Source: Syntrophomonadaceae bacterium (GTDB lineage: Bacteria; Bacillota; Syntrophomonadia; Syntrophomonadales; Syntrophomonadaceae). From it: DNA of 61,272 nucleotides. Below are positions 1 through 61,272 of the stretch, piece by piece; the first letter of the stretch is position 1; each line of letters opens with the position of its first letter. The stretch is taken from contig JACIYB010000001.1 in the NCBI GenBank assembly GCA_014360155.1, forward strand, positions 1 to 61,272. The letters run 5' to 3'. The translations under genes were made by a program, and so were the position numbers. Below the pieces are notes generated by a model, which was not told where the DNA came from, did no database searches, and saw nothing but the letters and a program-made list of their open reading frames with translations.

Positions 1-407
1 CTAGTCCAGCTGAAGTGGCGGATGAGATGGACATTCCCGTCGACAGGGTGATTGAAATAATGAAGGTAGCCCAGGAGCCAGTTTCGCTGGAAACTCCTAT
101 TGGTGAGGAAGATGACAGCCATTTAGGTGATTTTATAACCGATGAAGATGCAGAATCTCCTGAGGAGTCCGCTTCTTTCGTCTTATTGCGTGAACATTTA
201 AACGGTATATTGGGCACGCTTACAGAGAGGGAAGAAAAAGTTTTGCGGTTGAGGTTTGGATTGGATGACGGCAGGCCCAGGACATTGGAAGAAGTCGGGC
301 AGGAGTTCGGCGTTACCCGGGAAAGAATAAGGCAGATAGAAGCCAAGGCTTTAAGAAAACTGAGGCATCCTTCCCGCAGTAAGAAACTTAAAGACTATAT
401 TGAGTAG
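1..407 (+). CDS. sigA: RNA polymerase primary sigma factor, C-terminal part (5' end outside the window)
   Basis: The frame is open to the window edge. Sigma-70 regions 3-4 are present: [33 protein letters not shown]. Confidence 0.9.
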
Positions 408-470
408 TTAATTGACTTCTTATATTGACAGGCAACTGTTATCAATATATAATAATTTTCGTTGGGGCGC

Positions 471-545
471 TCCTCGATAGCTCAACGGTAGAGCATCCGG
501 CTGTTAACCGGAGGGTTGTAGGTTCGAATCCTACTCGGGGAGCCA
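471..545 (+). tRNA. tRNA-Asn (anticodon GTT)
   Basis: Hand-folded cloverleaf: acceptor tcctcga/tcgggga, anticodon loop ctGTTaa, T-loop ttcgaat, encoded 3' CCA. Confidence 0.9.
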
Positions 546-558
546 ATTGTTAAATAGG

Positions 559-587
559 GCGGTAACCCTTGTAAGTTACCGCTTTTT
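559..587 (+). terminator. Rho-independent terminator after tRNA-Asn
   Basis: Stem gcggtaac (559-566) pairs with gttaccgc (575-582), followed by TTTTT. Confidence 0.6.
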
Positions 588-649
588 GCTTGGATATTCT
601 TGTGAAAGTATTATGAGGGGAAATTTCTTTTATGAATTCGGTTTAACTA

Positions 650-678
650 TTGACCTTTTTGCAGATATTTTATATACT
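650..678 (+). promoter_or_regulatory. Putative sigma-A promoter of the tRNA Met-Glu-Val cluster
   Basis: TTGACC (650-655), a 17-nt spacer, then TATACT (673-678), about 28 nt upstream of the tRNA start. Confidence 0.5.
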
Positions 679-705
679 ATGTTTTGCGGAGTTCGGAGTA
701 ATCTT

Positions 706-781
706 GGGCCTATAGCTCAGCTGGTAGAGCTACCGGCTCATAACCGGTTGGTCCCAGGTTCGAGTCCTGGTAGGCCCACCA
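706..781 (+). tRNA. tRNA with CAT anticodon (elongator Met or lysidine-modified Ile2; not an initiator)
   Basis: Acceptor gggccta/taggccc, anticodon loop ctCATaa, and no GGG/CCC anticodon stem, so not an initiator. Encoded CCA. Confidence 0.85.
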
Positions 782-891
782 TTCTAAGAAGTTAGAAATC
801 GGACGTCAGAATATGGATATTCAGGCATAGAAATTAGTGAATTTGATTTATCAATTCTGACATCCTATATCAGGCATCCGATTTTAGTTAT

Positions 892-966
892 GGCCCCTTG
901 GTCAAGCGGTTAAGACACCGGCCTTTCACGCCGGTAACAGGGGTTCGAGTCCCCTAGGGGTCACCA
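892..966 (+). tRNA. tRNA-Glu (anticodon TTC)
   Basis: Acceptor ggcccct/aggggtc, anticodon stem ccggc/gccgg with loop ctTTCac, T-loop ttcgagt, CCA. Confidence 0.9.
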
Positions 967-967
967 T

Positions 968-1043
968 GGGCGATTAGCTCAGTTGGGAGAGCACCTGCCT
1001 TACAAGCAGGGGGTCGTAGGTTCAAGTCCTGCATCGCCCACCA
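968..1043 (+). tRNA. tRNA-Val (anticodon TAC)
   Basis: Acceptor gggcgat/atcgccc, anticodon stem cctgc/gcagg with loop ctTACaa, CCA. It starts 1 nt after tRNA-Glu. Confidence 0.9.
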
Positions 1044-1117
1044 TTTGTTAAAAATGGCTGTTTTTACTTGATAATAGAAATGGTGTTATTCTATAAATCA
1101 AGTAAATATGTTTGCTT

Positions 1118-1146
1118 AAGACAGGTGTTATACCTGTCTTTTTTGT
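1118..1146 (+). terminator. Rho-independent terminator of the tRNA cluster
   Basis: Stem aagacaggt (1118-1126) pairs with acctgtctt (1132-1140), followed by a T-run. Confidence 0.7.
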
Positions 1147-1193
1147 TGGGCATTTCTTTTTGAAATTGAAAGCGACTAAATCAAGGTAGTTTA

Positions 1194-1222
1194 TTGACAT
1201 CTTTGAACAAGAAAAGTAAACT
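1194..1222 (+). promoter_or_regulatory. Putative sigma-A promoter of the ylxM-ffh operon
   Basis: TTGACA (1194-1199), a 17-nt spacer, then TAAACT (1217-1222). Confidence 0.5.
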
Positions 1223-1268
1223 TTGAATGTAAAGCATTTTACCTTTACATGAGGAGAAATTTTTTATA

Positions 1269-1613
1269 ATGTTAGAAAAGGTCGGGCATGTGATTTTACT
1301 GAAAGATTTTTATGGAGCACTGCTGACAGAAAAGCAACAGGATGTAATAAACCTGTATTATGAAAATGATCTGTCTCTATCCGAAATAGCCGATAACCTG
1401 AACATTACTAGACAGGCTGTCCATGATCTGCTTAAAAGAGCGGAAAGTGCGTTGGAAGACTATGAGTGCCGTCTTGGGTTAGTAAAAAAATTTCTGAACA
1501 CACGGCAACAATTAGAGGAAGTTTATAGGATATTAAACGATGAAGCGCAAATAAAGGAAGAGACTCTTGCTGAAGCAGTAAGAATGTTGCGGAGCATTAC
1601 TGAGTCCATATAA
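1269..1613 (+). CDS. ylxM: YlxM/UPF0122 putative DNA-binding protein (sigma-70 region 4-like HTH)
   Basis: Motif LTEKQQDVINLYYENDLSLSEIADNLNITRQAVHDLLKRA, in the conserved position directly upstream of ffh. Confidence 0.85.
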   Translation: MLEKVGHVILLKDFYGALLTEKQQDVINLYYENDLSLSEIADNLNITRQAVHDLLKRAESALEDYECRLGLVKKFLNTRQQLEEVYRILNDEAQIKEETLAEAVRMLRSITESI

Positions 1614-1630
1614 AAAAGGGGGATATATGG

Positions 1631-2968
1631 ATGTTTGAAGGTTTGTCGGATAAACTTCAGGATATATTAAAAAAACTTAAGGGCAAAGGCAAAGTGACTG
1701 AGGAAGATGTAAATACGGCTATGAGGGAAGTCAGGTTGGCTTTATTGGAAGCTGATGTGAATTTTAAGGTGGTCAAGGAATTTATATCCCGTGTTCGAAG
1801 CAGGGCAGTTGGGCAGGAAGTGCTACAGAGTCTAACCCCTGGTCAGCAGGTTATAAAAATAGTTCATGATGAGATGACGGAACTTATGGGAGGTTCTGAA
1901 AGTAAACTCAATATATCCGGTAACCCTGCAGTTATTGTAGCTGTTGGGCTGCAAGGGGCAGGGAAAACTACTTTAGTGGCCAAATTAGCTAGAAAACTGG
2001 CCAAGCAGGGGAAAAGTCCGCTCATGGTTGCCTGTGACGTTTATCGCCCTGCTGCGATTAAGCAGCTGCAAGTATTAGGTGAACAGACAGATATCCCTGT
2101 GTTTTCCATGGGACAGGAAAACCCTGTAGATATCGCCAAAGCTTCATTAGAACATGCTAGAAACCGTAATCGGGATGTTGTTATCCTGGATACTGCAGGA
2201 CGCTTGCATATAAATGAGGAGCTAATGGAGGAATTGAAACAGATAAAGGCAGCAGTAGATCCTAGTGAAGTTTTGCTTGTTGTTGATGCCATGACCGGTC
2301 AAGATGCGGTTAATGTAGCTGAAGCTTTTAATAAAGAACTAGGAGTGACAGGGATTGTTCTTACCAAGTTAGACGGCGACACGCGTGGGGGAGCTGCCCT
2401 TTCAGTAAAAGCGGTTACTGGCTGTCCCATTAAATTTGTAGGTGTGGGAGAAAAAATAGATGCTCTGGAAATCTTTTTCCCGGACAGGATGGCATCACGT
2501 ATACTCGGCATGGGAGATATCCTGAGCTTGGTCGAAAAAGCCCAGTCCAGTATAGATAGGCAGAAAGCAAGAGAAATGGAACGAAAGATTAGGCAGCAGG
2601 AATTTACTCTTGAAGATTTCCTGGAACAGATGCAACAGCTCAAGTCACTAGGGCCCCTGGAAGATTTGTTAGGGATGATTCCCGGAATGGGGAAGCACTT
2701 GAAAACCATGAAAGGGGAACTTGATGAGAAAGAACTTCGAAGAGTTGAGGCTGTAATTCAGTCCATGACGGTTGAAGAGAGAAGAAATCCTTCTATATTG
2801 AACGGCAGCCGCAAAAAGAGAATTGCCAGGGGAAGCGGAACCAGAGTGCAGGAAGTGAACCGACTTTTAAAGCAGTTTGAAGAGTCTCGAAAATTGATGA
2901 AACAGTTCGCTGACTTGGGTAATAAAAAGGGAAAACGAGGATTGCCGCTGACGAAATTCCCTTTTTAA
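1631..2968 (+). CDS. ffh: Signal recognition particle protein Ffh
   Basis: GTPase motifs GLQGAGKTT, DTAGR and TKLDGD, with a Met-rich M domain (LLGMIPGMG). Confidence 0.97.
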   Translation: MFEGLSDKLQDILKKLKGKGKVTEEDVNTAMREVRLALLEADVNFKVVKEFISRVRSRAVGQEVLQSLTPGQQVIKIVHDEMTELMGGSESKLNISGNPAVIVAVGLQGAGKTTLVAKLARKLAKQGKSPLMVACDVYRPAAIKQLQVLGEQTDIPVFSMGQENPVDIAKASLEHARNRNRDVVILDTAGRLHINEELMEELKQIKAAVDPSEVLLVVDAMTGQDAVNVAEAFNKELGVTGIVLTKLDGDTRGGAALSVKAVTGCPIKFVGVGEKIDALEIFFPDRMASRILGMGDILSLVEKAQSSIDRQKAREMERKIRQQEFTLEDFLEQMQQLKSLGPLEDLLGMIPGMGKHLKTMKGELDEKELRRVEAVIQSMTVEERRNPSILNGSRKKRIARGSGTRVQEVNRLLKQFEESRKLMKQFADLGNKKGKRGLPLTKFPF

Positions 2969-3032
2969 AATAGTTTTTACTTATAATTAGCGATTTTCAA
3001 ATTAAGCATTTAGCATTTAAGGAGGTGGACAT

Positions 3033-3299
3033 GTGGCAACGAAAATCAGGCTGAAGAGAATGGGAGCTAAGAAGAGACCTTTTTACAGAGTGGTCGTAGC
3101 AGACTCAAAATCCCCCAGAGATGGCAGATTTATTGAGGAAATTGGCTATTATGATCCAACAACTGATCCGGAAACAATAAAAATTGATGAAGAAAGGGCA
3201 CTGGCATGGCTAGCTAAGGGGGCTAAACCTTCTGATACAGCCAAATCCCTGCTGCGAAAACAGGGGGTTATGGCTAAATTTGCAGAAAGTCGCAAATAG
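3033..3299 (+). CDS. rpsP: 30S ribosomal protein S16
   Basis: GTG start after a GGAGGTGG RBS. N-terminus [24 protein letters not shown]. Confidence 0.97.
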
Positions 3300-3319
3300 T
3301 TTAAACCTGCAGGAGGGGA

Positions 3320-3556
3320 ATGAAAGTGAAAGAACTGGTTGAGTATATCGCCAAGGCTTTGGTGGATAACCCCGATGACGTTCATGTAAACCAGATAGAC
3401 GGTGAGAGGTCTACCATACTGGAGTTGAGAGTTGCCCCTGATGATATGGGCAAAGTTATTGGCAAACAGGGAAAAATCGCAAAATCTATCCGTACTCTTA
3501 CCAAGGCAACAGCGGCCAAGGAAGGCAAAAGAGTAGTTGTTGAAATATTGAGATAG
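3320..3556 (+). CDS. khpA: KH-domain RNA-binding protein (KhpA/YlqC family)
   Basis: [17 protein letters not shown] is a GxxG KH motif. The gene sits in the conserved position between rpsP and rimM. Confidence 0.9.
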
Positions 3557-3646
3557 GGCTAGATCTTATAGCCCTTTCAATTTTATAGTCAGGCGTAAAG
3601 TGTTTGTTTTATGCGTCTCAATCCTGATAAAAATAGAAGGTGATTA

Positions 3647-4177
3647 ATGAAATTGAAGATGGGTAACCTTATAAGTATAGGCAAAATAATAGGTACCCAT
3701 GGATACAGGGGCCTGGTGAAGGTTTTACCTTTAACCGATTTCCCGGAAAGATTCGAAAAAATGACTGCAGTGAAGCTCAAAAAAAATAATAAGCTTACTG
3801 AAACGTTGATTGAATCAGTGAAGCCTTATAAAAGCTTTTATCTGTTTAAGTTCAGGCATGTAGAAACGAAGGAAAACGCTCAGGAATATAAGAATGCTCT
3901 CCTACAAATTGAAGAAAATGAGCTGTATCCACTGCCCGAAAACTGTTTTTACCATTTCCAGCTTCAGGGGCTGCGGGTGTATGATGTTGAAATGGGTTTT
4001 TTGGGAGAATTAAAAGAAATATTGGAGACCGGGGCTAATGATGTGTATTTAGTAGACTCGCAGCAGTTCGGCGAGATTCTTATTCCAGCAATAAAGGACG
4101 TAATTGTTAAAGTGGATTTAGTTAATAAAGAAATGAGGGTAAGGCTTTTGACTGGTTTGATTGAGAGCGAAGAGTGA
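3647..4177 (+). CDS. rimM: 16S rRNA processing protein RimM
   Basis: IGKIIGTHGYRGLVKV N-terminal barrel and a PRC-barrel C-terminus, with matching synteny. Confidence 0.92.
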   Translation: MKLKMGNLISIGKIIGTHGYRGLVKVLPLTDFPERFEKMTAVKLKKNNKLTETLIESVKPYKSFYLFKFRHVETKENAQEYKNALLQIEENELYPLPENCFYHFQLQGLRVYDVEMGFLGELKEILETGANDVYLVDSQQFGEILIPAIKDVIVKVDLVNKEMRVRLLTGLIESEE

Positions 4178-4224
4178 TTTTCTGTTTTACCTCTATTTTC
4201 TTTGTAACTAATGCGGGGGTTATT

Positions 4225-4959
4225 ATGAAAATAGACATATTGACTCTTTTTCCGGAAATGTTCGATTCACCGTTTAATGCAAGTATTGTAAAGAGGGCGC
4301 AGGAAAAAGGACTGGTGGAAATAAACACGGTAAACATCAGGCAATTCGCTCTGAATAAGCATCTTCAAGTGGATGACTATCCCTATGGCGGGGGAGCGGG
4401 AATGGTCTTAAAAGCCGATGTCCTGGGAGAAGCTATAGAAAACAGCAGGACGGAAGGTTCCTGGGTAATTTATATGTCGCCTCAGGGCAAACTTCTCGAC
4501 CAGGCAAAAGTTAGAGAAATTGCCGGTAAAAAGCATCTTATAATACTCTGCGGGCACTATGAAGGTGTGGATGAGAGGGTTATGGACGTGGTCGACGAGG
4601 AGATTTCCATAGGGGATTATATTTTAACCGGGGGAGAGCTTCCTGCTATGGTGCTGGTAGATGCCGTAGTCAGGTTAATTCCCGGAGTTTTAGGAGATCG
4701 GCTTTCTGCCCAGGAAGAATCATTCTCTCATAAGTTACTGGAATACCCGCATTATACACGGCCTGCTGTCTACAAAGGGAAAAAGATACCAGAGGTGCTG
4801 CTTTCTGGACATCATGAAAAAATACGGCTGTGGAGGAAGAAACAAAGCTTGCTCAGTACGCTTTTAAAACGTCCCGAACTGCTGTTGGACAGGGAATATG
4901 ATGAAGAAGAGAGAGCACTGCTGGAAGAAATATTGTTTTCAGGGGGCAGTAAAGAGTGA
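4225..4959 (+). CDS. trmD: tRNA (guanine37-N1)-methyltransferase TrmD
   Basis: MKIDILTLFPEMF start and GHYEGVDERV, ISIGDYILTGGELPA motifs. The track ORF starts at 4174, but the ATG at 4225 matches the family N-terminus. Confidence 0.95.
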   Translation: MKIDILTLFPEMFDSPFNASIVKRAQEKGLVEINTVNIRQFALNKHLQVDDYPYGGGAGMVLKADVLGEAIENSRTEGSWVIYMSPQGKLLDQAKVREIAGKKHLIILCGHYEGVDERVMDVVDEEISIGDYILTGGELPAMVLVDAVVRLIPGVLGDRLSAQEESFSHKLLEYPHYTRPAVYKGKKIPEVLLSGHHEKIRLWRKKQSLLSTLLKRPELLLDREYDEEERALLEEILFSGGSKE

Positions 4960-5543
4960 GAAAGTCCAGGGTATACATCGCCCTCTTGCATTACCCCATG
5001 TATAACAAACGGATGGATGTTATTACTACTTCTGTGACCAATCTGGATCTGCATGATATTTCTAGGGTGGCACGGACATATGATGTAGAAGGTTTTTTTG
5101 TAGTTCATCCTGCTGAACACCAGCACAAGCTGGTTGAAAAGATAGCATCTTACTGGCAGGAGGGTTACGGCGGCGACTACAATCCCGACCGGAAAGAGGC
5201 TTTTAGCATTCTTAAGCTTGCCCGTGACCTGGAGGAAGTAAAGCGATATATCGGTCGAGAAACTGGGCAAAAAGTACTTACAGTAGCGACTGATGCTAAA
5301 CTGTACCCTGACAGTATTTCTTATAAGGATCTAAAAGAGACGATTTTTAATGACAACAAAGTCTTTTTATTATTATTCGGTACCGGTTGGGGTATGGTTG
5401 AAGAATTGATATTAAGCTGTGATTATGTCCTAAAACCTATTGAGGCCGGCAGGGTGTACAATCATTTATCGGTTCGCAGTGCTGTATCCATGATACTGGA
5501 CAGATTATTGGGTGAATTCTGGTATTGCTCAATTTCTACCTGA
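4956..5543 (+). CDS. Predicted SAM-dependent RNA methyltransferase (SPOUT-like, Methyltrn_RNA_4/TM1570-type)
   Basis: GTGA overlap with the trmD stop. N-terminus VYIALLHYPMYNKRMDVITTSVTNLDLHDISRVARTY. The trmD-X-rplS position matches what I recall from Thermotoga. Confidence 0.7.
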   Translation: MRKSRVYIALLHYPMYNKRMDVITTSVTNLDLHDISRVARTYDVEGFFVVHPAEHQHKLVEKIASYWQEGYGGDYNPDRKEAFSILKLARDLEEVKRYIGRETGQKVLTVATDAKLYPDSISYKDLKETIFNDNKVFLLLFGTGWGMVEELILSCDYVLKPIEAGRVYNHLSVRSAVSMILDRLLGEFWYCSIST

Positions 5544-5582
5544 ACCTTTCTAATAGCTTATGAAATTGCTTCTGATTATTTC

Positions 5583-5612
5583 TTGAGCTTGTAGAGGTTC
5601 TTGTGCTATAAT
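5583..5612 (+). promoter_or_regulatory. Putative sigma-A promoter, followed by a ~160-nt rplS leader
   Basis: TTGAGC (5583-5588), an 18-nt spacer, then TATAAT (5607-5612). I could not verify that the long leader is the Firmicute L19 leader motif. Confidence 0.45.
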
Positions 5613-5774
5613 ACTGCTGTTCTGTACGAATTGAAATAATTGAGTTATTAAACCCTTATGATAGTGGGATACAGCCGCTGGTGAAAATAGGTGAGGGGCT
5701 TTTTCATTCCCAAGAAATTGTTTTTGTTTTACAGGGTCTGCCAATAAACTATATTTAGCAAGGAGGAAACAAAG

Positions 5775-6125
5775 GTGCAAGATATAATTAAATCTGTTGA
5801 GGAGGAATATTACAAAAAAGATATACCTGCTTTTGGTCCCGGGGATACAGTCAAAGTGCATGTAAAAGTTGTAGAGGGGACCAGGGAAAGGATACAGATT
5901 TTTGAAGGAATTGTGATAAAGGTCAGAGGCGAAGGGCTTTCCCGAACTTTTACAGTAAGGAGGACCTCATATGGAGTAGCGGTTGAGAGGACTTTCCCGT
6001 TACATTCCCCCCAGATAGCCAAAATTGAGGTTACCAGGAGAGGGAAAGTTCGCAGAAGTCGCCTGTACTACCTGCGAAACCTGACGGGTAAGAAGGCCAG
6101 AGTAAAGGAAAAAGGCAGATCCTAA
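5775..6125 (+). CDS. rplS: 50S ribosomal protein L19
   Basis: GTG start after an AGGAGG RBS. Motif [29 protein letters not shown]. Confidence 0.97.
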
Positions 6126-6145
6126 TAAAAAATGGAGAGCTAAAA

Positions 6146-6174
6146 AGAATACCTAGGGGTATTCTTTTTTTTTT
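6146..6174 (+). terminator. Rho-independent terminator after rplS
   Basis: Stem agaatacc (6146-6153) pairs with ggtattct (6158-6165), followed by T9. Confidence 0.8.
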
Positions 6175-6231
6175 GAGGCAGAAGATGGGAAAACCTTAAT
6201 GTTTCACGTCTTACTTCTCATTTTGGGGGTT

Positions 6232-7074
6232 ATGGTTTTGAGCATTAACTGGTACCCCGGGCATATGGTGAAAGCCCGGAAGGAAATAAAGGAAAATATT
6301 AAACTGGTAGATGTGGTTGTAATACTGTTAGATGCTAGAGCTCCTTTTTCCTGCAGAAATATGGACCTAGAAAAAATGGTTCAGGGAAAAAAAGTGGTTA
6401 TGGTCCTGAATAAAATGGATCTTGTTCTTCCTGCGGCCAGAAAGGAATATATTGAATTATTAAGGCAGGAGGGCTACCCGGCAGTTTCCGTGGATTCCGT
6501 TAGCGGCAAAGGGACTAAAGGGGCGCTGCAGGCTATCGTTTATGCTTTTAAGGGAAAGGCGGAGGAAATGCAAAAGAAGGGGAGAAGACTTCGTCCTATA
6601 CGGGTAATGGTGGTGGGGGTGCCCAATGTAGGCAAGTCTACTTTTTTGAACTGTTTGGTGGGGAAAAAAATGGCTAAAACCGGTGCAAAACCTGGGGTGA
6701 CGAAGGGGAAACAGTGGTTCAGAGTTCGCGAAGATCTTGAATTTATGGATACCCCCGGCCTCATGTGGCCTAAAATCGAGAAAGAGGAACAAGGATTTAG
6801 GCTGGCTCTTTTAGATATAATAGGTGAAAACGCCTATGATTATTATGATGTTGCCCTGTACCTTATTAGGGTTTTAAAAGAGAAGTCACCGCAGGTTTTG
6901 CGCGATAGATTTCAATTACAGGACCTTGATGAAGAAGAGGTGAAAATACTTGAGGAAATATCCAAAAAAAGAGGCTACTTCCTGAGGAGAGGAGAACCTG
7001 ATTTGGCTAAAACCTGCAAAATGCTTGTGCAGGAATTCCGCAAGGGCAACCTGGGGCGGATAAGCCTGGACTAG
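6232..7074 (+). CDS. rbgA: Ribosome biogenesis GTPase A (YlqF/RbgA)
   Basis: INWYPGHMVKARKE N-terminus and circularly permuted GTPase motifs NKMDL, GVPNVGKST and DTPG. The start is uncertain (track 6199; ATG 6232 preferred). Confidence 0.9.
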   Translation: MVLSINWYPGHMVKARKEIKENIKLVDVVVILLDARAPFSCRNMDLEKMVQGKKVVMVLNKMDLVLPAARKEYIELLRQEGYPAVSVDSVSGKGTKGALQAIVYAFKGKAEEMQKKGRRLRPIRVMVVGVPNVGKSTFLNCLVGKKMAKTGAKPGVTKGKQWFRVREDLEFMDTPGLMWPKIEKEEQGFRLALLDIIGENAYDYYDVALYLIRVLKEKSPQVLRDRFQLQDLDEEEVKILEEISKKRGYFLRRGEPDLAKTCKMLVQEFRKGNLGRISLD

Positions 7075-7231
7075 AGTTTGAATTGGGGAAGGAAAAAGAC
7101 AGGGGTTCGCCCCCTTTCGTCGCTTCGCCTTCGTGGGGTGTTGCTTCCATGCTCCGTCAACAGGCTCCTAGGGTCTTTGCAGTGAAATCACAACTATATT
7201 AAATAGTATAATTCTACTAAAGAAGTGTTTT

Positions 7232-8461
7232 ATGCGTCAGACGGAGACAGTTTCTATCTGCCCTAGAGTATTTCTGATCTTCGGAGGGAGGAACTTGTTA
7301 AAGCGAACAGGTATTGTTTTACTGCTTATAATTTTGGGAATTGCGATTTCGCTTAATATTCATATTTTAATAGAGACGGTGAAACTGATTCCTGCTGCTA
7401 CTTCCGAGAAGGCAGATAAAGGGGTTCAACATTCCCAAGTCATTACCTTAACAGCGGCCGGCGATTGTTTAATGCATAATACCCAGATTTGGTCAGGCCT
7501 TATGGGGGATGGGTCTTACTGCTTTGATACTTTTTTTTCTGAAGTAAAATATCTTGTCGAAGAAGGAGATTATAGCTTGATTAACTTTGAAGCTCCGATG
7601 GCAGGGCCTGATTCTGGCTATACTGGATACCCGCTGTTTAACAGCCCTGATGCCATAGTCCAAGCTTTTAAAGATGCTGGATTTGATCTCGTTGTTACTG
7701 CCAACAACCATGCCTTGGATCGTGGATACCAAGGGGCTATTCGCACCTTGGAAGTGCTGCATGCAGCAGGACTTGATACTGTGGGAACGTATAAAAGCGA
7801 ACAGGACAGCCGTACCTTTCTAATAAAGGATATTAAAGGGGTAAAAATAGGTTTTCTTGCTTACAGTTACGGGACCAACGGGATACCCGTCCCTGATGAG
7901 CATGCTTATCTTTTTAATTTTCTTGATAGAGATAAAATATTGACGGACATTAAAAAACTTAGATCCCAGGTAGATATACTTGTTTTGATACTTCACTGGG
8001 GAGTAGAATACAGTTCCAAACCTACAGCGGAGCAGGAGATTATGGCGCGGGAATTTCTTCAGGCGGGAGCGGACGTAATATTAGGGGGTCATCCCCATGT
8101 GATTCAGACTATGGAAGCCATCAAAATAGGAGAAAAAAATAAATTCGTCATATATTCCATGGGGAACTTCATAAGCCACCAGCGGGGGAGGGAACGCAAC
8201 AGCGGTATTGTTTTAAAGATAAAGTTCAGCAAAGATTTCAGCAAAGGAGATACTTTCCTGGAAGAAGTCTCGTATACCCCTACTTATTCACATTCCTACT
8301 ATGAAAACGGGAAAATGAAGTTCAGGGTTATTCCTGTGGAGCAAACTATAAGGAAAATTAAACAAGGGAAAGAACGTTACCTGGGCAGTGAGCATTTGCC
8401 TTTATTGCAGGCTGTACTCGATCACACCAGCGCTCAATTAGGCCCTTTTTTCAGGAGATGA
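7232..8461 (+). CDS. CapA-family (PGA_cap) metallophosphatase-like membrane-anchored protein
   Basis: N-terminal TM segment, then LTAAGDCLMH, NFEAPMAG, TANNHALDRG and GGHPHV motifs. An alternative TTG start at 7295 follows a GGAGGGAGG RBS. Confidence 0.8.
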   Translation: MRQTETVSICPRVFLIFGGRNLLKRTGIVLLLIILGIAISLNIHILIETVKLIPAATSEKADKGVQHSQVITLTAAGDCLMHNTQIWSGLMGDGSYCFDTFFSEVKYLVEEGDYSLINFEAPMAGPDSGYTGYPLFNSPDAIVQAFKDAGFDLVVTANNHALDRGYQGAIRTLEVLHAAGLDTVGTYKSEQDSRTFLIKDIKGVKIGFLAYSYGTNGIPVPDEHAYLFNFLDRDKILTDIKKLRSQVDILVLILHWGVEYSSKPTAEQEIMAREFLQAGADVILGGHPHVIQTMEAIKIGEKNKFVIYSMGNFISHQRGRERNSGIVLKIKFSKDFSKGDTFLEEVSYTPTYSHSYYENGKMKFRVIPVEQTIRKIKQGKERYLGSEHLPLLQAVLDHTSAQLGPFFRR

Positions 8462-8591
8462 TGCCGGTGGAGTTAGAAGGCGTAAAATGGCGTGGAAGCT
8501 CGTCCCCCTTTTTTCCTTATATAGTATAGTATATATATAATAGTTGGTGACAATTGCTTTGATATAAAAATAAAGGTGGTTGATTGTTGAC

Positions 8592-10535
8592 ATGAAAATG
8601 TTCCCCTACCTGTTTTCGCCCGCCTATATAAGCGGTATTTTGGTAAAGAACCGTGTCGTCCTGGCGCCCATGTCAGTTGGTTATGCTGGGTTGGACGGCG
8701 GAGTCAGTGATTCGCTAATAGCTTACTATGAAGCGCGGGCTAAAGGCGGCGTGGGCCTGGTCATTGTTGAGGCGGCATCGGTTGATAATCCGGGTGGCCG
8801 GGGGAATTTCAGGCAGTTAAATATAGACCACCCTCGCTGTATTCCGGGATTAGAACGCTTGGCATCTGCAATAAAGGCTTATGGCAGCAGAGCATTGATA
8901 CAGCTTTTTCATGCTGGCAGACAGACAACAAAGAATATTACAGGCATTCAGCCGGTAGCTCCATCTCCTCTCGCCTGTCCGCATATTAAAGAAATTCCAC
9001 GGGTGTTAAAAATTGAGGAAATTCGCGATATTGAAAATAAATTTATAAGAGCGGCTCATTATGCTTATGCAGCAGGTTTCGACGGGGTGGAGCTCAATGC
9101 GGCTCACGGTTATCTGATAAACCAGTTTTTGTCTTCCCGGACTAATAAAAGGCAGGATATGTATGGCGGTTCTCTACCTGGGAGGATGAGGTTTTTGTTA
9201 AACATCGCGCAGGGGATAAAGGATGCAGTTCCAGGTCTGGTTTTGTCAGTGCGCCTGAATATCGACGATTTTGTACCTGGAGGGCTGAACCTAAGGGAAA
9301 GTGCGGAGATTGCACGGGAGTTGGAGGCAGCGGGAACAGATGCGATACATTGTTCATCTGGTACTTATGAATCAGGACTGACTAGTATAGAACCTGCATC
9401 ATACGGTGAAGGATGGCGCATATACCTCGCTGAGGAGATAAAAAAACAGGTAAAAATACCAGTGATAGCCGGAGGCGTCGTAAAGGATCCCGGGTTTGCC
9501 GATCAGGTAATAAAAAAGAGGCGGGCTGATTTCGTTTTCTTAGCCAGAAGCCTCCTGGCAGACAGCGATTGGGCCAACAAAGCCCGGGCAGGAAAGAGGG
9601 AAGATATTCGCCCCTGCATAATGTGCAATAATTGCGCCGACAGTTATTTCAGGGGAGTAGGGGTGAGCTGTACTGTCAATCCGCAGGCAGGGCGAGAAAA
9701 ACAGTTGAAATATTATGCAGGGAGCCTTAAAAAGAATAATTACAGTGCCGTTGTGGTCGGCAGCGGTCCTGCAGGTATGCAGGCTGCTCTATCTTTGAGA
9801 CAGCAGGGGCTAGATGTTACGCTCTATGAAAAGGATGGGCGTCCTGGGGGATTATTGAACTTGGCATCTATTCCCCCGTATAAGGGGAGAATAGCTATGC
9901 TGCGCGATTTTCTCGTCAGGCAGTTAAACAAGAGCGGGGTGGAAGTGCTGCTTAACCGTACTTATGGGCCGGAAGAATTAAAAAAAAGGCGGCCTGACTT
10001 TCTGGTTATAGCTACAGGATCTAAGCCAAATAAGCTGCGGATTAAAGGGTGGGAAAGGGAGCACTGCCTTGATTTGAGTGATGTCTTTAACAAAAAAATC
10101 GAGATTATAAACAGAAAAGTAGTGGTTGTAGGTGGGGGAGAAAGCGGCTGTGAGGCAGCTGACTTCCTGCTGGCGGGAGACAATGATATAACGATTGTTG
10201 AAGAAAGTAATCGCCTGGCCGCTAAAATGGAAAGGAAAAACCGCCGGGATTTGATGAACCGCCTCCAACAAGGCAAGGTGAAGATGAAGACCGGAACCAG
10301 GGTTATGGAAATAGGAACCGGGGAAGTCCTGACTGATGACGGGTCTGTGGAAGCTGATTATGTGGTTTTGGCGACTGGTTTTGTCCCTGATAATGATTTA
10401 TATTTGAAGCTGGAAAAAGAGCATTCCTGGGTTTTTTTAATCGGTGATGCATTTGGACTTCAGGGCATTAAAGGTGCTCTGCTGCAGGGAGAAATGATCG
10501 GTTCTGCCGTAACCAGAATTGCAAGATACAGCTAA
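8592..10535 (+). CDS. Two-domain NADH:flavin (OYE-like) / FAD-NAD(P) oxidoreductase (2-enoate or 2,4-dienoyl-CoA reductase-like)
   Basis: OYE TIM-barrel N-terminal half (NRVVLAPM, LFHAGRQ, ELNAAHGYLINQFLS), a Cys cluster CIMCNNC, and a C-terminal GSGPAGMQAA Rossmann motif. Confidence 0.85.
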   Translation: MKMFPYLFSPAYISGILVKNRVVLAPMSVGYAGLDGGVSDSLIAYYEARAKGGVGLVIVEAASVDNPGGRGNFRQLNIDHPRCIPGLERLASAIKAYGSRALIQLFHAGRQTTKNITGIQPVAPSPLACPHIKEIPRVLKIEEIRDIENKFIRAAHYAYAAGFDGVELNAAHGYLINQFLSSRTNKRQDMYGGSLPGRMRFLLNIAQGIKDAVPGLVLSVRLNIDDFVPGGLNLRESAEIARELEAAGTDAIHCSSGTYESGLTSIEPASYGEGWRIYLAEEIKKQVKIPVIAGGVVKDPGFADQVIKKRRADFVFLARSLLADSDWANKARAGKREDIRPCIMCNNCADSYFRGVGVSCTVNPQAGREKQLKYYAGSLKKNNYSAVVVGSGPAGMQAALSLRQQGLDVTLYEKDGRPGGLLNLASIPPYKGRIAMLRDFLVRQLNKSGVEVLLNRTYGPEELKKRRPDFLVIATGSKPNKLRIKGWEREHCLDLSDVFNKKIEIINRKVVVVGGGESGCEAADFLLAGDNDITIVEESNRLAAKMERKNRRDLMNRLQQGKVKMKTGTRVMEIGTGEVLTDDGSVEADYVVLATGFVPDNDLYLKLEKEHSWVFLIGDAFGLQGIKGALLQGEMIGSAVTRIARYS

Positions 10536-10549
10536 TATTTTTAAGCGAG

Positions 10550-11263
10550 GTGTACGGCAAATTGCCCCAGGCGGATGGACGGTACTTGTTTAAGGAAAAG
10601 AAGAGAATAGAAGCCCTGAAACACTTTGAACGTGAGGCATATCAGAGAGGATTTGAGTACATAGCCGGGATAGACGAGGTAGGGCGAGGGTCTATTGCAG
10701 GACCGGTGGTTGCAGCGGCAGTTATTTTACCGCCCGACTTTTTCCTGCCTGAAGTAGACGATTCCAAGAGGCTTGCCCCTTCAAAACGCCGCAAGCTTGC
10801 AGCGCAGATTAAAAATAAGGCTGTATCTTGGGCAGCCGCTTTCGTATTTCCTCCCTATCTCGACAAAATTAACATACTGAATGCTACCAAGGAAGCCATG
10901 AGGCTCGCTGTTGAGCAGCTTTCTCCTGTGCCTTCTTTCTTACTTATAGATGCACTGCAATTACCCGATATAAATATTAGGCAAAAGTCTATAGTTAAAG
11001 GAGACAGCCTGAGTGTTTCCATCGCCTGTGCTTCTATTCTGGCTAAGGTGGAGAGGGACAAGGCTATGGAAGCTTTTGATCTTTTATATCCTGGGTATGG
11101 GTTTGCCAAGCACAAAGGTTATGCTACCAGGGAACACCTTACAGCACTTATGCGGGAAGGTGCCTGCAGTATACATAGGGAAAGCTTTGAGCCGATTAAA
11201 ACAATGTTAACAGGGGGGAAGCATGTTGGTCAACCAAGCCTTTTTGACTGGGATAATGCTTAA
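10550..11263 (+). CDS. rnhB: Ribonuclease HII
   Basis: Motifs GIDEVGRGSIAGPVVAAAVIL, DDSKRL and ASILAKVERD. Confidence 0.95.
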   Translation: MYGKLPQADGRYLFKEKKRIEALKHFEREAYQRGFEYIAGIDEVGRGSIAGPVVAAAVILPPDFFLPEVDDSKRLAPSKRRKLAAQIKNKAVSWAAAFVFPPYLDKINILNATKEAMRLAVEQLSPVPSFLLIDALQLPDINIRQKSIVKGDSLSVSIACASILAKVERDKAMEAFDLLYPGYGFAKHKGYATREHLTALMREGACSIHRESFEPIKTMLTGGKHVGQPSLFDWDNA

Positions 11264-12671
11264 TATTTCTGCTCCTGACAGCACGCCCCTCGTTTTAAAT
11301 AAAAGTGAGGTAGTCAAGGGTACGGTGCAGAGTGTCAAACAGAACGGGATGGTCGTGTTGTCGCTCAGAGGCGAGACTGTGGGAGCGGTGTCTGAGGTTC
11401 TGGTCAAGCCCGGGCAGGAACTGTATCTGATGGTAGAAGAAATAAAGGAAGGAAAAGTTTACCTGAAAATTTTGAATTCGCGGTCGCTGGTTGAGTTAGA
11501 GGAGAAGAGCCTGTCAGCAAGGCTAATAGACATAGGGATAACGGCGAACAAGGAAAATATAATGATAGCCCGAGAGCTTGTGCGGTATAATGTGCCGGTT
11601 ATGCCTGCTGATTTTATTGATGTGCGAAAGGGAGCAAGTTTTTTGGGGGGACTTAATGAGCAAAATATCAGAACAGCGGTTTTTGCTCTGGTTGCAGGCA
11701 TCTCTCTTAATAAACGAGATCTGGATATTTTAGCTCAGTATATGCAGGGAAACAGCAATCCAGCTGACCTTATAGAGAGTATTCTGCGCGATCTGGTTGA
11801 TTTAGCCCGTTCAGGAAAAGGCAGCGGTTTCTCTTATAAACAGCATCCAGATATAGGCCAGAATCCAGCCGGAAATGAACAACTTATTCAAGAACTGCGG
11901 CTGGATTCATCTTATGCCGGCAGTACCCAAACAAAGCCCGGCTTGGGGACAGGTTCGGCTTCCGCTGGTCCTAAAACTTTAACAGCAGCAAATTCCAGCA
12001 TTAACCAAATCATCTCTTTGTTGGAAGAGATGCAGGTAAACCTACAGGACACGGGTCGTAATATAAGTATAAAGCTGCAAAATCTTTTGCGTTGGGAAAA
12101 AGATTTGTTAAAGGGGCTGATGCTGGTCCAGGAGATAATAGACAGGGATATGGACGTATTGAGAGGTCCAATTGTGCGTGATTTGCTTGAAAAGCTCGAC
12201 AGCCTGGAGAAAGAATTGTCAGGGCAAAAGATGTTCAACTTTATTGCCAGAACGGCTGAAGAACGTGATTTTAATTATTATTATTTTTCTTTTCCGGTGA
12301 AAGTGCAGGAAAAATGCTGCTTATGCTCTCTCAGAATAAACAAAGAGGGGAAAAAGAGGCTAAACGATCAGGAAAAAATAAAATTTATCGTTTCTTTAGA
12401 TACTGCTCACCTGGGCATGGTCCTCTTTTATGTTGAATGGAATAGGAATAAAGAACTTAAAATAGAGGGGGAAGTGGAAAGCAGCGAAGTTCGCGATTAC
12501 TTTAGCAATAATATGGAACGGTTGTTGCAAGGTCTGGCTGTTATGGGATATTCTGTTGTTAATTTAGGAATAAAAACAGATAGAACCCGGGAAGAATTTA
12601 AAAGCTTTAAAATCAGCCCCAAAGGAGATTCCGATAAGGCAAGGATTTGGGGGATAGATGTCATTGTATGA
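11223..12671 (+). CDS. Hypothetical protein with a FliK-like (flagellar hook-length control) C-terminal domain
   Basis: The C-terminal ~110 aa (IVSLDTAHLGMVLFYVEWNRNKELKIEGEVESSEVRDYF...LLQGLAVMGYSV) resemble the Flg_hook fold pattern. The start is ambiguous (11223 or 11256). Confidence 0.55.
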   Translation: MLVNQAFLTGIMLNISAPDSTPLVLNKSEVVKGTVQSVKQNGMVVLSLRGETVGAVSEVLVKPGQELYLMVEEIKEGKVYLKILNSRSLVELEEKSLSARLIDIGITANKENIMIARELVRYNVPVMPADFIDVRKGASFLGGLNEQNIRTAVFALVAGISLNKRDLDILAQYMQGNSNPADLIESILRDLVDLARSGKGSGFSYKQHPDIGQNPAGNEQLIQELRLDSSYAGSTQTKPGLGTGSASAGPKTLTAANSSINQIISLLEEMQVNLQDTGRNISIKLQNLLRWEKDLLKGLMLVQEIIDRDMDVLRGPIVRDLLEKLDSLEKELSGQKMFNFIARTAEERDFNYYYFSFPVKVQEKCCLCSLRINKEGKKRLNDQEKIKFIVSLDTAHLGMVLFYVEWNRNKELKIEGEVESSEVRDYFSNNMERLLQGLAVMGYSVVNLGIKTDRTREEFKSFKISPKGDSDKARIWGIDVIV

Positions 12672-12689
12672 GGAGGCTGTCTGTTATTT

Positions 12690-12965
12690 ATGAGTGATGG
12701 AGATATGGCTAAAGCAGCTGCTCTGAGGTACGACCCCGAAAGGGACCCGGTTCCGGTTGTTGTTGCCAAGGGGAAAGGTTTTATTGCTGAAAAAATAAAA
12801 GCCATAGCCAGCGAGGCCGGGGTTCATATAAGGGAAGATAAGGAGCTGGCAGAATACCTGGTGAGTTTAGATTTGTATGAAGAGATACCTCCGGAATTGT
12901 ACCCGGTAATTGCAGAAATACTAGCGTTTATATACAGTATGGATAAGAGGCGAAAAATAAGGTGA
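12690..12965 (+). CDS. ylqH: FlhB C-terminal-like protein (YlqH/EscU-YscU-HrcU family small protein)
   Basis: KAAALRYDPERDPVPVVVAKGKGFIAEKIKAIASEAGVHIREDKELAEYL is typical of the FlhB cytoplasmic domain. Confidence 0.85.
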   Translation: MSDGDMAKAAALRYDPERDPVPVVVAKGKGFIAEKIKAIASEAGVHIREDKELAEYLVSLDLYEEIPPELYPVIAEILAFIYSMDKRRKIR

Positions 12966-12971
12966 ACATTT

Positions 12972-13319
12972 ATGAAGAAAAAATTGGGAGCCAGAGGAGA
13001 GGAAATTGCAGCGCATTATCTTTGTAAGCAGGGTTATGAGATTTTAGCCAGGAATTATCATACCCGCTATGGAGAATTGGACATAATTTGTCATAAAGAT
13101 GAAGGTGTTGTTATTGTAGAGGTCAAAACCAGAACAAGTATAAAATTTGGATTTCCTGAAGAAGCTGTAACTCTTAGGAAGATAGGGCATTTAAAGAAAG
13201 CTGCCTTAATTTACCTGGGCCAAAACAACGGGTTTTTCCGGGAAATTCGTTTTGATGTCGTAACCGTCTTTATTGACGGCAACAGGGTAAAGATTAACCA
13301 CATCGAGAATGCTTTTTGA
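12972..13319 (+). CDS. yraN: YraN-family (UPF0102) endonuclease-like protein
   Basis: GARGEEIAAHYLCKQGYEILARNYHTRYGELDIICHKDEGVVIVEVKTR contains the D-EVK motif. Confidence 0.9.
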   Translation: MKKKLGARGEEIAAHYLCKQGYEILARNYHTRYGELDIICHKDEGVVIVEVKTRTSIKFGFPEEAVTLRKIGHLKKAALIYLGQNNGFFREIRFDVVTVFIDGNRVKINHIENAF

Positions 13320-13356
13320 GCTTGTACAATAAATACCTTAAAGGGGATTTGAAGAA

Positions 13357-14211
13357 TTGAGTGGACAACCGTGTATAGGGGCACACCTGGCCATAGGAAA
13401 GGGACTTGAACATACGGCCGATGAAGCAGTGGAAAGGGGCCTGGAGGCTCTGCAGTTATTTCTCCGTAATCCGCGGGGGAGCAGGGCGCGCCAATTTAGG
13501 GAAGAAGAATTAAGATATTTCAATGCTAAGATGCAAGATAATGCTATAAATCCTGTTGTGGCTCATGTTCCTTATACGTGCAACCCGGCGGCTGCAAAGG
13601 ACAGAATATACCGGTATGCACTTCAGGTTATAATGGAAGACCTGGAACGTTGTCAGCTGATCAATGCTGATTACCTGGTTTTGCATCCTGGGTCCTACAC
13701 TGCTTCTTCACCTGCTGAAGGTATTGAGAAAATATCCAATCTGCTCAACCGTGTATTGTTCAAATACGGGGGGGAAACCCTGATTTTGCTGGAGACGATG
13801 TCCGGCCAGGGGACTGAAATAGGCGGAACTTTTGATGAACTGGACCAGATATTGCGGAAGGTTGAAAATCAAGATAAGATAGGAATATGTTTTGATACCT
13901 GTCATACCTATGCAGCTGGATATGACTGTACAACCCTTGAAGGTATAAGCCGAATTCTGCGTGAAATGGACAATACGTTTGGCAGAGAAAAGGTTAAACT
14001 CGTACATGCTAACGACAGTGCCAAAGAGTTGGGGTCCCGAAGGGACCGGCATGCCCATATTGGAGAAGGGTTTATTGGCGAGGCGGGGTTCAAACAGTTG
14101 TTTGCTGACGTATTCTTTCACCAACTGCCGTTTATTCTAGAAACACCTCTAGATAAGCTGGATCAGGATCTTAATGTCCTGAAAAAAATAAGGGAGAGCT
14201 GTCTTTTATAG
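13357..14211 (+). CDS. nfo: Deoxyribonuclease IV (endonuclease IV)
   Basis: Motifs HANDSAKELGSRRDRHAHIGEG, VLHPGS and ILLETMSGQG. TTG start. Confidence 0.92.
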   Translation: MSGQPCIGAHLAIGKGLEHTADEAVERGLEALQLFLRNPRGSRARQFREEELRYFNAKMQDNAINPVVAHVPYTCNPAAAKDRIYRYALQVIMEDLERCQLINADYLVLHPGSYTASSPAEGIEKISNLLNRVLFKYGGETLILLETMSGQGTEIGGTFDELDQILRKVENQDKIGICFDTCHTYAAGYDCTTLEGISRILREMDNTFGREKVKLVHANDSAKELGSRRDRHAHIGEGFIGEAGFKQLFADVFFHQLPFILETPLDKLDQDLNVLKKIRESCLL

Positions 14212-14318
14212 ATAGCATGCAAGAAAGCCGAAAAAGGTGTATATTGTTCAATGTCTGCTAAAGAAATTAAAAATAAAAGTGAACCTAAACACAGTTATTT
14301 TTATGAGGGGGAGTAAAA

Positions 14319-15134
14319 TTGCTTATTTATGGTAAAGAAATTAGAGATAAAATCAAGGAGCGAGTTCGCCAGGCAGTATTGCGCAAGCCGATGAAAATGG
14401 CGATTGTCCAGGTAGGGGAAGACCCTTCTTCTCTTGCCTATGTAAGAGGTATATGCAGATTCGCAGGAGATACAGGAGTTGAGGTCGAAATCGTCAATCT
14501 ACCAGAGGATATAGAGGAAAATGAACTGGTTAAGGAAATTGACGTTCTTAATCATGTACCTACCATAACAGGCATTATGCTCCAGACTCCTTTACCTGCA
14601 CATCTGGATGCCAATAAGATGATAAACTGTATAAGCTATGGTAAGGACGTGGAGGGGCTCCATAATTATAACCTGGGCAAGCTTTTAAGCCGGCAGGAAG
14701 GCGTCAGACCTGCTACTCCCAAAGCGGTAATAACTATGTTAAAAGCCTATGGTATACCTATTGAAGGAGAGAAGGTAACTATTGTGGGAAGGAGCACCAC
14801 TGTTGGAGGTCCGCTGTCGGTGATGATGACGGCTGAAAATGGGACTGTGACCCTCTGTCATTCCCGGACACGGGATCTAAAGCGGGAAACTTTAGATGCT
14901 GACATCCTGGTAGCAGCTATAGGGAAAAAGAATTTCATTACCCCTGATATGGTGAGAGAAGATGTGGTAATAATTGATGTGGGAACCAACTTTGATGAGG
15001 CAGGCAGGATGTTCGGAGATGTTCATGAAGAAACCAAAGCTAAAGCTAGGATTGCCAGTGCTGTACCTGGAGGGGTAGGTGTCATAACTGTAGCTGAGCT
15101 GTTCGATAATCTAAGAATACTAGGCGAACAGTAA
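14319..15134 (+). CDS. folD: Bifunctional methylenetetrahydrofolate dehydrogenase/cyclohydrolase
   Basis: Motifs VGEDPSSLAYVR, GIMLQTPLP, VGRSTTVGGPLS and PGGVGVITVA. Confidence 0.95.
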   Translation: MLIYGKEIRDKIKERVRQAVLRKPMKMAIVQVGEDPSSLAYVRGICRFAGDTGVEVEIVNLPEDIEENELVKEIDVLNHVPTITGIMLQTPLPAHLDANKMINCISYGKDVEGLHNYNLGKLLSRQEGVRPATPKAVITMLKAYGIPIEGEKVTIVGRSTTVGGPLSVMMTAENGTVTLCHSRTRDLKRETLDADILVAAIGKKNFITPDMVREDVVIIDVGTNFDEAGRMFGDVHEETKAKARIASAVPGGVGVITVAELFDNLRILGEQ

Positions 15135-15405
15135 AGCTTTGGGAATGGTGCATTTTGCTGCTATCCCGCGAAAATTCGCGGGTAGACTTCCGCTCTGGCT
15201 TTTCTGTTTTATATAACTTTTGATTCTACTGCAGAAACCCCAGGTTAGCTTGGTACCCTTTTCAGCGCGCGACAAGCGGATGGTGTTGACCGTGCGGAAG
15301 TCTGGCGGCGAATATTTATATATTTAAAAACCGGCAGATTATGACTTTCAGCAGTGGAATCAAATTTTTTATTTATAAATTGCTAACGGAATAGTTCGAA
15401 GAGTG

Positions 15406-16542
15406 TTACCTTGCTTCAGTATGTTTCTCAATTTTTTCCAGGGATTTTCTGGTGCCTATAAGTATTAGAATATCACCTGGCAAGACGATATCATCACCTC
15501 TTATATTCATCAGGACATCGTCGTTGCGGATAATAGAGATCACAGTGACTTTAAAATCTTCCTGTCCAAATGCATCTTTCACCTTTTGTCGGGCAAGGGG
15601 TGATGATTCTGTGACTGACAGTTCTTCCAGGTGAAACTGTTTATTGCCTGAGGTGTAAAGGGTCTCTACCATATCAACGGTTACCGGTTTAAGCATAGAC
15701 ATGGCCATCTGGAATCCCCCGATCTGTGTGGGGGAGATGACTTTATCCGCTCCTGCCTGGTGCAGTTTTTTAACGGTTTCTGGTTTCTCAGCTCGGGCAA
15801 CGATTTTAAGGGAAGGATTTAGGTCCCTGGCGCTCAGGGCCACAAAAAGGTTGGAGGCATCATCGGCTAAAGCGCATATAACGCCGCTGGCTTTTTCAAT
15901 ACCTGCTTTCATAAGAACCTGGTCCTGGGTAGCATCTCCCCGCATAGCCAGATGTTCCTGCTCTTCCATTTCTTTTATTGTTTCTTCGTTAGTATCTATC
16001 AGGACATAGGGAACATTTTCGCCTCTGAGGATGTAAGCTACGCTGGAGCCTACCCGTCCTGCTCCGCATATTATTATATGTTTGTTAAGTTCTTGAATCA
16101 TTTTCATAACCTTATTACGCTCCATTAAAGCTAAAATTGTTTTTTCTACAAACAGGTTGGTTAAAGTGCTCAGAGAATAAGCTAACGCTCCGACACCGGC
16201 AATGAGTATAATAAGCAGGAAAACCCTGCCTTGGGTGGTTGTAGGTACGATATCGCCGTATCCTGTTGTTGTAAGGCTTATGAGTGTAAGCCAGAGAGCG
16301 TTAAAAAAAGACCACTGTTCAAAATAGGCCAAACCTAGTGTGCTCAGTAATACTATGATTATTAGGAAAATAAACGTACCCAGCAATTTAAGTTTGGTTT
16401 CCGACAAGTCAATTCCCCGATTCAATGTCAAATAATCTCCTTCAGATGTTTGTTCAATCTCTAGTCTTGCCGTAAGTATAATGCCGAGGATAACATGGGC
16501 TTCAAAAGCAAGACCGATTTTAGCTGTTTCCCGGCATTTCAA
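15406..16542 (-). CDS. Potassium channel protein with RCK (TrkA-N/TrkA-C) domains
   Basis: Selectivity filter TTTGYGD, Rossmann motif IIICGAGRVGSS and a C-terminal TrkA-C domain. The exact start is uncertain. Confidence 0.88.
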   Translation of the reverse strand: MKCRETAKIGLAFEAHVILGIILTARLEIEQTSEGDYLTLNRGIDLSETKLKLLGTFIFLIIIVLLSTLGLAYFEQWSFFNALWLTLISLTTTGYGDIVPTTTQGRVFLLIILIAGVGALAYSLSTLTNLFVEKTILALMERNKVMKMIQELNKHIIICGAGRVGSSVAYILRGENVPYVLIDTNEETIKEMEEQEHLAMRGDATQDQVLMKAGIEKASGVICALADDASNLFVALSARDLNPSLKIVARAEKPETVKKLHQAGADKVISPTQIGGFQMAMSMLKPVTVDMVETLYTSGNKQFHLEELSVTESSPLARQKVKDAFGQEDFKVTVISIIRNDDVLMNIRGDDIVLPGDILILIGTRKSLEKIEKHTEAR

Positions 16543-16580
16543 GTGTCACAGCAGGTAACAGGGGCTCCGGGGAGTCAAAT

Positions 16581-18962
16581 TTAAATAACGAACTGGGGCT
16601 GCTTTTTAAACCTGATAAAGAAGGTAGTGCCTTCTGCTGAGGTTTCTACGTCGATGGTAGCATCGTGTCTATTAGCTATACTGTAGCATACTGCCAATCC
16701 CAAACCGGTGCCGTTATTTTTGGTGGTGAGGAAAGGAGTGCCGAGTTTATCGACCAATTCAGGATCAATTCCTTCTCCCTGGTCTTGGACGGCTAACACT
16801 ACTTCCTGTCCTATGGCAAACGTTTCTATGGCTAAACTTCCGCTTGGGGGCATAGCTTCCAGGCCGTTGCGTACCAGGTTTAATATGAGCTGTCGAATTT
16901 CTCTTTCATCAAGAAGTAAAATCGGGACTTCCGCCAGTTCTATTTTGACATATTTGTCCTGAACCATAGCTTCAGCCTGGATTAACGGCGAGAGCGCCTG
17001 TATTATTTGGTTGAGATTATGGGGTTTCAACTCTACTGCTTTGTTTTTAGCCAAAGAAAGAAACTCTGTTATTATGGAGTTGGCCCTGTCAAGTTCTTCT
17101 ATCATGAGGTCAAAAAATTCTTTATCTTCAAAGTATTTCTTTTGTTCACGCATTATCTGCAGAAACCCTCGGACTGAGGTCATTGGATTTCTTATTTCAT
17201 GGCCAATTCCAGCAGCAATTTCTCCTACCAGGTTCAGGCGGTCGAGGTGAGCCATCTGTTTTTCCATTTTTTTACGTTCGGTAATATCAGTAATCATTTT
17301 TAAGGAACCGAGATATTTACCATCTGTATCGAGTATAACGTTTGCAGACACAATGGCCCACAAGCTGCTTCCATTTTTGCAGCGGAATTCAAGATCGTAT
17401 TTTTCGCTGTTTCCTTGTTGGCATCTTTTTAAGTGCTGAACTACTGTCGAGTGGTTTTCTTCATGTATAAAATCGAAAAGCGGTTTTTCTATCATTTCAT
17501 CTATACTGTACCCGAGCATTTCGGCCATTTTGGTGTTGACGAATGTGATAACGTTGTCATTGTTTATCGTTAATATGCCTTCATTTGCAGTTTCGACAAT
17601 ACGGCGGTACATTTCTTCGCTTGCTTCTAAAGCCTTTTCTGCCTGGTGGCGGTCGGTGACGTCGCGTATGGATTCAATTGCTCCCACTATATTTCCTTTA
17701 GTGTCGTAGAGCGGGGCTGCTGCAGCCCGGAGGTAAGCTCCGGATTCTCCGACAATAGGGCAGAAGTTTTCTCCTATTAAAGTTTCTCCTTTTTTCTCGA
17801 TGTCAGGATAATTTGCGGCCCATTCTTCATCGTAATTGAGCACCAAGTCTACCAGTATTGGGCGCCGAGTACCGTAAAAGGGGATGGCATATTCGTAATT
17901 TCCTTTACCCAGTATATTTTCAGATTTAATACCGGTCATATCTTCTGCCGCCTTATTCCATGCTATAACTTTGCCGTATTTGTCGATGACTACAGTGGCA
18001 TCAGGCAAAAAGTTTATGATGTCAGAAATGCGCTGTTCAGATTCCTGCAGGGCTTGCTCCACGTGTTTCCGTTGGGTGATATCCTTTCCAGCCCAAAGTA
18101 TATGTTTTTTCCCCCCTATTTCCAACAGCTCCGCGGAAAAAAGGCCGGTTCGCAATTCTCCGGAGTTAGTTACCAAATTTATTTCCATATTATGAAACGA
18201 ACCCTGCTTTTGCAGCAGCTCCACAGCTTTTTCACGTTCTCTAAGTTCGGCCCATATATTTAATTCGGTTGTAGTCCGGCCGATAATTTCCCGGCGCTCA
18301 TACCCGAATACATGCAGAAAATGGTCGTTAACCTCTACCAGGCGCCCCTTTTCCCAGGTGCTTATTACCATAATATCAGGGCTGGAGCTGAAAGCTTTGG
18401 AAAAGCGTTCTTCAGATAAGCGCAACGCCTCTTCTGTTTTTTTTCGCTTAGTGATGTCGCGGATGTAAATAGATAAATTACCTGCAGAGGGATAAGCGCA
18501 GACTTCATACCACTTACTGTCAGTTTCGCTGAAGTGTTCAAAGCTTATCGCTTTCTTATGGTTTAGAAATTTAATATATTTTTTATGCAGGAGGCTGCTG
18601 ATTGCTACAGGGAAGAACTTCCATATACTTTTCCCAATGACCTCACTTTTATGTCTAGCCAAAAACTTTTCTGCTTCCTGGTTCATATAAATAACCTGCC
18701 ACCGGTTATTCAGGAAAAAAAAGGCATCACTGATTCCGTTAAGTCCGTTGGTAACGAGCGCTTTTAGTTTTTCCATCTGCTGTTCTACCTGTTTTCGTTT
18801 GGTGGTTTCATCTTGCAACAGCTGAGCGGCTTCTGCCGTTTTTTCGGCCGCTTCAGCAATTTGCCGGCGCAGTTTTTTTATTTCAGCAATAAGCTGGTCT
18901 TTGGTTTTACCTATTTCGGCATAAAAACTGGCATCTTGCCAACTTGTCTCGGGTCTTCGCAT
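16581..18962 (-). CDS. Multi-PAS sensor histidine kinase
   Basis: N-terminal coiled coil, about four PAS repeats (each ending in a DIT.RK-type motif), H-box GHEIRNPMTSV and ATPase G-boxes (NGTGLGLAV). Confidence 0.9.
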   Translation of the reverse strand: MRRPETSWQDASFYAEIGKTKDQLIAEIKKLRRQIAEAAEKTAEAAQLLQDETTKRKQVEQQMEKLKALVTNGLNGISDAFFFLNNRWQVIYMNQEAEKFLARHKSEVIGKSIWKFFPVAISSLLHKKYIKFLNHKKAISFEHFSETDSKWYEVCAYPSAGNLSIYIRDITKRKKTEEALRLSEERFSKAFSSSPDIMVISTWEKGRLVEVNDHFLHVFGYERREIIGRTTTELNIWAELREREKAVELLQKQGSFHNMEINLVTNSGELRTGLFSAELLEIGGKKHILWAGKDITQRKHVEQALQESEQRISDIINFLPDATVVIDKYGKVIAWNKAAEDMTGIKSENILGKGNYEYAIPFYGTRRPILVDLVLNYDEEWAANYPDIEKKGETLIGENFCPIVGESGAYLRAAAAPLYDTKGNIVGAIESIRDVTDRHQAEKALEASEEMYRRIVETANEGILTINNDNVITFVNTKMAEMLGYSIDEMIEKPLFDFIHEENHSTVVQHLKRCQQGNSEKYDLEFRCKNGSSLWAIVSANVILDTDGKYLGSLKMITDITERKKMEKQMAHLDRLNLVGEIAAGIGHEIRNPMTSVRGFLQIMREQKKYFEDKEFFDLMIEELDRANSIITEFLSLAKNKAVELKPHNLNQIIQALSPLIQAEAMVQDKYVKIELAEVPILLLDEREIRQLILNLVRNGLEAMPPSGSLAIETFAIGQEVVLAVQDQGEGIDPELVDKLGTPFLTTKNNGTGLGLAVCYSIANRHDATIDVETSAEGTTFFIRFKKQPQFVI

Positions 18963-19149
18963 CTTCTTCCCCTTCTTTTCTAATTCGAATTCAGCCAGCC
19001 TCTAAATTTGCATAAACGTTTTCTGAGAACTTTAAAATGAATAATAAGTAAATGAACGGTATAACATTTTGCTCTTTAATGCAGCAACCTAAGTTAACTA
19101 CATAACATTTTATTATATTACTCGCTTTCATTTCAAGCTGTCTGGTGTT

Positions 19150-21570
19150 TCATTCTTCATTTGAACTTAAATTCCTCTTTTTTAACAGCTCGACGAATTT
19201 ATAAACCAGCCCGGGATCAAATTGAGTCCCAGCACACCTTTCCAATTCATCAATTGCTTCCTGGTGGGACATAGCTTTACGGTAGGGGCGGTCGTTGGTC
19301 ATGGCATCATAAGCATCGATAATGGCCAGGATGCGGCAGGCGAGCGGGATATTTTCGCCTTCTAATCCCAGGGGATAGCCTTCACCATTCCACCATTCAT
19401 GGTGTTTTAAGATCCAGTCTGCTATAGGTGTTAAGTCTGGTACGGACAGGGCTATACGGTAACCTATCTCACAATGCCGCTGCATTTCGCTGGTTTCCGC
19501 GGGAGTGAGAGGACCCGGTTTAAAGAGGATGCGGTCTAGAATGCCTACTTTGCCGATATCATGAAACTGAGCTAGGAGACGCAGGTCGGTTACCTCATGT
19601 TGAGGCATTTCTATGGACACAGCCAGGTCAACGATGAGTTTCTGCAGCCTGTCGACGTGGCCTTCGGTGATGAAATCCCTTGCTTCTAGAGTTTTCATCA
19701 GGGCTTTAAGAATAGCACTGCGTGAGCTTTGCATGCTGTACAGCTTCTCTCTTTGCATGTTATTATCCGCTTCTTTAAACAGGTCATGCATACTGGTAGA
19801 CAGGTTATTTCTAACAGCGCAGCCGATGGAAATACTTAAAGGGAGATCAGGGTTTTTGAGGTTGTAGTCGGCGGTTTTTTGTTTGATTTTCTGGCGGATT
19901 TGTTCCAGTATTTTATCATCGCAGTTTGGTACAAGTATAACAAATTCATCTCCTCCCACACGGGCTACCGTACAATTTCTGTCTGCTGATTCCTGGATAA
20001 TACGAGAAACAGTTATCAGGAGTGAATCTCCAATATCATGGCCCATGGTATCATTCACCAATTTGAGCCCGTCTATATCACAGAGGATAATAGCTGTTGG
20101 GAGTAGGCCGCTGTTTTGCAGGCGCAGCATGTGCTGTTCGAAGTAAGCGCGGTTGTATATTCCAGTGAGGAAATCGTGAGAATTTTGGTATCTTAATTTT
20201 TCCTCTGTCCGCTGGTATTCTGCTATTATATTTTGGAGTTTCCGGTTGGTTTTGGCGAGTTCAGCTGTTCGTTCCTTTACCTGTATTTCCAGTTTATCAT
20301 AGGCTTCACGCAGTTTTTCTTCTGTCTGTTTGAGTTCTGTAATGTCGCGGCCAACTGACTGATATTCGACGAAAACACCGTTTTCATCGAATATCGCCCG
20401 GTCTGTCCACTGTTGCCACCTTATGTTTCCTTCTGCGTCATACACCTGGTGTTCATAAGTAACCAGCGGGTTTTCGTTATTTAAGCGAGACAAGTGTTTT
20501 TTTACTGTTTCCCAGTCTTCTTGGGGTATCAGAGTTAAGAATGGTTTCCCTATGAGTTCCTCCTTTTTTTTCCCGAAATAGCGGCAATATGCTCCATTGA
20601 CAAAAGTAAGAGTAGTATCAGGCGTAAACCTGCAGATCAGCTCCGTTTGGTCTTCGACGATAGTCCGGTAACGGGCTTCACTCAATTTCAGAGATTCCTC
20701 TGCTGTTTTTCTTTCGGTTATATCACGGGAGATGGTTAGCACTGTTTTTCCTTCTTCCCGGTTGGGTACGAGTTTGCCGCTGGTTTCAAGCCAGATATAA
20801 TCCCCGTTTTTTTGTCTGAACCTGAATACGGCACTGTTTTTTCCTCGGGGAGGCCGCTTTTCGAGTACCCGCAGGGCATATTTTTGGTCATCAGGATGGA
20901 TCAGGTCAATAACGCTTTTTCCTAACAGCTCGCTGCGGGAGTACCCCAGGATTTGGGTTACGGCCTTATTTACATATATGTAAGTCAGATTAGGCAATCT
21001 ATGCAGGGCAATAAGGTCGTATGCGTTTTCCAATATTATTCTATATTTTTGCTCTGATCTTCTAAAAGCTGTTTGCTCCTGTTTGTTTTGCGTCACGTCG
21101 GTAGCGACGCCTGTTAGCCTGGTATTATTGCGATTCTGACCGTTTTCGACTGTTACCTTGTGGCTGAGCCAGCGGACTTCTCCGTCTGGACGTATGATTC
21201 GGTGTTCAAGGGTAAAACTTTTTTGTGGCAAGGGAGGTCCCGATAAAGTCTTCCTTATCCGTCTGCGGTCGTGGGGGTGTATGCTTGTCGACCATAGGCG
21301 GGGATTATTATAGAATGCGCTTGCGGGGTAGCCTGAAATATTTTTGACAGAAGGGCTTAAATAAAGGAATTTATAGTCAGAAACAGAGAAAATCCAGATG
21401 AAGACGTTTTCGAGTAGATCAAGTATGTCACTTAACTGTTTATTGTTTTCTTTAAGGGCATCTGACATTTGCTGGTACTCCTTTAAGGTTGCTTTCAGTT
21501 TAGCGTTTTCTCGATGTAATTCGGTCATCTTCTTCAGCAACTTGCTTCTAAAAATCGCTGGGTCTTCCAT
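19150..21570 (-). CDS. PAS-PAS-PAS-GGDEF-HD-GYP signalling protein (c-di-GMP turnover)
   Basis: Intact RVGGDEFVIL GGDEF motif, then HDIGKV and HHEWWNGEGYP HD-GYP motifs. Confidence 0.9.
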   Translation of the reverse strand: MEDPAIFRSKLLKKMTELHRENAKLKATLKEYQQMSDALKENNKQLSDILDLLENVFIWIFSVSDYKFLYLSPSVKNISGYPASAFYNNPRLWSTSIHPHDRRRIRKTLSGPPLPQKSFTLEHRIIRPDGEVRWLSHKVTVENGQNRNNTRLTGVATDVTQNKQEQTAFRRSEQKYRIILENAYDLIALHRLPNLTYIYVNKAVTQILGYSRSELLGKSVIDLIHPDDQKYALRVLEKRPPRGKNSAVFRFRQKNGDYIWLETSGKLVPNREEGKTVLTISRDITERKTAEESLKLSEARYRTIVEDQTELICRFTPDTTLTFVNGAYCRYFGKKKEELIGKPFLTLIPQEDWETVKKHLSRLNNENPLVTYEHQVYDAEGNIRWQQWTDRAIFDENGVFVEYQSVGRDITELKQTEEKLREAYDKLEIQVKERTAELAKTNRKLQNIIAEYQRTEEKLRYQNSHDFLTGIYNRAYFEQHMLRLQNSGLLPTAIILCDIDGLKLVNDTMGHDIGDSLLITVSRIIQESADRNCTVARVGGDEFVILVPNCDDKILEQIRQKIKQKTADYNLKNPDLPLSISIGCAVRNNLSTSMHDLFKEADNNMQREKLYSMQSSRSAILKALMKTLEARDFITEGHVDRLQKLIVDLAVSIEMPQHEVTDLRLLAQFHDIGKVGILDRILFKPGPLTPAETSEMQRHCEIGYRIALSVPDLTPIADWILKHHEWWNGEGYPLGLEGENIPLACRILAIIDAYDAMTNDRPYRKAMSHQEAIDELERCAGTQFDPGLVYKFVELLKKRNLSSNEE

Positions 21571-22026
21571 TGTTTTTTTAATGCCCTCCTTTCTTCTGTT
21601 CCAAGTACGTCGCTTAGCGGTGATGAAAATTGCCAGAGAAATTATCGCTGTCTTTTCTGCGAATTATTTTTCTAAAAAACGCAAACAGAATATGAGCATA
21701 TTTTGTAAAAACAAATATGAATGCAGATTGAACCAGCAGCCTCCTATTTCTGATTGTTTTCAGGGCAACGGCTGTTATCGCACAAACAAAATAAATATGG
21801 ACAAATGTAAAAAAAGCTCCTTTTTGCCAAAAAATACCGTTACATTACTATTATACAAAAAACATTCGAAAACTACAAAAAAAAAGTAAAAATCTAAGAA
21901 ACTTCTGGATTTTAAAACTGGTGTTTTGCACGGCATTTTCCAGTATAATAGATAAAAATGGTATATTATAACAGAAACTGATTTTTAAAATAGCGGGATA
22001 AATAATGTTGGGATTTTTATCAAAAG

Positions 22027-24219
22027 GTGAAGCTTGTGGATACAATTTATGGGTACATCGAGAGAATTACATATTACAGCGAAGAAGATGACTATGTTGT
22101 AGCTAGGCTGCGGGAAAAGGGAAAAAGGGAGCTTACTACTATAGTCGGCAACCTGGTCGGTATCAACCCGGGTGAATCATTAAAACTACAGGGCAAATGG
22201 GTCCAGAATAAAAAGTACGGTGAACAGTTCCGGGTGGAGTATTATGACACCGTTGTTCCTGCTACAGTTAACGGTATAGAAAAATACCTGGGTTCAGGGT
22301 TGATAAAAGGCATTGGGCCAGTTATAGCCAGGCGTATTGTCAAGGCCTTTGGGCTTGATACCCTTGATATAATCGAAAACTGCCCGGAAAGGCTGTCAGA
22401 GGTTGAGGGAATCGGATCTAAGCGTATCGATATGATAAAAGAAGCCTGGGAGGAGCAGAAAGAAATCAAAGATGTTATGGTTTTTCTTCAGGGGCATGGA
22501 GTAAGTGCTTCTTATGCAGCCCGAATCTATAAAAAATATGGAAATGATTCAATTAAAATCGTAAAAGAAAATCCTTACCGTCTGGCGGCTGATGTTTACG
22601 GTATAGGTTTTATTACTGCTGATAAAATTGCTCAATCTATAGGAATAAATCCAAACTCGACTATGCGGGCTGAAGAGGGGATTTTATTTGTTTTAAGCCA
22701 GCTTATGGAGGAAGGACATGTCTATTATCCGCTGCGGGAACTGCTGGGAAAAACCGGTGACCTGCTAAAGCTCGATGCTGTTATTGCGGAGAAGGCAGTG
22801 AACCAGCTCTTAAATGACCAGCGGTTGATTATAGAACATTTAGATGACGGGCAAGAAATTGCTTATCTGCCTGCACTTTGGGCAGCAGAAGAAAACCTGG
22901 CCAGAAGATTGCAGGCCCTCAAAAACGAACCGTCTGTTGTTCGGCCGCTTGACATCAAGGCAGCACTTTCCTGGGTGGAAAGGAAATTGGATGTTGTTTT
23001 GAATGAAAAACAAAAAGAAGCTATTTCCCTGGCAGTGCAGAGCAAGGTCTTGATTATTACCGGAGGGCCGGGGACAGGGAAAACTACAATCATAAATGCG
23101 CTTATAAAAATATTTCGAGCGTTAAAGCTTGATGTTTCTCTTACAGCTCCGACCGGGCGGGCTGCCAAACGTATGAAGGAAACTACCGGGTATGCAGCCA
23201 AAACTATTCACCGTTTACTTGAGTTCAGCCCTGGTGAAGGGGGATTCAGGAGAAATCAGAACTTCCCGCTGAATGCGGATGTAGTAATTGTGGATGAGGT
23301 TTCCATGATAGATACGCTGCTTATGAACAGTTTGCTAAAGGCAGTACCTTCTTCAGCTATTCTGATTTTAGTAGGGGATGTAAATCAACTGCCTTCTATT
23401 GGTCCAGGAAATGTTCTCAAAGATATAATAGGCTCGCGGCAATTTGAGGTCGTGACTTTGACGGAAATATTTAGGCAGGCTAAAGAGAGCCGTATTGTTT
23501 CGAATGCTCACAGAATTAATAAGGGGGAATTTCCCGATATAACCAAACCTGTTTCAGGTAAAGATACTGATTTTTATTTTATTCAAGAGGAAGATCCGGA
23601 AAAGGCCCTGCGTTTAATATTAAAAATGTGTAAGGAACGGATTCCTAAACGCTACGGGTTCGATCCGCTTAAAGATGTACAGGTTTTGACTCCTATGAAA
23701 AAAGGTGTGATTGGAGTTTCCAATCTGAATATCGCGCTTCAGAACTGTCTTAATCCTTATTCGGAAGCGGTTAGCAGATCAGGTAAGTTGTTTAAAATAA
23801 AGGACAAGGTTATGCAGACAATAAATAACTATGATAGAGAGGTTTTTAACGGGGATATAGGCTGGATTACTAAAATCAACTGGGATAATCAGGAAGTGAG
23901 CGTAGATTTTGAAGGAAGGCTCTTGAAGTACGATTTTTCAGAATTGGATGAACTGGTTCCTGCCTATGCCATATCAATTCACAAGTCACAAGGGAGCGAG
24001 TATCCTGCAGTCATAATACCTGTAATGACTCAGCATTATGTATTGTTGCAGAGAAACATGATTTATACCGGTATTACTAGGGGGAAAAAACTTGTTGTCC
24101 TAGTTGGCACCAAAAAAGCACTGGCGATTGCCATCCGGAATGATAAGCCCCAAAAACGGTATTCGCATTTGCAGGAGAAGCTTGAAAGAGCCAGAGAGAT
24201 GTATACTCGCTCTATATAA
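22027..24219 (+). CDS. recD2: RecD2-type SF1B ATP-dependent DNA helicase
   Basis: GTG start. HhH region (GIGPVIARRIV), Walker A GGPGTGKTT, DEVSMID, VGDVNQLPS and a C-terminal AISIHKSQGSE motif. Confidence 0.92.
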   Translation: MKLVDTIYGYIERITYYSEEDDYVVARLREKGKRELTTIVGNLVGINPGESLKLQGKWVQNKKYGEQFRVEYYDTVVPATVNGIEKYLGSGLIKGIGPVIARRIVKAFGLDTLDIIENCPERLSEVEGIGSKRIDMIKEAWEEQKEIKDVMVFLQGHGVSASYAARIYKKYGNDSIKIVKENPYRLAADVYGIGFITADKIAQSIGINPNSTMRAEEGILFVLSQLMEEGHVYYPLRELLGKTGDLLKLDAVIAEKAVNQLLNDQRLIIEHLDDGQEIAYLPALWAAEENLARRLQALKNEPSVVRPLDIKAALSWVERKLDVVLNEKQKEAISLAVQSKVLIITGGPGTGKTTIINALIKIFRALKLDVSLTAPTGRAAKRMKETTGYAAKTIHRLLEFSPGEGGFRRNQNFPLNADVVIVDEVSMIDTLLMNSLLKAVPSSAILILVGDVNQLPSIGPGNVLKDIIGSRQFEVVTLTEIFRQAKESRIVSNAHRINKGEFPDITKPVSGKDTDFYFIQEEDPEKALRLILKMCKERIPKRYGFDPLKDVQVLTPMKKGVIGVSNLNIALQNCLNPYSEAVSRSGKLFKIKDKVMQTINNYDREVFNGDIGWITKINWDNQEVSVDFEGRLLKYDFSELDELVPAYAISIHKSQGSEYPAVIIPVMTQHYVLLQRNMIYTGITRGKKLVVLVGTKKALAIAIRNDKPQKRYSHLQEKLERAREMYTRSI

Positions 24220-24317
24220 ATAGAGACATCGATTTGCCCTCAGCAGCTGTTGGGCAGCATGTGCTCTTGCTATCTGCAGCTGTATAAGAAAATACACATT
24301 TTACGGAGTGACAGTAA

Positions 24318-25856
24318 ATGCTGGCAGCATTGAACACTTTTGTAATAACAGGTATAGAAGCAAAACCTGTGCGAGTCGAGGTAGATATACAAAATGGTCT
24401 TCCATCGTTTGAAATAGTGGGACTGGCTTCAACCTCTATAAAAGAAGCCCGCGAACGTGTAAGAGCAGCCCTAAAAAACTCGGGGTTTAAATTTCCCAAT
24501 CGTAAAATAATTGTAAACCTGGCTCCGGCTGATCTCAAGAAAGAAGGGAGCCATTTCGACCTGGCGATTGCCCTGGGAATACTCATAGCTTCTGAGCAGC
24601 TTGAATATAATCTCTCCGGTGACTATTATTTCTGCGGTGAACTTTCCCTGGAAGGAACTTTGCGCAAAATCCCTGGTGTGCTGCCTATGGTACTTAAACT
24701 AGCGGAATCAGGTTTAAAAGATGCACACTTAGTAATACCGGCGGACAACAATGAAGAAGCAGCACTGGTTCCGGAGATATTATCATTCCCCGTGTCTGAT
24801 TTTAAGCAGGTTTATAATTTCATTGGCGGCAGCCTTAAAATAAAACCCATCTCAGGTACAACCAACTGCCGGGTTTTTGACAGCCAGGATTTACATGATT
24901 TTGCAGATATAAAAGGGCAGGAAACCGCCAAGCGTGCTCTGGAGATTGCTGCAGCAGGGGCCCATAATGTCCTTTTAATCGGGCCTCCAGGGGCAGGAAA
25001 AACGATGCTCGCCCGCCGGGCTCCCGGCATTTTCCCAGAGATGAGGCGGGAAGAGGTTCTGGAAACAACCCGCATTTATTCGGCAGCCAACTTGCTCAGT
25101 CCGGAAAAGCCTCTAATAAACACGAGGCCTTTTAGAGCTCCGCACAAAAATGCTTCTAGCGCGAGTATTATCGGCGGGGGCAGGATTCCCCGGCCCGGTG
25201 AAATAAGCCTGGCCCAAAATGGGATTCTTTTTCTAGACGAACTTCCCGAATTCAGCCGGGATGTATTGGAGGCCCTGAGGCAGCCCTTAGAAGATAAAGT
25301 GGTAACAGTTGCCAGAGCCTACTCCGCTTATACTTTCCCCGCCAATTTTACCCTTATAGCCAGTATGAATCCATGTCCTTGCGGGAATTACGGTTCGGGT
25401 GCAGAATGCCGCTGTACTCCGCTGCAAATACAGAGATACCTGGGCAGAGTAAGCGGACCTTTGCTGGATAGAATGGATTTACATATCGAAGTACCCAAAG
25501 TGAAGTTCGAGCAGCTAACAGAGCGTTCTCCTGGCGAGAGTTCATCTGCGATTCGCAACAGGGTAACAGAAGCCCGGGAAATTCAAAGAAAACGTTTCAA
25601 AAATGAAGCTATTGCTCTCAATTCTCAAATGCAGCCGCTCCACGTAAAAAAATACTGCTATCTGGACGAAGATTCGGAAATGCTCTTGAAAACCGCGTTT
25701 AACAAATTAGACATGAGCGCAAGGGCTTACGACCGAATCCTTAAAGTGGCGCGGACTATAGCTGACCTCGATAAATCAGAAAAGATAAAGACTCAGCATC
25801 TTGCTGAAGCGCTGCAGTATAGAAGCTTGGACAGGAAGTACTGGGATCATGGATAA
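24318..25856 (+). CDS. comM: YifB/ComM-family Mg-chelatase-like AAA+ ATPase
   Basis: Lon-protease-like N-domain, GPPGAGKTM, LFLDELPEF and the Zn-finger-like NPCPCGNYGS...CRC. Confidence 0.92.
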   Translation: MLAALNTFVITGIEAKPVRVEVDIQNGLPSFEIVGLASTSIKEARERVRAALKNSGFKFPNRKIIVNLAPADLKKEGSHFDLAIALGILIASEQLEYNLSGDYYFCGELSLEGTLRKIPGVLPMVLKLAESGLKDAHLVIPADNNEEAALVPEILSFPVSDFKQVYNFIGGSLKIKPISGTTNCRVFDSQDLHDFADIKGQETAKRALEIAAAGAHNVLLIGPPGAGKTMLARRAPGIFPEMRREEVLETTRIYSAANLLSPEKPLINTRPFRAPHKNASSASIIGGGRIPRPGEISLAQNGILFLDELPEFSRDVLEALRQPLEDKVVTVARAYSAYTFPANFTLIASMNPCPCGNYGSGAECRCTPLQIQRYLGRVSGPLLDRMDLHIEVPKVKFEQLTERSPGESSSAIRNRVTEAREIQRKRFKNEAIALNSQMQPLHVKKYCYLDEDSEMLLKTAFNKLDMSARAYDRILKVARTIADLDKSEKIKTQHLAEALQYRSLDRKYWDHG

Positions 25857-26095
25857 GACCAAACAAAAGCAAAGACAGGATAAGGAGAGACTACCCTTTA
25901 TGATTTTCCATTGGGCAGGTCTGCGCGGGTAAAAGACCGAAGCGAGGGATGCCGCGGCATTTCGATTTTCATCTAAAATTCTCCACAGTCTAGCGGGTAT
26001 TTGGGAAATAACCCCTTGATTGGTAACCACCCTGCTCCTTGATTCATAAGATAAATTGGATTGGTTGCAAATAAGATTAAAAGGAGGGTTGAACC

Positions 26096-26818
26096 TTGTC
26101 TTATATCAACTTTGGCAGCCGTTTGCTTAAACTTGGTAGCGGTGGAACTGATGTAGGGATATTGCAGTGGCTTCTAAATAAGCTGCCTGATTCAATAGTT
26201 CCTCCTGTTGCTGTAGATGGAGAATTTGGGTCCGATACGGAAGCGGCAGTAAAAGCTTTTCAAGGTTATTTCGGTTTAACTGTTGATGGAATTGTGGGGA
26301 AAAATACCTTTTTGTTTTTAGGACAGCCGACCAGCATATATCTCCCATCCGGTGCTAGTGTATTCGGATCGCGAACCTTGCAGCAAGGCTCATCTGGTTT
26401 TGATGTGTGGATACTGCAAAACCGCCTTGCCAGTACGGCTCAAAAATATGCTGATGCTTTAGGTGTTCCAGCAGACAGGATATTTGGACCTAAAACCCAG
26501 TCGGCGGTTAAATTGTTTCAAAATGACCATGGTTTGGCAGTTGATGGGATTGTGGGGCCGCAGACCTTTTATGCCCTCTTCCTGCATACCTATATGGGAG
26601 GAAGGTACCTGCAAACGAACAGATGGGACCGCAACCAGGGATATGACGTATACTGGCTGCAGGTCCATCTTAAAAATCTCGGATTTTATTCAGCAGCACT
26701 TGACGGCAAATTCGGCATTGTTACTAAATCAGCAGTGAAGGCGCTGCAAAGATCAGAAGGGATTGTAGTAGACGGTGTTGTAGGGCCACAGACTTACTTT
26801 CATCTTGCTTATTCATAA
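26096..26818 (+). CDS. Protein with repeated peptidoglycan-binding (PG_binding_1) domains
   Basis: The motif ...FGxxTxxAVKxFQ...GLxVDGIVGxxT... recurs four times. TTG start after a GGAGGG RBS. Confidence 0.85.
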   Translation: MSYINFGSRLLKLGSGGTDVGILQWLLNKLPDSIVPPVAVDGEFGSDTEAAVKAFQGYFGLTVDGIVGKNTFLFLGQPTSIYLPSGASVFGSRTLQQGSSGFDVWILQNRLASTAQKYADALGVPADRIFGPKTQSAVKLFQNDHGLAVDGIVGPQTFYALFLHTYMGGRYLQTNRWDRNQGYDVYWLQVHLKNLGFYSAALDGKFGIVTKSAVKALQRSEGIVVDGVVGPQTYFHLAYS

Positions 26819-26835
26819 AGGATTAAAATCAGACT

Positions 26836-26864
26836 TTAAGCCAGGGTGTTCAGCCCTGGCTTAA
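26836..26864. terminator. Bidirectional terminator hairpin between convergent genes
   Basis: Perfect 11-bp stem ttaagccaggg (26836-26846) / ccctggcttaa (26854-26864) with a 7-nt loop, flanked by A/T on both sides. Confidence 0.75.
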
Positions 26865-26888
26865 AATATTGCCTACATATTTAATTAA

Positions 26889-27455
26889 TTATTTTTTGAT
26901 AATGTCTTCATCTCTTTCAAGCGGCTGGCTTATGTCCCAATGCCCAGCCAAGGTGTCTTGTTCTTCTCCTGCAATAAGTATCTGTACTTTATCGATTTCG
27001 TCCAATTCGGTAAGGCTGTTAACTATTGAGGTAATTGTCATAGTTTCTCCTGCACTGCCTCCCCAGTGCCTGGTTTTTATTTCTTCGCTGAAATCTACAT
27101 AAGCTGTGTTTTCTCTGATATCGACAGAAAGAACTTTAACCTGCTCGGGTATTGTGGGGCTTAGATTTTTTTCTTCAGGTCCTTTGACGAGTTCAGCTAT
27201 TATGGACTCGGCAAGCAGTTCGGCGCTGGCGTCCTTTTTTATTTCTATTTGTCTTCTTTCAGGCACGAGGTATTCCGCCTGCTGATTGCCGAAATACAAA
27301 GTTATTTCCTTAAGTACTGTTTGTTCGTCATTTTTACCGGGGTCGGCGTTGTTGTCCGGCTGTTTTGAATTGTTCAGAGAAGCACAGCCGATGAAAACTA
27401 TAGCAATCACTAATATAGCTAGAATTGTTGATGCTTTTAAAAAAATCTTTTTCAC
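26889..27455 (-). CDS. gerM: GerMN-domain lipoprotein (sporulation/germination protein GerM-like)
   Basis: Lipobox LVIAIVFIGC, followed by a Germane domain pattern (ELVKGPEE...LSPTIPEQVKVLSVDIRENTAYVDFS). Confidence 0.8.
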   Translation of the reverse strand: MKKIFLKASTILAILVIAIVFIGCASLNNSKQPDNNADPGKNDEQTVLKEITLYFGNQQAEYLVPERRQIEIKKDASAELLAESIIAELVKGPEEKNLSPTIPEQVKVLSVDIRENTAYVDFSEEIKTRHWGGSAGETMTITSIVNSLTELDEIDKVQILIAGEEQDTLAGHWDISQPLERDEDIIKK

Positions 27456-27930
27456 TGTTTTCCTCCTCTTCTTGATAATTTTTATTCTGAAAGTATATAC
27501 GGAAATTATAGCACGAAAATTACACTATTTTACTGTACAAACCAGTGTGAATTTTTGGCTTCAGTGTATAAAAATGCCAGCAATAGTCAAAAATTTCTGA
27601 TAATAAAACGATAAGGGGGATTTTTATTGGCTGCGTATTGCTCAGACCGGGGCATGATCAAAAAAAGTATATGGGTAAATCCTTATTTGCCGGATCGTAG
27701 CAGAGAAGGAGAAGACGCTCTAGAAGAATTTATAAAGATTCTGGTAGGTGTTGATTAGCACACTAAATCTCCCCCCCCGTTTGCATGATAAATAGGCCTG
27801 GATTTACCATGTAATTTGCAAGATTTGCAGTTTCCATGGTTAGACAATTTGCACATTAGCAGAATGTATGTCTTGCAGATAAAATGTTCTATCTTGTGTA
27901 CAAAGAGGCCGGATACTTTCCGGCCATAAA

Positions 27931-28637
27931 TTACATACCCATCTCGAAAGCAGATTGTCTCACGGCCTCCTCATCAATATACTTGAGGCCCTTCTGGCAG
28001 CCGTAAATCAAGCTGGTGGTAGCGAGATTATTTACCAGTCGCGGCCAGCCCCGGTTTACGGTAGCGATGGCCTCTACAGCCGGCTCAGAAAATATGGGAT
28101 AATTGGCCCCGGCCAGGTTCATCTGGTGTTCCAGGTAGCTTTTAGTTTCGTTTTTAGATAAAGGACTCATCTTGTAACGCATAATAATCCTCTGGTTCAG
28201 AGGCTGGTGGTGGGTAAGGGAGAGCTTAAGAGCCAGATTAGGAAGGCCACACAATACCAGGGCGAACGGATTCTTAGAGTCCATCGAAAAATTAAACAAA
28301 AGATGCAGGTCACTTAAAAACCCGGTACTGGCCAACTGCAGTTCATCCAGGATAATCACCGGAACAATCTTCTTTCCAGAATAATGGTTTTGGATAGCAT
28401 CCTGAATCTGCCTAAACAGATCCACCTTCCGGAAGGCCGGTTCAATATTCAGGTTGTAGGCTAAACCCCGATAAAAATCAGTTACCGTAACCCACCACCA
28501 TACCAATTCCCCGGCTATCTTTAAGATAATTAAGCCGGGCTAAGAGCTCCTGGTGCGTAGATGATGGAAACAGCTTGTCAGCTTCAATTTCCTTGGTGAA
28601 GGGCTTAGATGATAGAGAGTAGAACGCGGTAAACACA
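27931..28637 (-). pseudogene. ExeA/TniB-like AAA+ transposition ATPase, disrupted (Walker A region deleted plus frameshift)
   Basis: An N-terminal fragment VFTAFYSLSSKPFTKEIEADKLFPSSTHQELLARLNYLKDSRGIG is readable at 28637-28507. It joins out of frame to VTVTDFYRGLAYNL...ILDELQ (Walker B), and no GxxGxGKT is present. Confidence 0.8.
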
Positions 28638-28639
28638 GG

Positions 28640-29730
28640 TTAATTCTCCTCCTTTTTCAATAGTGCTTCATGAAATGAAAGGGATGAAGCTAAAAGCTCA
28701 TTCTTATCACGATTGCGCTTAACCCTGGCGTTATCAGCGGCATTAACCGGGGTGGCGCGGGCAACGAACTTATCATCAACAAATACCAGTACCTCATTCA
28801 GGTTTTCTGGTTCAAAACGCACCTGGACCTTCTGACCAATCAGTGTTGGCGGCACCTCGAATAAGCGTTTTAAAATAGAGATGGTGGCATCGTTATTAAC
28901 CCGGCGGTTTTCCCTTTTCATAAACAGTTGTTGCACCCAGGTTGGATCATTTACTATCTTGACCTGCTTAACCTGGGTCAGATACTTGTCCAGTGGCGAC
29001 ATGCCCAGAGATGAGTGTACCCGGCGGTGGTAATCTTCCTCCAGCCATTACCAGAAGGATTTGTTCAACTCTTCCAGAGAAGTGATGGGTAGACCTTCTT
29101 CATAGCTTCAAAATTCTGCTTAAAAGAGAACTCGGCAAAAGTAACTAAACGAGAACAGTCATCGATAAATGCAAAAAGATAACAGGGTTTCTTCTTTCCC
29201 TTAATCAGCAGGTAGGGACCGGTCATCATATCGCCCTGCCACATGCGATTGACTTCATTGTAGGCAAAACGTTTACGGTCTTTAGGTTGAGCTGATTCTT
29301 CTACCAGTGGTTTAACCAGATTACGAGCTTTAAGGAAACGGTAGACCGAATGGTAAGAGACCTCGGAACGCAGTATGAGCCCTTCTCTGGCCATCTGGTC
29401 ATAAAAAAGCATTACACTTAAGCCGGGATTGTCATGCCGGTAATTAATAATTTTCTTTCCCAGTTCATCACTTATGACCCGAGAAGTCCCCTTGTCTTTA
29501 CGGTTCTGAGGCTTAAGTCCATCCAGGTTATCCCGGCGGTAATCCCAAAGCCATCGGCGGATAGTTCGTTCACAGTATTCTCTTTTACCATAGTAAGGGA
29601 CATCATGGATCTGGGATGTAATCTTTTCTAGGTAGGCCTTGGGGTCGTCCACCTGGTTGTTCAAGAGCGGGGCAATAAGACCAAAGCGAAACAGGGCAAT
29701 TTCCAGCTTCTGTTCTTCATTTAAAGCCAT
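28640..29730 (-). pseudogene. DDE (rve/Mu-type) transposase with an internal deletion of the catalytic core
   Basis: ORF 29730-29065 carries the HTH N-terminus and the first catalytic region (WQGDMM, AFIDDCSR), then breaks. ORF 29002-28640 carries only the Mu-transposase C-terminal barrel. The middle DDE part is missing. Confidence 0.8.
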
Positions 29731-29864
29731 AATGAAGCACCTCCAAAAAATGAATGGAGGATTAACCGGTTAACCTCATACCAGAATTTTAAACAAAATG
29801 CCTTAATACCGCCACGCAAAAGCTCTGTGGGATAATAAAATCTTCCAAAAACCAAGCAAGAATG

Positions 29865-30404
29865 TTAAAATGATCTTGCCATAAAGTTAGTTAGGATACG
29901 GTTGGTTGCACATTGACTTGTCAGGGTCAATGCACTTGGAGGAGTGACCGCTAACCGATCCACTATCTTTATGGCTCTTTTGTTTTGGTTATAAGGAAGT
30001 GCTTCATCCCAGTGCTGCTCTCTAAGGGCACTGATGATAGCGGGAATATTATTCAAGAAGCGGTGGCGATAAAAGGCGGAAAGCTGTCGGGAAAGAAAGG
30101 AGCCGGCTTTTTTGAACTGTTTACGTAAGCTTTTCAGGATGGTATCCCGGGTATACTGGAAGTACGGTAGGAGAAACCACGGCAAAAGAGATACGGTTCT
30201 GCCACAGGATGGGCACCAATACCGGCAAATATCAATTCGATAGCATTTGGTCCTTACCAGGGCGTTGCGCTGGTAGAAACCATGTCGTTCCAATTTTACT
30301 TGGGCACAGCAGCAGGGACATTCAGTCATCACCGGATAAACCACCGAGTACCGGTCTTTTGCATAGGTTTTAATGTCTACAGTTAGATTCCAAATAATCT
30401 GCAA
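29865..30404 (-). CDS. DUF6431-like Zn-ribbon protein (transposon-associated)
   Basis: CPCCCAQVKLERHGFYQRN...YWCPSCGRTVSLLPWFLLPYFQY. By recollection this family sits upstream of this transposase type in Firmicutes. Confidence 0.6.
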   Translation of the reverse strand: MQIIWNLTVDIKTYAKDRYSVVYPVMTECPCCCAQVKLERHGFYQRNALVRTKCYRIDICRYWCPSCGRTVSLLPWFLLPYFQYTRDTILKSLRKQFKKAGSFLSRQLSAFYRHRFLNNIPAIISALREQHWDEALPYNQNKRAIKIVDRLAVTPPSALTLTSQCATNRILTNFMARSF

Positions 30405-30684
30405 AATATTAACCTCCCCATTTAAACTGCAAATATTTTAGCAAATTGGGAAGGTTCTAAGTTTGTTCTTGATGAATAAGATTTTGCTATAAAAACCTCC
30501 TAATTGTTACTAAGAAATGTGCAAGATAACACTTTTTCGGAAATATAACCATCTTAAATAAAGGCAAGAAAACGGCAACCTTGCAACTGTTAAGATCTAT
30601 TAGAACGGCCTAAATATTAAAGGGGATTTTTTTTATTTTTTAAAATCCCAAAGTAAATTGACACGATCACTTATTGGAAAATCT

Positions 30685-30713
30685 TTGTATTTGCTTAAGT
30701 AAAAGGATATACT
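30685..30713 (+). promoter_or_regulatory. Putative sigma-A promoter of the DUF499 operon
   Basis: TTGTAT (30685-30690), a 17-nt spacer, then TATACT (30708-30713), about 65 nt upstream of ORF 30780. Confidence 0.4.
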
Positions 30714-30779
30714 GGTATAAGAGAATTATATAAAATTAATACAAATACCATATATAAATTGGCATAAATTAGAAAGCGG

Positions 30780-31043
30780 GTGTTTTTTATCAAAACCTTC
30801 TATAAAAACCAGAAAGAGGTAGCTGAAGCTATTAATAATACAATCGATAGCTATTGGAAAAATGATACCGATGATGAAGAAATGATTAGGCAAATCAAAT
30901 TCATTGCCAGGAATAATGATTCTTTGCTTTTTAAAGATGGGGATTATACCACATTAATTAAACAGAGATGTGGAAAGAGACGTCTTGAGATTGTAAATAA
31001 AATCTTGCTGTTAAAAGAAACCCAACAGAAAATGGAGGGATAG
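30780..31043 (+). CDS. Small hypothetical protein (87 aa), first gene of the DUF499 operon
   Basis: ORF with a GTG start that ends 6 nt before the DUF499 ATG and contains that gene's RBS. It may belong to a small Firmicute family (TIGR04540-like, recollection only). Confidence 0.45.
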   Translation: MFFIKTFYKNQKEVAEAINNTIDSYWKNDTDDEEMIRQIKFIARNNDSLLFKDGDYTTLIKQRCGKRRLEIVNKILLLKETQQKMEG

Positions 31044-31049
31044 CTAATT

Positions 31050-34000
31050 ATGTCATTGTTTAATCTCTGCAAACCAAGGGAAAGCGTATTTGATGAAACA
31101 AAACGGGATGATGTAATAGACTTAACTAATCTTGCAGATAACAAAATTAACCCTAAAGAATTCTTTGAGGAAAACTTTGTAACACAAGGGATGAACATAT
31201 TATTAGAAACGGCTTTCAAGCGCTTTAATCGGCAAGGTGCTACTGGTGTGATTAAGCTTACCCAGTCCATGGGCGGCGGCAAAACCCATAACATGATAGC
31301 TCTGGGGCTATTAGCCAAGTATCCTGAATATAGGGAACAAGTTATGGGTGATCGCTTTAAGAACAGCAAACTGGGAGAAATTAAGGTGGTTGCCTTTACC
31401 GGACGGGAAAGTGATGCTCCATATGGTATATGGGGTGCAATAGCAGAACAGCTCGGGAAAAAAGAAGTATTTAAAGATTACTACAGTCCTTTACAGGCCC
31501 CCGGGCAAAAAGCGTGGGAAAATCTATTAAAAGGCGGACCCTTGCTCATTTTGCTTGATGAACTTCCACCCTATTTAGATAACGCAAAATCAAAAACTAT
31601 TGGAGATAGTAATTTAGCAGCCGTTACCACAACCGCTCTGGCCAATCTCTTTAACGCAATTGGCAAAGAGGAACTTTCTAATGTCTGCCTTGTAATCTCC
31701 GATTTAAAGGCAACATATGAAAGCGGAAGTGAATTACTGCAATCCAGTTTTAAGGAACTGGAAAATGAGGTTAACCGTTTTGCCTTAAATATTGAGCCCG
31801 TCGGTTCAACATCAGATGAGGTTTATCACATATTAACCAAAAGGCTTTTTAAAAAGCTTCCTAATGCAAAAACCATTAATGAAATAGCTAATGAGTATAA
31901 AAAAGCTGTGTCCGAAGCGAAACAAATGGGCTATACCAATATCTCCCCGGAACAGATCTTTATGGGCATTAAAGACTCATATCCTTTTCACCCGTCAATT
32001 AAGGATTTGTATGCCCGTTTTAAAGAGAATGAGAATTTCCAGCAGACGAGAGGGTTAATTCGCTTAATGAGGCTAATCGTAGCCCAGTTATACAGGGGTG
32101 ATCAGCCAAAAGCCAAAGAAAAGCAGCTGATAAATGTCTATGATTTTGACCTAAAAGACCCGGAGATGCTAACATCCATTACACAAATCAAACCATCTTT
32201 AACCAATGCCATCTCTCATGATATATCCGCAAACGGCAAGGCTATTGCAGAGGTAGTAGATGCATCAATGAATGAGACTTGTATGCAAGAATTAAGCAAA
32301 TTGATTCTGGTAGCTTCGCTGGCAGATGTTCCAAACGCTTTGCTGGGACTAACATTTAGAGAAACTATTGGCTACCTGGCAGAACCAAACAAAGATATTA
32401 CCCGTGTAAAGAAAGCCTTAGACGAATTCGTCATGCAAGCATGGTATTTGTACACCGATAGAGACGGAAGGCTTTTCTTTAAAAATACAAAGAACATGAT
32501 CGCAGAACTCAATTCTTTAGTAGACTCTTATGATTCTGATAACGCCAAAAAAGAACTGAGAACATTCCTGGAAGAAAAATTTAAGCCCTCAATCCATAAT
32601 GACTGTTATCAAAAGGTACAGGTGTTCCCAGCTGTTGACGAAATTAACCTGACCGAAGATAAAGTGCTTTTGGTGCTCTTCGAGCCATATACAGGTTCAT
32701 CTGCTAAGTACCAGGGGCTACACCCTGATCTGGCTAACTTCTATGACGACGCCCGTTATAAGAACAGGGTTATGTTTTTATCCGGGCAAAGAAGCACAAT
32801 GGACAAATTAATAAAAGCTGCTAAAGAACATAAAGCAATAAATGTTATTATTGGAAGGATGGAAGAGGAAAAAGTAGCGGCTAACAACCCTCAATACCAG
32901 AAAGCAGTAGAAAAGTTACATAAGATCAAGCTGGAACTCCTGCAGGCCTCCCGAGAAACATTTGTGAGTCTTTATTACCCGGCAAAAAATGGTTTAATGA
33001 AGGCCGACTTTTTCATGGAATTTACCGGGAATGAATACAACGGCGAAAAGCAGATTAGAGATGTTTTAATTCAAAGGCAAAAGTTTACTGAAAACATCAC
33101 AGATGAAACTTTCAGGAAAAAATGTGAGGATCGTCTATTTACTCAAAAGGAAATGCGTTGGAGTGATGTTAAAGAAAGAGCTGCAACAAATCCATTATGG
33201 CAATGGCATAAGATGAATGCCCTTGATTTTTTAAAGGATGATATGCTCAAAAAGAATATTTGGAGAGAAAACGGTGGGTATATCGAAAAACCTCCCTTCC
33301 CTAAGGAAAAAACACAGGTACAGGTCCAGGAACTTCGTAGAGATGATCAAACTGGAGAGGCTACCTTAAAGCTCATACCTAAATATGGTGATAAGGTTTA
33401 CTACGAAGTAGGTGGTGTTGCTACCGAGGCTTCCAGCCCTGTAGAAAATCTTAATGAATTTAAAACAAAGGAGCTAAAACTTTCATTTCTTTGTGTAGAC
33501 AGCAAAGGAGAGCATGAAACCGGTGAACCGGTGGAATGGAAAAATAAAATCACAATAAAATACAGGGTATACGACAAGGGTGACAACAAGATAGTAGAAC
33601 TAATATCAGCCCCTGATGTGCCGATTAAATACACTACTGATGGCTCTAACCCAAAGGATCATGGAGGAATTTATGATTCAGAGGTTATCATCCCTAAGAA
33701 CACCACCTACGTTTTAGCTGTTGCTGAAGCAGAAGGAATATATTCAGACCCCTTATCTATTAAGATAGATTGGCAGAAGGACAGCAGTCTCCAGGTTGAT
33801 AAGAATAAATCCTTAAAATTGGATAAAAGGTCTAAGACCAATGATACAGCAGAGACCTATCAAGAGCTTTCCATGTTAAAAAAGCATAACGCCAAGTTGA
33901 TGGATGTGATAGTAACATTTTTTAAAACTGATGAAAACAATAATGATAAGGGCTGGATTGAATTAACAGTCGATGCAAAAACCACGGTTAATATTGAAAA

Positions 34001-34172
34001 CCTGGAAAGCAGTATGGAAAATGTTAGAGATAATTTTATGAAAGATGGCAGGGTTAATATTAGTCTTGAATACGGTGCTGTAAAGTTTGAAACTGGCCAA
34101 CACTTTCTAGATTGGATTGCAGAAAAGAAGAAAGCCCTAAAGGAATTTACTAGACAGGAGATTGTGCAATAA
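31050..34172 (+). CDS. DUF499-type P-loop ATPase (1040 aa)
   Basis: Walker A LTQSMGGGKTHNM, Walker B PLLILLDELPPYL and a long C-terminal extension. Confidence 0.8.
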   Translation: MSLFNLCKPRESVFDETKRDDVIDLTNLADNKINPKEFFEENFVTQGMNILLETAFKRFNRQGATGVIKLTQSMGGGKTHNMIALGLLAKYPEYREQVMGDRFKNSKLGEIKVVAFTGRESDAPYGIWGAIAEQLGKKEVFKDYYSPLQAPGQKAWENLLKGGPLLILLDELPPYLDNAKSKTIGDSNLAAVTTTALANLFNAIGKEELSNVCLVISDLKATYESGSELLQSSFKELENEVNRFALNIEPVGSTSDEVYHILTKRLFKKLPNAKTINEIANEYKKAVSEAKQMGYTNISPEQIFMGIKDSYPFHPSIKDLYARFKENENFQQTRGLIRLMRLIVAQLYRGDQPKAKEKQLINVYDFDLKDPEMLTSITQIKPSLTNAISHDISANGKAIAEVVDASMNETCMQELSKLILVASLADVPNALLGLTFRETIGYLAEPNKDITRVKKALDEFVMQAWYLYTDRDGRLFFKNTKNMIAELNSLVDSYDSDNAKKELRTFLEEKFKPSIHNDCYQKVQVFPAVDEINLTEDKVLLVLFEPYTGSSAKYQGLHPDLANFYDDARYKNRVMFLSGQRSTMDKLIKAAKEHKAINVIIGRMEEEKVAANNPQYQKAVEKLHKIKLELLQASRETFVSLYYPAKNGLMKADFFMEFTGNEYNGEKQIRDVLIQRQKFTENITDETFRKKCEDRLFTQKEMRWSDVKERAATNPLWQWHKMNALDFLKDDMLKKNIWRENGGYIEKPPFPKEKTQVQVQELRRDDQTGEATLKLIPKYGDKVYYEVGGVATEASSPVENLNEFKTKELKLSFLCVDSKGEHETGEPVEWKNKITIKYRVYDKGDNKIVELISAPDVPIKYTTDGSNPKDHGGIYDSEVIIPKNTTYVLAVAEAEGIYSDPLSIKIDWQKDSSLQVDKNKSLKLDKRSKTNDTAETYQELSMLKKHNAKLMDVIVTFFKTDENNNDKGWIELTVDAKTTVNIENLESSMENVRDNFMKDGRVNISLEYGAVKFETGQHFLDWIAEKKKALKEFTRQEIVQ

Positions 34173-34741
34173 TGGCAGAAAAAAAGGTTTCTTTTGGATT
34201 TGGCTTTATACCGTCAGAATCACAACACCATTTTCTCGTGTTGATTCCAAGAAAGCAAGACGAGGAAGTTTATATATACGAAAGATTCCACTGGCAGGAA
34301 GATAAAGAAAATCAAAGTATAGATCTGCGAAACGATAGGCCGAAGGTAAGGCTAACAAAACATAAATGGAAAAAGATTGAGGACACCCTGCGGTTGGAAT
34401 TCAATGAAAGATTAAAAAAAGAAAATATCCTGGTGGGCAAGTGGCATATTGGGCAGGTGCCGGTACAACGCCTTATGGGAAAAGAAATGGTTCTTTTGGC
34501 CTGGGCCATTGAAGATTGCGATCCTTCGGTTATCCCCACTGCTATAAAAAATTGGTTAGGATTAAGCCCGGAAGAACGCTGGTGGCTTTTTACCATGACC
34601 AATGCAGCCACCGGGGGCATTAATGACAAACGTGGCTGGAGGAAGGCCGTCAGATATGCCCTATCTGAAAATCCCATAGAAGAACGGAATAAACAATTAA
34701 GCTTATTTGATTTAACTATTCAGAGAGAGATAGACAAGTAG
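34172..34741 (+). CDS. DUF3780-like small protein (189 aa)
   Basis: TAATG overlap with the DUF499 stop. Assigned from its position between the DUF499 and DUF1156 genes; the family name is recalled, not verified. Confidence 0.55.
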   Translation: MAEKKVSFGFGFIPSESQHHFLVLIPRKQDEEVYIYERFHWQEDKENQSIDLRNDRPKVRLTKHKWKKIEDTLRLEFNERLKKENILVGKWHIGQVPVQRLMGKEMVLLAWAIEDCDPSVIPTAIKNWLGLSPEERWWLFTMTNAATGGINDKRGWRKAVRYALSENPIEERNKQLSLFDLTIQREIDK

Positions 34742-34756
34742 GAAGGAAGTGACAGG

Positions 34757-37666
34757 GTGCTTGACTATGATAAATCATTTATAGAAGTTCAATTTCCGGT
34801 GTCCAAGGTATCCAAGGAGAGCTATAAAGAGAGAAAAGCTAATTTAGGACAAACCTTAACGGGACTGGGTAAATGGTGGGGACGGAAGCCCTTAATACTG
34901 GCTCGTGCCGCAATTTTAGGCCTGCTTATGCCAGTAAGCCAAGACCCCATAAAGGATAGGGAAGTATTTTTAAAAATATTATCTATGGATGATGAAGGCC
35001 TCTGGCAGAGAAAACAAAAGTCCATATCAACTCAGGATATATACGATAATCTGACAAAAAGTGAGCAGCAGAAATATTTTGAAAAAGATACCAAAGGTAA
35101 GCTTAAATATAAAAAAAGTGTCACCAAGGAAGAAAGGGTAAACCTTCAAAAGCTTGTTTTTAATCGCTTTTCTTATGACCAAAAACTTACCTTTTGCATT
35201 AGACCCGAGGAACTTGAAAATATCTCCCAAGATCAGTGGGATATTATCAATGAGCATCTGGGAACTAAAGCTGCCAATATCCAGGAGCTTATACAACAGC
35301 TGGGAGAAAAAAAGTTTGGCAAAACGCCATTAGTAGGGGACTGTTTTGCCGGGGGCGGGAGCGTCCCCTTTGAAGCGGCCAGGTTAGGCTGTGATGTGTA
35401 TGCTTCAGATTTAAATCCCATTGCCATGCTTCTTACCTGGGCAGCCCTGAACATTAACGGAGCCAGCGATGAGGAAATTAAAGAATTAAAAGGGTTTCAG
35501 GAGAAAATTTTTAACTTGGCGGATAAGCAAATAACAGAATGGGGAATAGAGCATAACGAACAAGGCCATAGAGCTAATTCTTACTTATACTGCCATGAAA
35601 CCATATGCCCTGAGTGCGGATATAAAATTCCTCTGGCCTCTTCTTGGATTATCGGTGTTAGAACAAAGACTGTTGCCCTTCTTAAAGAAAATAATGACAA
35701 AGGTTATGATATAGAGATAATTTCCAATGCTTCAAAAGAACAGATAAATTTGGCCGAAAGCCTAGCTACAATTCAAAACAGCAATTTAAAATGCCCTCAC
35801 TGTAACATGACAACTCCTATAACCACTATTAGAAAAGATCGAAAAGTAAACGGAACTATAGAATACGGCCTTCGTCAGTGGGGGGCAAAAGAATTTCTCC
35901 CCAGAGAGGATGATGTCTTCCAGGAGAGGCTATATTGTGTCAGATATGTCAAAGAATACGTCGATGAGAAAGGTAATTTAAAAACGGAACGATATTATCA
36001 AGCCCCTACTACAGAAGATTTAGCAAGAGAAGATAAAGTGGTTGAGCTTTTACAGGAAAGATTCGACGAGTGGCAAGATAAGGGATATATCCCCAGCAAT
36101 AGAATTGAAGAAGGGTATAATACAAGTCAAATTATAAGAGAAAGAGGCTGGGCTTACTGGCATCAGCTTTTTAATCCGAGGCAGTTGCTTTTAAATGGAC
36201 TTATCTCCTTCTTAATTTCAAAAGAAGCAGGCAGCAAAACCAAAAAATCTATTGGGTTACTTGGTTTAAATAAATGTACTGATTATAATTCCAAGTTAAG
36301 TCATTGGAATTCAAACGCGGCTAACGAAAAAGTAGAACATACCTTTTATAATCAAGCATTAAATACATTTTATGTTTACGGAAGTAGAGCATTAGAGGCA
36401 TTAAGGGTGACATGGTTTTATAACATAAATAATTTCAATATTGATATAAAGAATAACATGCAAGTGACAGATGCAAGAAATTTAACTGAAGCAAGCCATG
36501 TATGGATTACCGACCCCCCTTACGCTGATGCGGTCAATTATCATGAATTAAGCGAATTTTTCCTTGCATGGGATAAAAAAATGTTACTAGAAATATTCCC
36601 GGAATGGTATGCAGACAGTAAAAGGGCTTTGGCAGTTACAGGAAGTGGTCTAAGTTTTAATGAAAGTATGATAGAAATATATAGTAATCTTGCAAATCAC
36701 ATGCCCGAGAATGGTATGCAGGTAGTTATGTTTACACACCAAGACCCCAGCGTGTGGGCAGAACTAACTTTAATTTTATGGTCTGCAGGCCTTAGAGTCA
36801 CTGCTGCCTGGAATATTGCTACGGAAACCGATGCAAGTGGGCTTAAACAGGGGAATTATGTAAAAGGAACGGTACTCCTCGTCCTTCGCAAGCAGGAGTC
36901 TGATGATACCGCCTACTTTGATGAACTGTATCCCGAGGTGGAGGAAGAAGTAAAACGGCAGATAGACAGTATGAGAGAGCTTGACGATAAGGAAGACCCA
37001 AACTTTTCTGATGCGGATTATCTCCTGGCAGCCTATGCCGCCTCTCTAAAGGTATTAACCTCATATAAGCAAATTGAAGATATAGATGTAAAATATGAAT
37101 TATCAAAGGATAGAAATTCAGGCGAAGAATCACCCATAGAAAAAATTATTAATGAGTCCATTAAGATAGCATATGACTATTTAACCCCTACGGGCTTTGA
37201 TTCTTTTACCTGGAAAACATTAAAGCCAGAAGAAAGGTTCTATATTAAAGGGTTGGAATTTGAAAAAGACGGCATTTATCAAATTGGTGCCTATCAAGAG
37301 CTGGCCAGGGGCTTTGGGGTGAAAGAATATAAGGATTTGCTGGCAAATACAAAAGCCAATCAAACCCGTTTAAAAACGGCTGCTGAATGGAGCATGAAGG
37401 GCATGAGTGGAACCGATAATTTTGGCTCCTCTCTGCTCCGTAATGTATTGGCAGCCCTTTATCAATGTATTAAAGGAGAAGATACAAGTAAGGGAAGAAA
37501 TTGGCTGAAAAATGAAGTGCCAAACTACTGGAATCAGAGAAACACCATTATGGAATTGCTGGACTTTTTGATAACCCTTGGCCATCATGTGCATATGGAA
37601 CATTGGGATAAAGAAGTGTACTATGCAAAGATGCTGCGGGAACTGGTCAAAAATGACGGGGTATGA
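34757..37666 (+). CDS. DUF1156-type N6-adenine DNA methyltransferase with a Zn-ribbon insert
   Basis: N-terminus FPVSKVSKES...KWWGRKPL, SAM motif I DCFAGGGSVPFEAARLG, Zn ribbons CPECGYKI and CPHCN, catalytic motif IV WITDPPYADAV. Confidence 0.85.
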   Translation: MLDYDKSFIEVQFPVSKVSKESYKERKANLGQTLTGLGKWWGRKPLILARAAILGLLMPVSQDPIKDREVFLKILSMDDEGLWQRKQKSISTQDIYDNLTKSEQQKYFEKDTKGKLKYKKSVTKEERVNLQKLVFNRFSYDQKLTFCIRPEELENISQDQWDIINEHLGTKAANIQELIQQLGEKKFGKTPLVGDCFAGGGSVPFEAARLGCDVYASDLNPIAMLLTWAALNINGASDEEIKELKGFQEKIFNLADKQITEWGIEHNEQGHRANSYLYCHETICPECGYKIPLASSWIIGVRTKTVALLKENNDKGYDIEIISNASKEQINLAESLATIQNSNLKCPHCNMTTPITTIRKDRKVNGTIEYGLRQWGAKEFLPREDDVFQERLYCVRYVKEYVDEKGNLKTERYYQAPTTEDLAREDKVVELLQERFDEWQDKGYIPSNRIEEGYNTSQIIRERGWAYWHQLFNPRQLLLNGLISFLISKEAGSKTKKSIGLLGLNKCTDYNSKLSHWNSNAANEKVEHTFYNQALNTFYVYGSRALEALRVTWFYNINNFNIDIKNNMQVTDARNLTEASHVWITDPPYADAVNYHELSEFFLAWDKKMLLEIFPEWYADSKRALAVTGSGLSFNESMIEIYSNLANHMPENGMQVVMFTHQDPSVWAELTLILWSAGLRVTAAWNIATETDASGLKQGNYVKGTVLLVLRKQESDDTAYFDELYPEVEEEVKRQIDSMRELDDKEDPNFSDADYLLAAYAASLKVLTSYKQIEDIDVKYELSKDRNSGEESPIEKIINESIKIAYDYLTPTGFDSFTWKTLKPEERFYIKGLEFEKDGIYQIGAYQELARGFGVKEYKDLLANTKANQTRLKTAAEWSMKGMSGTDNFGSSLLRNVLAALYQCIKGEDTSKGRNWLKNEVPNYWNQRNTIMELLDFLITLGHHVHMEHWDKEVYYAKMLRELVKNDGV

Positions 37667-40398
37667 GCAGGAGGAAAGCTATGGTTTACCGCTATTCATC
37701 CAGATTAAAGCCACTGGACGAATCATTTCTTAATAAAAAATTAGAAGGAGCAAAAAGTTATGACCGGATAGCAGGTTATTTTAGTTCTTCTATTTTTGAA
37801 GTGGCCGGAGAAGCAATTGAAAAAATGGAGGGGAAAGTCAGAGTTGTTTGCAACTCAGACTTAGAGGTTGAGGACGTTAGAACGGCCAGCGCCGCCATGA
37901 ATGCCATGCGAAAAGAATGGTGTGCTGCCAAACCGGAAGAGTTATATCAAAATGCCCCTGTCAGATTAAAAAAGCTGTATAACTTAATTAAAGATGGCAA
38001 ATTGATGGTTAGGGTTATTCCTAACAAAGTTTTTGGGATGATACACGGTAAGGCAGGAGTTATAACCTTAATTGATGGCCAAAAAACGGCTTTTATTGGC
38101 AGCGCTAATGAAACTTCTTCGGCATGGAAGCTTAATTATGAATTGCTTTGGGAGGATGATTCTCAGGAAGCAATTAGTTGGGTGCAAGAAGAGTTTGACT
38201 ACTTTTGGAATAGTCCTTATGCTATTCCCCTTTCTGAGTTTGTAATAGAAGATATTAATAGAATTGCGGAAAGAAAGGTTATTTATTCAGTAGACGAGTG
38301 GAAAGAAGAAGCAAACCCGGGCTCTACTGTTGTTGAATCTCCGGTTTATAGACAAGAGTATGGTCTTTGGGAGCATCAGAAGTTTTTTGTAAACCTTGCC
38401 TTTACTGACCATAAAAAGCCCTATGGTGCAAGATATGTGTTGGCTGACATGGTAGGGCTGGGTAAAACCATCCAACTGGCTTTATCTGCCCAATTAATGG
38501 CACTTTATGGAGACAGGCCGATTCTTGTCATTGCACCTAAAACCCTTCTCTGGCAGTGGCAGGAAGAATTGAACTCGCTTTTGGACATGCCTTCAGCGGT
38601 ATGGAACGGTAAAGAATGGGTTGACGAAAATGGCATTAAATATCCCAGCAGCGGTGAGGGATCTATAAAAAAGTGCCCCAGAAGAGTGGGTATTATTTCA
38701 CAGGGTCTAATTACGGCCAGGTCTCCCCTGGTGGACCATCTGCTTACAATGGATTTTGAGTGTGTTATTGTGGATGAAGCACACAGGGCCAGAAGGAAAA
38801 ACCTTGGCCCTGATAAGGAAGATGAAAAGCCAAACCCCAATAATTTAATGAAATTTCTCCTGGAAATATCACCAAAAACAAAAAGCATGCTCCTGGCAAC
38901 AGCTACCCCTGTACAGCTTTATCCCATTGAGGCCTGGGATCTGTTATATATATTATCCCAAGCGAATAATAGTGTCCTTGGCAGCAATTTAAGCTTGTGG
39001 AGAAGAAAGCCAGGACAAGCGATTAGATTAATTATGGGAGTGGATAAATTAGACAGATTTAATCCTGAAGTGATTGACTGGATAAGGAATCCTTTTCCGC
39101 CGGCGTCAGAGAACCCTTTAACCTTTGGTAGGATAAGGAATCGTCTAAATATGAAAGAGGAAGATTTTCTTATCAGGCCGGAACAAATAGACTCTCTCCA
39201 AAATACCCCGGACGGACGGAGAATAGGCAGGATAATAGATGATGACTTTATGGCCAGGCATAATCCTTTCATCAGGCACATTGTGAGAAGAACTCGTGAT
39301 TTTCTGGAGAACACTATCAATGAAGAGACGGGGGAGCCTTATCTGAAAAGGATTAAAGTAAACCTGATGGGAGAAGCGGAAGATGAGGCCATTATACTGC
39401 CTCCCTATTTACAAGAAGCTTATGAACATGCAGAAAAGTTTTGTGAGCTCCTTCAAAAGCGTGTCAAGGGAGGCGGGTTTTTAAAAACCTTACTCTTAAA
39501 GCGCGTTGGCAGCACCATGGAAGCAGGCAAAAACACAGCCCAGAAAATGCTTACCAACTGGGGTGGCCTCGGCGATGAAGAAGACTTTGAAGATGAGGAT
39601 ATTTCAGAAGAACTCGTCAGTCAAAGTGAAATAAAAAATATCACAGAGGAAGAAAAAGCATGCTTGCAGCGATTTATACATTCGTTGGAAGCCAACAAGG
39701 GAAAAGATCCCAAATATCAGCTTGTTTTAAGCCTTCTTAAAGATAACAAGTGGATGGAGCTGGGTTGTATTATTTTTTCACAGTATTATGACTCAGCCTA
39801 TTGGGTGGCCGAAAACTTGTCCAGGGAATTAAAAACAGAAAAAATTGGTATCTATGCCGGGGGAGATAAGTCAGGAGTTTTATATGATGGTATTTATAAA
39901 CGTAAGTCTAAAGAAGAAATAAAGCAGATGATAAAAAGGAGAGAACTAAAGATTTTGGTTGGAACAGATGCAGCCAGTGAGGGCCTTAACCTTCAAACCC
40001 TGGGGACCCTCATAAATCTGGACCTACCATGGAACCCTACCCGTCTTGAACAAAGAAAAGGAAGGATACAGAGAATTGGACAGGTTTATGACGAAGTATA
40101 TGTTTACAATATGCGGTATAAAGGATCCGTAGAAGACAGGGTGCATTCTTTACTTTCAGCCAGGCTAGAAAACATTTATGGTTTATTTGGGCAAATTCCA
40201 GATGTGCTGCAGGATGTATGGGTGGAAGTTGCTTTAAATAATATAGCTGAAGCGAAAAGAAAGATTGATGAAGTGCCAAAGCAGCATCCCTTTGAACTCC
40301 GTTATCACGTCCATGTGGGAAAGGTTAACTGGGAAAACTGTGCAGTGGTATTAGATGCAAAAGAAAAAAGAAAACATTTGATGAATGGCTGGAAGTAA
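37663..40398 (+). CDS. PLD-nuclease / SNF2-family helicase fusion protein
   Basis: ATGA overlap with the methyltransferase stop. Single HKD motif HGKAGV...GSANETS. Helicase motifs DMVGLGKT, IVDEAHRARR, LLATATPVQ and QRKGRIQRIGQ. Confidence 0.88.
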   Translation: MSRRKAMVYRYSSRLKPLDESFLNKKLEGAKSYDRIAGYFSSSIFEVAGEAIEKMEGKVRVVCNSDLEVEDVRTASAAMNAMRKEWCAAKPEELYQNAPVRLKKLYNLIKDGKLMVRVIPNKVFGMIHGKAGVITLIDGQKTAFIGSANETSSAWKLNYELLWEDDSQEAISWVQEEFDYFWNSPYAIPLSEFVIEDINRIAERKVIYSVDEWKEEANPGSTVVESPVYRQEYGLWEHQKFFVNLAFTDHKKPYGARYVLADMVGLGKTIQLALSAQLMALYGDRPILVIAPKTLLWQWQEELNSLLDMPSAVWNGKEWVDENGIKYPSSGEGSIKKCPRRVGIISQGLITARSPLVDHLLTMDFECVIVDEAHRARRKNLGPDKEDEKPNPNNLMKFLLEISPKTKSMLLATATPVQLYPIEAWDLLYILSQANNSVLGSNLSLWRRKPGQAIRLIMGVDKLDRFNPEVIDWIRNPFPPASENPLTFGRIRNRLNMKEEDFLIRPEQIDSLQNTPDGRRIGRIIDDDFMARHNPFIRHIVRRTRDFLENTINEETGEPYLKRIKVNLMGEAEDEAIILPPYLQEAYEHAEKFCELLQKRVKGGGFLKTLLLKRVGSTMEAGKNTAQKMLTNWGGLGDEEDFEDEDISEELVSQSEIKNITEEEKACLQRFIHSLEANKGKDPKYQLVLSLLKDNKWMELGCIIFSQYYDSAYWVAENLSRELKTEKIGIYAGGDKSGVLYDGIYKRKSKEEIKQMIKRRELKILVGTDAASEGLNLQTLGTLINLDLPWNPTRLEQRKGRIQRIGQVYDEVYVYNMRYKGSVEDRVHSLLSARLENIYGLFGQIPDVLQDVWVEVALNNIAEAKRKIDEVPKQHPFELRYHVHVGKVNWENCAVVLDAKEKRKHLMNGWK

Positions 40399-40419
40399 AA
40401 AACTGAGTGGTGTTTAAAA

Positions 40420-41715
40420 ATGAAAGATAAAGAATATATTGTTTTTGATCCAAGAGACTTTATCCGTAGCCCCTTTTGGACATGCCCTAAATGTGGTGCT
40501 ACAGATAGTTTTGGTGTATTAATGATCTGCGCAAATCATTATGTAAGAAGATGTAAAAACTGCAGATTTGATGATTCATTCTCTCTTCCAAAACTAAACA
40601 AAAAAATATTATATATTGATCAAATGGCTATTAGTAACATGATGAAAGCTTTGAATCCAGCAACTAAAGCCTACCAAAAAGGAACTGTTGATAATTTCTG
40701 GTTTGAAATGTTCGAGAAGCTTGATACATTAGTAAAGTTACAGGTTTTAATTTGTCCAGACTCATGTTCTCATATGGATGAATCAATCTTGTCTGCTTTT
40801 TACCAGCCATTGAAGCGTATGTATGAATTACTTTCTCATGGTGTCTCTTTTTATGACAGTCAAACGATAAAGCGCTTTCAGATTATAAATCATGTAGAAA
40901 AATACATCTCTGGCAAGTCAGCTGAAATCGATTTAGATATTCACAGAATAGTACATGGAAATATTAATGACTGGCAGGATAGATTTATTATATCTGTTTC
41001 ATCAAATATAGGTGAAGAGTTGATAGATGAGATTCGAGAGCATAGAGAAAAAGCGCATGAACAGTTTGTGGAAATTGCTAAATACTGGCAATCATGCAAA
41101 GACAAAAGTTTTCAGGATTTCTTTGAGACAGAAGCTAAGGCTTTTGGTGAAACTAATATTCAGGTTTATTTAAGATTCAACGAAAGAATAGCTTATCTTG
41201 CAAAAAACCCAGATAAAATTATGTCACCTTTAGAGTTTATGCCTCCTGATGCGGTTGTTTTAATAAATGAAATAGCATCACATTTTATAAAAGCAGGCGT
41301 CTCGGAGTCGGAGGGGTTAGTTCAGGCTTTTAAATACTTAACATCCCCTAGTATGAGAGATATCCCTTTCATAAAAATATCTTCAATGCTATATGCAGCC
41401 CTGGCTAGAAAATATGTATCAGGTCGAAAAAAACCGCCTAATCAAGGGATGTTTACAGATATTGAAACAATTTCCCTACTGCTACCTTATTGTGATGCGA
41501 TGTTTATAGATAACGAATGCCATGGATACTTACAAGAAAACCCACTAAAAGAAAGCATTAATTATAATGCAAGAACATTTTGTCAAAATACTAAAAAGGA
41601 GTTTTTCGAATATCTTGATAAAATTTTTTCAGATATATCGCCTGAACACATAAGTAAGGTCCAAGAGGTATATGGAAGCGATTGGCCCCAACCATATACA
41701 AGTCTTTATAAATAA
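40420..41715 (+). CDS. Hypothetical protein with an N-terminal CxxC...CxxC Zn ribbon (431 aa)
   Basis: CPKCGATDSFGVLMICANHYVRRCKNCRF. Acidic motifs ILYIDQMAISN, HMDES, FTDIETIS and MFIDNE are weakly PIN-like. It starts only 21 nt after the helicase gene. Confidence 0.6.
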   Translation: MKDKEYIVFDPRDFIRSPFWTCPKCGATDSFGVLMICANHYVRRCKNCRFDDSFSLPKLNKKILYIDQMAISNMMKALNPATKAYQKGTVDNFWFEMFEKLDTLVKLQVLICPDSCSHMDESILSAFYQPLKRMYELLSHGVSFYDSQTIKRFQIINHVEKYISGKSAEIDLDIHRIVHGNINDWQDRFIISVSSNIGEELIDEIREHREKAHEQFVEIAKYWQSCKDKSFQDFFETEAKAFGETNIQVYLRFNERIAYLAKNPDKIMSPLEFMPPDAVVLINEIASHFIKAGVSESEGLVQAFKYLTSPSMRDIPFIKISSMLYAALARKYVSGRKKPPNQGMFTDIETISLLLPYCDAMFIDNECHGYLQENPLKESINYNARTFCQNTKKEFFEYLDKIFSDISPEHISKVQEVYGSDWPQPYTSLYK

Positions 41716-41779
41716 TATTGGCATAGAAGACGGAGTCTAGTTTTATAAGTCCAACTTTTGGTAAGCAAGGAGGTGCAAC

Positions 41780-42772
41780 GTGTACAATATCAAGGGTAAA
41801 AAAGCAGAAAAAATTGAAGCTGTAACTTTTTCTGATTTAGGCATGCAGGAAAACGATATAGAAGAAATTCTTAGATGTAGCGTTGACATGTTATGTGACG
41901 ATGAAGACTCAATGCTTATAGTTGGGCGCCAGGTTAAGAATGACAAGTTGGGCAGAAGCGACCTTACAGCAGTGGATAATAATGGGAACATTGTATTAAT
42001 TGAAATTAAAAGGGACCGCAAGGATATTGAAGGCAGGAAAGAGTCCTTTGAATTTCAAGCTATACGTTACGCTGCAAGCTATGCCACCATTGAGAGCCCG
42101 GATGATCTTGTAAAAAAAGTCTATGCGCCTTACATTGAAAAATATCGCAGCGAATTTGAACTAGGAGAGCTTACTTCTTATGAGCTTGGAATTAGGAAAT
42201 TAAATGAGTTTTTAAGGATTAATGAAGCTGAAAAGAACTTCAATAAAAAACAAAAGATAATATTGGTTGCCTCGGATTTTGATGAGCAGACACTTTCAGC
42301 GGTGGCCTGGCTAAATAGCAATAATGTGGATATGAGCTGCTTCAAGCTTACTCCATATAAGCTCCAGGAAAATGTTTATTTGCATACAGAAAAACTGCTT
42401 CCGGTAACTAAATGCGATGACTACTATGTAAACCTTATGGACAAAACCCTACCCGCTAATGTAAAGAAAAATAAAGATATTACCAGGCGCTCACTTCCTA
42501 AAATTGATGCAATGCTCGATTGGGGAGTTGTAAAAGAAGGTGATACTATTATTGCAAAAGGCAGAGAAGAGGAAGGAACCCTTCTCGCTAATGGAAATGT
42601 CATGGCTGATGGCAAAGAAAAATCCATGCAAGTGTGGTTAAAGGAAATTTATGGCTGGTCCAGTGTTCAAACTTATGTGTTTGCAGTTCATAAAGAAAGC
42701 GGAAAAACACTATCGCAGATACGAGAAGAATATATGGAGCAGCAGGCAAAGAAAACTGCAGAAGAAGCGTAA
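41780..42772 (+). CDS. NucS-like PD-(D/E)xK endonuclease-domain protein (330 aa)
   Basis: GTG start after an AAGGAGG RBS. Motif RSDLTAVDNNGNIVLIEIKRD...FQAIRYAASY. The C-terminal ~90 aa domain is unassigned. Confidence 0.65.
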   Translation: MYNIKGKKAEKIEAVTFSDLGMQENDIEEILRCSVDMLCDDEDSMLIVGRQVKNDKLGRSDLTAVDNNGNIVLIEIKRDRKDIEGRKESFEFQAIRYAASYATIESPDDLVKKVYAPYIEKYRSEFELGELTSYELGIRKLNEFLRINEAEKNFNKKQKIILVASDFDEQTLSAVAWLNSNNVDMSCFKLTPYKLQENVYLHTEKLLPVTKCDDYYVNLMDKTLPANVKKNKDITRRSLPKIDAMLDWGVVKEGDTIIAKGREEEGTLLANGNVMADGKEKSMQVWLKEIYGWSSVQTYVFAVHKESGKTLSQIREEYMEQQAKKTAEEA

Positions 42773-42803
42773 AAGTGCATGGTGATGAAAAGAGGGATCA
42801 ATT

Positions 42804-43560
42804 GTGGCGCTGTATGAAAAATCAGTCAAACTCCTTTTCCGAGATATGATAAAAGACCTCGCTATTCAAAAAGGAGAAGTTATAGAGAGAGACAAAATAA
42901 ATTCCTGGTTCAAGACAAAATATCCACTCATAAAGCCTGGCACTATCTCAGCTCATATGCTTAAGTTGTCAACTAATGCCCCAAGCCGAATACATTACAA
43001 CGTTGATTCAAATGGTAAAAAAGATGATCTTTTTTTTTCAGATTGATAGCAAAAAGTTCCGACTCTACGACCAATCTTCTGATCCAGACCCTATCTATTT
43101 CAGACAAAAAGAAGATGAGAAAATAACGCCAGAACATGAAGGATCAGAAGAAGAGAATGGGAATGAATTCGCCTATGAGAAAGATCTTCAGAATTTCTTG
43201 GCAAAGAATCTATCCCTTATTGAGCCGGGTCTATCATTATATTTGGAAGAGGAAATCAGCGGTATCGAATTCCCGGTAGGGAACCGATTCATCGATATAT
43301 TGGCAATCGATAGTAATAATAATTATGTGGTTATAGAACTTAAGGTATCGCGTGGATACGACAGGGTTGTAGGCCAAATCCTTCGCTATATGGCATGGAT
43401 CAGAAAAAACCATGCGGAAGAAAGTCAGAAAGTACGGGGCATAATAATCGCCCGCGAGATTTCGGATGATCTTCTGCTAGCATGTTCTGAGATAAATAAT
43501 GTTGAGTTGTACGAATATAACTTATCGATAACGTTGAATAAAATAAAGAAAAATAGGTAA
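42804..43560 (+). pseudogene. NucS-like PD-(D/E)xK endonuclease-domain protein split by a +1 frameshift in a T9 tract
   Basis: ORFs 42804-43046 and 42976-43560 join seamlessly if one T is removed (…KKDDLFFQIDSKKFRLYD…). The C-terminal part has RFIDILAIDSNNNYVVIELKVSRGYDRVVGQILRYMAW. Confidence 0.75.
43030..43038 (+). repeat. T9 homopolymer at the frameshift site
   Basis: gatc-ttttttttt-cagattg. Nine consecutive T. Confidence 0.95.
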
Positions 43561-43644
43561 CTACCGCATCAACAGCACCAAGATATTATTAGCAAAAGCC
43601 GGCAGAAAATATTGGTCATGTAACTTTGACGGGGAGTTGAGAAG

Positions 43645-44871
43645 ATGGGCCGTATTCAACTGGGCTGGATCGATTATTCTTCGGAACACCGCAATAAAGT
43701 GATGGCGGTGTTGCATGCACTGACAGCTCCGGGGGCTGTCGACGAGCTTGGCATCGGCCAGATTCGAGACGGCTTTGCAAACCTGCTTTTCCCAGGTACA
43801 TCCACCATTCAGACCCGGGCAAAATATTTTTTTATTGTACCTTACCTATTAATGGAGTTGGAGCAGCAGCGCCACCTGACACCAAAATCTTTCCTTCAGA
43901 AGTTAAATGAGATGGAACTGGACATCATTGAACCTTTAAAAAAGAATGGAGAAAAGGGTGTAATTGGCGAAACCGCAGGGAGGGGATTGAAAAGAAAGCC
44001 CTCCAGTATCTATTGGAGTGGACTGCGCACCCTGGGCATGTTTCGCTACCCCCCTTTTTCCCTGGAGGATTATGCCCGGGCGACATGTGCTGTAAGTCAG
44101 GAACTGGCAACCCAACGGGCCATGGGGCGACGAACGGACGATGAGCAGGCACAGGATGATCCGGATGCTTACCAGAGTCCGGTGCCGGGCGGCTTTTGGC
44201 GCTGTCTTCCACCGCCGGAAGACTGGCGTAAGCAGATTACTATCCAATTGTCGGCTGAAGAAGCGGCTTATTTAAAAGATCGCATAAATAAAGCCCCTTT
44301 AACTCGAAATTCTCTCTTTGCCTATCTTGTAAACAAGGACCTGGAAACAATCCAGGCGATTCAAGATATTGAAGCCCTGGGGCAGCTATTTGATTTGCCG
44401 GACTATATCCGTTCGGTCTATGATATGGCCATGCGGTTCTCTGATTTTATTTATGGAGCAACTTTGCGCTACAATGTGATTCTTTCGGGCGGTGAAAACA
44501 AAAGGGCGCTGGAGGGCTGGGAAACCTGGTGCCAGTCAGCCTTTGCAACTCGTTCTTTTGCCGGGTATGACCCTAATGAAGCGATAGATTACCTGAGGGT
44601 TAATAATTATCGATTGCGCAGATTCCTACGGCAGTGGCATGAAAGCTACATGTCAGGTGATATCAATGCGGTGGATGAGTTGATCGTGCAGCGGGAAATT
44701 GAAATCAAGTCGCGTCAACGGGCCAAACTGCGCAACCCGTCTATGTATGTGTACCGGGAGGGAGATGGCATGCGGGGCGGCAAGTTGGATTACCGCTATA
44801 GTAATGCCAGGGTCATTCTCATAGATATTTTTAATGGATTGGAGAAAGGCCATGCTGAGACCGTCCAGTGA
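43645..44871 (+). CDS. Hypothetical protein (408 aa), first gene of the PLD-helicase operon; possibly DUF6361-like
   Basis: N-terminus LGWIDYSSEHRNKVMAVLHAL...VDELGIGQIRDGFANLLFPGTSTIQTRAKYFFIVPYL. I recognised no catalytic motif, and the family name is recollection only. Confidence 0.6.
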   Translation: MGRIQLGWIDYSSEHRNKVMAVLHALTAPGAVDELGIGQIRDGFANLLFPGTSTIQTRAKYFFIVPYLLMELEQQRHLTPKSFLQKLNEMELDIIEPLKKNGEKGVIGETAGRGLKRKPSSIYWSGLRTLGMFRYPPFSLEDYARATCAVSQELATQRAMGRRTDDEQAQDDPDAYQSPVPGGFWRCLPPPEDWRKQITIQLSAEEAAYLKDRINKAPLTRNSLFAYLVNKDLETIQAIQDIEALGQLFDLPDYIRSVYDMAMRFSDFIYGATLRYNVILSGGENKRALEGWETWCQSAFATRSFAGYDPNEAIDYLRVNNYRLRRFLRQWHESYMSGDINAVDELIVQREIEIKSRQRAKLRNPSMYVYREGDGMRGGKLDYRYSNARVILIDIFNGLEKGHAETVQ

Positions 44872-46639
44872 CAGATTAAATTACGGCGATTTACTCATAC
44901 CGCCGCCGGAATACCAGGCAGATTTCGCTTTAGGCACCACCTACAGCCTGGACTTGGAGGCACTGGTGGGTTTGCCCCTGGCTCTGTTTTTGTCTGAAGA
45001 AATGAACAAGAGCCTGTTAAATAATCCGATTGTAGCTCTGGAGGGTTTGCGCCGCAGTGCGGAGCGGTTTGCCGTCTTGTGCGAAGGCGGCCAAATTAAA
45101 GTGCCGCAAAACCAAAATACGGTGTTTTCTCTTTTGGAGGATAGTGTCTTTGAAGTAGTGCTGCCGAATAATTGGTCATTTCATCCGAAAATCTGGCTGA
45201 TCCGCTATCAGGGCGAGAGGAAACAGCCCCTCTACCGCCTTTTGGTGTTGAGCCGGAACCTGACCTTTGACAGAAGCTGGGACATGGCGGTATGTCTGGA
45301 AGGAAGATTAGCTGAAGGGGCAGAAGATGAAGCAGCAGCAAAACAGAATATGCCGCTCATAGCTTTTGTAGAATATCTGCAGGCAAGAGTAAAGAACCGC
45401 AAGAAGCGGGGTCAGATCTCAAAAACGCTGGAAGAACTGAAACAGGTCCGGTTCGAAACCAATGATCCTCATTATTCTGATTTCTCTTTTCATCCCTTGG
45501 GGATTCCGGGACATACAAAGCAGCCGAGTGAACTTTTTGATACATACAAGGACTTACTTGTTATCTCACCTTTTCTCAGCAAGGGCATGGTAGAAAGATT
45601 TAAGAAGCTGGCTCTCTCCGATTCTACCCGCACGTTAATAACGCGACGGACAGAAATTGCAAAACTGTCTCAGGAGATGCTGGAAGCATTTGATGTGTAT
45701 GGCCTGAAAGAAATGGTGGTAGAGGGAGAAGAGGGGTTGAGCGGTGACGATTTAAATGATGAAGCTTATCAAAACCAGGATATTCATGCCAAGTTTTACG
45801 CCCGTTCCAAGTACAGTCAGCACTCATTTTTCGTTGGTTCTGCCAACTGTTCTGAAAGTGCTTTTAGCGGTAACGTGGAATTCTTGTTGCAGCTGCGCTA
45901 CCGCAAACATGGATTTAAGATCCAACACCTGTTGGACGACTTATTCGGCAAAGATGACAAGGACAATCCTTTTGAACTGATTAAGGAGTTACCGGAAGTT
46001 GATACGCCTGATACTACTGCTTCTGATTTGCTGGAAAAAGCCATTAAGCAGCTATGCCGCACCCGTTCCAAGGCAAGGGTAATAAAAGAAGGCCAGCAAT
46101 ATCGAGTAAAGATTGAGTTTGCAAAAATTCCGGAAGAGGTGGATTTAACCATTGCCTCTATAACAGGGATACAGCCGGTTAAGCTGGAACCAGTAACAAT
46201 ACTACCCCTCCTGCCATTAGAGCAACTAAGTGAGTTTTACCAGGTGACCGCCTGCAAAGAAGAAACTGCTGTACGACGGATAATCAAGATCAAAACCACC
46301 GGTATCCCAGAGGAGCGGGATAAAGCAGTTTTTAGGTCAATCATCCGGGACCGAGATACATTTATGAAGTACGTGGCTTTTTTGCTGTCCGATAGCCTGC
46401 TTCTTTCCAGCCTGGAGCAAATGGACGCCGAACGGTTGGGTAAAGGCAAATGGAATGTTAGCTGGTTGCAGGCGCCAGTCTTATATGAGAATATGCTGAA
46501 AACTGTGGCTAGGGAACCGGAACGCTTAAAAGAGATTGAACGGGTGATAAAGTTAATCGATGATCAGGAGATAATTCCGGAGGATTTTAATGAACTGTAT
46601 CAAATTTTCAGCCAGGCAGCAAAGAAGGTGAAAAGATGA
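44852..46639 (+). CDS. Phospholipase D-family nuclease with two HKD motifs
   Basis: HKD 1 is SFHPKIWLIRY...LSRNLT. HKD 2 is IHAKFYARS...FVGSANCSESAF. The ATG at 44852 follows a GGAGAAAGG RBS and overlaps the upstream gene by 20 nt (the track ORF starts at 44834). Confidence 0.85.
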   Translation: MLRPSSDRLNYGDLLIPPPEYQADFALGTTYSLDLEALVGLPLALFLSEEMNKSLLNNPIVALEGLRRSAERFAVLCEGGQIKVPQNQNTVFSLLEDSVFEVVLPNNWSFHPKIWLIRYQGERKQPLYRLLVLSRNLTFDRSWDMAVCLEGRLAEGAEDEAAAKQNMPLIAFVEYLQARVKNRKKRGQISKTLEELKQVRFETNDPHYSDFSFHPLGIPGHTKQPSELFDTYKDLLVISPFLSKGMVERFKKLALSDSTRTLITRRTEIAKLSQEMLEAFDVYGLKEMVVEGEEGLSGDDLNDEAYQNQDIHAKFYARSKYSQHSFFVGSANCSESAFSGNVEFLLQLRYRKHGFKIQHLLDDLFGKDDKDNPFELIKELPEVDTPDTTASDLLEKAIKQLCRTRSKARVIKEGQQYRVKIEFAKIPEEVDLTIASITGIQPVKLEPVTILPLLPLEQLSEFYQVTACKEETAVRRIIKIKTTGIPEERDKAVFRSIIRDRDTFMKYVAFLLSDSLLLSSLEQMDAERLGKGKWNVSWLQAPVLYENMLKTVAREPERLKEIERVIKLIDDQEIIPEDFNELYQIFSQAAKKVKR

Positions 46640-49600
46640 TTGATCTGGCAGCAAAAGAAAAAGAAATACTGTCGGGCTTGAAAGATTTCCAACTGGCAAC
46701 GGTAAACAGAGTAGATGATTTATTCCGAAACGGGTACCACCGTGTCCTGGTAGCGGATGAAGTAGGCCTGGGAAAAACACTGGTGGCCAAAGGTGTTATT
46801 GCGAAAATGTCCTGCTTTCATCAGAAAAGATCTATGAAAGACTTGTTTAAAGTAGTTTATGTTTGTTCCAATCAGAGCATTGCCGGGCAAAATCTAAAAA
46901 AATTAAAGGTGCATCCGGGGGTCAAAGTGGACGGACTTTCAGATACCCGCTTGTCGATGCAGCATCTGAAGATCTATGAACAGATGCATGATCCTACCAT
47001 CCGGGAAGGTTTTGTGCAGCTTATTCCATTAACACCAGGCACTTCTTTTACCATGACGGGCGGCTGTGGCAGTGTGCTGGAGCGAGCACTTATTTATGCC
47101 ATTTTCCGACACATTTATTTCTTTAAGCCATATTTACCACAGCTGGAGGAATTAATGACATCCTATGCGATGAAGAGCTGGCCGTACTGGTCAAACAGAT
47201 TCGAACAGCTTGTGCTAGAGGTGGATCAAAAAAGTGACGGAGCTTATTTACACCATATACTGAAAAAAGTAAGTGACCGCCTGGAGGCAGACCCTGAATT
47301 GTTAAGGTTGGCAGAAAAAGTATTTGCTTCTATAGAGACAATCGGCTACCTCAAAACTCAAAAAGCCAACTACCTGATTTCGCAGTTTCGTAAAATGATG
47401 GCTGAAATCAGCGTGGAGATGATGGACGCCGATCTGGTCATTATGGACGAGTTCCAGCGTTTTCCAGAACTCATAAAACTGGACGAAGATAACGAAACGG
47501 CCATGCTGGCCCGTCGGTTTTTCAGTCCAGAAATAGAGAAAAAACATCACCCTTACATTCTTCTGTTGTCGGCGACTCCCTATAAATTGTATTCCACCCT
47601 GGAGGAAATTCGGGAAAACCGCAAGGATGAACATTATGAAGAATTCATGCAGGTGATGCACTTTCTTTTTGAACACCAGGCGGATCTGCGCCAGAAATTT
47701 AACATTACCTGGAAAAACTACTCCTTGACATTAAATGAAGCTTCTTATCGCGATACGGCGCTTATAGTAGCACGCAAGCGAGAGGCGGAAGAATGTCTGT
47801 ATAATGGGGTCTGTCGGACGGAGCGCATGAAGGTGCCAGGAGCGTCAGACTTAATTGATGTAGAAACCAGAAATGGATCGCTAAAGGTACAGGAAGATGA
47901 TATTCTGTCCTTTGTGGAGATGGACAAAGCGCTTTCTGCGGTAGGACTAAGCGGGGCAGCTTCGGTAGAATACATTAAGTCTGCGCCCTTCATCATGTCG
48001 TTTATGCAGCACTACAAACTGAAACAGAAGCTGCAGGACAAACTGAAGTTAGAGCCAGAGAAGCTACCGCTGCTGAAAAGTCAGAGACTGTGGGTAAATC
48101 GCAAGAAGGTTGCTAGATACAAAGACTTAAAGGTGAACCATGCCCGCTATAATAAGCTGCGGGAAGTGGCACTGCCACCTCAGGCAGAAAAACTGCTGTG
48201 GGTACCGCCCGCGCGGCCATATTACCCGATGGGTGGACCGTTTAAAAGCCAAGAAGGTTTTTCCAAGACACTGGTCTTTTCGGCATGGGAAATGGTTCCG
48301 CGGGCCATCGCCGCCTTATTATCCTATGAAGCAGAACGTTTGACTGTCGGTGAGCTGATTCGTAAAACACCAAAAACTGAGCATGAAAACCGCAGCTATT
48401 TTGCTAAAAATAGGTTTCCGGCGCCCAGGATTAAATTTGCCATGAAGAACAACGAACCGGAGAATATGAATCATTTGTGTCTATTGTATCCTTCTGCGAC
48501 CCTGGCTTCTCTTTATGACCCAATAGGTGGAATGAATCGCGGCTTAAACCTGCGACAAATTCGCACAGAAATTCGTCAAATAATTAAAGACCAACTGGAG
48601 CAGATGAAGTTTCATATACAGCGAGGAGATCAGCGGCAGGACGAACGGTGGTATTACATGGCGCCACTGCTGATGGACCAAAAACATCCAGGTATGGAGG
48701 CATGGTTTCAAAACCTGGTATTGCGAAACTTAACAGAAGGTTTGGACGGAGTGGACAGGTATGAGGATGATAAAGGGATTATTTCCAAACATCTGCAACA
48801 GCTGAAAAGATTGTATGATGAACCGGGATTGCTGAACATGGGTCGGATGCCCCGGGATCTCGAAGAGGTCCTTGTAAATATGGCTATTGCTTCCCCGGCA
48901 GTGTGTGCGCTGAGAATGCTGGATCCTGGTACCCCAGGCTCAGTGGATTTGGCATTGCAGCTGGCAAAAACCATAGTGGACCGTTTTAATACTCAAGAGG
49001 CCATTGCCATCGTGGATTTATCATATGGTAAGGCGGGTGAGGGGGTTCATTGGAAGAGTATCCTGCGGTATTGTATGGACGGAAATCTGCAAGCCGTCCT
49101 GGATGAATATGCCCATATGTTGTTAGAAGGATACGATTTCAGCCAATGGGAACGTAAAGAGCGCAATGTCGTGCTGATTAAAGATATGACCCGGACACTG
49201 AAGACCCATACAGCCAGTTACAGTGTGGATACCTACCAGCATTTCAGTGATAGTATTAAGGATCCTAAAAAAATAAGCCGTAAAGAGCGCTATATGCGCA
49301 TGCGTTCCAGTTATGCCGTCGGATTTTATGACACTAAAAGTGAAGGTAAAAGCGTTCAGCGGAAAGATAATATCCGATTAAGTTTTAATTCACCTTTCCG
49401 ACCTTTTGTCCTGGCCACTACCTCTATTGGACAAGAAGGGCTGGACTTTCATTACTATTGTCGTAATGTTGTTCATTGGAATCTGCCAGGAAACCCCATT
49501 GATTTGGAGCAGCGGGAAGGGCGTATCAACCGTTATAAATGCCATGCTATCCGACAGAATATCGCCTTTAAATATGGGAAAATGTTCTTCCAATCGGACA

Positions 49601-49956
49601 TTTGGCAGGAAATGTTTAACCAGGCCCAAAAACAAGAAAGCAACAGTGAGACCAGTGACCTTGTCCCTTTCTGGTGTTTGCCAGAGCAGGAGAATGAACC
49701 GCAGCCCTTCAAAATCCAGCGGGTTATTCCACTGTACCCCATGAGCAGAGACAGCGCTCGCTATGAACGCCTGATCAAGATTCTCTCATTATACCGGTTA
49801 AGCCTTGGACAGGCTAGACAGGAAGAACTAATTGATTACCTTTTCGAGAGAGGATTTGAGGAGATGGGGGAACTTTTTATGAATTTAAGTCCATACTTTA
49901 AGGAAGGACGAGGTAAACCTGGAATAGCAAAAGATAGCAAGGAGAACAAATCATGA
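46636..49956 (+). CDS. SNF2/DEAD-like superfamily 2 helicase (1106 aa)
   Basis: ATGA overlap with the PLD stop. Motif I VADEVGLGKT, II LVIMDEFQRF, III LLLSATPYK, V TTSIGQEGLDF, VI EQREGRINRY. Confidence 0.88.
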   Translation: MIDLAAKEKEILSGLKDFQLATVNRVDDLFRNGYHRVLVADEVGLGKTLVAKGVIAKMSCFHQKRSMKDLFKVVYVCSNQSIAGQNLKKLKVHPGVKVDGLSDTRLSMQHLKIYEQMHDPTIREGFVQLIPLTPGTSFTMTGGCGSVLERALIYAIFRHIYFFKPYLPQLEELMTSYAMKSWPYWSNRFEQLVLEVDQKSDGAYLHHILKKVSDRLEADPELLRLAEKVFASIETIGYLKTQKANYLISQFRKMMAEISVEMMDADLVIMDEFQRFPELIKLDEDNETAMLARRFFSPEIEKKHHPYILLLSATPYKLYSTLEEIRENRKDEHYEEFMQVMHFLFEHQADLRQKFNITWKNYSLTLNEASYRDTALIVARKREAEECLYNGVCRTERMKVPGASDLIDVETRNGSLKVQEDDILSFVEMDKALSAVGLSGAASVEYIKSAPFIMSFMQHYKLKQKLQDKLKLEPEKLPLLKSQRLWVNRKKVARYKDLKVNHARYNKLREVALPPQAEKLLWVPPARPYYPMGGPFKSQEGFSKTLVFSAWEMVPRAIAALLSYEAERLTVGELIRKTPKTEHENRSYFAKNRFPAPRIKFAMKNNEPENMNHLCLLYPSATLASLYDPIGGMNRGLNLRQIRTEIRQIIKDQLEQMKFHIQRGDQRQDERWYYMAPLLMDQKHPGMEAWFQNLVLRNLTEGLDGVDRYEDDKGIISKHLQQLKRLYDEPGLLNMGRMPRDLEEVLVNMAIASPAVCALRMLDPGTPGSVDLALQLAKTIVDRFNTQEAIAIVDLSYGKAGEGVHWKSILRYCMDGNLQAVLDEYAHMLLEGYDFSQWERKERNVVLIKDMTRTLKTHTASYSVDTYQHFSDSIKDPKKISRKERYMRMRSSYAVGFYDTKSEGKSVQRKDNIRLSFNSPFRPFVLATTSIGQEGLDFHYYCRNVVHWNLPGNPIDLEQREGRINRYKCHAIRQNIAFKYGKMFFQSDIWQEMFNQAQKQESNSETSDLVPFWCLPEQENEPQPFKIQRVIPLYPMSRDSARYERLIKILSLYRLSLGQARQEELIDYLFERGFEEMGELFMNLSPYFKEGRGKPGIAKDSKENKS

Positions 49957-50687
49957 AGGCATATATTATTAAAATAGAACTTAAACACTCGGACCCCCTT
50001 ATCTGGCGAAAAGTCATCATGCCCGCAGGCGCCACATTTAACCGGCTCCATGATGTAATCCAGACGGTTACAAACTTTCAAAGCGGCTACCCTTCTAGGG
50101 ATTATCATCTCTATGAGTTTGACCTGAGGAAAGAAAATATCAGGGTAACCAATGATGAGGAAGCTTACCAGGAGCATCTCCATTTCAAAAAGAACAGAAA
50201 AGCATATGAGAAAAGGCTAAAAACAATACCTCCGGATCAGGCCGGGTTTGAAAAAGCCTATCAGGAAAGACTCCAAGTGACAGTGCGTAAACCCACGGGG
50301 CTAAAGATTGATGATTACCTCGAAAAGCATAAAGAGATTCTTTACCGTTATGATTTCGGGGATGGCTGGGAATTTATCATCAGGCTGGAAGATATAGTGG
50401 ATGATTATTATTTTGGTTACCCAACACTTCTTGATGGTGAGGAGACAGCACCCCCGGAAGATGTGGGCGGAATCTCAGGATTCTATGATTTTTTAAAAGC
50501 TTACCGGGACGAGAAGCATTCGGAACATGAAGAAATGAAGGCATGGGCGGACGGACAGGGGTTTAAAGAATATGATCCGGAATGGATTAACGAATTACTG
50601 AAGAACATTGCCTATAAAAAAACAGAGTGGGATAAAATTAATCACGACAGGTATATGATCATTGAGGACAAGTATCGGAAGAAATAA
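49953..50687 (+). CDS. Plasmid pRiA4b ORF-3-like (PRiA4_ORF3) family protein
   Basis: ATGA overlap with the helicase stop. Motifs IWRKVIMPAGATFNRLHDVIQ, YRYDFGDGWEF and PPEDVGGISGFYDFL. Confidence 0.8.
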   Translation: MKAYIIKIELKHSDPLIWRKVIMPAGATFNRLHDVIQTVTNFQSGYPSRDYHLYEFDLRKENIRVTNDEEAYQEHLHFKKNRKAYEKRLKTIPPDQAGFEKAYQERLQVTVRKPTGLKIDDYLEKHKEILYRYDFGDGWEFIIRLEDIVDDYYFGYPTLLDGEETAPPEDVGGISGFYDFLKAYRDEKHSEHEEMKAWADGQGFKEYDPEWINELLKNIAYKKTEWDKINHDRYMIIEDKYRKK

Positions 50688-50806
50688 CAAGGCGATCAGG
50701 GAATCAATTAATTTTTCGATAACGAAACAAGAATGGCAGGGTATTACGGAGCTGTTGACCTGAGGATAGCTGCAGAAGCATTACCTTGCAGAACAGGAGG
50801 TTTTCC

Positions 50807-51757
50807 ATGGAATTTGGCAAACTGACCAGAATTAATCCCAGAGATATCTGGTTTAAAGAGGCCACTGATTTTACACCATGGCTGGCTGACAATATTGGCG
50901 CCCTTGGTGAAGCGCTTGGGATGGAATTGGAACTTAGTCAACAAGAAGCCTCAGTTGGTGAATTTTCACTTGATCTTCTGGCTAAAGATTTAGGAACAGG
51001 CCATACAGTGATCATCGAAAATCAGCTAACCCAAACTGACCACGATCATTTAGGCAAGTTATTGACCTACGCCTCAGGCTTTAACGCGTCGGTTATTGTC
51101 TGGGTTGCAGAGGTAATTCGTGATGAGCACAGGCAAGCCCTTGAATGGCTAAATCAAAGGACAGATGAAGATACCCTATTCTTTGGAGTCGTTATAGAGA
51201 TAATCAAGATCGACAATTCAAAACCAGCCTATATCTTTAGGCCTGTTGTTTCCCCGAGTGAGTGGCAAAAATCCCGAAAACGCCAGGCCAAATCCACCAC
51301 CACTGCAAAGGGGGAGCAATATCGTCAATATTTCCAGGAACTAATTGATGAACTGCGGGTGAAGCACAAATATACCAATGCCAAAATAGGTCAGCCGCAG
51401 AATTGGTATGCTTTTTCATCAGGGATTACTGGGGTAACCTTTAATGCTGTTTTTGGCCAGGGTGGGAAGGTTCGCACAGAGCTCTATATTGATTTCGGTG
51501 ATGCCGAAAAAAACAAAATGCTCTTCGATCGCCTCAGCGAACAAAAAGAAGATATTCACCATAGTTTTGGGGGTGATCTCGAATGGGAACCGATGGACGA
51601 AAAAAGAGCTTGTCGTATAACTGCGTATAGAGATGGTTCAATTGATGCTACCAAGGAGGAGCTTGCTCAAATAAAAGATTGGCATATTGAAACTTTAGTT
51701 AAAATGAAGAAAACCCTGACCCCTTTCATAAAAAGAAACCTGAAACATCTTAGTTAG
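50807..51757 (+). CDS. DUF4268-type protein with an N-terminal PD-(D/E)xK-like nuclease domain
   Basis: ATG after an AGGAGG RBS. Motif FSLDLLAKDLGTGHTVIIENQLTQTDHDHLGKLLTYASG, with a C-terminal DUF4268-like half. Confidence 0.7.
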   Translation: MEFGKLTRINPRDIWFKEATDFTPWLADNIGALGEALGMELELSQQEASVGEFSLDLLAKDLGTGHTVIIENQLTQTDHDHLGKLLTYASGFNASVIVWVAEVIRDEHRQALEWLNQRTDEDTLFFGVVIEIIKIDNSKPAYIFRPVVSPSEWQKSRKRQAKSTTTAKGEQYRQYFQELIDELRVKHKYTNAKIGQPQNWYAFSSGITGVTFNAVFGQGGKVRTELYIDFGDAEKNKMLFDRLSEQKEDIHHSFGGDLEWEPMDEKRACRITAYRDGSIDATKEELAQIKDWHIETLVKMKKTLTPFIKRNLKHLS

Positions 51758-52899
51758 ATTCTGCTGAAAAAAGCAATTTCCTGATTACTCTTCTATAAGT
51801 CTTAGGTTGTTCCTTGATAACTTGATCATGGTTTGGCACTACCGCTTGGCTTAGATCAGCTTGGCTATTCGGTTCAGATTATATCCCCAGATGGCTCCGC
51901 CCACCCAGCGCCGGCAGCCGTTCAATCCCCGGTAAAGTGTCCGGTCGAGTCCATAGCGCCTCTTCAGCTCACTGATTGTTCCTTCTTGACCGGCCCGCCA
52001 GCGCTGAAGCCGGCGGAACCATGGCCGGCGCTCGTGTTCAGCACGCCGGCGGCTGCGTTTGCCTTTAAAAGGAAGGCTGACTTTTTGCACACCCATTTCC
52101 TTTAAAGCGCGTTCGTTGGCCGGAGCCCAGAATCCCCGGTCGGTAGCAGTGGCTTGAGGCACTCGCCCGGTGCGCTGAATGTGTTCCCTGACTCCGGGGA
52201 CGAGTAGTTCTTTATCCGGAGGGTTGCCTATCATCACGTCATACTCGGTCACCAGCCGCTCTGCACTTTCCGTCAGCCGTACTTTGTTTCTGTTCTTTAA
52301 GAGCCTTTCTTCCTGAGCTTTGCAGACGAGGTGGGCGTTTAACTCGGCCATGTGGTCACTGCCGCTGGCATCCAGCCGCTGGCGGATCTTGGACAGACTG
52401 CTGGGATGGGGCACCGGCTTGTTCCAGGGAATCCGAAAGATTTGGCGCCAGCTGATCCGGTCGCTGACCAGGGCGCAAAGGTGCCGGTCGCTGAGCCCGT
52501 ACTGGTACTTGAGTGCTGTCATGCGCAAGTAGGTTTCCGCCGGCACGGAGGGCCGTCCCAAACACTGATGGTATTTGTCCCGAAACGGTGTGAAGAAACG
52601 CTCATCATCCAGCCAGGCGTCCAGTTTGGCCAGATCTTCCGGAAGCTCAAGCACCTCGGGCGGCAATAGTAAATCCACCAGTGATATTTGTCGGCTCTCT
52701 TCCTGCCGGATTCGCAGTATTATTTTTCACCCCCGCAGGAAACTGGGCTTTTGCGTCGAACCATGATCAACATAGGGATTTCCTCCTGTGCGTTTGTTTT
52801 GTTTTCTTCTCCTTAAACAATTCGCCACAGGAGTCGAAATCCCTTGATTTATATGCATTTTCAAGGAACTTTTTGGCTGACTTTTTCAGCAGAATCTAG
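51754..52899 (-). mobile_element. IS5-family-like insertion sequence, probably an internally deleted derivative
   Basis: Terminal inverted repeats attctgctgaaaaa (51758-51771) and tttttcagcagaat (52882-52895), flanked by TTAG on the left and CTAG on the right. Confidence 0.75.
51851..52678 (-). CDS. IS5-like transposase (275 aa; DUF772-type N-terminus, C-terminal DDE part, apparently no first catalytic Asp region)
   Basis: N-terminus GRPSVPAETYLRMTALKYQYGLSDRHL, then ATATDRGF and RAGQEGTISELKRRYGLDRTLYRGL. It looks short for this architecture. Confidence 0.7.
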   Translation of the reverse strand: MDLLLPPEVLELPEDLAKLDAWLDDERFFTPFRDKYHQCLGRPSVPAETYLRMTALKYQYGLSDRHLCALVSDRISWRQIFRIPWNKPVPHPSSLSKIRQRLDASGSDHMAELNAHLVCKAQEERLLKNRNKVRLTESAERLVTEYDVMIGNPPDKELLVPGVREHIQRTGRVPQATATDRGFWAPANERALKEMGVQKVSLPFKGKRSRRRAEHERRPWFRRLQRWRAGQEGTISELKRRYGLDRTLYRGLNGCRRWVGGAIWGYNLNRIAKLI

Positions 52900-53424
52900 C
52901 TACAGTTAAGGATATATTCACCAAGGAAATAACCGGCTGGGCTACAGCCAATAACATGAAAACAGAACTTTGCCTTAGAGCCTTAAAAAACGCTGTAATA
53001 AGGCATAGACCGCCCAAGGGACTCATTCATCATTCTGATCGAGGTGTCCAATATTGCAGCAAAGAATATCAAGCTTTACTAAAGAAAAATAAGATGGTTT
53101 GCAGTATGAGCCGCAAAGGTAACTGTTATGATAACGCTTGTGCGGAAACATTCTTCAGCACCATCAAATGCGAAATGCTTTATCACAAAAAATATAAAAC
53201 AAGAGAAGAAGCCCGTCGGGACATATTCTGGTATATAGAAGTCTTCTACAACCGTAAGAGAAGGCACCAGTCCCTGGGGTATCTGACTCCGGCAGAATTT
53301 AAGCGTAATTACATAGCCAAGTTAGTAGCCTAGAGCCAGAATTAGGAATACGAAAAACTAAGCAATTGTATGATTTAAGCTAAAAACCTAACTCTGGAGT
53401 GTCCGTTTTATCGTGAAAACCTCA
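52899..53424 (+). pseudogene. IS3-family OrfB (rve) 3' fragment with the right inverted repeat
   Basis: The frame reads VKDIFTKEITGWATANNMKTELCLRAL...HSDRGVQYCS...NCYDNACAETFF...RRHQSLGYLTPAEF. It starts abruptly at the IS5-like boundary and ends ...cgtgaaaacctca (53424). Confidence 0.8.
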
Positions 53425-53539
53425 ATGTTGATCGCAGTGATGAATTTAAAAAAGCTGCCCAAATTCGTAAGCATATTATATATTGCTTTTATATTATTTT
53501 ATTTTATAATAATTTATAGATAAATGGAGCATAATATAT

Positions 53540-53886
53540 ATGACTATCCCTGAAAAATTTATTAGAGAAGCGGCTAGAAAAGGGCAAATCAAATACAGTA
53601 ACCACGCACAATTACGCATGGGTGAAAGAAAAATCCCGCGTCTGCTTGAAAAATCCCGCGTCTGCTTATTGATAATGCAATTTTAAATGGCGAAGTTCTC
53701 GAAATTCAAAATTTTCCTGAGAAAGATGTTAAAGTTGTTTTCCAGTCAATTCCTGGAACAAACGATGATTTCTATGTTATTGTAGCAGCATCTTATCCTC
53801 AAGTTGTTGTAGTAAGTGTATGTTATTTTATGGAGGAGGTATGGGAAGAACTTGGCAACCTATACCAAAGGAGGGAAAAAAGGTGA
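53540..53886 (+). pseudogene. DUF4258-family toxin gene inactivated by a 20-bp tandem duplication
   Basis: MTIPEKFIREAARKGQIKYSNHAQLRMGERKIPRLL is followed by the duplicated unit. Removing one unit restores a 108-codon frame that ends in a GTGA overlap with the antitoxin start. Confidence 0.8.
53628..53667 (+). repeat. Perfect 20-bp tandem duplication (gaaaaatcccgcgtctgctt, two copies)
   Basis: 53628-53647 is identical to 53648-53667. Confidence 0.95.
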
Positions 53887-54281
53887 GATGTATATTTTGT
53901 AACCAAAAAATGAATAAGGTTACAACTTCTACTACTACGAAATGGGGAGAATATGAAGTTACCATAAAAGGCCTTCCTGCCTATGAATGTCCAGAATGTG
54001 GAGAAAAAATTTTCAGCTCTTCAACAGTAGACATAGTACAAAGCCTGGCAGCTGGCTTGGCGGATAGTATGCAAAAAGATAGGCCAGATACTTTAAACGT
54101 TACTGAAACTGCTGAGATGTTAAGGGTTTCAAACCAGACGATATACAATATGTTACGAGATGGCAGACTGAAAGCAAAAAAAGTCGGCAGAGAATGGCGG
54201 TTTGACCCTGCCGAAGTCAGAAAACTTCTGCCTGATCCCCCTGATCAAATAACTGCAGCTGCAAGAAGCAATAAAATATGA
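53883..54281 (+). CDS. Antitoxin: YgiT/MqsA-type Zn finger fused to an excisionase-type HTH
   Basis: GTG at 53883 follows a GGAGGG RBS. Motifs CIFCNQ...YECPECGEKIF and LNVTETAEMLRVSNQTIYNMLRDGRLKAKKVGREWRF. The track ORF begins earlier, at 53820. Confidence 0.75.
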   Translation: MRCIFCNQKMNKVTTSTTTKWGEYEVTIKGLPAYECPECGEKIFSSSTVDIVQSLAAGLADSMQKDRPDTLNVTETAEMLRVSNQTIYNMLRDGRLKAKKVGREWRFDPAEVRKLLPDPPDQITAAARSNKI

Positions 54282-54436
54282 CAAATATAACTAAGTGGAG
54301 TTGGGTCGTAGAGAGTGATAAACTAATGACAGTTATGAACAATTGGAAAAAGAAGCTCATTTTTTTGCTGCATGTGTATTAGCTCCTCATATTGTATTAT
54401 ATAAACTCGTTGACGATGAAAGTGAAGACTATGGTT

Positions 54437-54676
54437 AATAACCCCTCCCTTCGCCGATGCTCAGGAAGGGGCTTGCGCAAGCGAGCTTATTGACTAGGGG
54501 GCTTGCTGTAAGCGAGCAGCAGTTATCCAGGTCATGGCACCCCGGGGTGTTCCGCAAGCTCCAGGCAGCTGCCGCCAGTGGTTAAAAGTCCTGAAGGGGT
54601 AGGGACGGTGCTGCTGGCACGAAAAGTCTGGGTAACAACCCCGATGCGGCCCTAACTCTGAAAGGAGGTACACTCT
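54437..54676 (+). ncRNA. Putative IscB-associated omega RNA scaffold, copy 1 (includes the IS200/IS605-type left-end hairpin)
   Basis: A ~240-nt GC-rich, stem-rich non-coding stretch immediately upstream of the IscB PLMP N-terminus. It is repeated at 56546, with compensatory base changes between copies. Confidence 0.6.
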
Positions 54677-55140
54677 GTGTTAGTGTACGTTATCAACAAG
54701 CACGGGAAACCTTTGATGCCGTGCAAACCTAGTAAAGCAAGAAAGCTGCTTAAAGATGGCAAAGCAAAAGTGGTTCAAAGAACGCCGTTTACTATTCAAC
54801 TGCTTTACGGCAGCTCGGGCTATAAACAGCCTATAACGTTAGGTAAGGAAGTGTAACCGCAGATTATTTAAAGGTGTCAGAAGCCATAACTGCCGAGCGA
54901 TATATTAAAGGTTTTCAGCGTTACGATAAGGTGCTCTGGCGCGGCATAGAGTGTTTTATCTTTGGAAGAAGAAAAACCGGATACTTTGATTTACGCAAGC
55001 TGGACGGCACAAAGGTTCATGCTTCAGCTAAAGCCGAAGAGCTGAAGCTTTTGGAAAAGGCTAGAACATTTCTTGTAGAAAGGAGGAAAAGGCGTCTCCT
55101 CCCCTCCCTTATGGAAGGGGTCTCCGCCGCCATGGTTTAG
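54677..55140 (+). pseudogene. iscB: IscB remnant 1: PLMP N-terminus (59 codons) joined by deletion to the C-terminal domain
   Basis: The N-terminus reads [56 protein letters not shown] and then stops. ORF 54874-55140 (ERYIKGFQRYDKVLWRGIECFIFGRRKTGYFDLRKLDGTKVHA) is the IscB C-terminus. RuvC, bridge-helix and HNH regions are absent. Confidence 0.75.
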
Positions 55141-56529
55141 ATGAAACCAAAACTTATTAGCACTGAAGAAGCTGTTCACCTGGATCGTAAGCAGGTAAAA
55201 TCTCTCTACAAACAATACATCAACCCCAGTTTTGCGACGATGTTGAGCCTCTTAAATTTCGACAAAAGGTTCGTCCACGCTGAAGGAATCTATGTCTGGG
55301 ATGACCAGGGAAAACGCTATTTGGACTTTCTTGGAGGCTACGGTGCCCTCAACTTTGGTCATAACCATCCGTGTATTGTTTCCATCGTTGAACAGGTAGC
55401 AAAATGGCCCAACTTGCTTCAGGCTTCCTTGAGTACCTTCAGTGCTGTTTTAGCTTACAACCTCGCCCAGCTAACCCCTGGCAAAATTGAGCGGAGTTTT
55501 TTTTGCAATAGTGGAGCCGAAGCTGTTGAAGGGGCATTGAAGCTGGCAAGAGCAGCAACAAAAAAGAAAAGAATTATTTACTGTGAAGGAGCCTTTCACG
55601 GTAAAACCTTTGGGGCCCTATCTGTAACTGGGCGCAGTAAGTATCAAGAACCCTTCAAGCCATTGCTTTTAGACTGTGAGCCTGTGCCCTATGGAGATGC
55701 TGGAGCCCTCGAAAAAAAACTCCAAGATGGTGACGTGGCTGCGTTTATCCTGGAACCAATTCAAGGTGAGGGAGGCATCAAAATTCCTCCCCAGGGTTAT
55801 TTACAAAAAGCAAGAGAATTGACTAGGAAGTATGATGCCCTGCTGATTATAGATGAAATCCAGACAGGCTTTGGGAGAACAGGGAAAACCTTTGCCTGTG
55901 AACACGAAGGTGTAGAACCAGATGTCATGTGCCTGGGTAAGTCATTAGGAGGGGGTATAATGCCCCTCGCAACTTTTACCACTACTTCAGATATCTGGGA
56001 TAAAGCTTACGGTGGTTTTGAGCGCTGTCTTCTCCATACATCTACATTTGGGGGCAACACGAGGGCTGCTGCAGCAGGTGTTGCTACTCTTCAGGTGCTT
56101 ATTGAGGAGAACCTTGCGAACAAGGCATGGAAAAATGGACAATATTTTCTTACAAAGCTCCAGGAGCTTCAAGGAAAATACCCTGGATTTATCAAAGAAG
56201 TGAGGGGCCGCGGTCTCCTGATTGGAATTGAGTTTAACCAAATTGCAGGTGATTTCTGGGATAAGCTGACAGCGGGGAAATTGAACAGAATTGCCGAGGA
56301 ATATCTGGCTGCCTTTGTTGCTGCAGAGCTATTGAATAAATACCAGATCATCACTGCCTATACCTTGAATAATCCCAATGTTATTCGCTTGGAGCCACCA
56401 CTGATTGTGATGAGAGAACAGCTTGATCAGGTCGTGGTAGCACTAGAAGATATTTTCAAGAAATACAAAAGTCTTTGGAAACTTGTTTTGGGAAGCAGTA
56501 AATATTTTCTGTCTTCGTTCAAACAGTAG
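55141..56529 (+). CDS. Class-III PLP-dependent aminotransferase (acetylornithine/putrescine/GABA aminotransferase-like)
   Basis: Motifs YLDFLGGYGALNFGHNHP, FFCNSGAEAVEGALKLAR, LIIDEIQTGFGRTG and the Schiff-base region CLGKSLGGG. Confidence 0.9.
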   Translation: MKPKLISTEEAVHLDRKQVKSLYKQYINPSFATMLSLLNFDKRFVHAEGIYVWDDQGKRYLDFLGGYGALNFGHNHPCIVSIVEQVAKWPNLLQASLSTFSAVLAYNLAQLTPGKIERSFFCNSGAEAVEGALKLARAATKKKRIIYCEGAFHGKTFGALSVTGRSKYQEPFKPLLLDCEPVPYGDAGALEKKLQDGDVAAFILEPIQGEGGIKIPPQGYLQKARELTRKYDALLIIDEIQTGFGRTGKTFACEHEGVEPDVMCLGKSLGGGIMPLATFTTTSDIWDKAYGGFERCLLHTSTFGGNTRAAAAGVATLQVLIEENLANKAWKNGQYFLTKLQELQGKYPGFIKEVRGRGLLIGIEFNQIAGDFWDKLTAGKLNRIAEEYLAAFVAAELLNKYQIITAYTLNNPNVIRLEPPLIVMREQLDQVVVALEDIFKKYKSLWKLVLGSSKYFLSSFKQ

Positions 56530-56545
56530 TGGTATTATTTGCGTC

Positions 56546-56786
56546 AATAACCCCTCCCTTCGCTGACGCTCAGGAAGGGGCTTGCGAAAGCAAGCTTATT
56601 GACTAGGGGGCTTACTGTAGGTAAGCAGCAGTTATCCAGGTGATGGCACCCCGGAATATTCCGCACGTTCCGGGCAACTGCCGCCGATGGTTAAACAGTC
56701 CTGAAGGGGTAGGGACGGTGCTGCTGGCGTGACAAGCCTGGACAACAATCCCGATGCGGCCCTAACTCCGAAAGGAGGTATACTTT
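56546..56786 (+). ncRNA. Putative IscB-associated omega RNA scaffold, copy 2
   Basis: Collinear with 54437-54676. By hand count, about 29 differences in ~240 nt, several of them compensatory in stems. Confidence 0.6.
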
Positions 56787-58003
56787 GTGTTAGTGTACGT
56801 TATTAACAAGCATGGCAAACCTTTAATGCCGTGCAAACCTAGTAAAGCAAGAAGGCTGCTTAAAGATGGCAAAGCAAAAGTGGTTCAAAGAACACCGTTT
56901 ACTATTCAACTGCTTTACGGCAGCTCGGGCTATAAACAGCCTATGCGGTAACGAATAAGCAAGAAGTTTATTCAGCAGAAGTTAAGCTGCGAAACGATAT
57001 TGTCAAACTTAACTCGGAAAGGCGTCAGTACAGGCGTTTCCGGCGTTACCGCAAGACATGGTACCGCCAACCACGTTTTTTAAATCGCAAAAAAACTAAA
57101 GGTTGGCTCCCGCCTTCGATACAGCATAAACTGGACAGCCACATCAAGGTAATTGAACAGGTAAAGAAGATGCTTCCTGTAACCCATATAAACATTGAGG
57201 TAGCTGCCTTTGATATTCAAAAGATTAAAAACCCCGGTATTTCTGGGACAGACTATCAAAATGGTGAGCAAGCAGGTTTTTGGAATGTGAGGGAATACGT
57301 CCTTTACCGGGATAACCATACCTGCCAAGCATGTAAAGGCAAGTCGAAAGACCCGGTGTTAGAAGTTCACCACATAATTTCCCGGCAGGTGGGCGGCGAC
57401 CGGCCGGAAAACCTGATTACCGTCTGCAAAACCTGTCACGAAAAATACCACCGTGGCAAATTAAAACTAGATTTCAAGCCATCTAAGGGTTTCAAGGCAG
57501 AAACCTTCATGTCTACCGTAAGGTGGAAGTTGGTTAACGCGCTAAAAGAAACAGGGAATACAGTAAGCCACACTTACGGTTATCTCACCAAACAGCGAAG
57601 AACAAACCTTGGCCTGCCCAAAAGTCACGTCAACGATGCTTTTGTAATCGCCGGTGGGGATTATCAGCATAGAAGCAGGGTATGCTACTTTATTCAGCAC
57701 AGCAGGTAAGGAAGTGTAACCGCAGATTATTTAAAGGTGTCAGAAGCCATAACTGCCGAGCGATATATTAAAGGTTTTCAGCGCTACGATAAGGTGCTCT
57801 GGCGCGGCATAGAGTGTTTTATCTTTGGAAGAAGAAAAACCGGATACTTTGATTTACGCAAGCTGGACGGCACAAAGGTTCATGCTTCAGCTAAAGCCGA
57901 AGAGCTGAAGCTTTTGGAAAGTTCTAGAACATTTCTTGTAGAAAGGAGGGAGAGGCGGCTCCTCCCCTCCCTTACGGAAGGGGTCTCCACCGCCAGGGTT
58001 TAG
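56787..58003 (+). pseudogene. iscB: IscB pseudogene 2: frameshifting deletion across RuvC-I and an in-frame TAA before the C-terminal domain
   Basis: The PLMP N-terminus stops at 56951. The frame from 56936 carries the Arg-rich bridge helix (ERRQYRRFRRYRKTWYRQPRF), RuvC-II (INIEVAAFD), HNH (CQACKG...EVHHIISRQVGGDRPENLITVCKTCHEKYH) and RuvC-III (HVNDAF). After a TAA at 57707-57709, the same frame continues into the C-terminal domain. Confidence 0.8.
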
Positions 58004-58219
58004 ATGAAGTTAAACGGGTTGGCTCCAGTTCATTGCCAGACTGAATGCTATAGCCGGCACGATTTTCAGAGCTTTATGGAGGCATATGCCGAGGTAGCAA
58101 GGTATATAGAGTATTACAACCGTAAAAGGAGGCATGATAGCCTGAGGTATATGAGTCCTGAGGAGTTCCACCAAGCATTTATGAGCAAATTAATGAAAGT
58201 AGAATCTTTTGCGGTATAA
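58004..58219 (+). pseudogene. Integrase-core (IS3-like rve) C-terminal fragment
   Basis: Motif FMEAYAEVARYIEYYNRKRRHDSLRYMSPEEFH. Its ATG lies in the sequence shared with the other IscB element end. Confidence 0.65.
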
Positions 58220-58283
58220 TTTCTATAATTAGGGGGGGCTAAATAGTTTCTTTTTTCGATAGCAACCTTTAAAGATATGTACC

Positions 58284-58706
58284 TCAGCGGAGTTCCGAGT
58301 TTCCCAATATCTCAAAACCTTGTTCTGCAAAGTGGGGGTCGAAGGTGAAAGCCGTGTTTATGCCGCTGCGGCGCATTACCGCGAAGCTCACGCAGTCCAC
58401 AAGGCTCAAGCGCCGCCGGCCGGCGGCCAGAACAGCGTCCACTCCTGCAGCATGGAGGTCCGGCTCTACCCAGAACACTTTCAAGCCGGGATACACGTTT
58501 GTGCAGAAGAGGCGCAGCGCTTCCATTCCCAGGCGGCGCTGAATGACGGCACAGCTTTCGACAAGCACGTAACTGCTGATCACGAGAATTGTTCCTGTAC
58601 GGATGAGCTCTTTCCAGATGGAGGCTGCCTGGGCGTGGCAGCGGTCTGAAGCGTCCAGAACCGCCAGAAACGCGGAAGTATCGACGAACACCTTTTTAGC
58701 GGTCAC
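58284..58706 (-). CDS. vapC: PIN-domain toxin VapC
   Basis: Motifs VFVDTSAFLAVLD, YVLVES and LSLVDCVSFAVM (acidic PIN residues). It overlaps the upstream antitoxin by 11 nt. Confidence 0.85.
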   Translation of the reverse strand: MTAKKVFVDTSAFLAVLDASDRCHAQAASIWKELIRTGTILVISSYVLVESCAVIQRRLGMEALRLFCTNVYPGLKVFWVEPDLHAAGVDAVLAAGRRRLSLVDCVSFAVMRRSGINTAFTFDPHFAEQGFEILGNSELR

Positions 58707-58968
58707 TGTTCAACCCCTCCACTGTTTCGGCAAAGTAACGGTCGTGGTGTTTGGCCAGATCCCCAAGGCCGGACCTAAACTTGCCGACGACATCCAGCAT
58801 CCGTTCCACGCGGCCCTGCGGTTCTTTTTGCGCATATTCCTCCAGCAGTTGGTCTACCGCCCGGCGGATCAGTTCCGCTATAGAGACTTCTTCTTTAAGG
58901 CTAAGCTGCTTGAGAAGCGCTGCCTGTTTTTCCGTTAGTTGAACCTGAGTCCGCACCACTGATACCAA
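58696..58968 (-). CDS. vapB: Ribbon-helix-helix (CopG-like) antitoxin VapB
   Basis: TQVQLTEKQAALLKQLSLKEEVSIAELIRRAVDQLL is an RHH pattern. It sits upstream of and overlaps vapC. Confidence 0.75.
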   Translation of the reverse strand: MVSVVRTQVQLTEKQAALLKQLSLKEEVSIAELIRRAVDQLLEEYAQKEPQGRVERMLDVVGKFRSGLGDLAKHHDRYFAETVEGLNSDR

Positions 58969-59056
58969 CTCCTTTTCATATCATGATTTCATAATGGCAA
59001 TTACATGTTAGCATAGCACACAAATTTTTGCAAAAACAGTTTTTGTGTTTTACCTT

Positions 59057-59134
59057 AATTGATTTTTCCTCTCTAAGAATTTCCAGTACAATTTTGTTTT
59101 TGAATTCAGGTGAGTAGTGCTTCCGAACAGACAT
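59057..59134 (-). pseudogene. IS3-family OrfA N-terminal fragment
   Basis: MSVRKHYSPEFKNKIVLEILREEKSI lies inside track ORF 58976-59227. The rest of that ORF is not transposase-like. Confidence 0.55.
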
Positions 59135-59403
59135 TTGTATCTTAAGACCCCTAATTTCGTGTCTAAAATCTTGGGCCATTATAATATACTTCCAAAATCT
59201 CTCAGGTTTTCTACGGGAAAACATCATTCAGATATATATTTACAGTATATATTTACAGGCACCGGGCGCCAATTTTCTTTGCGTGACCGCAGGTTCTTAC
59301 AAAAGGGGGTATGTGGTGTCAGCAGCAAAAAAAAACGGAATTATTTCGTTTTTTGCTAGTAAAAACTAGGGGAAACTGCTCTTGAAAAATTTCAACAACG
59401 GTG

Positions 59404-60447
59404 TTACGCATCTATCCAATCGTTGAAGACTTTTATTTCGTCAAAATCCATTACCAAACATATTTGTTCCCGCTTATTGTTAAATCTCTCATTAGTAAAC
59501 AACAGCTTATTGTATCTACTTGTAAGACGCGACTCCTTGCGTGTTACAGCAATGACTCCTGCTACCTTGTGCGAAAAGGCAGAAGAAGCAAAAAATCCAT
59601 TCTCCCGTCTTCTCCATTGAGTTTTATTGTTACGACAAGTCACTACTTCATCTCCAAATACTGCCTCACCTAAATCAATCTTATGACGGCGCTCAGTACC
59701 TATCTCTATAGCAACTAAATTAATATTTTCATCATCTGTATTCCACTCAAATGCTTTTGCTGCGTTAATTAGACTGCGTCTGATCTGCTCCCTACCCTGT
59801 CCAGTAACATTTACAAAATTTAAATCTTCAGCAACACCCATGGTCAAACCTTGTAAGATAGCTTTATTGGGTTTCCAAAAGGTCAGCTTGGCTTTGATAC
59901 GACCAGAAGATAGATACGGATATTCGTTGTTATCGATACTGTCAGCCGCAACTTCAGACATAAATTCAATTAGTGTTTCAATATCTGAACAAGCAAAATC
60001 TTCGGATAAACTAAGCCCGAAAAATTTATTAACCGGGATTTTCCGTGCACGTTCTTTTATCTTCTCAATAATCTTTGATTGTCTATTCTCCCGTTCTGCT
60101 TTTGATAACCTTTTCATTTGAATCCAGAATGTTATGCCATTTTTACGTAGAACGAAGTCAGGAGGTCTCTTCAAAGTCCTTCCGTTGTATTCTTTAGGTT
60201 CATATAAAAGCGGAACATCGGCGGGATGTTTGTCAATGAGTTCATAAGCAAAATTATGTTCAGCAAATACATCCTCCACATTTCTATTGGCATTGGCTAA
60301 CCGTTTATTAAGCCGTGATAATCCCCTTTCCTCCAATGCCGCAATACGAGTAGCGAGCTCCTGTTTTTCTGTTTCCGATGCTTCATATCTTCTTATCCCT
60401 CCAAATATAGTAGTAGCTTTCTTAATAGCGTCGGCCATATTACTCAT
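59404..60447 (-). CDS. Hypothetical protein (347 aa from the ATG at 60447)
   Basis: A GGAAGGAGAG RBS lies 7 nt before the ATG (MSNMADAIKK). Low GC. There is a weak PD-x(n)-QxK-like motif (RPPDFVLRKNGITFWIQMKR). No family recognised. Confidence 0.6.
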   Translation of the reverse strand: MSNMADAIKKATTIFGGIRRYEASETEKQELATRIAALEERGLSRLNKRLANANRNVEDVFAEHNFAYELIDKHPADVPLLYEPKEYNGRTLKRPPDFVLRKNGITFWIQMKRLSKAERENRQSKIIEKIKERARKIPVNKFFGLSLSEDFACSDIETLIEFMSEVAADSIDNNEYPYLSSGRIKAKLTFWKPNKAILQGLTMGVAEDLNFVNVTGQGREQIRRSLINAAKAFEWNTDDENINLVAIEIGTERRHKIDLGEAVFGDEVVTCRNNKTQWRRRENGFFASSAFSHKVAGVIAVTRKESRLTSRYNKLLFTNERFNNKREQICLVMDFDEIKVFNDWIDA

Positions 60448-60511
60448 TAATAATCTCTCCTTCCCACCGCTTGACAAGAATGGCTCACTACCAGATTACT
60501 GTAGACCGTGA

Positions 60512-61012
60512 TCTCTTCAAGGGTTATTTGTCCGGGATGATGGCTTGGCCCGGCTAGTTGAGAACATAGTCAACCAGATACTCGATGCCCAAGCCGCCGA
60601 ACAACTGAAGGCCAGGCCCTACGAACGCACCGAAGAACGCCAGGGGTACCGCAACGGGCACCGGGATAAAGTACTTAAGCCGCGTGTAGGGAAACTTGCG
60701 CTTATGGTCCCCCGGCTGCGGCGCGGGCACTTCTCCACGGAGCTTTTCGAGCAGTACCGAAAGCGGCTGCGCACCACCAACGGGGTCGAACGGCTCAACC
60801 AGGAAATCCGCCGGCGGGAGCGGGTGATCCGAATCTTCCCTAACGAGGAGTCGGCTGTGAGGCTGAACGGGGCGGTGCTTGTGGAGATTGATGAGGCGTG
60901 GACTACAGGAAAGCGCTACTTTGATATGATAGAGTACTGGGAGTGGAAGGCTAACACGGAAAAACAGCACAAGGAAGTGACCAATGCCAATACTCAGGTA
61001 AATGTAGCTTAA
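60512..61012 (+). pseudogene. IS256-family (Mutator-type) transposase with a large internal deletion
   Basis: N-terminal motifs (LQGLFVRDDGLARLVENIVNQILDAQAAEQL, YERTEERQGYRNGHRDKVLKPRVGKLALMVPRLRRGHF) join directly to the C-terminal tail (TTNGVERLNQEIRRRERVIRIFPNEESAVRL). The DDE core is absent. Confidence 0.8.
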
Positions 61013-61049
61013 AACGGTGTGTTCTTATCTGCCCGAGGGAATTTACACA

Positions 61050-61272
61050 CAAATTTGGGCTTGACCTAACTACCAGGTCCAGCTTCTTACAGAGCTCTGA
61101 TACAGTGGACTTGGAAAATTCGGTGCCACATAGTTCTTCGGTAATCTGGGCTACTTTTCTGGTAGATACCCCGTTATTACCATTTCCATCAACGCCAGTA
61201 TCAGGGCCTGTTCACTGCGCTGATACCGGGCAAACATATCAGTGGAAAACTCACCATTTCTAATACGGGGAA
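61050..61272 (-). pseudogene. Second IS256-family transposase fragment (frameshifted; continues beyond the window)
   Basis: The reverse complement reads PRIRNGEFSTDMFARYQRSEQALILALMEM. A 1-nt frame change follows, then NGVSTRKVAQITEELCGTEFSKSTVSELCKKLD. Confidence 0.7.

What the first reader, a model, noticed from the sequence alone, without database searches (positions are those of the whole stretch)
30780..40398. Translationally coupled RM-like operon: small ORF, DUF499 ATPase, DUF3780-like protein, DUF1156 Zn-ribbon N6-methyltransferase and PLD-SNF2 helicase
Seen directly: Walker A/B motifs in the 1040-aa ATPase, motif I and DPPY plus two Zn ribbons in the methyltransferase, and one HKD motif plus all SNF2 motifs in the last gene. 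The junctions are TAATG (34170-34174) and ATGA (37663-37666), and the first ORF lies 6 nt from the ATPase gene. From memory, comparative-genomic surveys of defence islands have flagged the DUF499/DUF1156/helicase association as a predicted modification-based defence, and it may be what PADLOC calls Hma. As far as I know the mechanism is uncharacterised: the role of the ATPase, how a single-HKD nuclease is licensed, and what DUF3780 does. The 87-aa leading ORF is not part of the arrangement I remember.
Basis: partly seen in the sequence, partly recalled or inferred. Interest (0 to 1): 0.72.

Follow-up and report, generated by a model that had tools for sequence, protein, structure and literature searches.

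The report
MANTIS (Gao_RL) defence operon with leader
This is an intact copy of a known, experimentally studied anti-phage system (Gao_RL, also called MANTIS or BREX-related type 2); the one fresh point is that its small first gene belongs to an unstudied protein family that heads many different methylation-based defence operons in Firmicutes.

Summary
The five ORFs, their junctions and nearly all the motifs are present as described. The four large genes are a textbook Gao_RL / MANTIS / "BREX-related type-2" system: mtsA (DUF499 AAA+ ATPase), mtsB (DUF3780), mtsC (DUF1156 N6-adenine methyltransferase) and mtsD (HKD-PLD nuclease fused to a Swi2/Snf2 motor). They match the dedicated PADLOC and NCBIfam models over their full length. 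Hma models (BR type-1) match only partly, so "Hma" is a near miss.

The mechanism is no longer unknown. Phage defence was reported in 2020. A 2026 comparative survey classified the system. A September 2026 preprint showed ATP-dependent hemimethylation of an asymmetric 6-bp site by MtsABC, and restriction that needs all four proteins.

The 87-aa leading ORF is a real gene of family TIGR04540 / PF27871 (CLB_0814). In every intact context I sampled (12 lineages), a member lies directly upstream, on the same strand, of a methyltransferase-based defence operon: MANTIS (six lineages), BREX-1, BREX-3, type I, type III or MmeI-like. Close relatives of this operon carry a weakly supported RHH-like gene at that position instead. 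I infer a portable regulatory module, a positional analogue of the MtsR repressor. This is not shown, and no paper I could search mentions the family.

The parts
30670..30779 (+). Upstream block that travels with the leader gene. It contains a -10-like GATATACT and three ATA[CT]A[AG] hexamers at -52, -41 and -28 relative to the GTG. I propose it as a candidate promoter and operator.
   Evidence: Homology to L017 and L018 (99% and 95%) starts at about 30669-30672. The block aligns with the upstream regions of leader genes that head other defence systems. The consensus promoter scan did not call a promoter here.
30780..31043 (+). 87-aa leader gene of family TIGR04540 / PF27871 (CLB_0814). It is a small helical protein with an invariant KQR(C/S)GKRRLE motif. 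I propose it as a regulator.
   Evidence: NCBIfam TIGR04540 scores 94.6 bits against a cut-off of 50. Alignment A1 has 65% mean column identity. The AF2 model has pLDDT 85.8 and is helical. There is no match in the PDB by fold or by sequence.
31050..34172 (+). mtsA: DUF499 AAA+ ATPase (ORC/Cdc6 clade) with an FnIII-like module in the C-terminal region.
   Evidence: PDLC02192, 1.4e-199. NF042962 scores 802.7 bits, below its 1200 cut-off. Pfam DUF499 covers 127-373, and CHB_HEX_C_1 / Fn3_assoc cover 846-899. Walker A is at 75-79 and Walker B at 165-171.
34172..34741 (+). mtsB: standalone DUF3780 protein. In the P. aeruginosa system this protein is required to stimulate methylation.
   Evidence: Pfam PF12635, 2.3e-50. 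PDLC02191, 2.1e-49. NF042961 scores 173 bits, below its 200 cut-off. The start overlaps the mtsA stop (TAATG).
34757..37666 (+). mtsC: N6-adenine DNA methyltransferase with an N-terminal DUF1156 domain. The target-recognition region lies between motif I and DPPY.
   Evidence: PDLC02189, 1.2e-286. NF042963, 1408 bits (above cut-off). Pfam DUF1156 covers 12-72. Motif I is at 193-201 and DPPY at 586-589. The least conserved stretch among eight relatives is aa 480-580.
37663..40398 (+). mtsD: single-HKD PLD nuclease domain fused to a Swi2/Snf2 helicase-like motor. It is the effector.
   Evidence: PDLC02193, 1.3e-246, residues 7-910. NF042964, 1339 bits (above cut-off). Pfam PLDc_2 covers 26-182, SNF2-rel_dom 238-433 and Helicase_C 700-806.
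40420..41715 (+). Adjacent 431-aa gene that may be co-transcribed (22 nt after mtsD). It has an Elf1-like zinc ribbon plus a helical domain of unknown fold. It is not a conserved MANTIS component.
   Evidence: No Pfam, PADLOC or NCBIfam hit. At least 688 homologue clusters across phyla. The AF2 model has pLDDT 91.6, and only the ribbon matches ELOF1. It is absent after mtsD in L001, L002, L003 and L005.

Best explanation
Window 31050-40398 encodes an intact MANTIS system (Gao_RL, BREX-related type-2). By homology with the P. aeruginosa system, I infer the following. MtsA uses ATP to load the monomeric methyltransferase MtsC onto a short asymmetric recognition site. MtsB stimulates methyl transfer to one adenine on one strand. 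ATP hydrolysis by MtsA recycles the machinery. Unmethylated sites on incoming DNA, recognised by MtsABC, license a dimer of MtsD. A single HKD motif per chain means the nuclease site can only form across a dimer. MtsD then translocates and cuts, most efficiently between sites in inverted orientation.

What is shown here: gene content, gene order, coupling and catalytic motifs. What is inferred: all of the biochemistry, and the recognition sequence, which is unknown.

The gene at 30780-31043, together with about 110 bp upstream, is an exchangeable 5' module. I propose that its product is a small DNA-binding autoregulator that sets the expression of the operon. That would make it a positional analogue of the Arc/CopG repressor MtsR and of type II controller proteins. 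This is inferred from context only.
For: System identity:
- The four dedicated PADLOC models and the NCBIfam "anti-phage-associated" models match over their full length.
- The published BR type-2 hallmarks are all present: a standalone DUF3780 gene between the ATPase and the methyltransferase, an N-terminal HKD on the helicase, FnIII-like hits in the ATPase tail, and DUF1156 on the methyltransferase.
- Every catalytic residue class that was mutated in the P. aeruginosa study has a counterpart here.
- mtsABCD is a discrete cassette. DNA homology to L001, L002 and L005 runs from the mtsA start (31052-31056) to the mtsD stop (40398-40402). Protein identities are 70-85%.
- MtsC diverges most at aa 480-580, inside the insert before DPPY. 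This fits the finding that the TRD sets specificity.

Leader:
- The family match is above the curated cut-off.
- A member sits directly upstream of MANTIS in C. botulinum, Intestinibacter, Paenibacillus and three metagenomic lineages. Members also head BREX-1, BREX-3, type I, type III and MmeI-like operons.
- The upstream DNA is conserved across different downstream systems and carries periodic ATA[CT]A[AG] repeats.
- The close relatives L001 and L002 carry a weakly RHH-like gene at the same position.
Against: - No methylome or phenotype data exist for this host.
- MtsA and MtsB score below the NCBIfam equivalog cut-offs (803 vs 1200 and 173 vs 200). They are divergent members.
- The mechanistic source is a preprint. 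It did not detect MtsD nuclease activity in vitro and leaves the role of MtsB open.
- For the leader: there is no HTH or RHH signature and no fold match. The consensus scan called no promoter upstream.
- The hexamer repeats are AT-rich, several of the loci are related, and the repeats are absent in L037 and L038.
- The context sample is small: 14 lineages, 12 of them intact.
Confidence: 0.85

Rival explanations
1. The operon is an Hma system (BR type-1).
For: HmaA, HmaB and HmaC models do hit the three large proteins. Hma and MANTIS are sister subtypes of the DUF499-centred BR systems.
Against: The Hma hits are partial and 150-250 orders of magnitude weaker than the DUF499 / DUF1156_MTase / PLD_Helicase models. 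A standalone DUF3780 gene is present, and the helicase carries an N-terminal HKD. Both are type-2 hallmarks. Type-1 has an N-terminal TUDOR domain and usually a C-terminal PD-(D/E)XK nuclease.
Confidence: 0.03
2. The leader protein is not a transcription factor. It is a protein-level accessory, for example a modulator or chaperone of the methyltransferase, or an inhibitor that delays restriction. It would be shared by systems that all contain an adenine methyltransferase.
For: The only component common to all its partner operons is a DNA methyltransferase. There is no recognisable DNA-binding fold. The gene lies close to (6 nt in the window) or overlaps the next gene in several loci.
Against: The partner methyltransferases belong to unrelated architectures (type I HsdM, type III Mod, MmeI-like, PglX and DUF1156 alpha-group), so one shared protein interface is unlikely. 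The gene travels with a conserved upstream non-coding block. Regulator-type genes (a weakly RHH-like gene here; MtsR in P. aeruginosa) occupy the same position in other MANTIS loci.
Confidence: 0.2
3. The leader ORF is a hitch-hiking neighbour or a remnant of island architecture with no functional link to the operon.
For: Close relatives of mtsABCD lack it. The island is full of transposase debris.
Against: Position and strand are identical in all 12 intact lineages examined, with gaps from an overlap up to 176 nt. The same leader-plus-MANTIS module occurs in different flanks in Paenibacillus. The amino-acid sequence is strongly conserved, with 21 invariant columns.
Confidence: 0.05
4. The operon is a decaying, non-functional relic.
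For: It sits beside fragmented Tn7/Mu-like and other transposase genes in a low-GC island. Some relatives do carry split genes: mtsC in L033 and mtsA in L036.
Against: All five ORFs are full length relative to their models. Every catalytic motif is intact, and the coupled junctions are preserved.
Confidence: 0.07

Closest known systems
MANTIS / Gao_RL (Gao_29) / BREX-related type-2 system (P. aeruginosa AZPAE15024 MtsABCD; E. coli system of Gao et al. 2020)
   Same: It has the same four proteins in the same order: a DUF499 AAA+ ATPase, DUF3780, a DUF1156 alpha-group N6-methyltransferase with FxGxG and DPPY, and a single-HKD PLD plus SF2 motor. All the residue classes shown to be essential are present. 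The divergent region of the methyltransferase lies in the TRD.
   Different: This copy is Firmicute and divergent; MtsA and MtsB fall below the NCBIfam equivalog cut-offs. The recognition site is unknown. There is no Arc/CopG MtsR, and a TIGR04540-family gene occupies that position instead. A 431-aa gene of unknown function follows 22 nt after mtsD.
Hma (BR type-1) and BREX type 3 (BrxC / PglXI / BrxHII)
   Same: They share the tripartite logic of a DUF499/BrxC-like ATPase, an N6-methyltransferase and a Swi2/Snf2 helicase. They are expected to share hemimethylation-based self-marking.
   Different: There is no TUDOR-helicase, no C-terminal PD-(D/E)XK, and no PglZ, BrxA, BrxB, BrxF or BrxL. DUF3780 and the N-terminal HKD are type-2-specific.
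Type III and type ISP restriction-modification enzymes; SauUSI
   Same: The recognition site is asymmetric and hemimethylated. The methyltransferase directs the nuclease, and an ATP-driven motor communicates between sites with a preference for inverted orientation. MtsD resembles the dimeric PLD-helicase SauUSI.
   Different: An extra AAA+ loader and DUF3780 are needed even for methylation. The orientation requirement is graded rather than strict.
Defence-operon regulators: type II controller (C) proteins, BrxR (WYL) and MtsR (Arc/CopG)
   Same: The leader is a small gene at the 5' end of a modification-based defence operon, and it is exchangeable between systems. MtsR acts as a repressor.
   Different: The TIGR04540 protein shows no HTH, WYL or RHH signature and matches no solved fold. 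DNA binding has not been tested.

Membership tests
MANTIS / Gao_RL / BR type-2 | DUF499-clade AAA+ ATPase with intact Walker A and Walker B | tested here: met
   PDLC02192, 1.4e-199, residues 7-1018. Pfam DUF499, 1.7e-25. GGGKT 75-79 and LLILLDE 165-171. The NF042962 score of 803 is below the 1200 cut-off.
MANTIS / Gao_RL / BR type-2 | Standalone DUF3780 gene inside the locus (98% of type-2 taxa) | tested here: met
   PF12635, 2.3e-50. The gene lies between mtsA and mtsC.
MANTIS / Gao_RL / BR type-2 | [quoted passage not shown] | tested here: met
   PF06634, residues 12-72. PDLC02189, 1.2e-286. NF042963, 1408 bits against 1000. FAGGG within 193-201 and DPPY 586-589.
MANTIS / Gao_RL / BR type-2 | Effector with an N-terminal HKD/PLD nuclease fused to a Swi2/Snf2 helicase (83% of type-2 taxa) | tested here: met
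   PLDc_2, residues 26-182. SNF2-rel_dom, ResIII and Helicase_C are all present. PDLC02193, 1.3e-246. NF042964, 1339 bits against 1100. H128/K130 and GLGKT 265-269.
MANTIS / Gao_RL / BR type-2 | FnIII-like beta-sandwich modules before the C-terminal domain of the ATPase (53% of type-2 taxa) | tested here: met
   CHB_HEX_C_1 and Fn3_assoc hit at 846-899. Only one module was detected by sequence.
MANTIS / Gao_RL / BR type-2 | Hemimethylation of an asymmetric 6-bp site that requires MtsABC and ATP | not testable with these tools
   Needs methylome data or biochemistry. The feature is defined.
MANTIS / Gao_RL / BR type-2 | Phage and plasmid restriction that requires all four proteins | not testable with these tools
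   Needs cloning and challenge experiments.
Hma (BR type-1) | Three-gene locus without DUF3780; helicase with an N-terminal TUDOR domain and usually a C-terminal PD-(D/E)XK nuclease | tested here: not met
   DUF3780 is present. The helicase N-terminus is PLD. Hma HMMs match only in part.
Canonical BREX (types 1-6) | PglZ together with BrxC (DUF6079) and subtype-specific BrxA, BrxB or BrxL | tested here: not met
   No such hits among the ORFs of at least 120 aa scanned from 26.1 to 51.8 kb. The ATPase matches DUF499, not DUF6079.
DISARM | DrmA helicase plus DrmB (DUF1998) core | tested here: not met
   There are only partial DrmD- and DrmC-like similarities to MtsD. The NF038317 score of 161 is far below the 610 cut-off. 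No DrmA or DrmB is present.
TIGR04540 / PF27871 (CLB_0814) family (leader ORF) | Score above the curated model cut-off, as a standalone protein of about 80 aa | tested here: met
   94.6 bits against 50, residues 5-76 on model positions 1-72 of 73. Homologues carry a precomputed PF27871 assignment.
Arc/CopG (RHH) MtsR-type repressor or HTH controller protein (leader ORF) | RHH or HTH DNA-binding fold or signature | tested here: not met
   No Pfam hit. The AF2 model is helical and has no PDB fold match better than E 0.63.

The most novel reading that the evidence does not exclude
The TIGR04540 / CLB_0814 family, together with its conserved upstream block, is a previously unrecognised portable control module. 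It would be a new type of small DNA-binding regulator with a fold unlike HTH, RHH or WYL. Bacillota would plug it in front of otherwise unrelated methyltransferase-based defences (MANTIS, BREX-1, BREX-3, type I, type III, MmeI-like) to balance modification against restriction.
Probability: 0.45. Interest if true: 0.5.

Novelty: new member of a known kind. Interest (0 to 1): 0.3.

Why it matters
The operon itself adds a Clostridia-type example to a family that is already catalogued in more than a thousand taxa and is now mechanistically studied. Its value is mainly correct annotation: Gao_RL / MANTIS, not Hma.

The more useful lead is the leader gene. MANTIS, BREX and the classical RM types all face the same problem of establishing methylation before restriction. 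A single small protein family that heads all of them in Firmicutes would give a common, easily testable handle on how these systems are regulated. It would also serve as a marker for finding further methylation-based systems.

Tried and rejected
- Hma, BREX and DISARM classifications were rejected on HMM coverage and missing core genes.
- I looked for solved structures of MtsA-D relatives by sequence. There were none for MtsA, MtsB or MtsC, and only generic SNF2 and RapA hits for MtsD. The MANTIS structures are not in this PDB copy.
- Fold and sequence searches for the leader protein found nothing informative (best Foldseek E 0.63).
- Fold search for the 431-aa neighbour matched only its ELOF1-like zinc ribbon.
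- No paper in the library mentions TIGR04540, CLB_0814 or PF27871.
- There was no near-identical DNA in plasmids, and no leader relatives in viral contigs.
- The consensus promoter and terminator scan was at background level. It called no promoter upstream of the leader and no terminator within the operon that stands out from the shuffles.
- Rfam found no RNA family in 30-40 kb.
- I could not predict the recognition sequence. No reference TRD sequences with known sites were available.
- I did not identify the host species. Its relatives are Clostridia and Thermoanaerobacterales.
Full report
**Observation**

The junctions are as stated: TAATG at 34170-34174, ATGA at 37663-37666, and 6 nt between the first ORF and the ATPase gene. 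Fifteen nucleotides separate the DUF3780 gene from the methyltransferase gene. The block lies in a low-GC stretch (0.35-0.41 across roughly 29-44 kb, against 0.41-0.49 in the rest of the window).

The domain assignments hold with very large margins.
- ATPase: Pfam DUF499.
- 189-aa protein: DUF3780.
- 969-aa protein: DUF1156 plus a weak D12-class methyltransferase hit.
- 911-aa protein: PLDc_2, SNF2-related, ResIII and Helicase_C.

The motifs are present.
- ATPase: Walker A GGGKT 75-79 and Walker B LLILLDE 165-171.
- Methyltransferase: motif I VGDCFAGGG 193-201 and DPPY 586-589.
- Last protein: one HxK...GSxN motif (H128, K130), GLGKT 265-269, DEAH 371-374, TATP 413-416 and QRKGRIQRIGQ 797-807.

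The only overstatement concerns the zinc ribbons. The methyltransferase has just two CxxC knuckles (284-287 and 346-349). That is enough for one four-cysteine site, not two ribbons.

**What it is**

PADLOC holds four models named DUF499, DUF3780, DUF1156_MTase and PLD_Helicase (PDLC02189-02193). They match the four large proteins end to end, with E-values from 1e-199 to 1e-286 for the three large proteins and 2e-49 for DUF3780. The Hma models match only in part, at 1e-32 to 1e-49.

NCBIfam has a matching set of four "anti-phage-associated" equivalog models (NF042961-NF042964). The methyltransferase and the PLD-helicase exceed the curated cut-offs. The ATPase and DUF3780 fall below them (803 vs 1200 and 173 vs 200). 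This copy is therefore a divergent but complete member.

The literature identifies the four-gene set.
- They assign loci with a standalone DUF3780 gene (98% of taxa), an HKD plus Swi2/Snf2 effector (83%) and FnIII-like modules in the ATPase tail (53%) to type 2. They found type 2 in 1120 taxa.
- In their scheme Hma is part of the same DUF499-centred BR group of systems, and its architecture matches their type 1.
- The Pfam CHB_HEX_C_1 and Fn3_assoc hits at residues 846-899 of the ATPase fit the FnIII feature.
- Shaw et al. (bioRxiv 10.64898/2026.09.23.753747, 24 Sept 2026) rename Gao_RL (Gao_29) as MANTIS and place it in BR type-2.

**How it most likely works (by homology; not shown here)**

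In the P. aeruginosa system:
- MtsC hemimethylates an asymmetric 6-bp site (CAACAC, or CAACAG in a relative).
- Methylation needs MtsA with intact Walker A and B, MtsB and ATP.
- MtsC cannot bind DNA unless MtsA loads it.
- Restriction needs all four proteins, plus the PLD histidine and the helicase Walker A of MtsD.
- Swapping the MtsC TRD switches the specificity of both activities.
- Inverted pairs of sites are restricted best.
- MtsD is a dimer that resembles SauUSI.

Every residue class mutated in that study has a counterpart here.

Two local observations fit this model.
- mtsABCD behaves as a discrete cassette. DNA homology to three Clostridia and Thermoanaerobacterales relatives starts at the mtsA start codon and ends at the mtsD stop. 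Protein identities are 70-85%.
- Among eight relatives, MtsC is least conserved at residues 480-580, inside the insert just before DPPY. This is the expected pattern if the TRD diversifies specificity.

Some limits of the source remain. MtsD nuclease activity has not been reconstituted, and the role of MtsB is unresolved. The preprint writes "DUF3870" where Pfam and the NAR paper have DUF3780.

**The leading ORF**

It is a real gene. It scores 94.6 bits against NCBIfam TIGR04540 (CLB_0814 family; cut-off 50). Its homologues carry Pfam PF27871. An alignment of 15 members has 21 invariant columns, including KTFYKNQ and KQR(C/S)GKRRLE.

The family has at least 672 clusters at 90% identity, and every source name listed for them is from Bacillota. 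It has 153 representatives at 50% identity, almost all standalone proteins of about 80 aa. None was found in viral contigs.

The AF2 model is confident (pLDDT 85.8) and helical. It matches nothing in the PDB by fold (best E 0.63) or by sequence. No paper in the library mentions the family.

*Context is the informative part.* The closest relatives of this operon lack the leader. Two of them (L001 and L002) have a 120-129-aa gene at the same position. By eye it looks like a tandem ribbon-helix-helix gene. Its Pfam support is weak: sub-threshold NikA-like and DUF6290 hits. MtsR, an Arc/CopG repressor, occupies this position in P. aeruginosa.

I picked family members by similarity and contig length, not by neighbourhood. 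Every intact locus shows the gene directly upstream, on the same strand, of a methyltransferase-based defence operon.

| Downstream system | Loci and organisms |
|---|---|
| MANTIS (six lineages) | the window with L017 and L018; L015; L010; Intestinibacter bartlettii L034-36 with L022-26 and L028; C. botulinum L031-33, the family's namesake species; Paenibacillus L039-41, in different flanks |
| HKD-Snf2 / DUF4391 / type III Mod-Res operon | L008 and L009 |
| Type III Mod | L012-14 and L021 |
| Type I HsdM-S | L011 |
| BREX type 3 | L027 |
| BREX type 1 | L037 (Metabacillus) |
| MmeI-like enzyme with helicase | L038 (Sutcliffiella) |

The two exceptions are disrupted loci. In L019 and L020 the leader is followed by two ORFs that look like an inserted IS21-type element (transposase and helper by eye; not scanned against a family library). 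L016 is degenerate.

Leader similarity does not follow the system type. The leaders of L008, L012 and L021 (type III) are 68-71% identical to the window's. Those of the more distant MANTIS loci are 52-55% identical.

*The non-coding DNA upstream travels with the gene.* Homology to L017 and L018 begins about 110 bp upstream of the GTG. This block aligns across loci with different downstream systems. It contains a -10-like GATATACT followed by two to four ATA[CT]A[AG] hexamers spaced roughly 10-13 nt apart:
- window: -52, -41, -28
- C. botulinum: -45, -34, -23
- L010: -39, -28, -18

TACA[AG] occurs 16 times in ten 75-nt leader regions, against 2.1 expected from shuffles (0 of 2000 shuffles reached 16).

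There are caveats. Several of these loci share ancestry, the sequence is AT-rich, the repeats are missing in L037 and L038, and the consensus scan called no promoter here.

*My reading.* The leader and its upstream block form an exchangeable regulatory module. The protein is most likely an autoregulator that plays the role MtsR, BrxR or C proteins play elsewhere. This is an inference from position and co-inheritance, and DNA binding is untested. The main alternative is a protein-level modulator of the methyltransferase. It is less likely, because the partner methyltransferases have unrelated architectures.

**Surroundings**

The operon lies in a defence island.
- Left flank, opposite strand: fragments of a Tn7/Mu-like transposase and AAA protein, and a DUF6431 gene.
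- 22 nt after mtsD: a 431-aa gene with an Elf1-like zinc ribbon and a confidently modelled helical domain. It has no fold match. Its family is widespread and unannotated, and it is not conserved next to MANTIS.
- Further right: two NucS-like PD-(D/E)XK proteins (PDC-S11 with RAMA, and PDC-S02), a complete ZacABC system with an overlapping PRiA4_ORF3 gene, another PDC-S11, transposase fragments and two HEARO RNAs.

**Verdict**

The general interpretation (a modification-based defence) is right, but the name and the "uncharacterised" status are not.
- The operon is a new member of a known, already validated kind.
- As a discovery its interest is low.
- The association of the TIGR04540 leader with many methylation-based defences is a modest, apparently unreported lead that is easy to test.

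Noticed in passing
window 40420-41715 (+): A 431-aa protein starts 22 nt after mtsD. It has an N-terminal Elf1/ELOF1-like zinc ribbon (CxxC 22-25 and 45-48) and a large helical domain. The model is confident (pLDDT 91.6) but has no PDB fold match. There is no Pfam, PADLOC or NCBIfam hit. At least 688 homologue clusters span Firmicutes, Planctomycetes and Leptospira. It is not found after mtsD in relatives.
   Followed up: partly
window 41780-42772, 42976-43560 and 50786-51757 (+): Three NucS-like PD-(D/E)XK candidate defence genes. The first is PDC-S11 with a C-terminal RAMA domain, the second is a NucS_C / PDC-S02-like protein, and the third is a PDC-S11 with DUF4268. They could be the kind of auxiliary nuclease effectors described next to BR systems.
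   Followed up: partly
window 43645-50687 (+): A complete ZacABC system with full-length PADLOC matches: ZacA (DUF6361), ZacB (PLD-like) and ZacC (helicase). A PRiA4_ORF3 gene overlaps the ZacC stop, which suggests a fourth, coupled gene.
   Followed up: no
window 27931-30404 (-): Fragmented Tn7/Mu-like transposition genes (AAA_22; rve plus HTH_32; Mu-transpos_C) and a DUF6431 gene lie immediately left of the operon. The island may have arrived on a Tn7-like element that has since decayed.
   Followed up: no
window 54434-54656 and 56543-56766 (+): Two HEARO (IscB-associated) RNAs flank a class-III aminotransferase gene (55141-56529). A truncated RRXRR plus HNH, IscB-like ORF follows at 57170-57709.
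   Followed up: no
L001 7478-7840; L002 9547-9936: The closest relatives of this operon carry a 120-129-aa gene directly upstream of mtsA, in place of the TIGR04540 gene. By eye it looks like a tandem RHH gene, and its Pfam hits (NikA-like, DUF6290) are sub-threshold. The 5' regulatory slot of MANTIS therefore appears exchangeable.
   Followed up: partly
L011 12675-12938: A second, divergent TIGR04540-family gene (35% identical to the window's) lies in the same island as the first, downstream of ThsB-TIR genes. Its own downstream partner is cut off by the contig end.
   Followed up: no
L033 10933-13879; L036 7262-10361: In some C. botulinum and Intestinibacter genomes, mtsC or mtsA is split into two ORFs. 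This could be natural inactivation or phase-variation-like disruption of MANTIS.
   Followed up: no

Follow-up and report, generated by a model that had tools for sequence, protein, structure and literature searches.

The 3.1-kb block of three genes (geneA, geneB and geneC) found between a Type-2 BREX-related (DUF499) system and an Azaca system is probably composed of three independent single-gene cassettes and does not represent one system. It lies in the window analysed here, a 61,272-nt stretch of contig JACIYB010000001.1 from a Syntrophomonadaceae bacterium, and its content is ordinary defence-island cargo together with one unclassified candidate family, that of geneA. The initial annotation could assign the three genes to no named system. 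This remains the case for geneA, which is still without a family model, but geneB now matches PDC-S11 and geneC matches PDC-S02. With two of the three genes named, the false lead of a new three-gene system is removed.

Organization of the block and its island

Table 1. Features of the block and of the neighbouring island genes, in positions of the window
Feature	Position	Strand	Description or basis
DUF499 ATPase, DUF3780, DUF1156 N6-MTase, PLD(HKD)-SNF2 helicase	31050..40398	+	'Type-2 BREX-related (BR)' system, classification of PMC12839542
Spacer, PLD-SNF2 helicase stop to geneA start	40399..40419	+	21 nt; probable read-through, recombination joint
geneA	40420..41715	+	431 aa; ORF list
Zinc ribbon, geneA residues 1-56 (C22, C25, C45, C48)	40420..40587	+	Four beta strands in AlphaFold2 model; Cys conservation
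Alpha/beta core first half, geneA residues 57-165	40588..40914	+	Strands 62-66, ~109-113, 143-144 (model)
Helical insert, geneA residues 166-335 (~170 residues)	40915..41424	+	Long helices 199-225, 231-262 (model)
Alpha/beta core second half, geneA residues 336-431	41425..41712	+	Helix 344-357, strand 360-362 (model)
geneB	41780..42772	+	330 aa; ORF list
geneB nuclease, residues ~1-235 of 330 aa (D61/D66, E75-I-K77, Q93..R96-Y97)	N-terminal	+	PADLOC PDC-S11
geneB RAMA domain, residues ~241-323	C-terminal	+	Pfam, fold match
geneC, one gene (DUF7669 + NucS_C, PDC-S02 family) split into 80-aa and 194-aa ORFs	42804..43560	+	+1 frameshift
Third ORF as first delimited (part of geneC)	42976..43560	+	194 aa; ORF list
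T9 homopolymer behind frameshift	43030..43038	+	T8 in related strains
Azaca (ZacA, ZacB, ZacC)	43645..49956	+	PADLOC E 1e-102, 5e-162, 0
Full-length PDC-S11 / Madara-type protein (NucS-like nuclease + DUF4268)	50786..51757	+	PADLOC E 8e-115

The coordinates and strand of the three ORFs listed in the initial annotation are reproduced (Table 1), although the third gene was mis-delimited, as its true start is a GTG at 42804 and a frameshift within it was overlooked. The gaps are 64 nt between geneA and geneB and 31 nt between geneB and geneC. The block had also been described as AT-rich, which is clearly true of geneA (GC 0.335 and GC3 0.266, against 0.39-0.41 and 0.37-0.43 in the upstream operon), but geneB (0.383) and geneC (0.36-0.38) differ just slightly from that operon. 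The GC content of the downstream Azaca genes is 0.45-0.50. The surrounding island, which belongs to a Firmicute from the metagenome of an oil facility, spans ~22 kb with IS remnants at its borders, and among named taxa its genes are closest to those of Dethiobacteria and 'Firmicutes' MAGs. The island is a mosaic, with positions 31028-42870 common to one set of relatives and only 42656-49990 shared by another. Searches for flanking repeats around the cassettes gave nothing beyond short chance matches.

The reading of the trio as one novel three-component defence system, suggested by the initial annotation, is extremely unlikely. The genes adjoin one another on one strand with the short gaps given above and are kept together in strains ~91% identical in DNA, but they recur together only in that lineage, and the homologues of each gene, numbering hundreds to thousands, sit in other contexts. 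Recurrent adjacency of geneA homologues to NucS-like genes, a check put forward in the initial annotation, was not found, with a geneB-like neighbour at 0 of 79 genome loci and a geneC-like neighbour at one. Among 79 metagenome loci of geneC homologues there is no geneA match and one geneB match, and no recurrent partner was found across these loci. In addition, geneC is frameshifted in the present sequence, and relatives carry geneC and Azaca without geneA and geneB. The trio is not a conserved unit; it has no conserved association in other genomes, an outcome that the initial annotation itself had named as refuting. Two counterpoints should be mentioned. From 31050 to 51757 every gene points the same way, the gaps are short and no terminator is predicted, so the trio could be co-expressed, and the relatives lacking geneA and geneB retain the last ~117 nt of geneB before geneC; the adjacency of geneB and geneC is therefore older than the present strain.

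It is also very unlikely that geneC serves the downstream Azaca system as an accessory fourth gene. Relatives that are 94% identical always have ZacA-ZacB-ZacC 158 nt after geneC, and their upstream neighbours vary (DUF488/DuOB or ScoMcrA-HNH). However, of 53 more divergent geneC loci with 600 nt or more of downstream sequence, only two contain a ZacA-like match, in neither case directly downstream of geneC, and the sole directly downstream ZacA belongs to a 94%-identical copy (L099) with <600 nt of downstream sequence. Contig depth in the RNA library of the source sample is 18-26 for ZacA versus ~3.8 for geneC, a difference that points to separate promoters. A four-gene unit of geneC and Azaca was accordingly rejected, the link being gone below ~94% identity. 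The preferred reading of the block remains that of three separate cassettes.

The geneA family

The gene product of geneA has 688 homologues, and its family comprises 1,791 clusters at 50% identity, all of ~430 aa. No match was found to geneA among the models of Pfam, NCBIfam, PADLOC or PHROG, and a representative-library search for distant architectures returned full-length family members only. AlphaFold2 predicts the structure of the protein with high confidence (pLDDT 90.8, pTM 0.88). The N-terminal CxxC...CxxC ribbon recognized in the initial annotation is borne out, as each of its four cysteines is kept in at least 90% of 26 homologues. It exhibits weak HMM matches to Zn-ribbon, Elf1 and DUF3797, and Foldseek analysis of the model identified structural matches for the ribbon alone, to small viral zinc-ribbon proteins and NrdR. 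The ribbon is followed by an alpha/beta core that is split by a large helical insert, for which no structural analogue was found by Foldseek in the PDB and BFVD. Over homologues of 44-94% identity, the invariant residues are D67, Q68, S72, C112, P113, S115, H118, E121 and S122 in the first half of the core and D347, S352, P356, Y357, C358 and D364 in the second. All four acidic motifs noted previously (YIDQ, HMDES, FTDIE and FIDNE) are present and each contributes one invariant acidic residue (D67, E121, D347 and D364, respectively), but D120 and E349 are not conserved. This is a large conserved family with a confidently predicted structure and no family model, and it is missed by current defence-finding tools.

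Based on the model, geneA may encode a metal-dependent, PIN-like nuclease. In the predicted secondary structure, D67 follows beta1, E121 is in the helix after beta2, D347 is at the N-terminus of the helix before beta4 and D364 follows beta4; this order of strands and helices and the invariant acidic residues fit the PIN-like idea. The four residues would be located at the C-terminal ends of a parallel sheet. No PIN-clan profile is among the Pfam matches listed at E ≤ 10, which were all four for geneA itself and, across 26 family members, the 25 most widely matched of 33 families. Comparison of the family profile and of a core-only profile with PDB sequences gave noise only, and the full-length model has no Foldseek match in the PDB or BFVD beyond the ribbon, although the 170-residue insert may mask the fold. 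With the NYN protein HEC-09 there is no PADLOC match and the hhalign probability of 0.4-1.4% is not significant. The top local pairing in the hhalign comparison is a TD(I/V)..I motif.

Directly upstream, the 21-nt spacer between the helicase and geneA contains no visible terminator, as initially reported. A scan of positions 39800-44000 identified three terminator-like sites against a chance expectation of 2.7, all on the reverse strand and none on the forward strand. Contigs from RNA libraries of two related strains cross 40398-40420 (40173-40536 in X25 and 40210-40814 in X23), making the suggested co-transcription with the upstream operon likely. Transcripts probably read through this spacer, which doubles as a recombination joint; the X4 and X23 contigs part from the window sequence at 40397 and 40416.

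The genomic neighbourhood of geneA homologues contains no conserved partner. No neighbour family is present in more than seven of the 79 genome loci, and the 147 nearest neighbours belong to 117 Pfam families, none of which occurs in more than five loci. No small ORF recurs beside the homologues as an antitoxin-like partner, and most copies are solitary among unrelated or housekeeping genes. A type I hsdR is located upstream on the same strand at four loci (L026, L064, L072 and L078), and one homologue lies 297 nt behind PglZ-BrxL (L192). Two others follow DUF499 genes: a homologue of 55% identity is 10 nt behind DUF499 in L193, and one of 33% identity is 1.15 kb behind a helicase-MTase-DUF499 operon without DUF3780 in L055. 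The L055 operon is the only one of DUF499 type at the 79 genome loci, and none of these loci has a Type-2 BR operon. In the window, all Type-2 BR core genes are upstream of geneA. Consistent co-occurrence with DUF499, DUF3780, the N6-MTase and the HKD-helicase, as expected of a Type-2 BR component, was thus not found for geneA at these loci. The family is very patchily distributed over many phyla, with 140 matches in 185,579 species genomes, and was found in 0 of 50,697 phage records, two of 72,556 plasmids and four of 2.9 million viral contigs.

Three readings of geneA were compared. It is possible, and proposed here tentatively, that the family, which repeatedly settles 3' of type I R-M, BREX and DUF499 operons, is a novel effector that works against phages by itself or as a back-up and has an undescribed nuclease architecture. 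A closer tie to the upstream Type-2 BR system, with geneA (and geneB as well, perhaps) sharing its transcript and serving it as an auxiliary or back-up effector that comes into play once the primary HKD-helicase effector is blocked, is unlikely. The terminator-free spacer spanned by RNA-library contigs and the homologues behind DUF499 in L193 and L055 are consistent with such integration, and auxiliary nucleases are known to adjoin BREX and BR loci, with PD-(D/E)xK and PIN nucleases, including 'back-up PIN endoRNases', recurring beside the latter (PMC12839542). However, the single DUF499 operon among the 79 loci, the usually solitary copies also found behind type I R-M and BREX-1, the low GC3 of geneA relative to the operon and the breaks of the X4 and X23 contigs exactly at the joint argue against it, and geneB has a strong RBS of its own (AAGGAGGTG) and is found behind unrelated R-M types. 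A housekeeping or RNA-processing enzyme that is present here by chance and has no role in defence is likewise rather improbable. The mostly metabolic or unrelated nearest neighbours, the near-absence from phages, plasmids and viral contigs, and the fixed, syntenic place between an aminotransferase and a thiamin pyrophosphokinase in several Atribacterota would fit this explanation, but the patchy distribution, the atypical base composition in this island and the repeated same-strand placement directly behind modification-based defence operons of four kinds do not. As a stand-alone effector, the geneA product would act in a self-contained or back-up manner and would be expressed by read-through from the upstream operon.

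The NucS-like genes geneB and geneC

The initial assignment of geneB and geneC as NucS-like PD-(D/E)xK proteins with differing accessory domains is upheld, as is the presence of a third protein with this core in the island, the DUF4268 protein downstream of Azaca. The D...hhhIE(I/L)K...Q..RY core is common to all three, and comparison of the geneB and geneC family profiles gives an E-value of 4e-4. Orthology of geneB and geneC to NucS/EndoMS was rejected, with scores of 18.6 and 65.3 bits, respectively, against an NCBIfam equivalog cut-off of 216.

The geneB product matches PADLOC PDC-S11 (PDLC04909; E 3.3e-38) over residues 1-241, the models being covered only to ~231 of 347, and all 23 homologues compared keep D61/D66 and E75-I-K77 unchanged. 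No DUF4268 match was found in geneB; residues 241-323 match RAMA instead. The Pfam RAMA match (E 4.5e-5) is below the curated cut-off, and homologues of geneB carry precomputed RAMA matches. The AlphaFold model is poor (pLDDT 58.6) and only the match of its C-terminal domain is usable, which is to CcrM (6pbd, probability 1.0) and a SAND domain. The geneB product is a sensor-swapped relative of PDC-S11 ("Madara") that features RAMA in place of the EVE-like DUF4268. The gene moves as an ORF-sized cassette, usually directly behind type I and III restriction genes whose systems methylate adenine: it is directly 3' of type I/III restriction genes in at least eight of ~15 contexts (L178, L179-181, L182-185, L187/L190, L199, L200, L201 and L205), and DNA similarity between contexts ends at the ORF and its RBS. 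The RAMA domain may read the modification state of DNA and gate cleavage, in which case geneB would count as a nuclease of the Type IV-like or R-M-auxiliary kind. Whether RAMA prefers m6A-DNA is experimentally unsettled in the literature, and geneB provides a ready-made test case for what this domain senses.

The 80-aa ORF that starts at the GTG exhibits a DUF7669 match (E 1e-12), and geneC matches PADLOC PDC-S02 (E 2e-27) and Pfam NucS_C (E 2e-12). Removal of one T gives a protein of 251 aa, which aligns end to end at 96% identity with intact homologues of 247-250 aa that have both domains; the 194-aa ORF begins with ~21 residues read out of frame. The T at 43030 is omitted in X2 (depth 447) and X23, and T9 is backed by the source run (X1), whose contig is only ~8.8 deep. 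Members of PDC-S02 contain DUF7669 and NucS_C in one ~250-aa polypeptide, and here the two domains are in different frames. Judging from its sequence, geneC appears to be a disrupted member of this family, which may be inactivated or phase-switched by one extra T, and the T8/T9 difference would be a simple example of a defence gene turned off by a homopolymer slip. As a counterpoint to its independence, a DUF4268 (PDC-S11) gene is within ~1 kb of geneC homologues at five of 79 loci, and NucS-like genes may cluster loosely.

Comparison with known systems

The geneA product resembles the PIN-like/NYN nucleases found beside BREX, BR and Hma (HEC-09 of Payne et al.; PMC12839542) as a single gene behind such systems that encodes a zinc ribbon and an alpha/beta domain with conserved Asp/Glu residues. 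It differs from these in being twice the size, in its 170-residue helical insert and in having no PIN-clan HMM match. PDC families were identified by guilt-by-embedding within BREX, DISARM and type I R-M (bioRxiv 10.1101/2024.01.29.577857). The geneC product shares DUF7669, NucS_C and a length of ~250 aa with PDC-S02 of that study but is split by the +1 frameshift, and no experimental test of this family was found in the literature searched. The nuclease core family of geneB and geneC is that of the NucS/EndoMS mismatch endonuclease, and EndoMS (5gkj) is among the weak fold matches of geneB, but the accessory domains of geneB and geneC differ.

For geneB, the closest comparison is Madara (PDC-S11), which restricts glucosyl-hmC T4 and of which a D63A mutant is dead (bioRxiv 10.64898/2026.09.05.749240). 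The two have the N-terminal NucS-like PD-(D/E)xK nuclease and linker in common, and both are single-gene cassettes beside a modification-based system, BREX in the case of Madara. The geneB product carries RAMA and lacks the C-terminal DUF4268 (EVE-like) sensor, so that the nuclease of the recently validated Madara also pairs with a RAMA reader, behind adenine-methylating R-M in more than half of contexts. A full-length PDC-S11 protein is encoded 8 kb downstream of geneB. The RAMA-fusion endonucleases (Iyer et al. 2016, PMC4738411; PMC11037411) likewise combine RAMA with a restriction-type nuclease beside N6-adenine-methylating R-M systems, but the partners there are REase, HNH, GIY-YIG, Mrr and McrB-type modules, and no description of a NucS-like and RAMA fusion was found in the literature searched. 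As a single-gene nuclease and sensor stacked on an R-M-like system, geneB is also similar to BrxU/GmrSD with BREX, in which a type IV enzyme complements a modification-based system, although the domains of that enzyme (DUF262/HNH) are unrelated.

Layout of the defence island

Every gene called between 31050 and 51757 of the window lies on the plus strand, and the transposase remnants on either side delimit an IS-bounded defence island of approximately 22 kb. The DUF499 operon at its upstream end matches a Type-2 BREX-related system, a term taken from PMC12839542. The DNA derives from a metagenome of an oil-production facility, and the nearest named relatives of the island genes are found in Dethiobacteria and "Firmicutes" MAGs.

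Features of the defence island and its flanks (window coordinates)
Feature	Position	Strand	Remarks
Transposase/IS remnants	27931–30404		AAA_22, rve/HTH_32, DUF6431
DUF499 ATPase	31050–34172	+	First gene of the upstream operon
DUF3780, DUF1156 N6-methyltransferase, PLD-SNF2 helicase	After DUF499; helicase ends at 40398	+	In operon order
geneA (431 aa)	40420–41715	+	
geneB (330 aa)	41780–42772	+	
geneC	42804–43560	+	Split reading frame
ZacA, ZacB, ZacC (Azaca)	43645–49956	+	After geneC
PRiA4_ORF3 gene	From 49953	+	Overlaps the ZacC stop by 4 nt; followed by the Madara-type gene
Full-length PDC-S11/DUF4268 (Madara-type) protein	50786–51757	+	Last island gene
Transposase/IS remnants	51851–53333		DDE DUF772, rve

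Relatives that share this Azaca lack the PRiA4_ORF3 and PDC-S11 genes, with homology stopping at 49990, and the stretch carrying these two genes (49953–51757) looks like a further insertion. The DUF1156 methyltransferase of a relative approximately 91% identical (L081, 3729–6638) is called as three genes of 477, 302 and 137 aa compared to one 969-aa gene and is possibly pseudogenised. In a Dethiobacteria MAG (L084, 11894–15218), the gene calls divide ZacC in two (669 and 451 aa), whereas it is intact (1107 aa) in other such MAGs and in the window. In the source-sample metatranscriptome (run X24), ZacA contigs (window 43700–44000) have a depth of 18–26 compared to approximately 3.6–3.8 for pieces of geneA and geneC, which suggests a separate, stronger promoter before Azaca.

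Association of geneA, geneB and geneC

The initial annotation described geneA, geneB and geneC as an AT-rich block behind the DUF499 operon, encoding a Zn-ribbon protein and two NucS-like nucleases. Window gene calls agree with its ORF coordinates for geneA and geneB and with the 21-nt spacer between the helicase gene and geneA, and no terminator-like site lies on the plus strand between 39800 and 44000. The nuclease core common to geneB, geneC and the DUF4268 protein is confirmed by sequence and profile comparison. The AT-richness holds for geneA, which differs markedly from the operon (GC 0.335 and GC3 0.266 against 0.39–0.41), but not for geneB and geneC, which are little different.

The idea that the trio is one system is refuted, as no conserved association was found in other genomes. 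Among about 80 (79–80) loci from species-representative genomes of many phyla, with geneA homologues of 28–54% identity, a geneB-like gene was never found, and a geneC-like gene and the DUF499 operon were each found once. Clustering of all neighbours at these loci gave no family recurring in more than seven of them, the 147 nearest neighbours belong to 117 Pfam families with none in more than five loci, and a search for a recurrent small adjoining ORF found none. In the reverse survey, 79 metagenome loci carrying geneC homologues (52–94% identity) yielded geneA at none and geneB at one, with no recurrent or fixed partner.

The full trio occurs only in DNA of approximately 91% identity (L081–L083 and a contig of run X2). 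By DNA comparison, one set of relatives shares window 31028–42870, and another (L084–L093) shares only 42656–49990, which holds the last 117 nt of geneB, geneC and Azaca, with DUF488/DuOB or ScoMcrA-HNH upstream instead. Since relatives without geneA and geneB keep the last ~117 nt of geneB before geneC, this joint predates the present strain, and L084–L093 carry other defence genes in place of the part upstream of it. The island is a mosaic, in which geneA, geneB and geneC are three single-gene cassettes, stacked but independent of one another.

Co-transcription across 40398–40420, raised as a possibility in the initial annotation, is supported by RNA-library contigs spanning the helicase-geneA joint in two related strains, with the limit that RNA libraries can contain DNA. 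Contigs of run X4 (DNA) and X23 (RNA library) match the window as far as 40397, or starting at 40416, and continue into unrelated sequence; together with the GC3 difference of geneA, this identifies the joint as a cassette boundary. In these samples, geneA or the helicase gene therefore has different neighbours.

The geneA family

The geneA product belongs to a large family (688 clusters at 90% identity; at 50% identity, 1,791 clusters at an E-value limit of 1e-3 and 675 at a limit of 1e-30) with a uniform length of ~430 aa in all members listed. Searches of Pfam, NCBIfam, PADLOC and PHROGs gave only weak zinc-ribbon matches, and none of these libraries contains a model for this big family. 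The CxxC pairs and four acidic motifs noted in the initial annotation are present. AlphaFold2 gives a confident model (pLDDT 90.8, pTM 0.88), with a four-stranded zinc ribbon at residues 1–56 and a core of strand-helix pattern (strands 62–66, ~109–113, 143–144, 360–362 and 385–387) interrupted by a helical insert of ~170 residues. Conservation and predicted structure place the invariant D67, E121, D347 and D364 at the expected positions of the four PIN acidic residues, suggesting a putative PIN-like protein. Foldseek of the model against PDB and BFVD matched the zinc ribbon alone, and profile searches of PDB gave no match. Comparison by hhalign with the Hma-embedded NYN protein HEC-09 gave no significant match.

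Most copies of geneA are solitary with unrelated neighbours, and the gene is nearly absent from the plasmids, phages and viral contigs searched. Atribacterota maintain an unexpectedly stable, non-defence setting of P5C reductase, aminotransferase, geneA and thiamin pyrophosphokinase (L028, L032, L033, L040). In these loci, and in Latescibacterota (L002), the geneA homologue immediately follows a class I/II aminotransferase gene in the same orientation. Genes resembling restriction-modification genes lie within 10 kb at 11 of the 79 genome loci; in five of these, geneA follows type I hsdR on the same strand in L026, L064, L072 and L078, and a helicase-MTase-DUF499 operon in L055, also on the same strand. 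The three closest metagenomic relatives examined lie 10 nt past a DUF499 gene (L193, 55% identity), 297 nt past PglZ-BrxL (L192, 59% identity) and amid toxin-antitoxin genes (L194). Given its position behind hsdR, DUF499 and PglZ-BrxL, geneA therefore shares the "trailing or embedded" habit by which PADLOC PDC candidates are defined, yet it is not among the listed PDC families.

The NucS-like genes geneC and geneB

The third gene had been misdelimited as a 194-aa ORF. An 80-aa ORF from GTG 42804 with a DUF7669 match (E 1e-12) overlaps this NucS_C ORF and belongs to the same gene. The T9 run at 43030–43038 separates their frames; with a single T deleted there, the two fuse into a 251-aa protein that shares 96% identity across its entire length with intact DUF7669 + NucS_C proteins of 247–250 aa. 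Two related strains have T8 (X2 at depth 447, and X23); both also carry an in-frame 3-nt deletion at 43017. A true frameshift is therefore likely, with assembly error or a mixed population as alternatives, given that contigs of the source run support T9 at a depth of only ~8.8. The extra T could represent phase variation, a fixed pseudogene or, at ~9x depth, an assembly error. The gene matches PDC-S02 (E 2e-27), and the best 120 of its 3,614 homologues (69–96% identical) span several phyla. No functional test of this family was found in the literature searched, and a GWAS preprint reports just a correlation with prophage number. A role as a fourth Azaca gene was rejected, as the link is lost in more divergent copies. 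At 5 of 79 loci (L100, L117, L125, L144, L147), a DUF4268 (PDC-S11-type) gene and the geneC homologue are no more than ~1 kb apart, and NucS-like single-gene nucleases may cluster loosely.

Residues 1–241 of geneB match the PDC-S11 models (E 3e-38), and residues 241–323 match Pfam RAMA (E 4.5e-5, under the curated cut-off), a match that recurs in precomputed annotation of its homologues. AlphaFold modelled geneB poorly as a whole (pLDDT 58.6), but the C-terminal part, which is better, has matches to CcrM (6pbd, probability 1.0) and to a SAND domain. Protein identity is at least 79% for homologues from Streptococcus suis, Bacillus, Bacteroides, Globicatella and other taxa, but DNA identity is only 73–80%, with similarity ending at the ORF and RBS. 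The protein is under strong constraint and moves as an ORF-sized cassette. A related strain (X2) has a 51-nt in-frame deletion (window 42196–42248) in the linker between nuclease and RAMA. In one lineage (L182–L185), a 73-aa PC4-domain gene lies between type I hsdR and the geneB homologue.

In at least 8 of ~15 distinct contexts, the gene immediately before geneB is a res gene of type I or type III, at a gap of 18–253 nt. RAMA was named for association with such restriction-modification genes and proposed as an m6A reader (Iyer et al. 2016, PMC4738411), a preference that is not experimentally confirmed. In geneB it would sense modification state and gate the nuclease. Simple cleavage of any m6A DNA would be unlikely because geneB is habitually beside adenine methyltransferases of varied specificity; we favour a mechanism in which the host mark protects against cleavage or some other modification is recognised.

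Two of the three cassettes thus fall in catalogued candidate families, with geneC broken and geneB representing a new sensor variant of an enzyme only just validated. The validation of PDC-S11 dates from September 2026, under the name "Madara", for a NucS-like nuclease with an EVE-like domain that restricts glucosyl-hmC T4, is inactivated by D63A and complements BREX (bioRxiv 10.64898/2026.09.05.749240). Compared with Madara, geneB retains the nuclease and has its sensor swapped.

Follow-up and report, generated by a model that had tools for sequence, protein, structure and literature searches.

The window analysed here (61,272 nucleotides from the genome of a Syntrophomonadaceae bacterium) carries four genes that follow one another on the same strand with overlapping junctions (Table 1). 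All four open reading frames, their coordinates and the three overlaps proposed in the initial annotation are real in the sequence. In the zacB frame the longest open reading frame begins at 44834, and the ATG at 44852 was taken as the start; this ATG is preceded by GGAGAAAGG, with a GGAG ribosome-binding site 7 nt before it, and the zacA stop codon (TGA, 44869-44871) lies downstream, so that the two genes overlap by 20 nt as read directly from the sequence. The zacB/zacC junction is an ATGA at 46636-46639, and a second ATGA, preceded by AAGGAG, joins zacC to the PRiA4_ORF3 gene at 49953-49956. Reading the block as an operon with no methyltransferase inside it was correct, whereas the accompanying claim of stoichiometric co-expression says more than an overlap can tell. 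Scanning positions 40000-53500 identified promoter-like sites at no more than the shuffled expectation and terminator-like sites in slight excess (18 versus 11.9 ± 3.3 in shuffled sequence), none of them informative. Beyond the PRiA4_ORF3 gene, a PDC-S11 gene is located at 50808.

Table 1. Genes of the Azaca locus and its upstream neighbour, with positions in the window.
Feature	Position	Strand	Description
NucS_C / PDC-S02-like PD-(D/E)xK nuclease gene	42804..43560	+	Pfam NucS_C 2e-12, PADLOC PDC-S02
zacA	43645..44871	+	408 aa, DUF6361 protein, predicted non-enzymatic Azaca subunit
zacB	44852..46639	+	595 aa, PLD-family nuclease, two HxK...SxN half-sites
zacC	46636..49956	+	1106 aa, SF2 helicase/ATPase
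PRiA4_ORF3 (MM3350-like) gene	49953..50687	+	244 aa; sub-clade-specific neighbour, predicted to lie outside the Azaca core

Pfam assigned the four proteins to DUF6361 (1.5e-36), to PLDc_2 and RE_NgoFVII (both weak matches), to ResIII/Helicase_C and to PRiA4_ORF3 (PF07929; 7.5e-49, 166.2 bits against a gathering cut-off of 26.6), respectively. The PADLOC profiles of the Azaca system matched the first three proteins over their full length: ZacA (E=1e-102; residues 5-400 on profile positions 4-395 of 396), ZacB (E=4.7e-162; residues 1-593 on 1-584 of 586) and ZacC (E=0; residues 7-1087 on 5-1017 of 1019). The block is therefore Azaca, an already named three-gene system that was reportedly first described by Millman et al. 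in 2022, from Bacillus massilioglaciei. The tentative comparison with an Azaca-type layout in the initial annotation was thus correct, supported both by these full-length profile matches and by the same gene order in other genomes. Judged by sequence, positions 43645-49956 very probably constitute a canonical zacA-zacB-zacC anti-phage operon, with which the PRiA4_ORF3 gene would be co-transcribed without being a component of the system.

The locus shares with Azaca its three protein families, their order on a single strand, the overlapping junctions and the lack of a methyltransferase. It differs in sequence, its ZacA being ~45-50% identical to the Bacillaceae ZacA proteins sampled, in a ZacC tail that is ~16 aa longer, and in two neighbours that are co-inherited in the sub-clade to which the window belongs: upstream a nuclease gene of the NucS_C-like kind, and downstream the PRiA4_ORF3 gene overlapping the zacC stop codon. 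Because genes 1-3 are textbook Azaca and gene 4 is restricted to a small sub-lineage, the locus is largely ordinary; it represents a divergent orthologue of Azaca, found in a lineage of uncultured, anaerobic Bacillota within a dense, IS-rich defence island, and its value is mainly one of annotation.

Conservation across orthologues agreed with the motifs that had been read from the single sequence. In ZacB the two half-sites (H111/K113 and H312/K314, each with SxN) do not vary among 64 orthologues; the Asp of a canonical HxK(x4)D is missing from the +4 position after Lys, R and S taking its place. The ZacC helicase motifs I (GLGKT; Walker A, with K48), II (DEFQ), III (SAT) and VI (QREGRINR) are all conserved in 58 orthologues. 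The strongly patterned N-terminus noted in the 408-aa protein proved to be the most conserved part of the ZacA family (2315 homologues found), with invariant D33 E34 G36 G38 R41 D42 ... T57 R58 A59 K60 Y61 F62. The AF2 model of ZacA is all-alpha (pLDDT 83), and the structure search suggested in the initial annotation returned no fold match for it in the PDB, with nothing below E=0.9. Since the model is confident and no solved structural relative was identified, this essential third subunit of Azaca is structurally uncharted.

The census of Azaca in other genomes covered the 80 closest of 281 genome matches, 58 of these 80 loci being complete. ZacA, ZacB and ZacC were found in this order wherever the contig was long enough for it to be seen, and in all 58 complete loci the genes are adjacent and co-oriented. 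The ZacB and ZacC genes overlap in 56 of the 58, indicating that their coupling is a trait of the family; the overlap measures 4 nt in 33 loci and 1 nt in another 10.

It is extremely improbable that the block instead represents another system pairing a PLD protein with a SNF2-like helicase (such as a fragment of DISARM, a system of the Dpd/Hma type or a portion of the methyltransferase system upstream), and the full-length ZacA, ZacB and ZacC matches effectively refute this. Profiles of DrmD, DrmA, DpdE and BrxH do weakly match the C-terminal helicase lobe of ZacC, with E = 1e-9 to 1e-15, but these matches span only ~60-100 residues (those to DrmD and DrmA, at E = 1e-12 to 1e-15, ~50-70 residues), those to DrmD, DrmA and DpdE being confined to what is a generic helicase lobe, whereas the ZacC profile aligns end to end. 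The DUF1156 methyltransferase system located 3.2 kb upstream includes a PLD-helicase of its own, yet the block moves without this system in three related loci (L001, L005 and L002). Neither was the DISARM core (DrmA, DrmB and DrmC, with DrmMI/DrmD or DrmMII) found: the DUF1998/DrmB profile gave no match in the operon or in the flanking genes scanned (31050-43557 and 50786-52675), and there is no DrmMI gene. Azaca works like type IV (modification-dependent) restriction enzymes and other nuclease-NTPase defence systems (Hachiman, Gabija, and the PLD and SNF2 genes found in DISARM) in that a nuclease is joined to an NTPase or helicase with no cognate methyltransferase, and a preference for hypermodified T4 DNA is reported for it (bioRxiv 10.1101/2025.07.10.664194), but these systems have no ZacA counterpart and the locus belongs to none of them.

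For the present operon, the identity, architecture and conservation of zacABC are direct observations; complex formation, cleavage of T4 DNA and the need for the PLD site and Walker A are as reported for the Bacillus system. There, BmAzaca needs all three proteins, and both the PLD site and Walker A of ZacC are required; cleavage of phage T4 DNA by the ZacABC complex is reported, T4 DNA is preferred, and protection against T4 exceeds 1e6-fold (bioRxiv 10.1101/2025.07.10.664194). Most probably, ZacA, ZacB and ZacC would form one complex in which ZacC, an SF2 ATPase/helicase, may use ATP to engage DNA or translocate on it, the PLD nuclease ZacB, with its two HxK sites, would cut the DNA, and the all-alpha DUF6361 protein ZacA would serve as an obligatory non-catalytic subunit. 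Because Azaca needs no partner methyltransferase, we infer that self DNA is presumably spared through recognition of a feature of phage DNA. Hypermodified cytosine has been suggested as the target feature of Bacillus Azaca (bioRxiv 10.1101/2025.07.10.664194); if this is what is recognised, Azaca would work in the manner of a type IV restriction enzyme powered by a helicase.

The fourth protein belongs to a tight Bacillota clade (243-245 aa, 68-91% identity). Its sole structural match is the uncharacterised protein MM3350 (PDB 2I1S), identified by sequence (2.5e-21) and, from a predicted model with pLDDT 82, by fold (Foldseek E=1.7e-12, with a TM of 0.76 on the target); the PADLOC profiles gave no match to the fourth protein. 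It shares the Pfam family and the fold of MM3350 but carries in addition a ~55-residue helical insertion (~60-116) and a C-terminal extension of ~30 residues. In line with the initial annotation, which took the coupling of such a gene to a helicase to be undescribed, no link between pRiA4b ORF-3 proteins and phage defence was found in the literature searched. Two further possibilities for this gene were rejected. A discrete mobile cassette is not apparent, as the similarity between copies ends at the stop codon and there are no common flanks or inverted repeats; and a phage-borne anti-defence gene was not indicated by the phage collection, which gave only four distant PRiA4 matches.

Among the ~55 genome loci with readable downstream sequence, a PRiA4_ORF3 gene follows ZacC in one, L001, whose DNA is 92% identical over window positions 42771-50687; outside this ~90%-identical sub-clade it is absent after ZacC from all others of these loci. 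Approached from the other direction, a single one of 80 metagenome PRiA4 loci has ZacC upstream, and this locus (L098) is a decayed Azaca. In L005 (91% DNA identity) zacABC was kept and the PRiA4_ORF3 gene lost, ~40 nt of its 5′ end remaining with the ATG changed to ATA. Nine other neighbourhoods of PRiA4 homologues (68-86% identity) are mutually unrelated, the gene standing alone with no common partner gene and no ZacC. The neighbourhood survey that had been suggested thus showed ZacA, ZacB and ZacC to co-localise across genomes, and the PRiA4_ORF3 gene not to do so beyond L001, L098 and the remnant in L005. The proposal of a four-gene system is not supported, with PRiA4_ORF3 behind ZacC only in near-identical relatives and its close homologues elsewhere standing alone; what was found is the alternative that the initial annotation had itself named, an already known system whose fourth gene is variable and dispensable.

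A four-component variant of Azaca, in which PRiA4_ORF3 was recruited as an accessory subunit or regulator coupled to ZacC (a sensor, an infection-released inhibitor or a specificity factor), is accordingly quite unlikely. It would account for the ATGA overlap and the good ribosome-binding site of the gene, for the retention of this junction in the window, L001 and L098, and for the purifying selection acting on PRiA4_ORF3 while linked to zacC (dN/dS = 0.08 against L001). However, L005 lost the gene and retained zacABC, no other Azaca locus sampled has it after ZacC, and BmAzaca works with three proteins (bioRxiv 10.1101/2025.07.10.664194). Moreover, the homologues that stand alone in unrelated contexts are under the same purifying selection (dN/dS 0.06-0.125), suggesting that the selection reflects a function independent of Azaca. 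Retention of the junction in at least three relatives and purifying selection fit a neutral passenger and an accessory of local use equally well, and since PRiA4_ORF3 is intact and subject to such selection, local co-option is conceivable.

Several other Azaca sub-clades also have a clade-specific gene overlapping the ZacC stop codon, which is consistent with such a variant and makes a variable accessory slot conceivable. Outside the sub-clade of the window, at least five unrelated genes were found directly after ZacC, some of them overlapping its stop codon; across sub-clades, the position is occupied by PRiA4_ORF3, an ADP-ribosylglycohydrolase, a 221-aa protein or a 355-aa protein. The 221-aa gene overlapping ZacC in L055, L057 and L058 was considered as a divergent PRiA4_ORF3 and rejected (hhalign probability 0.2%); it has no Pfam and no PADLOC match. 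That the position after zacC is a swappable slot, in which PRiA4_ORF3 was captured as a coupled modulator of Azaca (a sensor, brake or specificity factor), is improbable. If any gene in this position were functional, it would offer a first handle on the very widespread, uncharacterised PF07929 family.

Somewhat less unlikely, though still doubtful, is that PRiA4_ORF3 is an independent single-gene module with a role in defence, anti-defence or the maintenance of mobile elements, and adjoins Azaca as cargo of the island. Close homologues are located beside GmrSD and type I R genes, beside a PLD-helicase-DUF3427 gene with RelBE, and beside AbiH/TnpB/SocA, PIN-PhdYeFM and integrases. Plasmids commonly carry members of the family (769 records); it also occurs in a few phages and has been reported in ISAzba1-type transposons (PMC3942029), and the gene in the window lies, like the whole Azaca locus, within the IS-rich defence island. 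Other homologues, however, sit among ordinary metabolic genes in complete genomes, and the protein has no PADLOC match, no catalytic motif and no structural match apart from MM3350. This alternative is compatible with the preferred reading of a three-gene Azaca operon, from which it differs only in giving PRiA4_ORF3 a defence-related role. Under the preferred reading, PRiA4_ORF3 would be a stand-alone gene that came to be placed directly after zacC in one young sub-clade. The ATGA overlap probably arose by loss of the zacC stop codon, after which the zacC frame continued across the ribosome-binding site of PRiA4. The ZacC tail extends 16 aa beyond the conserved NLSPYFK, the longest among ~58 ZacC C-termini compared, and the extension is seen only in the sub-clade of the window.

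The GC content of zacABC (0.463) exceeds that of the 12 kb upstream (0.36-0.40), of the downstream sequence (0.43-0.44) and of the whole window (0.429). The description of the block as GC-richer than its neighbours therefore holds against the AT-rich upstream island, but the block lies near the average of the window and the PRiA4_ORF3 gene has a GC content of 0.418. As an argument for separate acquisition GC content is thus weak; the comparative evidence does show the block to be a mobile module, because its flanks differ between the window, L001 and L005, and L001 has IS3-family (rve) transposase genes on both sides, one of them directly after PRiA4_ORF3.

DNA homology of the window with L001, L005 and L002 begins at 42656-42771, and only in this sub-clade has the NucS_C-like nuclease gene been inherited together with the Azaca block. 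As a general partner of Azaca this gene was rejected, since homologues were found only in L001, L002, L005 and L008 of the 80 Azaca loci. The gene encodes 244-251 aa in L001, L002 and L005; the copy in the window is broken into two frames of 80 aa and 194 aa.

Full-length matches to PADLOC's ZacA (E = 1e-102), ZacB (E = 4.7e-162) and ZacC (E = 0) models identify the first three genes of the block as an already named anti-phage system, Azaca, as the initial annotation had tentatively proposed. Profiles for DrmD, DrmA, DpdE, BrxH and ZorD gave only short generic helicase-core matches, mostly to the C-terminal lobe. Helicase motifs I, II, III and VI were found in ZacC, in line with the motif set claimed earlier, and ZacB carries the two expected HxK sites, although as HxK...SxN half-sites (H111/K113 and H312/K314) that have another residue in place of the Asp of canonical HxK(x4)D. 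Across 58-64 orthologues, the half-sites and helicase motifs showed little or no variation. The AF2 model of ZacA was of good confidence (pLDDT 83) and all-alpha, and fold comparison of this model found no solved structural relative. Reading coordinates, the 20-nt overlap and both ATGA junctions from the sequence confirmed the four proposed ORFs and their overlaps. The proposal that the block is more GC-rich than its neighbours held for ZacABC (0.463; upstream 0.36-0.40, downstream 0.43-0.44) but not for PRiA4, the fourth gene (0.418; window 0.429).

Coordinates of features in the window and in related loci
Feature	Location	Position	Details
tRNA gene cluster (four)	window start	471-1040	Rfam tRNA, 67-73 bits
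DUF499 ATPase 1040 aa / DUF3780 189 aa / DUF1156 methyltransferase 969 aa / PLD-SNF2 helicase 911 aa	window	31050-40398 (+)	full-length PADLOC matches, E = 1e-199 / 2e-49 / 1e-286 / 1e-246
431-aa ORF	window	40420-41715	no Pfam or PADLOC match; GC ~0.36
PDC-S11-type candidate defence gene	window, upstream of Azaca	41780-42772	nuclease + RAMA domain
NucS_C/PDC-S02-like nuclease gene	window	42804-43560	two overlapping frames, 80 aa + 194 aa
zacA	window, co-oriented with next three	43645-44871	408 aa; DUF6361 (Pfam); TGA 44869-44871
zacB	window	44852-46639	595 aa; weak PLDc_2/RE_NgoFVII (Pfam); 20-nt overlap with zacA; GGAG 7 nt ahead of ATG 44852
zacC	window	46636-49956	1106 aa; ResIII + Helicase_C (Pfam); ATGA with zacB 46636-46639
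PRiA4	window	49953-50687	244 aa; PRiA4_ORF3 7.5e-49 (Pfam); ATGA with zacC 49953-49956, AAGGAG ahead
PDC-S11/DUF4268 candidate defence gene	window, downstream of Azaca	50786/50808-51757	E=8e-115; most likely start ATG 50808, AGGAGG ahead
IS, ~1152 bp	window	51751-52902	21-bp terminal inverted repeats (95% complementary); DDE transposase on minus strand (DUF772/DDE_Tnp_1)
HEARO RNAs (two, full-length)	window	54434-54656, 56543-56766 (+)	Rfam RF02033, 114 + 121 bits
Uncharacterised 221-aa protein	L055; L057; L058	15970-16635; 15967-16632; 6347-7012	4-nt overlap with ZacC stop
ADP-ribosylglycohydrolase	L061	16272-17417	20-nt overlap with ZacC stop
Uncharacterised 355-aa protein	L059; L063	16278-17345; 6469-7536	overlaps ZacC stop
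181-aa and 292-aa proteins	L067, L071		1-nt overlap with ZacC
Decayed Azaca locus	L098 (metagenome contig)	4361-6219	ZacA C-terminus, ZacB 1-261 fused to ZacC 879-1106, PRiA4 1-73
Fragmentary PRiA4_ORF3 and SEC-C ORFs	L083	6094-6480	77 aa, then 40 aa

In a 2025 preprint, Azaca is reported to protect against T4 more than 1e6-fold, and purified BmAzaca preferentially degraded T4 DNA, with all three proteins required; cleavage was abolished by mutations in the nuclease site or in the Walker A motif of ZacC, and not by mutations in conserved ZacA residues (10.1101/2025.07.10.664194). The same preprint proposes that glucosyl-hydroxymethylcytosine may serve as the recognition cue, which would explain why Azaca lacks a methyltransferase. 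Azaca would act like a helicase-driven, modification-sensing restriction complex, and homology suggests the same mechanism for the ZacABC proteins of the window.

A ZacA alignment was built and one genome per species was scanned, which gave 281 relatives; the comparison covered the top 80 loci among them. In every one of these long enough to show it, the order was ZacA-ZacB-ZacC. ZacB and ZacC overlapped in 56 of the 58 complete loci (by 4 nt in 33 and 1 nt in 10), so overlapping junctions are a general Azaca trait rather than specific to the window. Among the same 80 loci, PRiA4_ORF3 directly followed ZacC only in L001, whose DNA matches window 42771-50687 at 92% identity and shows no relationship to the window beyond that span. 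L005, 91% identical to window 42656-49990, is missing the PRiA4 gene except for ~40 nt at its 5′ end, where ATA has replaced the ATG; therefore, the gene was present in the sub-clade ancestor and was lost later while zacABC stayed. Of 80 metagenome loci retrieved with the PRiA4 protein as query, only the decayed locus L098 has ZacC upstream. The fourth gene had been put forward as a coupled component whose co-occurrence should be surveyed; in the loci surveyed, its association with ZacC is limited to the window's sub-clade. An already named system with PRiA4_ORF3 as a variable, dispensable neighbour is an outcome that the initial annotation had listed as refuting its proposal.

In Azaca loci outside this sub-clade, zacC is followed by genes of unrelated families, each restricted to a narrow sub-clade; HNH and PDC-S14 genes and others are also among them. 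This position may be a variable accessory slot. The 221-aa, 355-aa and ADP-ribosylglycohydrolase genes had no PADLOC match. The 221-aa protein was considered as a divergent PRiA4 and rejected on comparison.

The ZacC tail past a conserved NLSPY(F/Y)K is usually 0-12 residues long. Within the window's sub-clade it has 16 residues, the longest of ~58 C-termini compared, and it crosses the PRiA4 ribosome-binding site to end at the TGA of the ATGA. On the simplest reading of these termini, a free-standing PRiA4 with its own ribosome-binding site would have landed just after zacC, whose stop would then have been lost, extending the frame into the PRiA4 start.

PRiA4 belongs to a compact clade of Bacillota proteins that are 243-245 aa long and share 68-91% identity (704 matches). 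No recurrent partner was found, the gene standing alone in all nine other neighbourhoods: GmrSD/type I R genes; PLD-helicase-DUF3427 with NUDIX and RelBE; TRAP and ABC transporters; ordinary metabolic genes in Planococcus and Syntrophocurvum; PIN-PhdYeFM with polysaccharide genes; AbiH/TnpB/SocA; a triple-integrase island; and a Bacillus infantis variable region. Compared with L001, its dN/dS in the window was 0.08; comparisons with unlinked copies gave 0.06-0.125 (zac genes, 0.10-0.14). Purifying selection is thus alike in linked and unlinked copies, and the constraint is therefore independent of Azaca. Local functional co-option of PRiA4 is unlikely, and is entertained since its reading frame is intact, coupled to zacC and held under selection. 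Sequence and fold searches returned a sole structural relative, the structural-genomics protein MM3350 (2I1S). Among more distant members of the family, plasmid copies are common (769 records) and phage copies rare (4); members carried as ISAzba1-type transposon cargo have also been described (PMC3942029). In L083, near a full-length 244-aa homologue, the two short ORFs look like remains of a PRiA4_ORF3 and SEC-C fusion protein.

The Azaca locus forms part of the cargo of a defence island. The unit common to the window, L001, L005 and L002 begins upstream of the NucS_C-like gene, which among the Azaca loci compared was found in this sub-clade only; in L001 the unit is flanked on both sides by IS3-family (rve-domain) transposase genes, and in the window the PDC-S11/DUF4268 gene and then the IS come after it. 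The gene is a single 244-251-aa ORF in L001, L002 and L005, and its split in the window is an apparent frameshift, which would make it either a pseudogene or the product of a sequencing indel. The AT-rich stretch (GC 0.40) just before Azaca carries the DUF499-DUF3780-DUF1156-PLD-SNF2 genes, which form a complete predicted DNA-modification-type defence system, and the 431-aa ORF between the two systems lies where the window is richest in AT. The downstream IS has a GC content of 0.58, far above that of the window, and its left repeat abuts the PDC-S11 gene stop. The ORF list showed no evident large HNH/IscB-type ORF beside the HEARO RNAs, which flank an aminotransferase gene (55141-56529).

Follow-up and report, generated by a model that had tools for sequence, protein, structure and literature searches.

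Two IscB elements and the gene between them

The window analysed here, a stretch of 61,272 nucleotides from a Syntrophomonadaceae bacterium, holds two IscB elements in direct orientation on the plus strand, with a class-III aminotransferase gene between them. Copy 1 (54434..55140) measures 707 nt and is a deletion derivative that retains the omega RNA, the first ~56 and the last ~100 IscB codons, and the end hairpin. Copy 2 (56543..58003) measures 1461 nt. The aminotransferase gene (55141..56529, plus strand) codes for 462 amino acids (Pfam Aminotran_3, E = 8e-105) and is full length, being colinear throughout with homologs of 460-465 amino acids. A previous, sequence-only reading of this DNA had placed two degenerate IscB/omega-RNA copies here in direct orientation, and this was borne out by matches to the HEARO model of Rfam, by Pfam and by the mapped lesions described below.

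The exact ends of the elements required correction. Both copies had been said to begin at a common sequence at 54437 and 56546. The shared block is real, but the true start lies 3 nt leftward, at 54434 and 56543, with GTYAATAA. The proposed common end at 55145 and 58008 had to be given up: each element ends with the IscB stop codon, at 55140 and 58003, and the last five nucleotides, ATGAA, are flanking DNA. That the latter lie outside the element is shown by the scarless alleles of two other assemblies that lack copy 2 (L001 and L003). The format of the element is thus GTYAATAA...TTTAG; its ends carry GTCAATAACCCCTCCC and CCCCTCCCTTACGGAAGGGG, and a circle junction would read ...GGGTTTAG joined to GTCAATAA....

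The two copies are 88% identical in their first ~150 nt, 93% in the ~250 nt that follow and 97% in the final 300 nt. An 18-mer common to both starts has no third occurrence in the window. When the omega-RNA-end 18-mer was used in a DNA-pattern scan, only seven matches were returned, all unrelated and attributable to chance, and metagenome and viral contigs scanned in a similar way contained no match to the deletion junction that marks the lineage. Copy 1 is also present in L001, at 99.6-100% identity.

Each element begins with an omega RNA

The region upstream of each iscB remnant had been taken for an IscB omega RNA, an assignment that held when checked against the Rfam model for this RNA (HEARO, RF02033). 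Copy 1 scored 114.2 bits at 54434..54656 (plus strand, model positions 1-211 of 211) and copy 2 scored 120.9 bits at 56543..56766 (plus strand, full model), both above the HEARO gathering score of 83 bits. Model position 1 coincides with the first base of each element, and the GTYAATAA with which the element starts pairs with TTATTGAC. The consensus helices are kept, with 70 of 71 consensus pairs preserved in copy 1 and 69 of 71 in copy 2, and the 28 positions at which the two RNAs differ include two double compensations. Across seven relatives, compensatory changes were found in 26 pairs. Relatives with an intact IscB score 119-145 bits, compared with which the window copies (114 and 121) stand at the low end.

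A well-described element of this type is ISGst5 of Geobacillus stearothermophilus, in which the omega-RNA scaffold lies at the right end and the guide lies outside the element (Meers et al. 2023, bioRxiv 10.1101/2023.03.14.532601). In the convention of that study, the omega-RNA end is RIGHT and the iscB 3' end, beside the target-adjacent TAM, is LEFT. By the same geometry, and with a length of 16 nt that we infer, the flanks next to HEARO position 1 would act as 5' guides: GAAAGTGAAGACTATG for copy 1 (54418..54433, plus strand, outside the element) and TAGTGGTATTATTTGC for copy 2 (56527..56542, plus strand), the latter being directly joined to ATGAAG in the allele that lacks the element.

Both IscB genes are disrupted

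The reconstructed protein matches Pfam RRXRR (E = 1.4e-58) and HNH, as well as thousands of proteins of 410-490 amino acids, part of which are named 'RNA-guided endonuclease IscB'. Its nearest intact relatives are 417-aa proteins with 82% identity, and one intact relative, P0003, matches the PDB structures of IscB, 7xht and 7utn (E about 5e-43). The order of parts is that of OgeuIscB, the protein in these structures (PLMP, RuvC-I, bridge helix, RuvC-II, HNH and RuvC-III), and the RuvC-I motif LGIDPG aligns with LGVDSG. However, OgeuIscB has 496 amino acids, whereas members of the window clade have about 417-420; moreover, unlike OgeuIscB, copy 2 lacks RuvC-I, copy 1 lacks most of the protein, and a stop codon removes the C-terminal region. 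An alignment to intact IscB relatives, recommended by the sequence-only reading, served to map the lesions.

In the iscB pseudogene of copy 2 (56787..58003, plus strand), RuvC-I had been thought lost to a frameshifting deletion. Mapping against intact relatives confirmed this and gave the deletion a length of 43 nt: it lies at 56943/56944 and takes the VDSGYTYIGLS segment, including the catalytic Asp. A second lesion had escaped notice, namely a 5-nt insertion (+5) within 57695-57704 followed by an 8-nt deletion (-8) at 57751/57752. Together these two indels create an in-frame TAA at 57707-57709, so that IscB stops at residue 321 and its C-terminal TAM-interaction region is severed. Programmed frameshifting over the +5/-8 patch was considered and, on the sequence, rejected; it would require the ribosome to shift by -1 where the site is not slippery, and then by +1.

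Copy 1 carries the -8 deletion too, while the site of the +5 insertion falls within the stretch it has lost. An internal deletion in copy 1 between AGGT microhomologies had been proposed; the deletion is there and removes 797 nt relative to the full-length relative L005, but the microhomology is AGG in that comparison. What remains is an N-terminal iscB remnant with the PLMP region (54677..54856, plus strand), which meets the deletion junction at AGG 54841-54843, and an 88-codon ORF from the C-terminal region (54874..55140, plus strand), whose TAG stop codon forms the final three nucleotides of the element. No recognisable ribosome-binding site was seen in the sequence for the 88-codon ORF. 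Neither copy possesses the full set of RuvC and HNH catalytic residues together with the TAM-interaction region. Judged by these lesions, both window nucleases are plainly inactivated, and the copies are relics of members of the family. The +5/-8 double indel is common to relatives elsewhere.

End hairpins and a fixed target motif

A search of the 61-kb window for the motif CCCCTCCCTT-N(2-14)-GGAAGGGG gave exactly four hits (54442-54471, 55101-55120, 56551-56580 and 57964-57983), where shuffled sequences led us to expect 0. Hence the motif is present at both ends of each copy and at no other site in the window, in agreement with the proposal that matching subterminal hairpins give the elements an IS200/IS605 (IS605-type) arrangement. 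For the hairpin of copy 1 beside the 3' end of iscB (55101..55120, plus strand), folding predicted for single-stranded DNA gives a stem of 8 bp and a loop of 4 nt, and copy 2 has a predicted hairpin in the corresponding place (57964..57983, plus strand). On these sequence features, the end hairpins are putative binding sites for the transposase TnpA. A role as transcription terminator was discarded, as the sense strand has no T-run after the hairpin; a promoter and terminator scan of 54100-58400 gave fewer matches than shuffled sequences did.

ATGAA is the reverse complement of TTCAT, the target/TAM motif, and TTCAT is the TAM that adjoins the left end of ISGst5 (Meers et al. 2023, bioRxiv 10.1101/2023.03.14.532601). 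ATGAA follows directly after the element at five independent sites (copy 1, copy 2, L004, L066 and L074) and also in many remoter relatives. Beside copy 1 (55141..55145, plus strand) it constitutes the start codon of the aminotransferase gene plus 2 nt; beside copy 2 (58004..58008, plus strand) it starts a 71-codon ORF with a C-terminal fragment of an IS3-family transposase. A search for a full-length relative of this IS3 fragment found only short fragments, starting MEAYAEV. In this IscB clade, ATGAA coincides at 14 of 19 sites with the start codon of a gene that lies downstream and is oriented alike, compared with 22% of control ATGAA sites. Because the target is often a start codon, the stop codon of the element abuts the start codon of the host gene.

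Copy 2 is present or absent on its own

Two public assemblies from near-identical strains, L001 and L003, keep copy 1 and the aminotransferase gene while copy 2 is exactly missing; the site is occupied in the window and in L002. Over 3.1 kb, 3 substitutions and 2 indels separate the flanks in L001 and L003 from those in the window. The empty allele reads ...GGTATTATTTGC|ATGAAGTTAAAC..., with the junction ...TATTTGC|ATGAAGTT..., and bears neither a scar nor a target-site duplication. As strains with copy 1 and the aminotransferase gene have this scarless empty site, copy 2 must have come or gone alone. Insertion beside a fixed motif without duplication, together with scarless excision, is expected of IS605-family IscB elements, and the polymorphism of copy 2 lends indirect support to mobilisation by a Y1 (HUH) TnpA.

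Very probably, therefore, a non-autonomous IscB/omega-RNA transposon of the IS605 family, of the same kind as ISGst5, inserted twice and independently at this locus, the separateness of the insertions following from the retention of copy 1 and the aminotransferase gene in strains without copy 2. Segmental duplication or recombination was also weighed, in which host recombination doubled one element and unequal exchange put the aminotransferase gene between the halves. The direct orientation, the 97% identity of the 3' parts and the occurrence of the -8 deletion in both copies would all fit such a duplication. However, identity falls to 88% in the omega RNAs, with compensatory changes, and each copy has full ends, a distinct left flank of its own, and ATGAA at its right. 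Moreover, a scarless single-copy empty allele fits transposition, whereas recombination between the copies would delete the aminotransferase gene too; the L001 and L003 alleles, in which copy 1 and the gene are both kept, refute this scheme, and we regard it as extremely unlikely.

The aminotransferase gene is a bystander

The sequence-only reading had seen in the arrangement a composite or the product of recombination between elements. Neither was supported, given that copy 2 alone is polymorphic, that the omega RNAs are 88% identical, and that ATGAA is the target at two sites. In its explicit form, the composite would have relied on copy 2 for its left end and on copy 1 for its right end, and so have moved a 3.57-kb block (54434-58003) with the aminotransferase as cargo, and L001 and L003 would reflect a later excision of copy 2. 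The copies do lie in direct orientation with complete ends, and the aminotransferase gene stands alone within an island of mobile elements and defence genes. In addition, homology to an 89% identical ortholog sets in precisely with the ATG and runs out close to the stop, with synteny lost on either side; the neighbours of the ortholog (an AIRS-domain gene, lexA, hfq, miaA and mutL) are absent from the window.

Nonetheless, a search of public assemblies for the aminotransferase gene with its flanks as a unit, a check recommended earlier, found the exact protein on three contigs, every one of them this locus, and the whole block was seen neither at more than one site nor absent as a unit. The 89% ortholog sits in a core-genome setting without IscB flanks. 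Omega RNAs that are only 88% identical mean that neither copy arose recently from the other and that the two form no matched pair; independent insertion beside ATGAA suffices for both junctions, and a coincidence of the start of the IS3 fragment with the junction could not be demonstrated. Hence a composite transposon appears very unlikely.

We conclude that the aminotransferase gene is a bystander host gene that belongs to neither element. It lies between the copies because one ATGAA is its own start codon and the other, the target of copy 2, lies 14 nt beyond its stop codon. The sequence upstream of copy 1 was also considered as the native 5' leader of the gene, and was set aside when its alignment to the upstream region of the ortholog was equalled by 391 of 2000 shuffles. 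The gene and the elements may once have been relocated jointly, given that homology to the ortholog is confined to the ORF and that synteny does not extend beyond it.

A proposed transposase acting from elsewhere

The claim that the window has no Y1 tnpA, and that both copies are non-autonomous, agrees with our searches. Pfam found no Y1 tnpA among the small ORFs of the window, and tblastn with TnpA probes gave no window match, although the same probes did detect TnpA in the positive controls, L027 and L036. This absence is typical, because only about 1.5% of iscB genes are near a tnpA gene (Meers et al. 2023, bioRxiv 10.1101/2023.03.14.532601).

According to the mechanism described in the literature, a Y1 transposase TnpA encoded elsewhere would excise the element as single-stranded DNA and paste it beside TTCAT, that is, directly 5' of ATGAA on the iscB sense strand. 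Transcription of the omega RNA would begin outside the element, and its 5' guide would consequently be flanking sequence. An active IscB would then cut the empty donor joint, in which a guide match is followed by ATGAA, and recombination would restore the element. In the window, both nucleases have been lost through the +5/-8 indels of the lineage, with the 43-nt deletion in copy 2 and the 797-nt deletion in copy 1 in addition. A transposase in trans could still move the copies, as the omega RNAs are near-intact and both end hairpins are kept.

A truncated IscB lineage

The double indel is shared by all four sampled copies, and the truncated lineage occupies at least three sites. No intact relative with more than 90% identity was found among 5.8 billion proteins, and a scan of species-representative genome contigs with the 321-aa protein P0006 found only distant relatives, with at most 70% identity. 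Differences among the broken copies lean synonymous (14 synonymous and 4 non-synonymous for copy 1 versus L004, p = 4e-7). Such a selection-like pattern is not predicted by simple decay, unless the copies recombine with functional lineages.

One study showed that an engineered IscB without the TAM-interaction region is stable and binds single-stranded targets; natural single-strand-targeting or split IscBs were sought by its authors and not found (PMC13284715). The window copies, L004 and L005 might represent a natural IscB without this region, of 321 aa and possibly with an 88-aa C-terminal piece, that is still spreading and selected with its omega RNA, a prospect to which we attach very little probability. 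Such a protein, alone or with the product of the 88-codon ORF, would work with the omega RNA by binding single-stranded nucleic acid or as a split enzyme, and the window copies alone would bear extra, private lesions. The shared double indel, the missing intact relatives, the synonymous bias and the engineered protein are all in keeping with this possibility, as are omega RNAs that hold 69-70 of 71 pairs despite 28 differences and two double compensations.

However, the abrupt shifts of identity within the elements indicate that they are mosaics, formed by recombination with functional lineages, and recombination of this kind would import selection-like patterns. In the closest pair, copy 2 versus L004/L005, the middle 249 codons give a pN/pS of 0.37, which is indistinguishable from 1 (p = 0.18). 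The truncated form is limited to a single narrow lineage, whose divergence does not exceed about 7%; no ribosome-binding site can be recognised for the 88-codon ORF, and both window copies are plainly inactivated. A living truncated enzyme is thus highly improbable, and the selection-like substitutions of the broken lineage most likely stem from recombination between copies. The lineage merits a test at the bench only if recombination fails to explain the substitution patterns; were the possibility true, it would provide a natural single-strand-targeting or split IscB of the kind sought in PMC13284715.

Relation to known elements

The window elements resemble ISGst5 in several structural respects: the omega-RNA scaffold is at one end with the guide outside, iscB lies toward the other end, TTCAT/ATGAA abuts the iscB 3' end, similar hairpins occur at both ends, and there is no internal tnpA. 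The upstream gene is also oriented as iscB, as is reported for most genes upstream of iscB (Meers et al. 2023, bioRxiv 10.1101/2023.03.14.532601). Unlike in ISGst5, the nuclease is inactivated in both window copies, and the window protein is only about 60% identical to that of a Geobacillus-related relative from Anoxybacteroides (L018). Going by the names of the aminotransferase homologs, the host also differs, being apparently an uncultured representative of Bacillota. Copy 1, internally deleted with both ends kept, is also akin to the protein-free IS200/IS605 derivatives (the minimal elements of Meers et al.). It differs from them in that its omega RNA is complete and two short remnants of the IscB ORF persist, and only one such copy was seen, which therefore does not make an amplified family.

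The finding adds a new member, though a decayed one, to a well-described class of transposons, and is largely ordinary, because the kind of element is known, the copies landed separately, and the gene is a bystander. Alone, two more decayed copies with a bystander rather than cargo between them are of little importance. They do provide a natural example of a nuclease-dead IscB element that some near-identical strains carry and others precisely lack, as the peel-and-paste model expects once the homing nuclease has been lost.

Results

Copies, ends and the empty alleles

As the sequence-only reading had claimed, a direct-repeat search and pairwise alignment recovered two copies of one block, both on the + strand, at 54434-55140 (copy 1, 707 nt, split by a large internal gap) and 56543-58003 (copy 2, 1461 nt). 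Identity between them is 88% in the first ~150 nt, 93% in the next ~250 nt and 97% in the last 300 nt. The 18-mer at the block start is unique to the two copies, and the 61-kb window contains exactly four instances of the hairpin motif CCCCTCCCTT-N(2-14)-GGAAGGGG (0 expected by chance), at the positions that this reading had named; all four end hairpins are essentially intact.

In public assemblies, the exact protein of the class-III aminotransferase gene between the copies (55141..56529, +) is found on three contigs, all from the window's locus. One of them, L002, shows no difference from the window, copy 2 included. In the two others, L001 and L003, window position 56542 is joined directly to 58004 (...GGTATTATTTGC|ATGAAGTTAAAC...); L001 retains copy 1 and the aminotransferase, and over 3.1 kb its flanks show 3 substitutions and 2 indels relative to the window. 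Copy 2 is here a scarless presence/absence polymorphism, running from GTCAATAA to GGGTTTAG (56543-58003) with no target duplication and no scar, and its absence beside a retained copy 1 is evidence that the two copies are separate. Because the empty alleles make this joint, ATGAA, previously counted as the element's final five bases, belongs to the flank, and the element is 56543-58003. At five independent sites, those of copy 1, copy 2, L004, L066 and L074, the element is directly followed by ATGAA, which also lies at or beside the stop codon of numerous more distant relatives. With these small boundary corrections, the original observation is confirmed.

Very often in this IscB clade, a co-oriented downstream ORF starts at the ATG of the ATGAA flank: this is so at 14 of 19 sites, compared with 22% when every ATGAA in these loci is counted (p = 2e-6). 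The element stop codon therefore directly abuts the host start codon (window 55138-55145 and 58001-58008; L004 1489-1496; L066 7261-7269; L074 5806-5813; and others). No statement of such abutment in IscB elements was found in the literature searched.

L001 also lacks a perfect 20-nt tandem duplication present at window 53628-53667 (GAAAAATCCCGCGTCTGCTT x two). The duplication breaks a 108-aa DUF4258 ORF, intact in L001, that adjoins an HTH_17 gene weakly matching MqsA-type antitoxins.

Omega RNA and IscB

HEARO (RF02033), the Rfam model of the IscB omega RNA (gathering score 83), matches over its whole length on the + strand of both copies, at 54434-54656 (114.2 bits) and 56543-56766 (120.9 bits), each match beginning at the first repeat base; the range among relatives whose IscB is intact is 119-145 bits. 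The consensus fold derived from seven relatives has 71 base pairs, with compensatory changes in 26. Copy 1 keeps 70 and copy 2 69 of these pairs, both omega RNAs being essentially intact. The IscB reading frame lies 3' of each omega RNA, preceded by a strong AGGAGG ribosome-binding site. The reconstructed protein has Pfam RRXRR (E = 1.4e-58) and HNH matches, and resembles thousands of 410-490-aa proteins (best, 82% identity), some named 'RNA-guided endonuclease IscB'. For P0003, an intact relative, the solved IscB structures 7xht and 7utn are hits at E about 5e-43, with the RuvC-I motif LGIDPG aligned with LGVDSG. These matches, with the lesions mapped below, bear out the proposed degenerate, non-autonomous IscB-omegaRNA elements. 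The stated absence of a Y1 tnpA also held: tblastn probes, with TnpA in L027 and L036 as positive controls, found no Y1 transposase in the window.

Lesions and substitution pattern

Lesions were mapped by alignment to L066 and L074, which are intact relatives, and to L004 and L005, near-identical copies found in other samples. In copy 2, an in-frame TAA (57707-57709) results from two indels, a +5 insertion within 57695-57704 and a -8 deletion at 57751/57752, and stops IscB at residue 321, ahead of the C-terminal region interacting with the target motif (TAM). Both indels, absent from the earlier account, are common to copy 2, L004 and L005; copy 1 has the -8 deletion, and its +5 site falls within its lost stretch. 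Private to copy 2 is a 43-nt frameshifting deletion between 56943 and 56944; with it the RuvC-I segment is gone, catalytic aspartate included, a loss that had been read correctly. The internal loss in copy 1 likewise stands, as a 797-nt deletion, with AGG (54841-54843) rather than aggt as the microhomology. Given these three lesions (+5/-8, 43-nt and 797-nt), both nucleases are dead.

The truncating patch is shared by all four sampled sub-lineage copies (only the -8 being retained in copy 1), and no intact relative of >90% identity was found among 5.8 billion proteins. The patch lies at window 57695-57760 and 54866-54890, and recurs in L004 and L005. The sub-lineage copies differ mostly synonymously (copy 1 vs L004: 14 synonymous, 4 non-synonymous, p = 4e-7), and the 28 differences between the omega RNAs of copies 1 and 2 disrupt no more than 3 pairs, two double compensations being among them. 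A synonymous bias among truncated copies, with omega-RNA helices kept, might suggest that an IscB without the TAM-interaction region, or a split IscB, remains under selection; natural variants of such a type are raised in one discussion, which states that no evidence of them was found (PMC13284715). However, pN/pS of the closest pair is indistinguishable from 1 (p = 0.18) and identity shifts abruptly along the elements, and we give continued selection hardly any credence. Because of these shifts, recombination between element copies appears the likeliest cause of the bias.

The aminotransferase between the copies

The aminotransferase is full length (462 aa; Aminotran_3 E = 8e-105) and colinear with 460-465-aa homologs from the first residue. 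Its 89% ortholog, which has no IscB flanks, lies in a core-genome setting, with an AIRS-domain gene upstream and lexA, hfq, miaA and mutL downstream. Homology of the window to this ortholog is limited to the ORF, none of these neighbours is in the window, and the stretch upstream of copy 1 has no detectable relation to the ortholog's leader; from these observations, the gene may have been relocated at some earlier time. Such relocation is the sole point in favour of a single transposon formed by copy 1, the aminotransferase and copy 2, the composite once suggested. The block was seen as a unit nowhere else, the sole observed polymorphism takes away copy 2 alone, and the two omega RNAs are only 88% identical, making a composite very unlikely. 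The other suggestion, a product of recombination between elements, likewise lacks support. By landing directly on the ATG, copy 1 would have cost the aminotransferase its native leader. Expression, if any, would require read-through followed by re-initiation at TAG|ATG, a junction with no Shine-Dalgarno sequence at the usual distance.

Surroundings

A four-tRNA gene cluster (471-1040) at the window start is followed by housekeeping genes, among them ffh, rpsP, rimM, trmD and rplS. A defence island (31050-49956) comprises DUF499, DUF3780, a DUF1156 methyltransferase and a PLD-helicase (31050-40398), a PDC-S11 candidate (41780-42772), a NucS/Shedu-like nuclease (42976-43560) and ZacA-ZacB-ZacC (43645-49956). 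The IscB copies sit in a graveyard of mobile elements: other transposon remnants (27931-29730, 51851-52678, 52956-53333, 58004-58219 and 60545-61012) include Mu/Tn7-like genes (AAA_22, Mu-transpos_C, rve), a DDE_Tnp_1 transposase, two IS3 C-terminal fragments and an IS256 (Mutator family) fragment. Copy 2 is closely followed on its right by a VapBC-type toxin-antitoxin module on the - strand (58284-58968), made up of a PIN-domain gene and a ribbon-helix-helix gene. A 357-aa ORF (59404-60477, -), which has no Pfam or PADLOC match, is conserved in L001, where the product has 347 aa.

Discussion

In IS605-family IscB elements, the omega-RNA scaffold forms the transposon right end and the guide is the 5'-adjacent flank, and transcription must therefore begin outside the element; genes upstream of iscB are mostly co-oriented with it, and tnpA is nearby for only about 1.5% of iscB genes (Meers et al., bioRxiv 10.1101/2023.03.14.532601). 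In ISGst5, TnpA and IscB both recognise 5'-TTCAT-3' abutting the left end (same source). The window copies match this anatomy exactly: TTCAT is the reverse complement of their flanking ATGAA, and each copy lies downstream of a co-oriented gene, copy 1 of the HTH_17 gene and copy 2 of the aminotransferase. All sequence-level features defining such an element are present in both copies except nuclease integrity.

Intact relatives occur in other settings. L074 encodes P0001, the closest (417 aa, 82% identity), whose nuclease and omega RNA seem to be intact; there (5750-5811) and in L075, the iscB 3'-end hairpin lacks its 13-nt core, and TnpA may be unable to move the L074 copy any longer. P0003 (79% identity; L066-L073) lies directly before an RNase H gene in a phage-like setting (DNA ligase, helicase, RecA, SpoIIID-like protein, sigma factor), and the left flank of its element in L066 is unlike that in L068.

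By analogy with the literature, TnpA supplied in trans would excise and insert the element as single-stranded DNA beside TTCAT, and an active IscB-omega RNA would cut the empty donor joint (guide match, then ATGAA), forcing the element to be copied back. With IscB dead, homing could not repair excision, and for that reason empty alleles like those of L001 and L003 could persist. These alleles could be excision products or, equally, the pre-insertion state. The two copies are degenerate, non-autonomous IscB/omega-RNA elements, a new, decayed member of a well-known kind.
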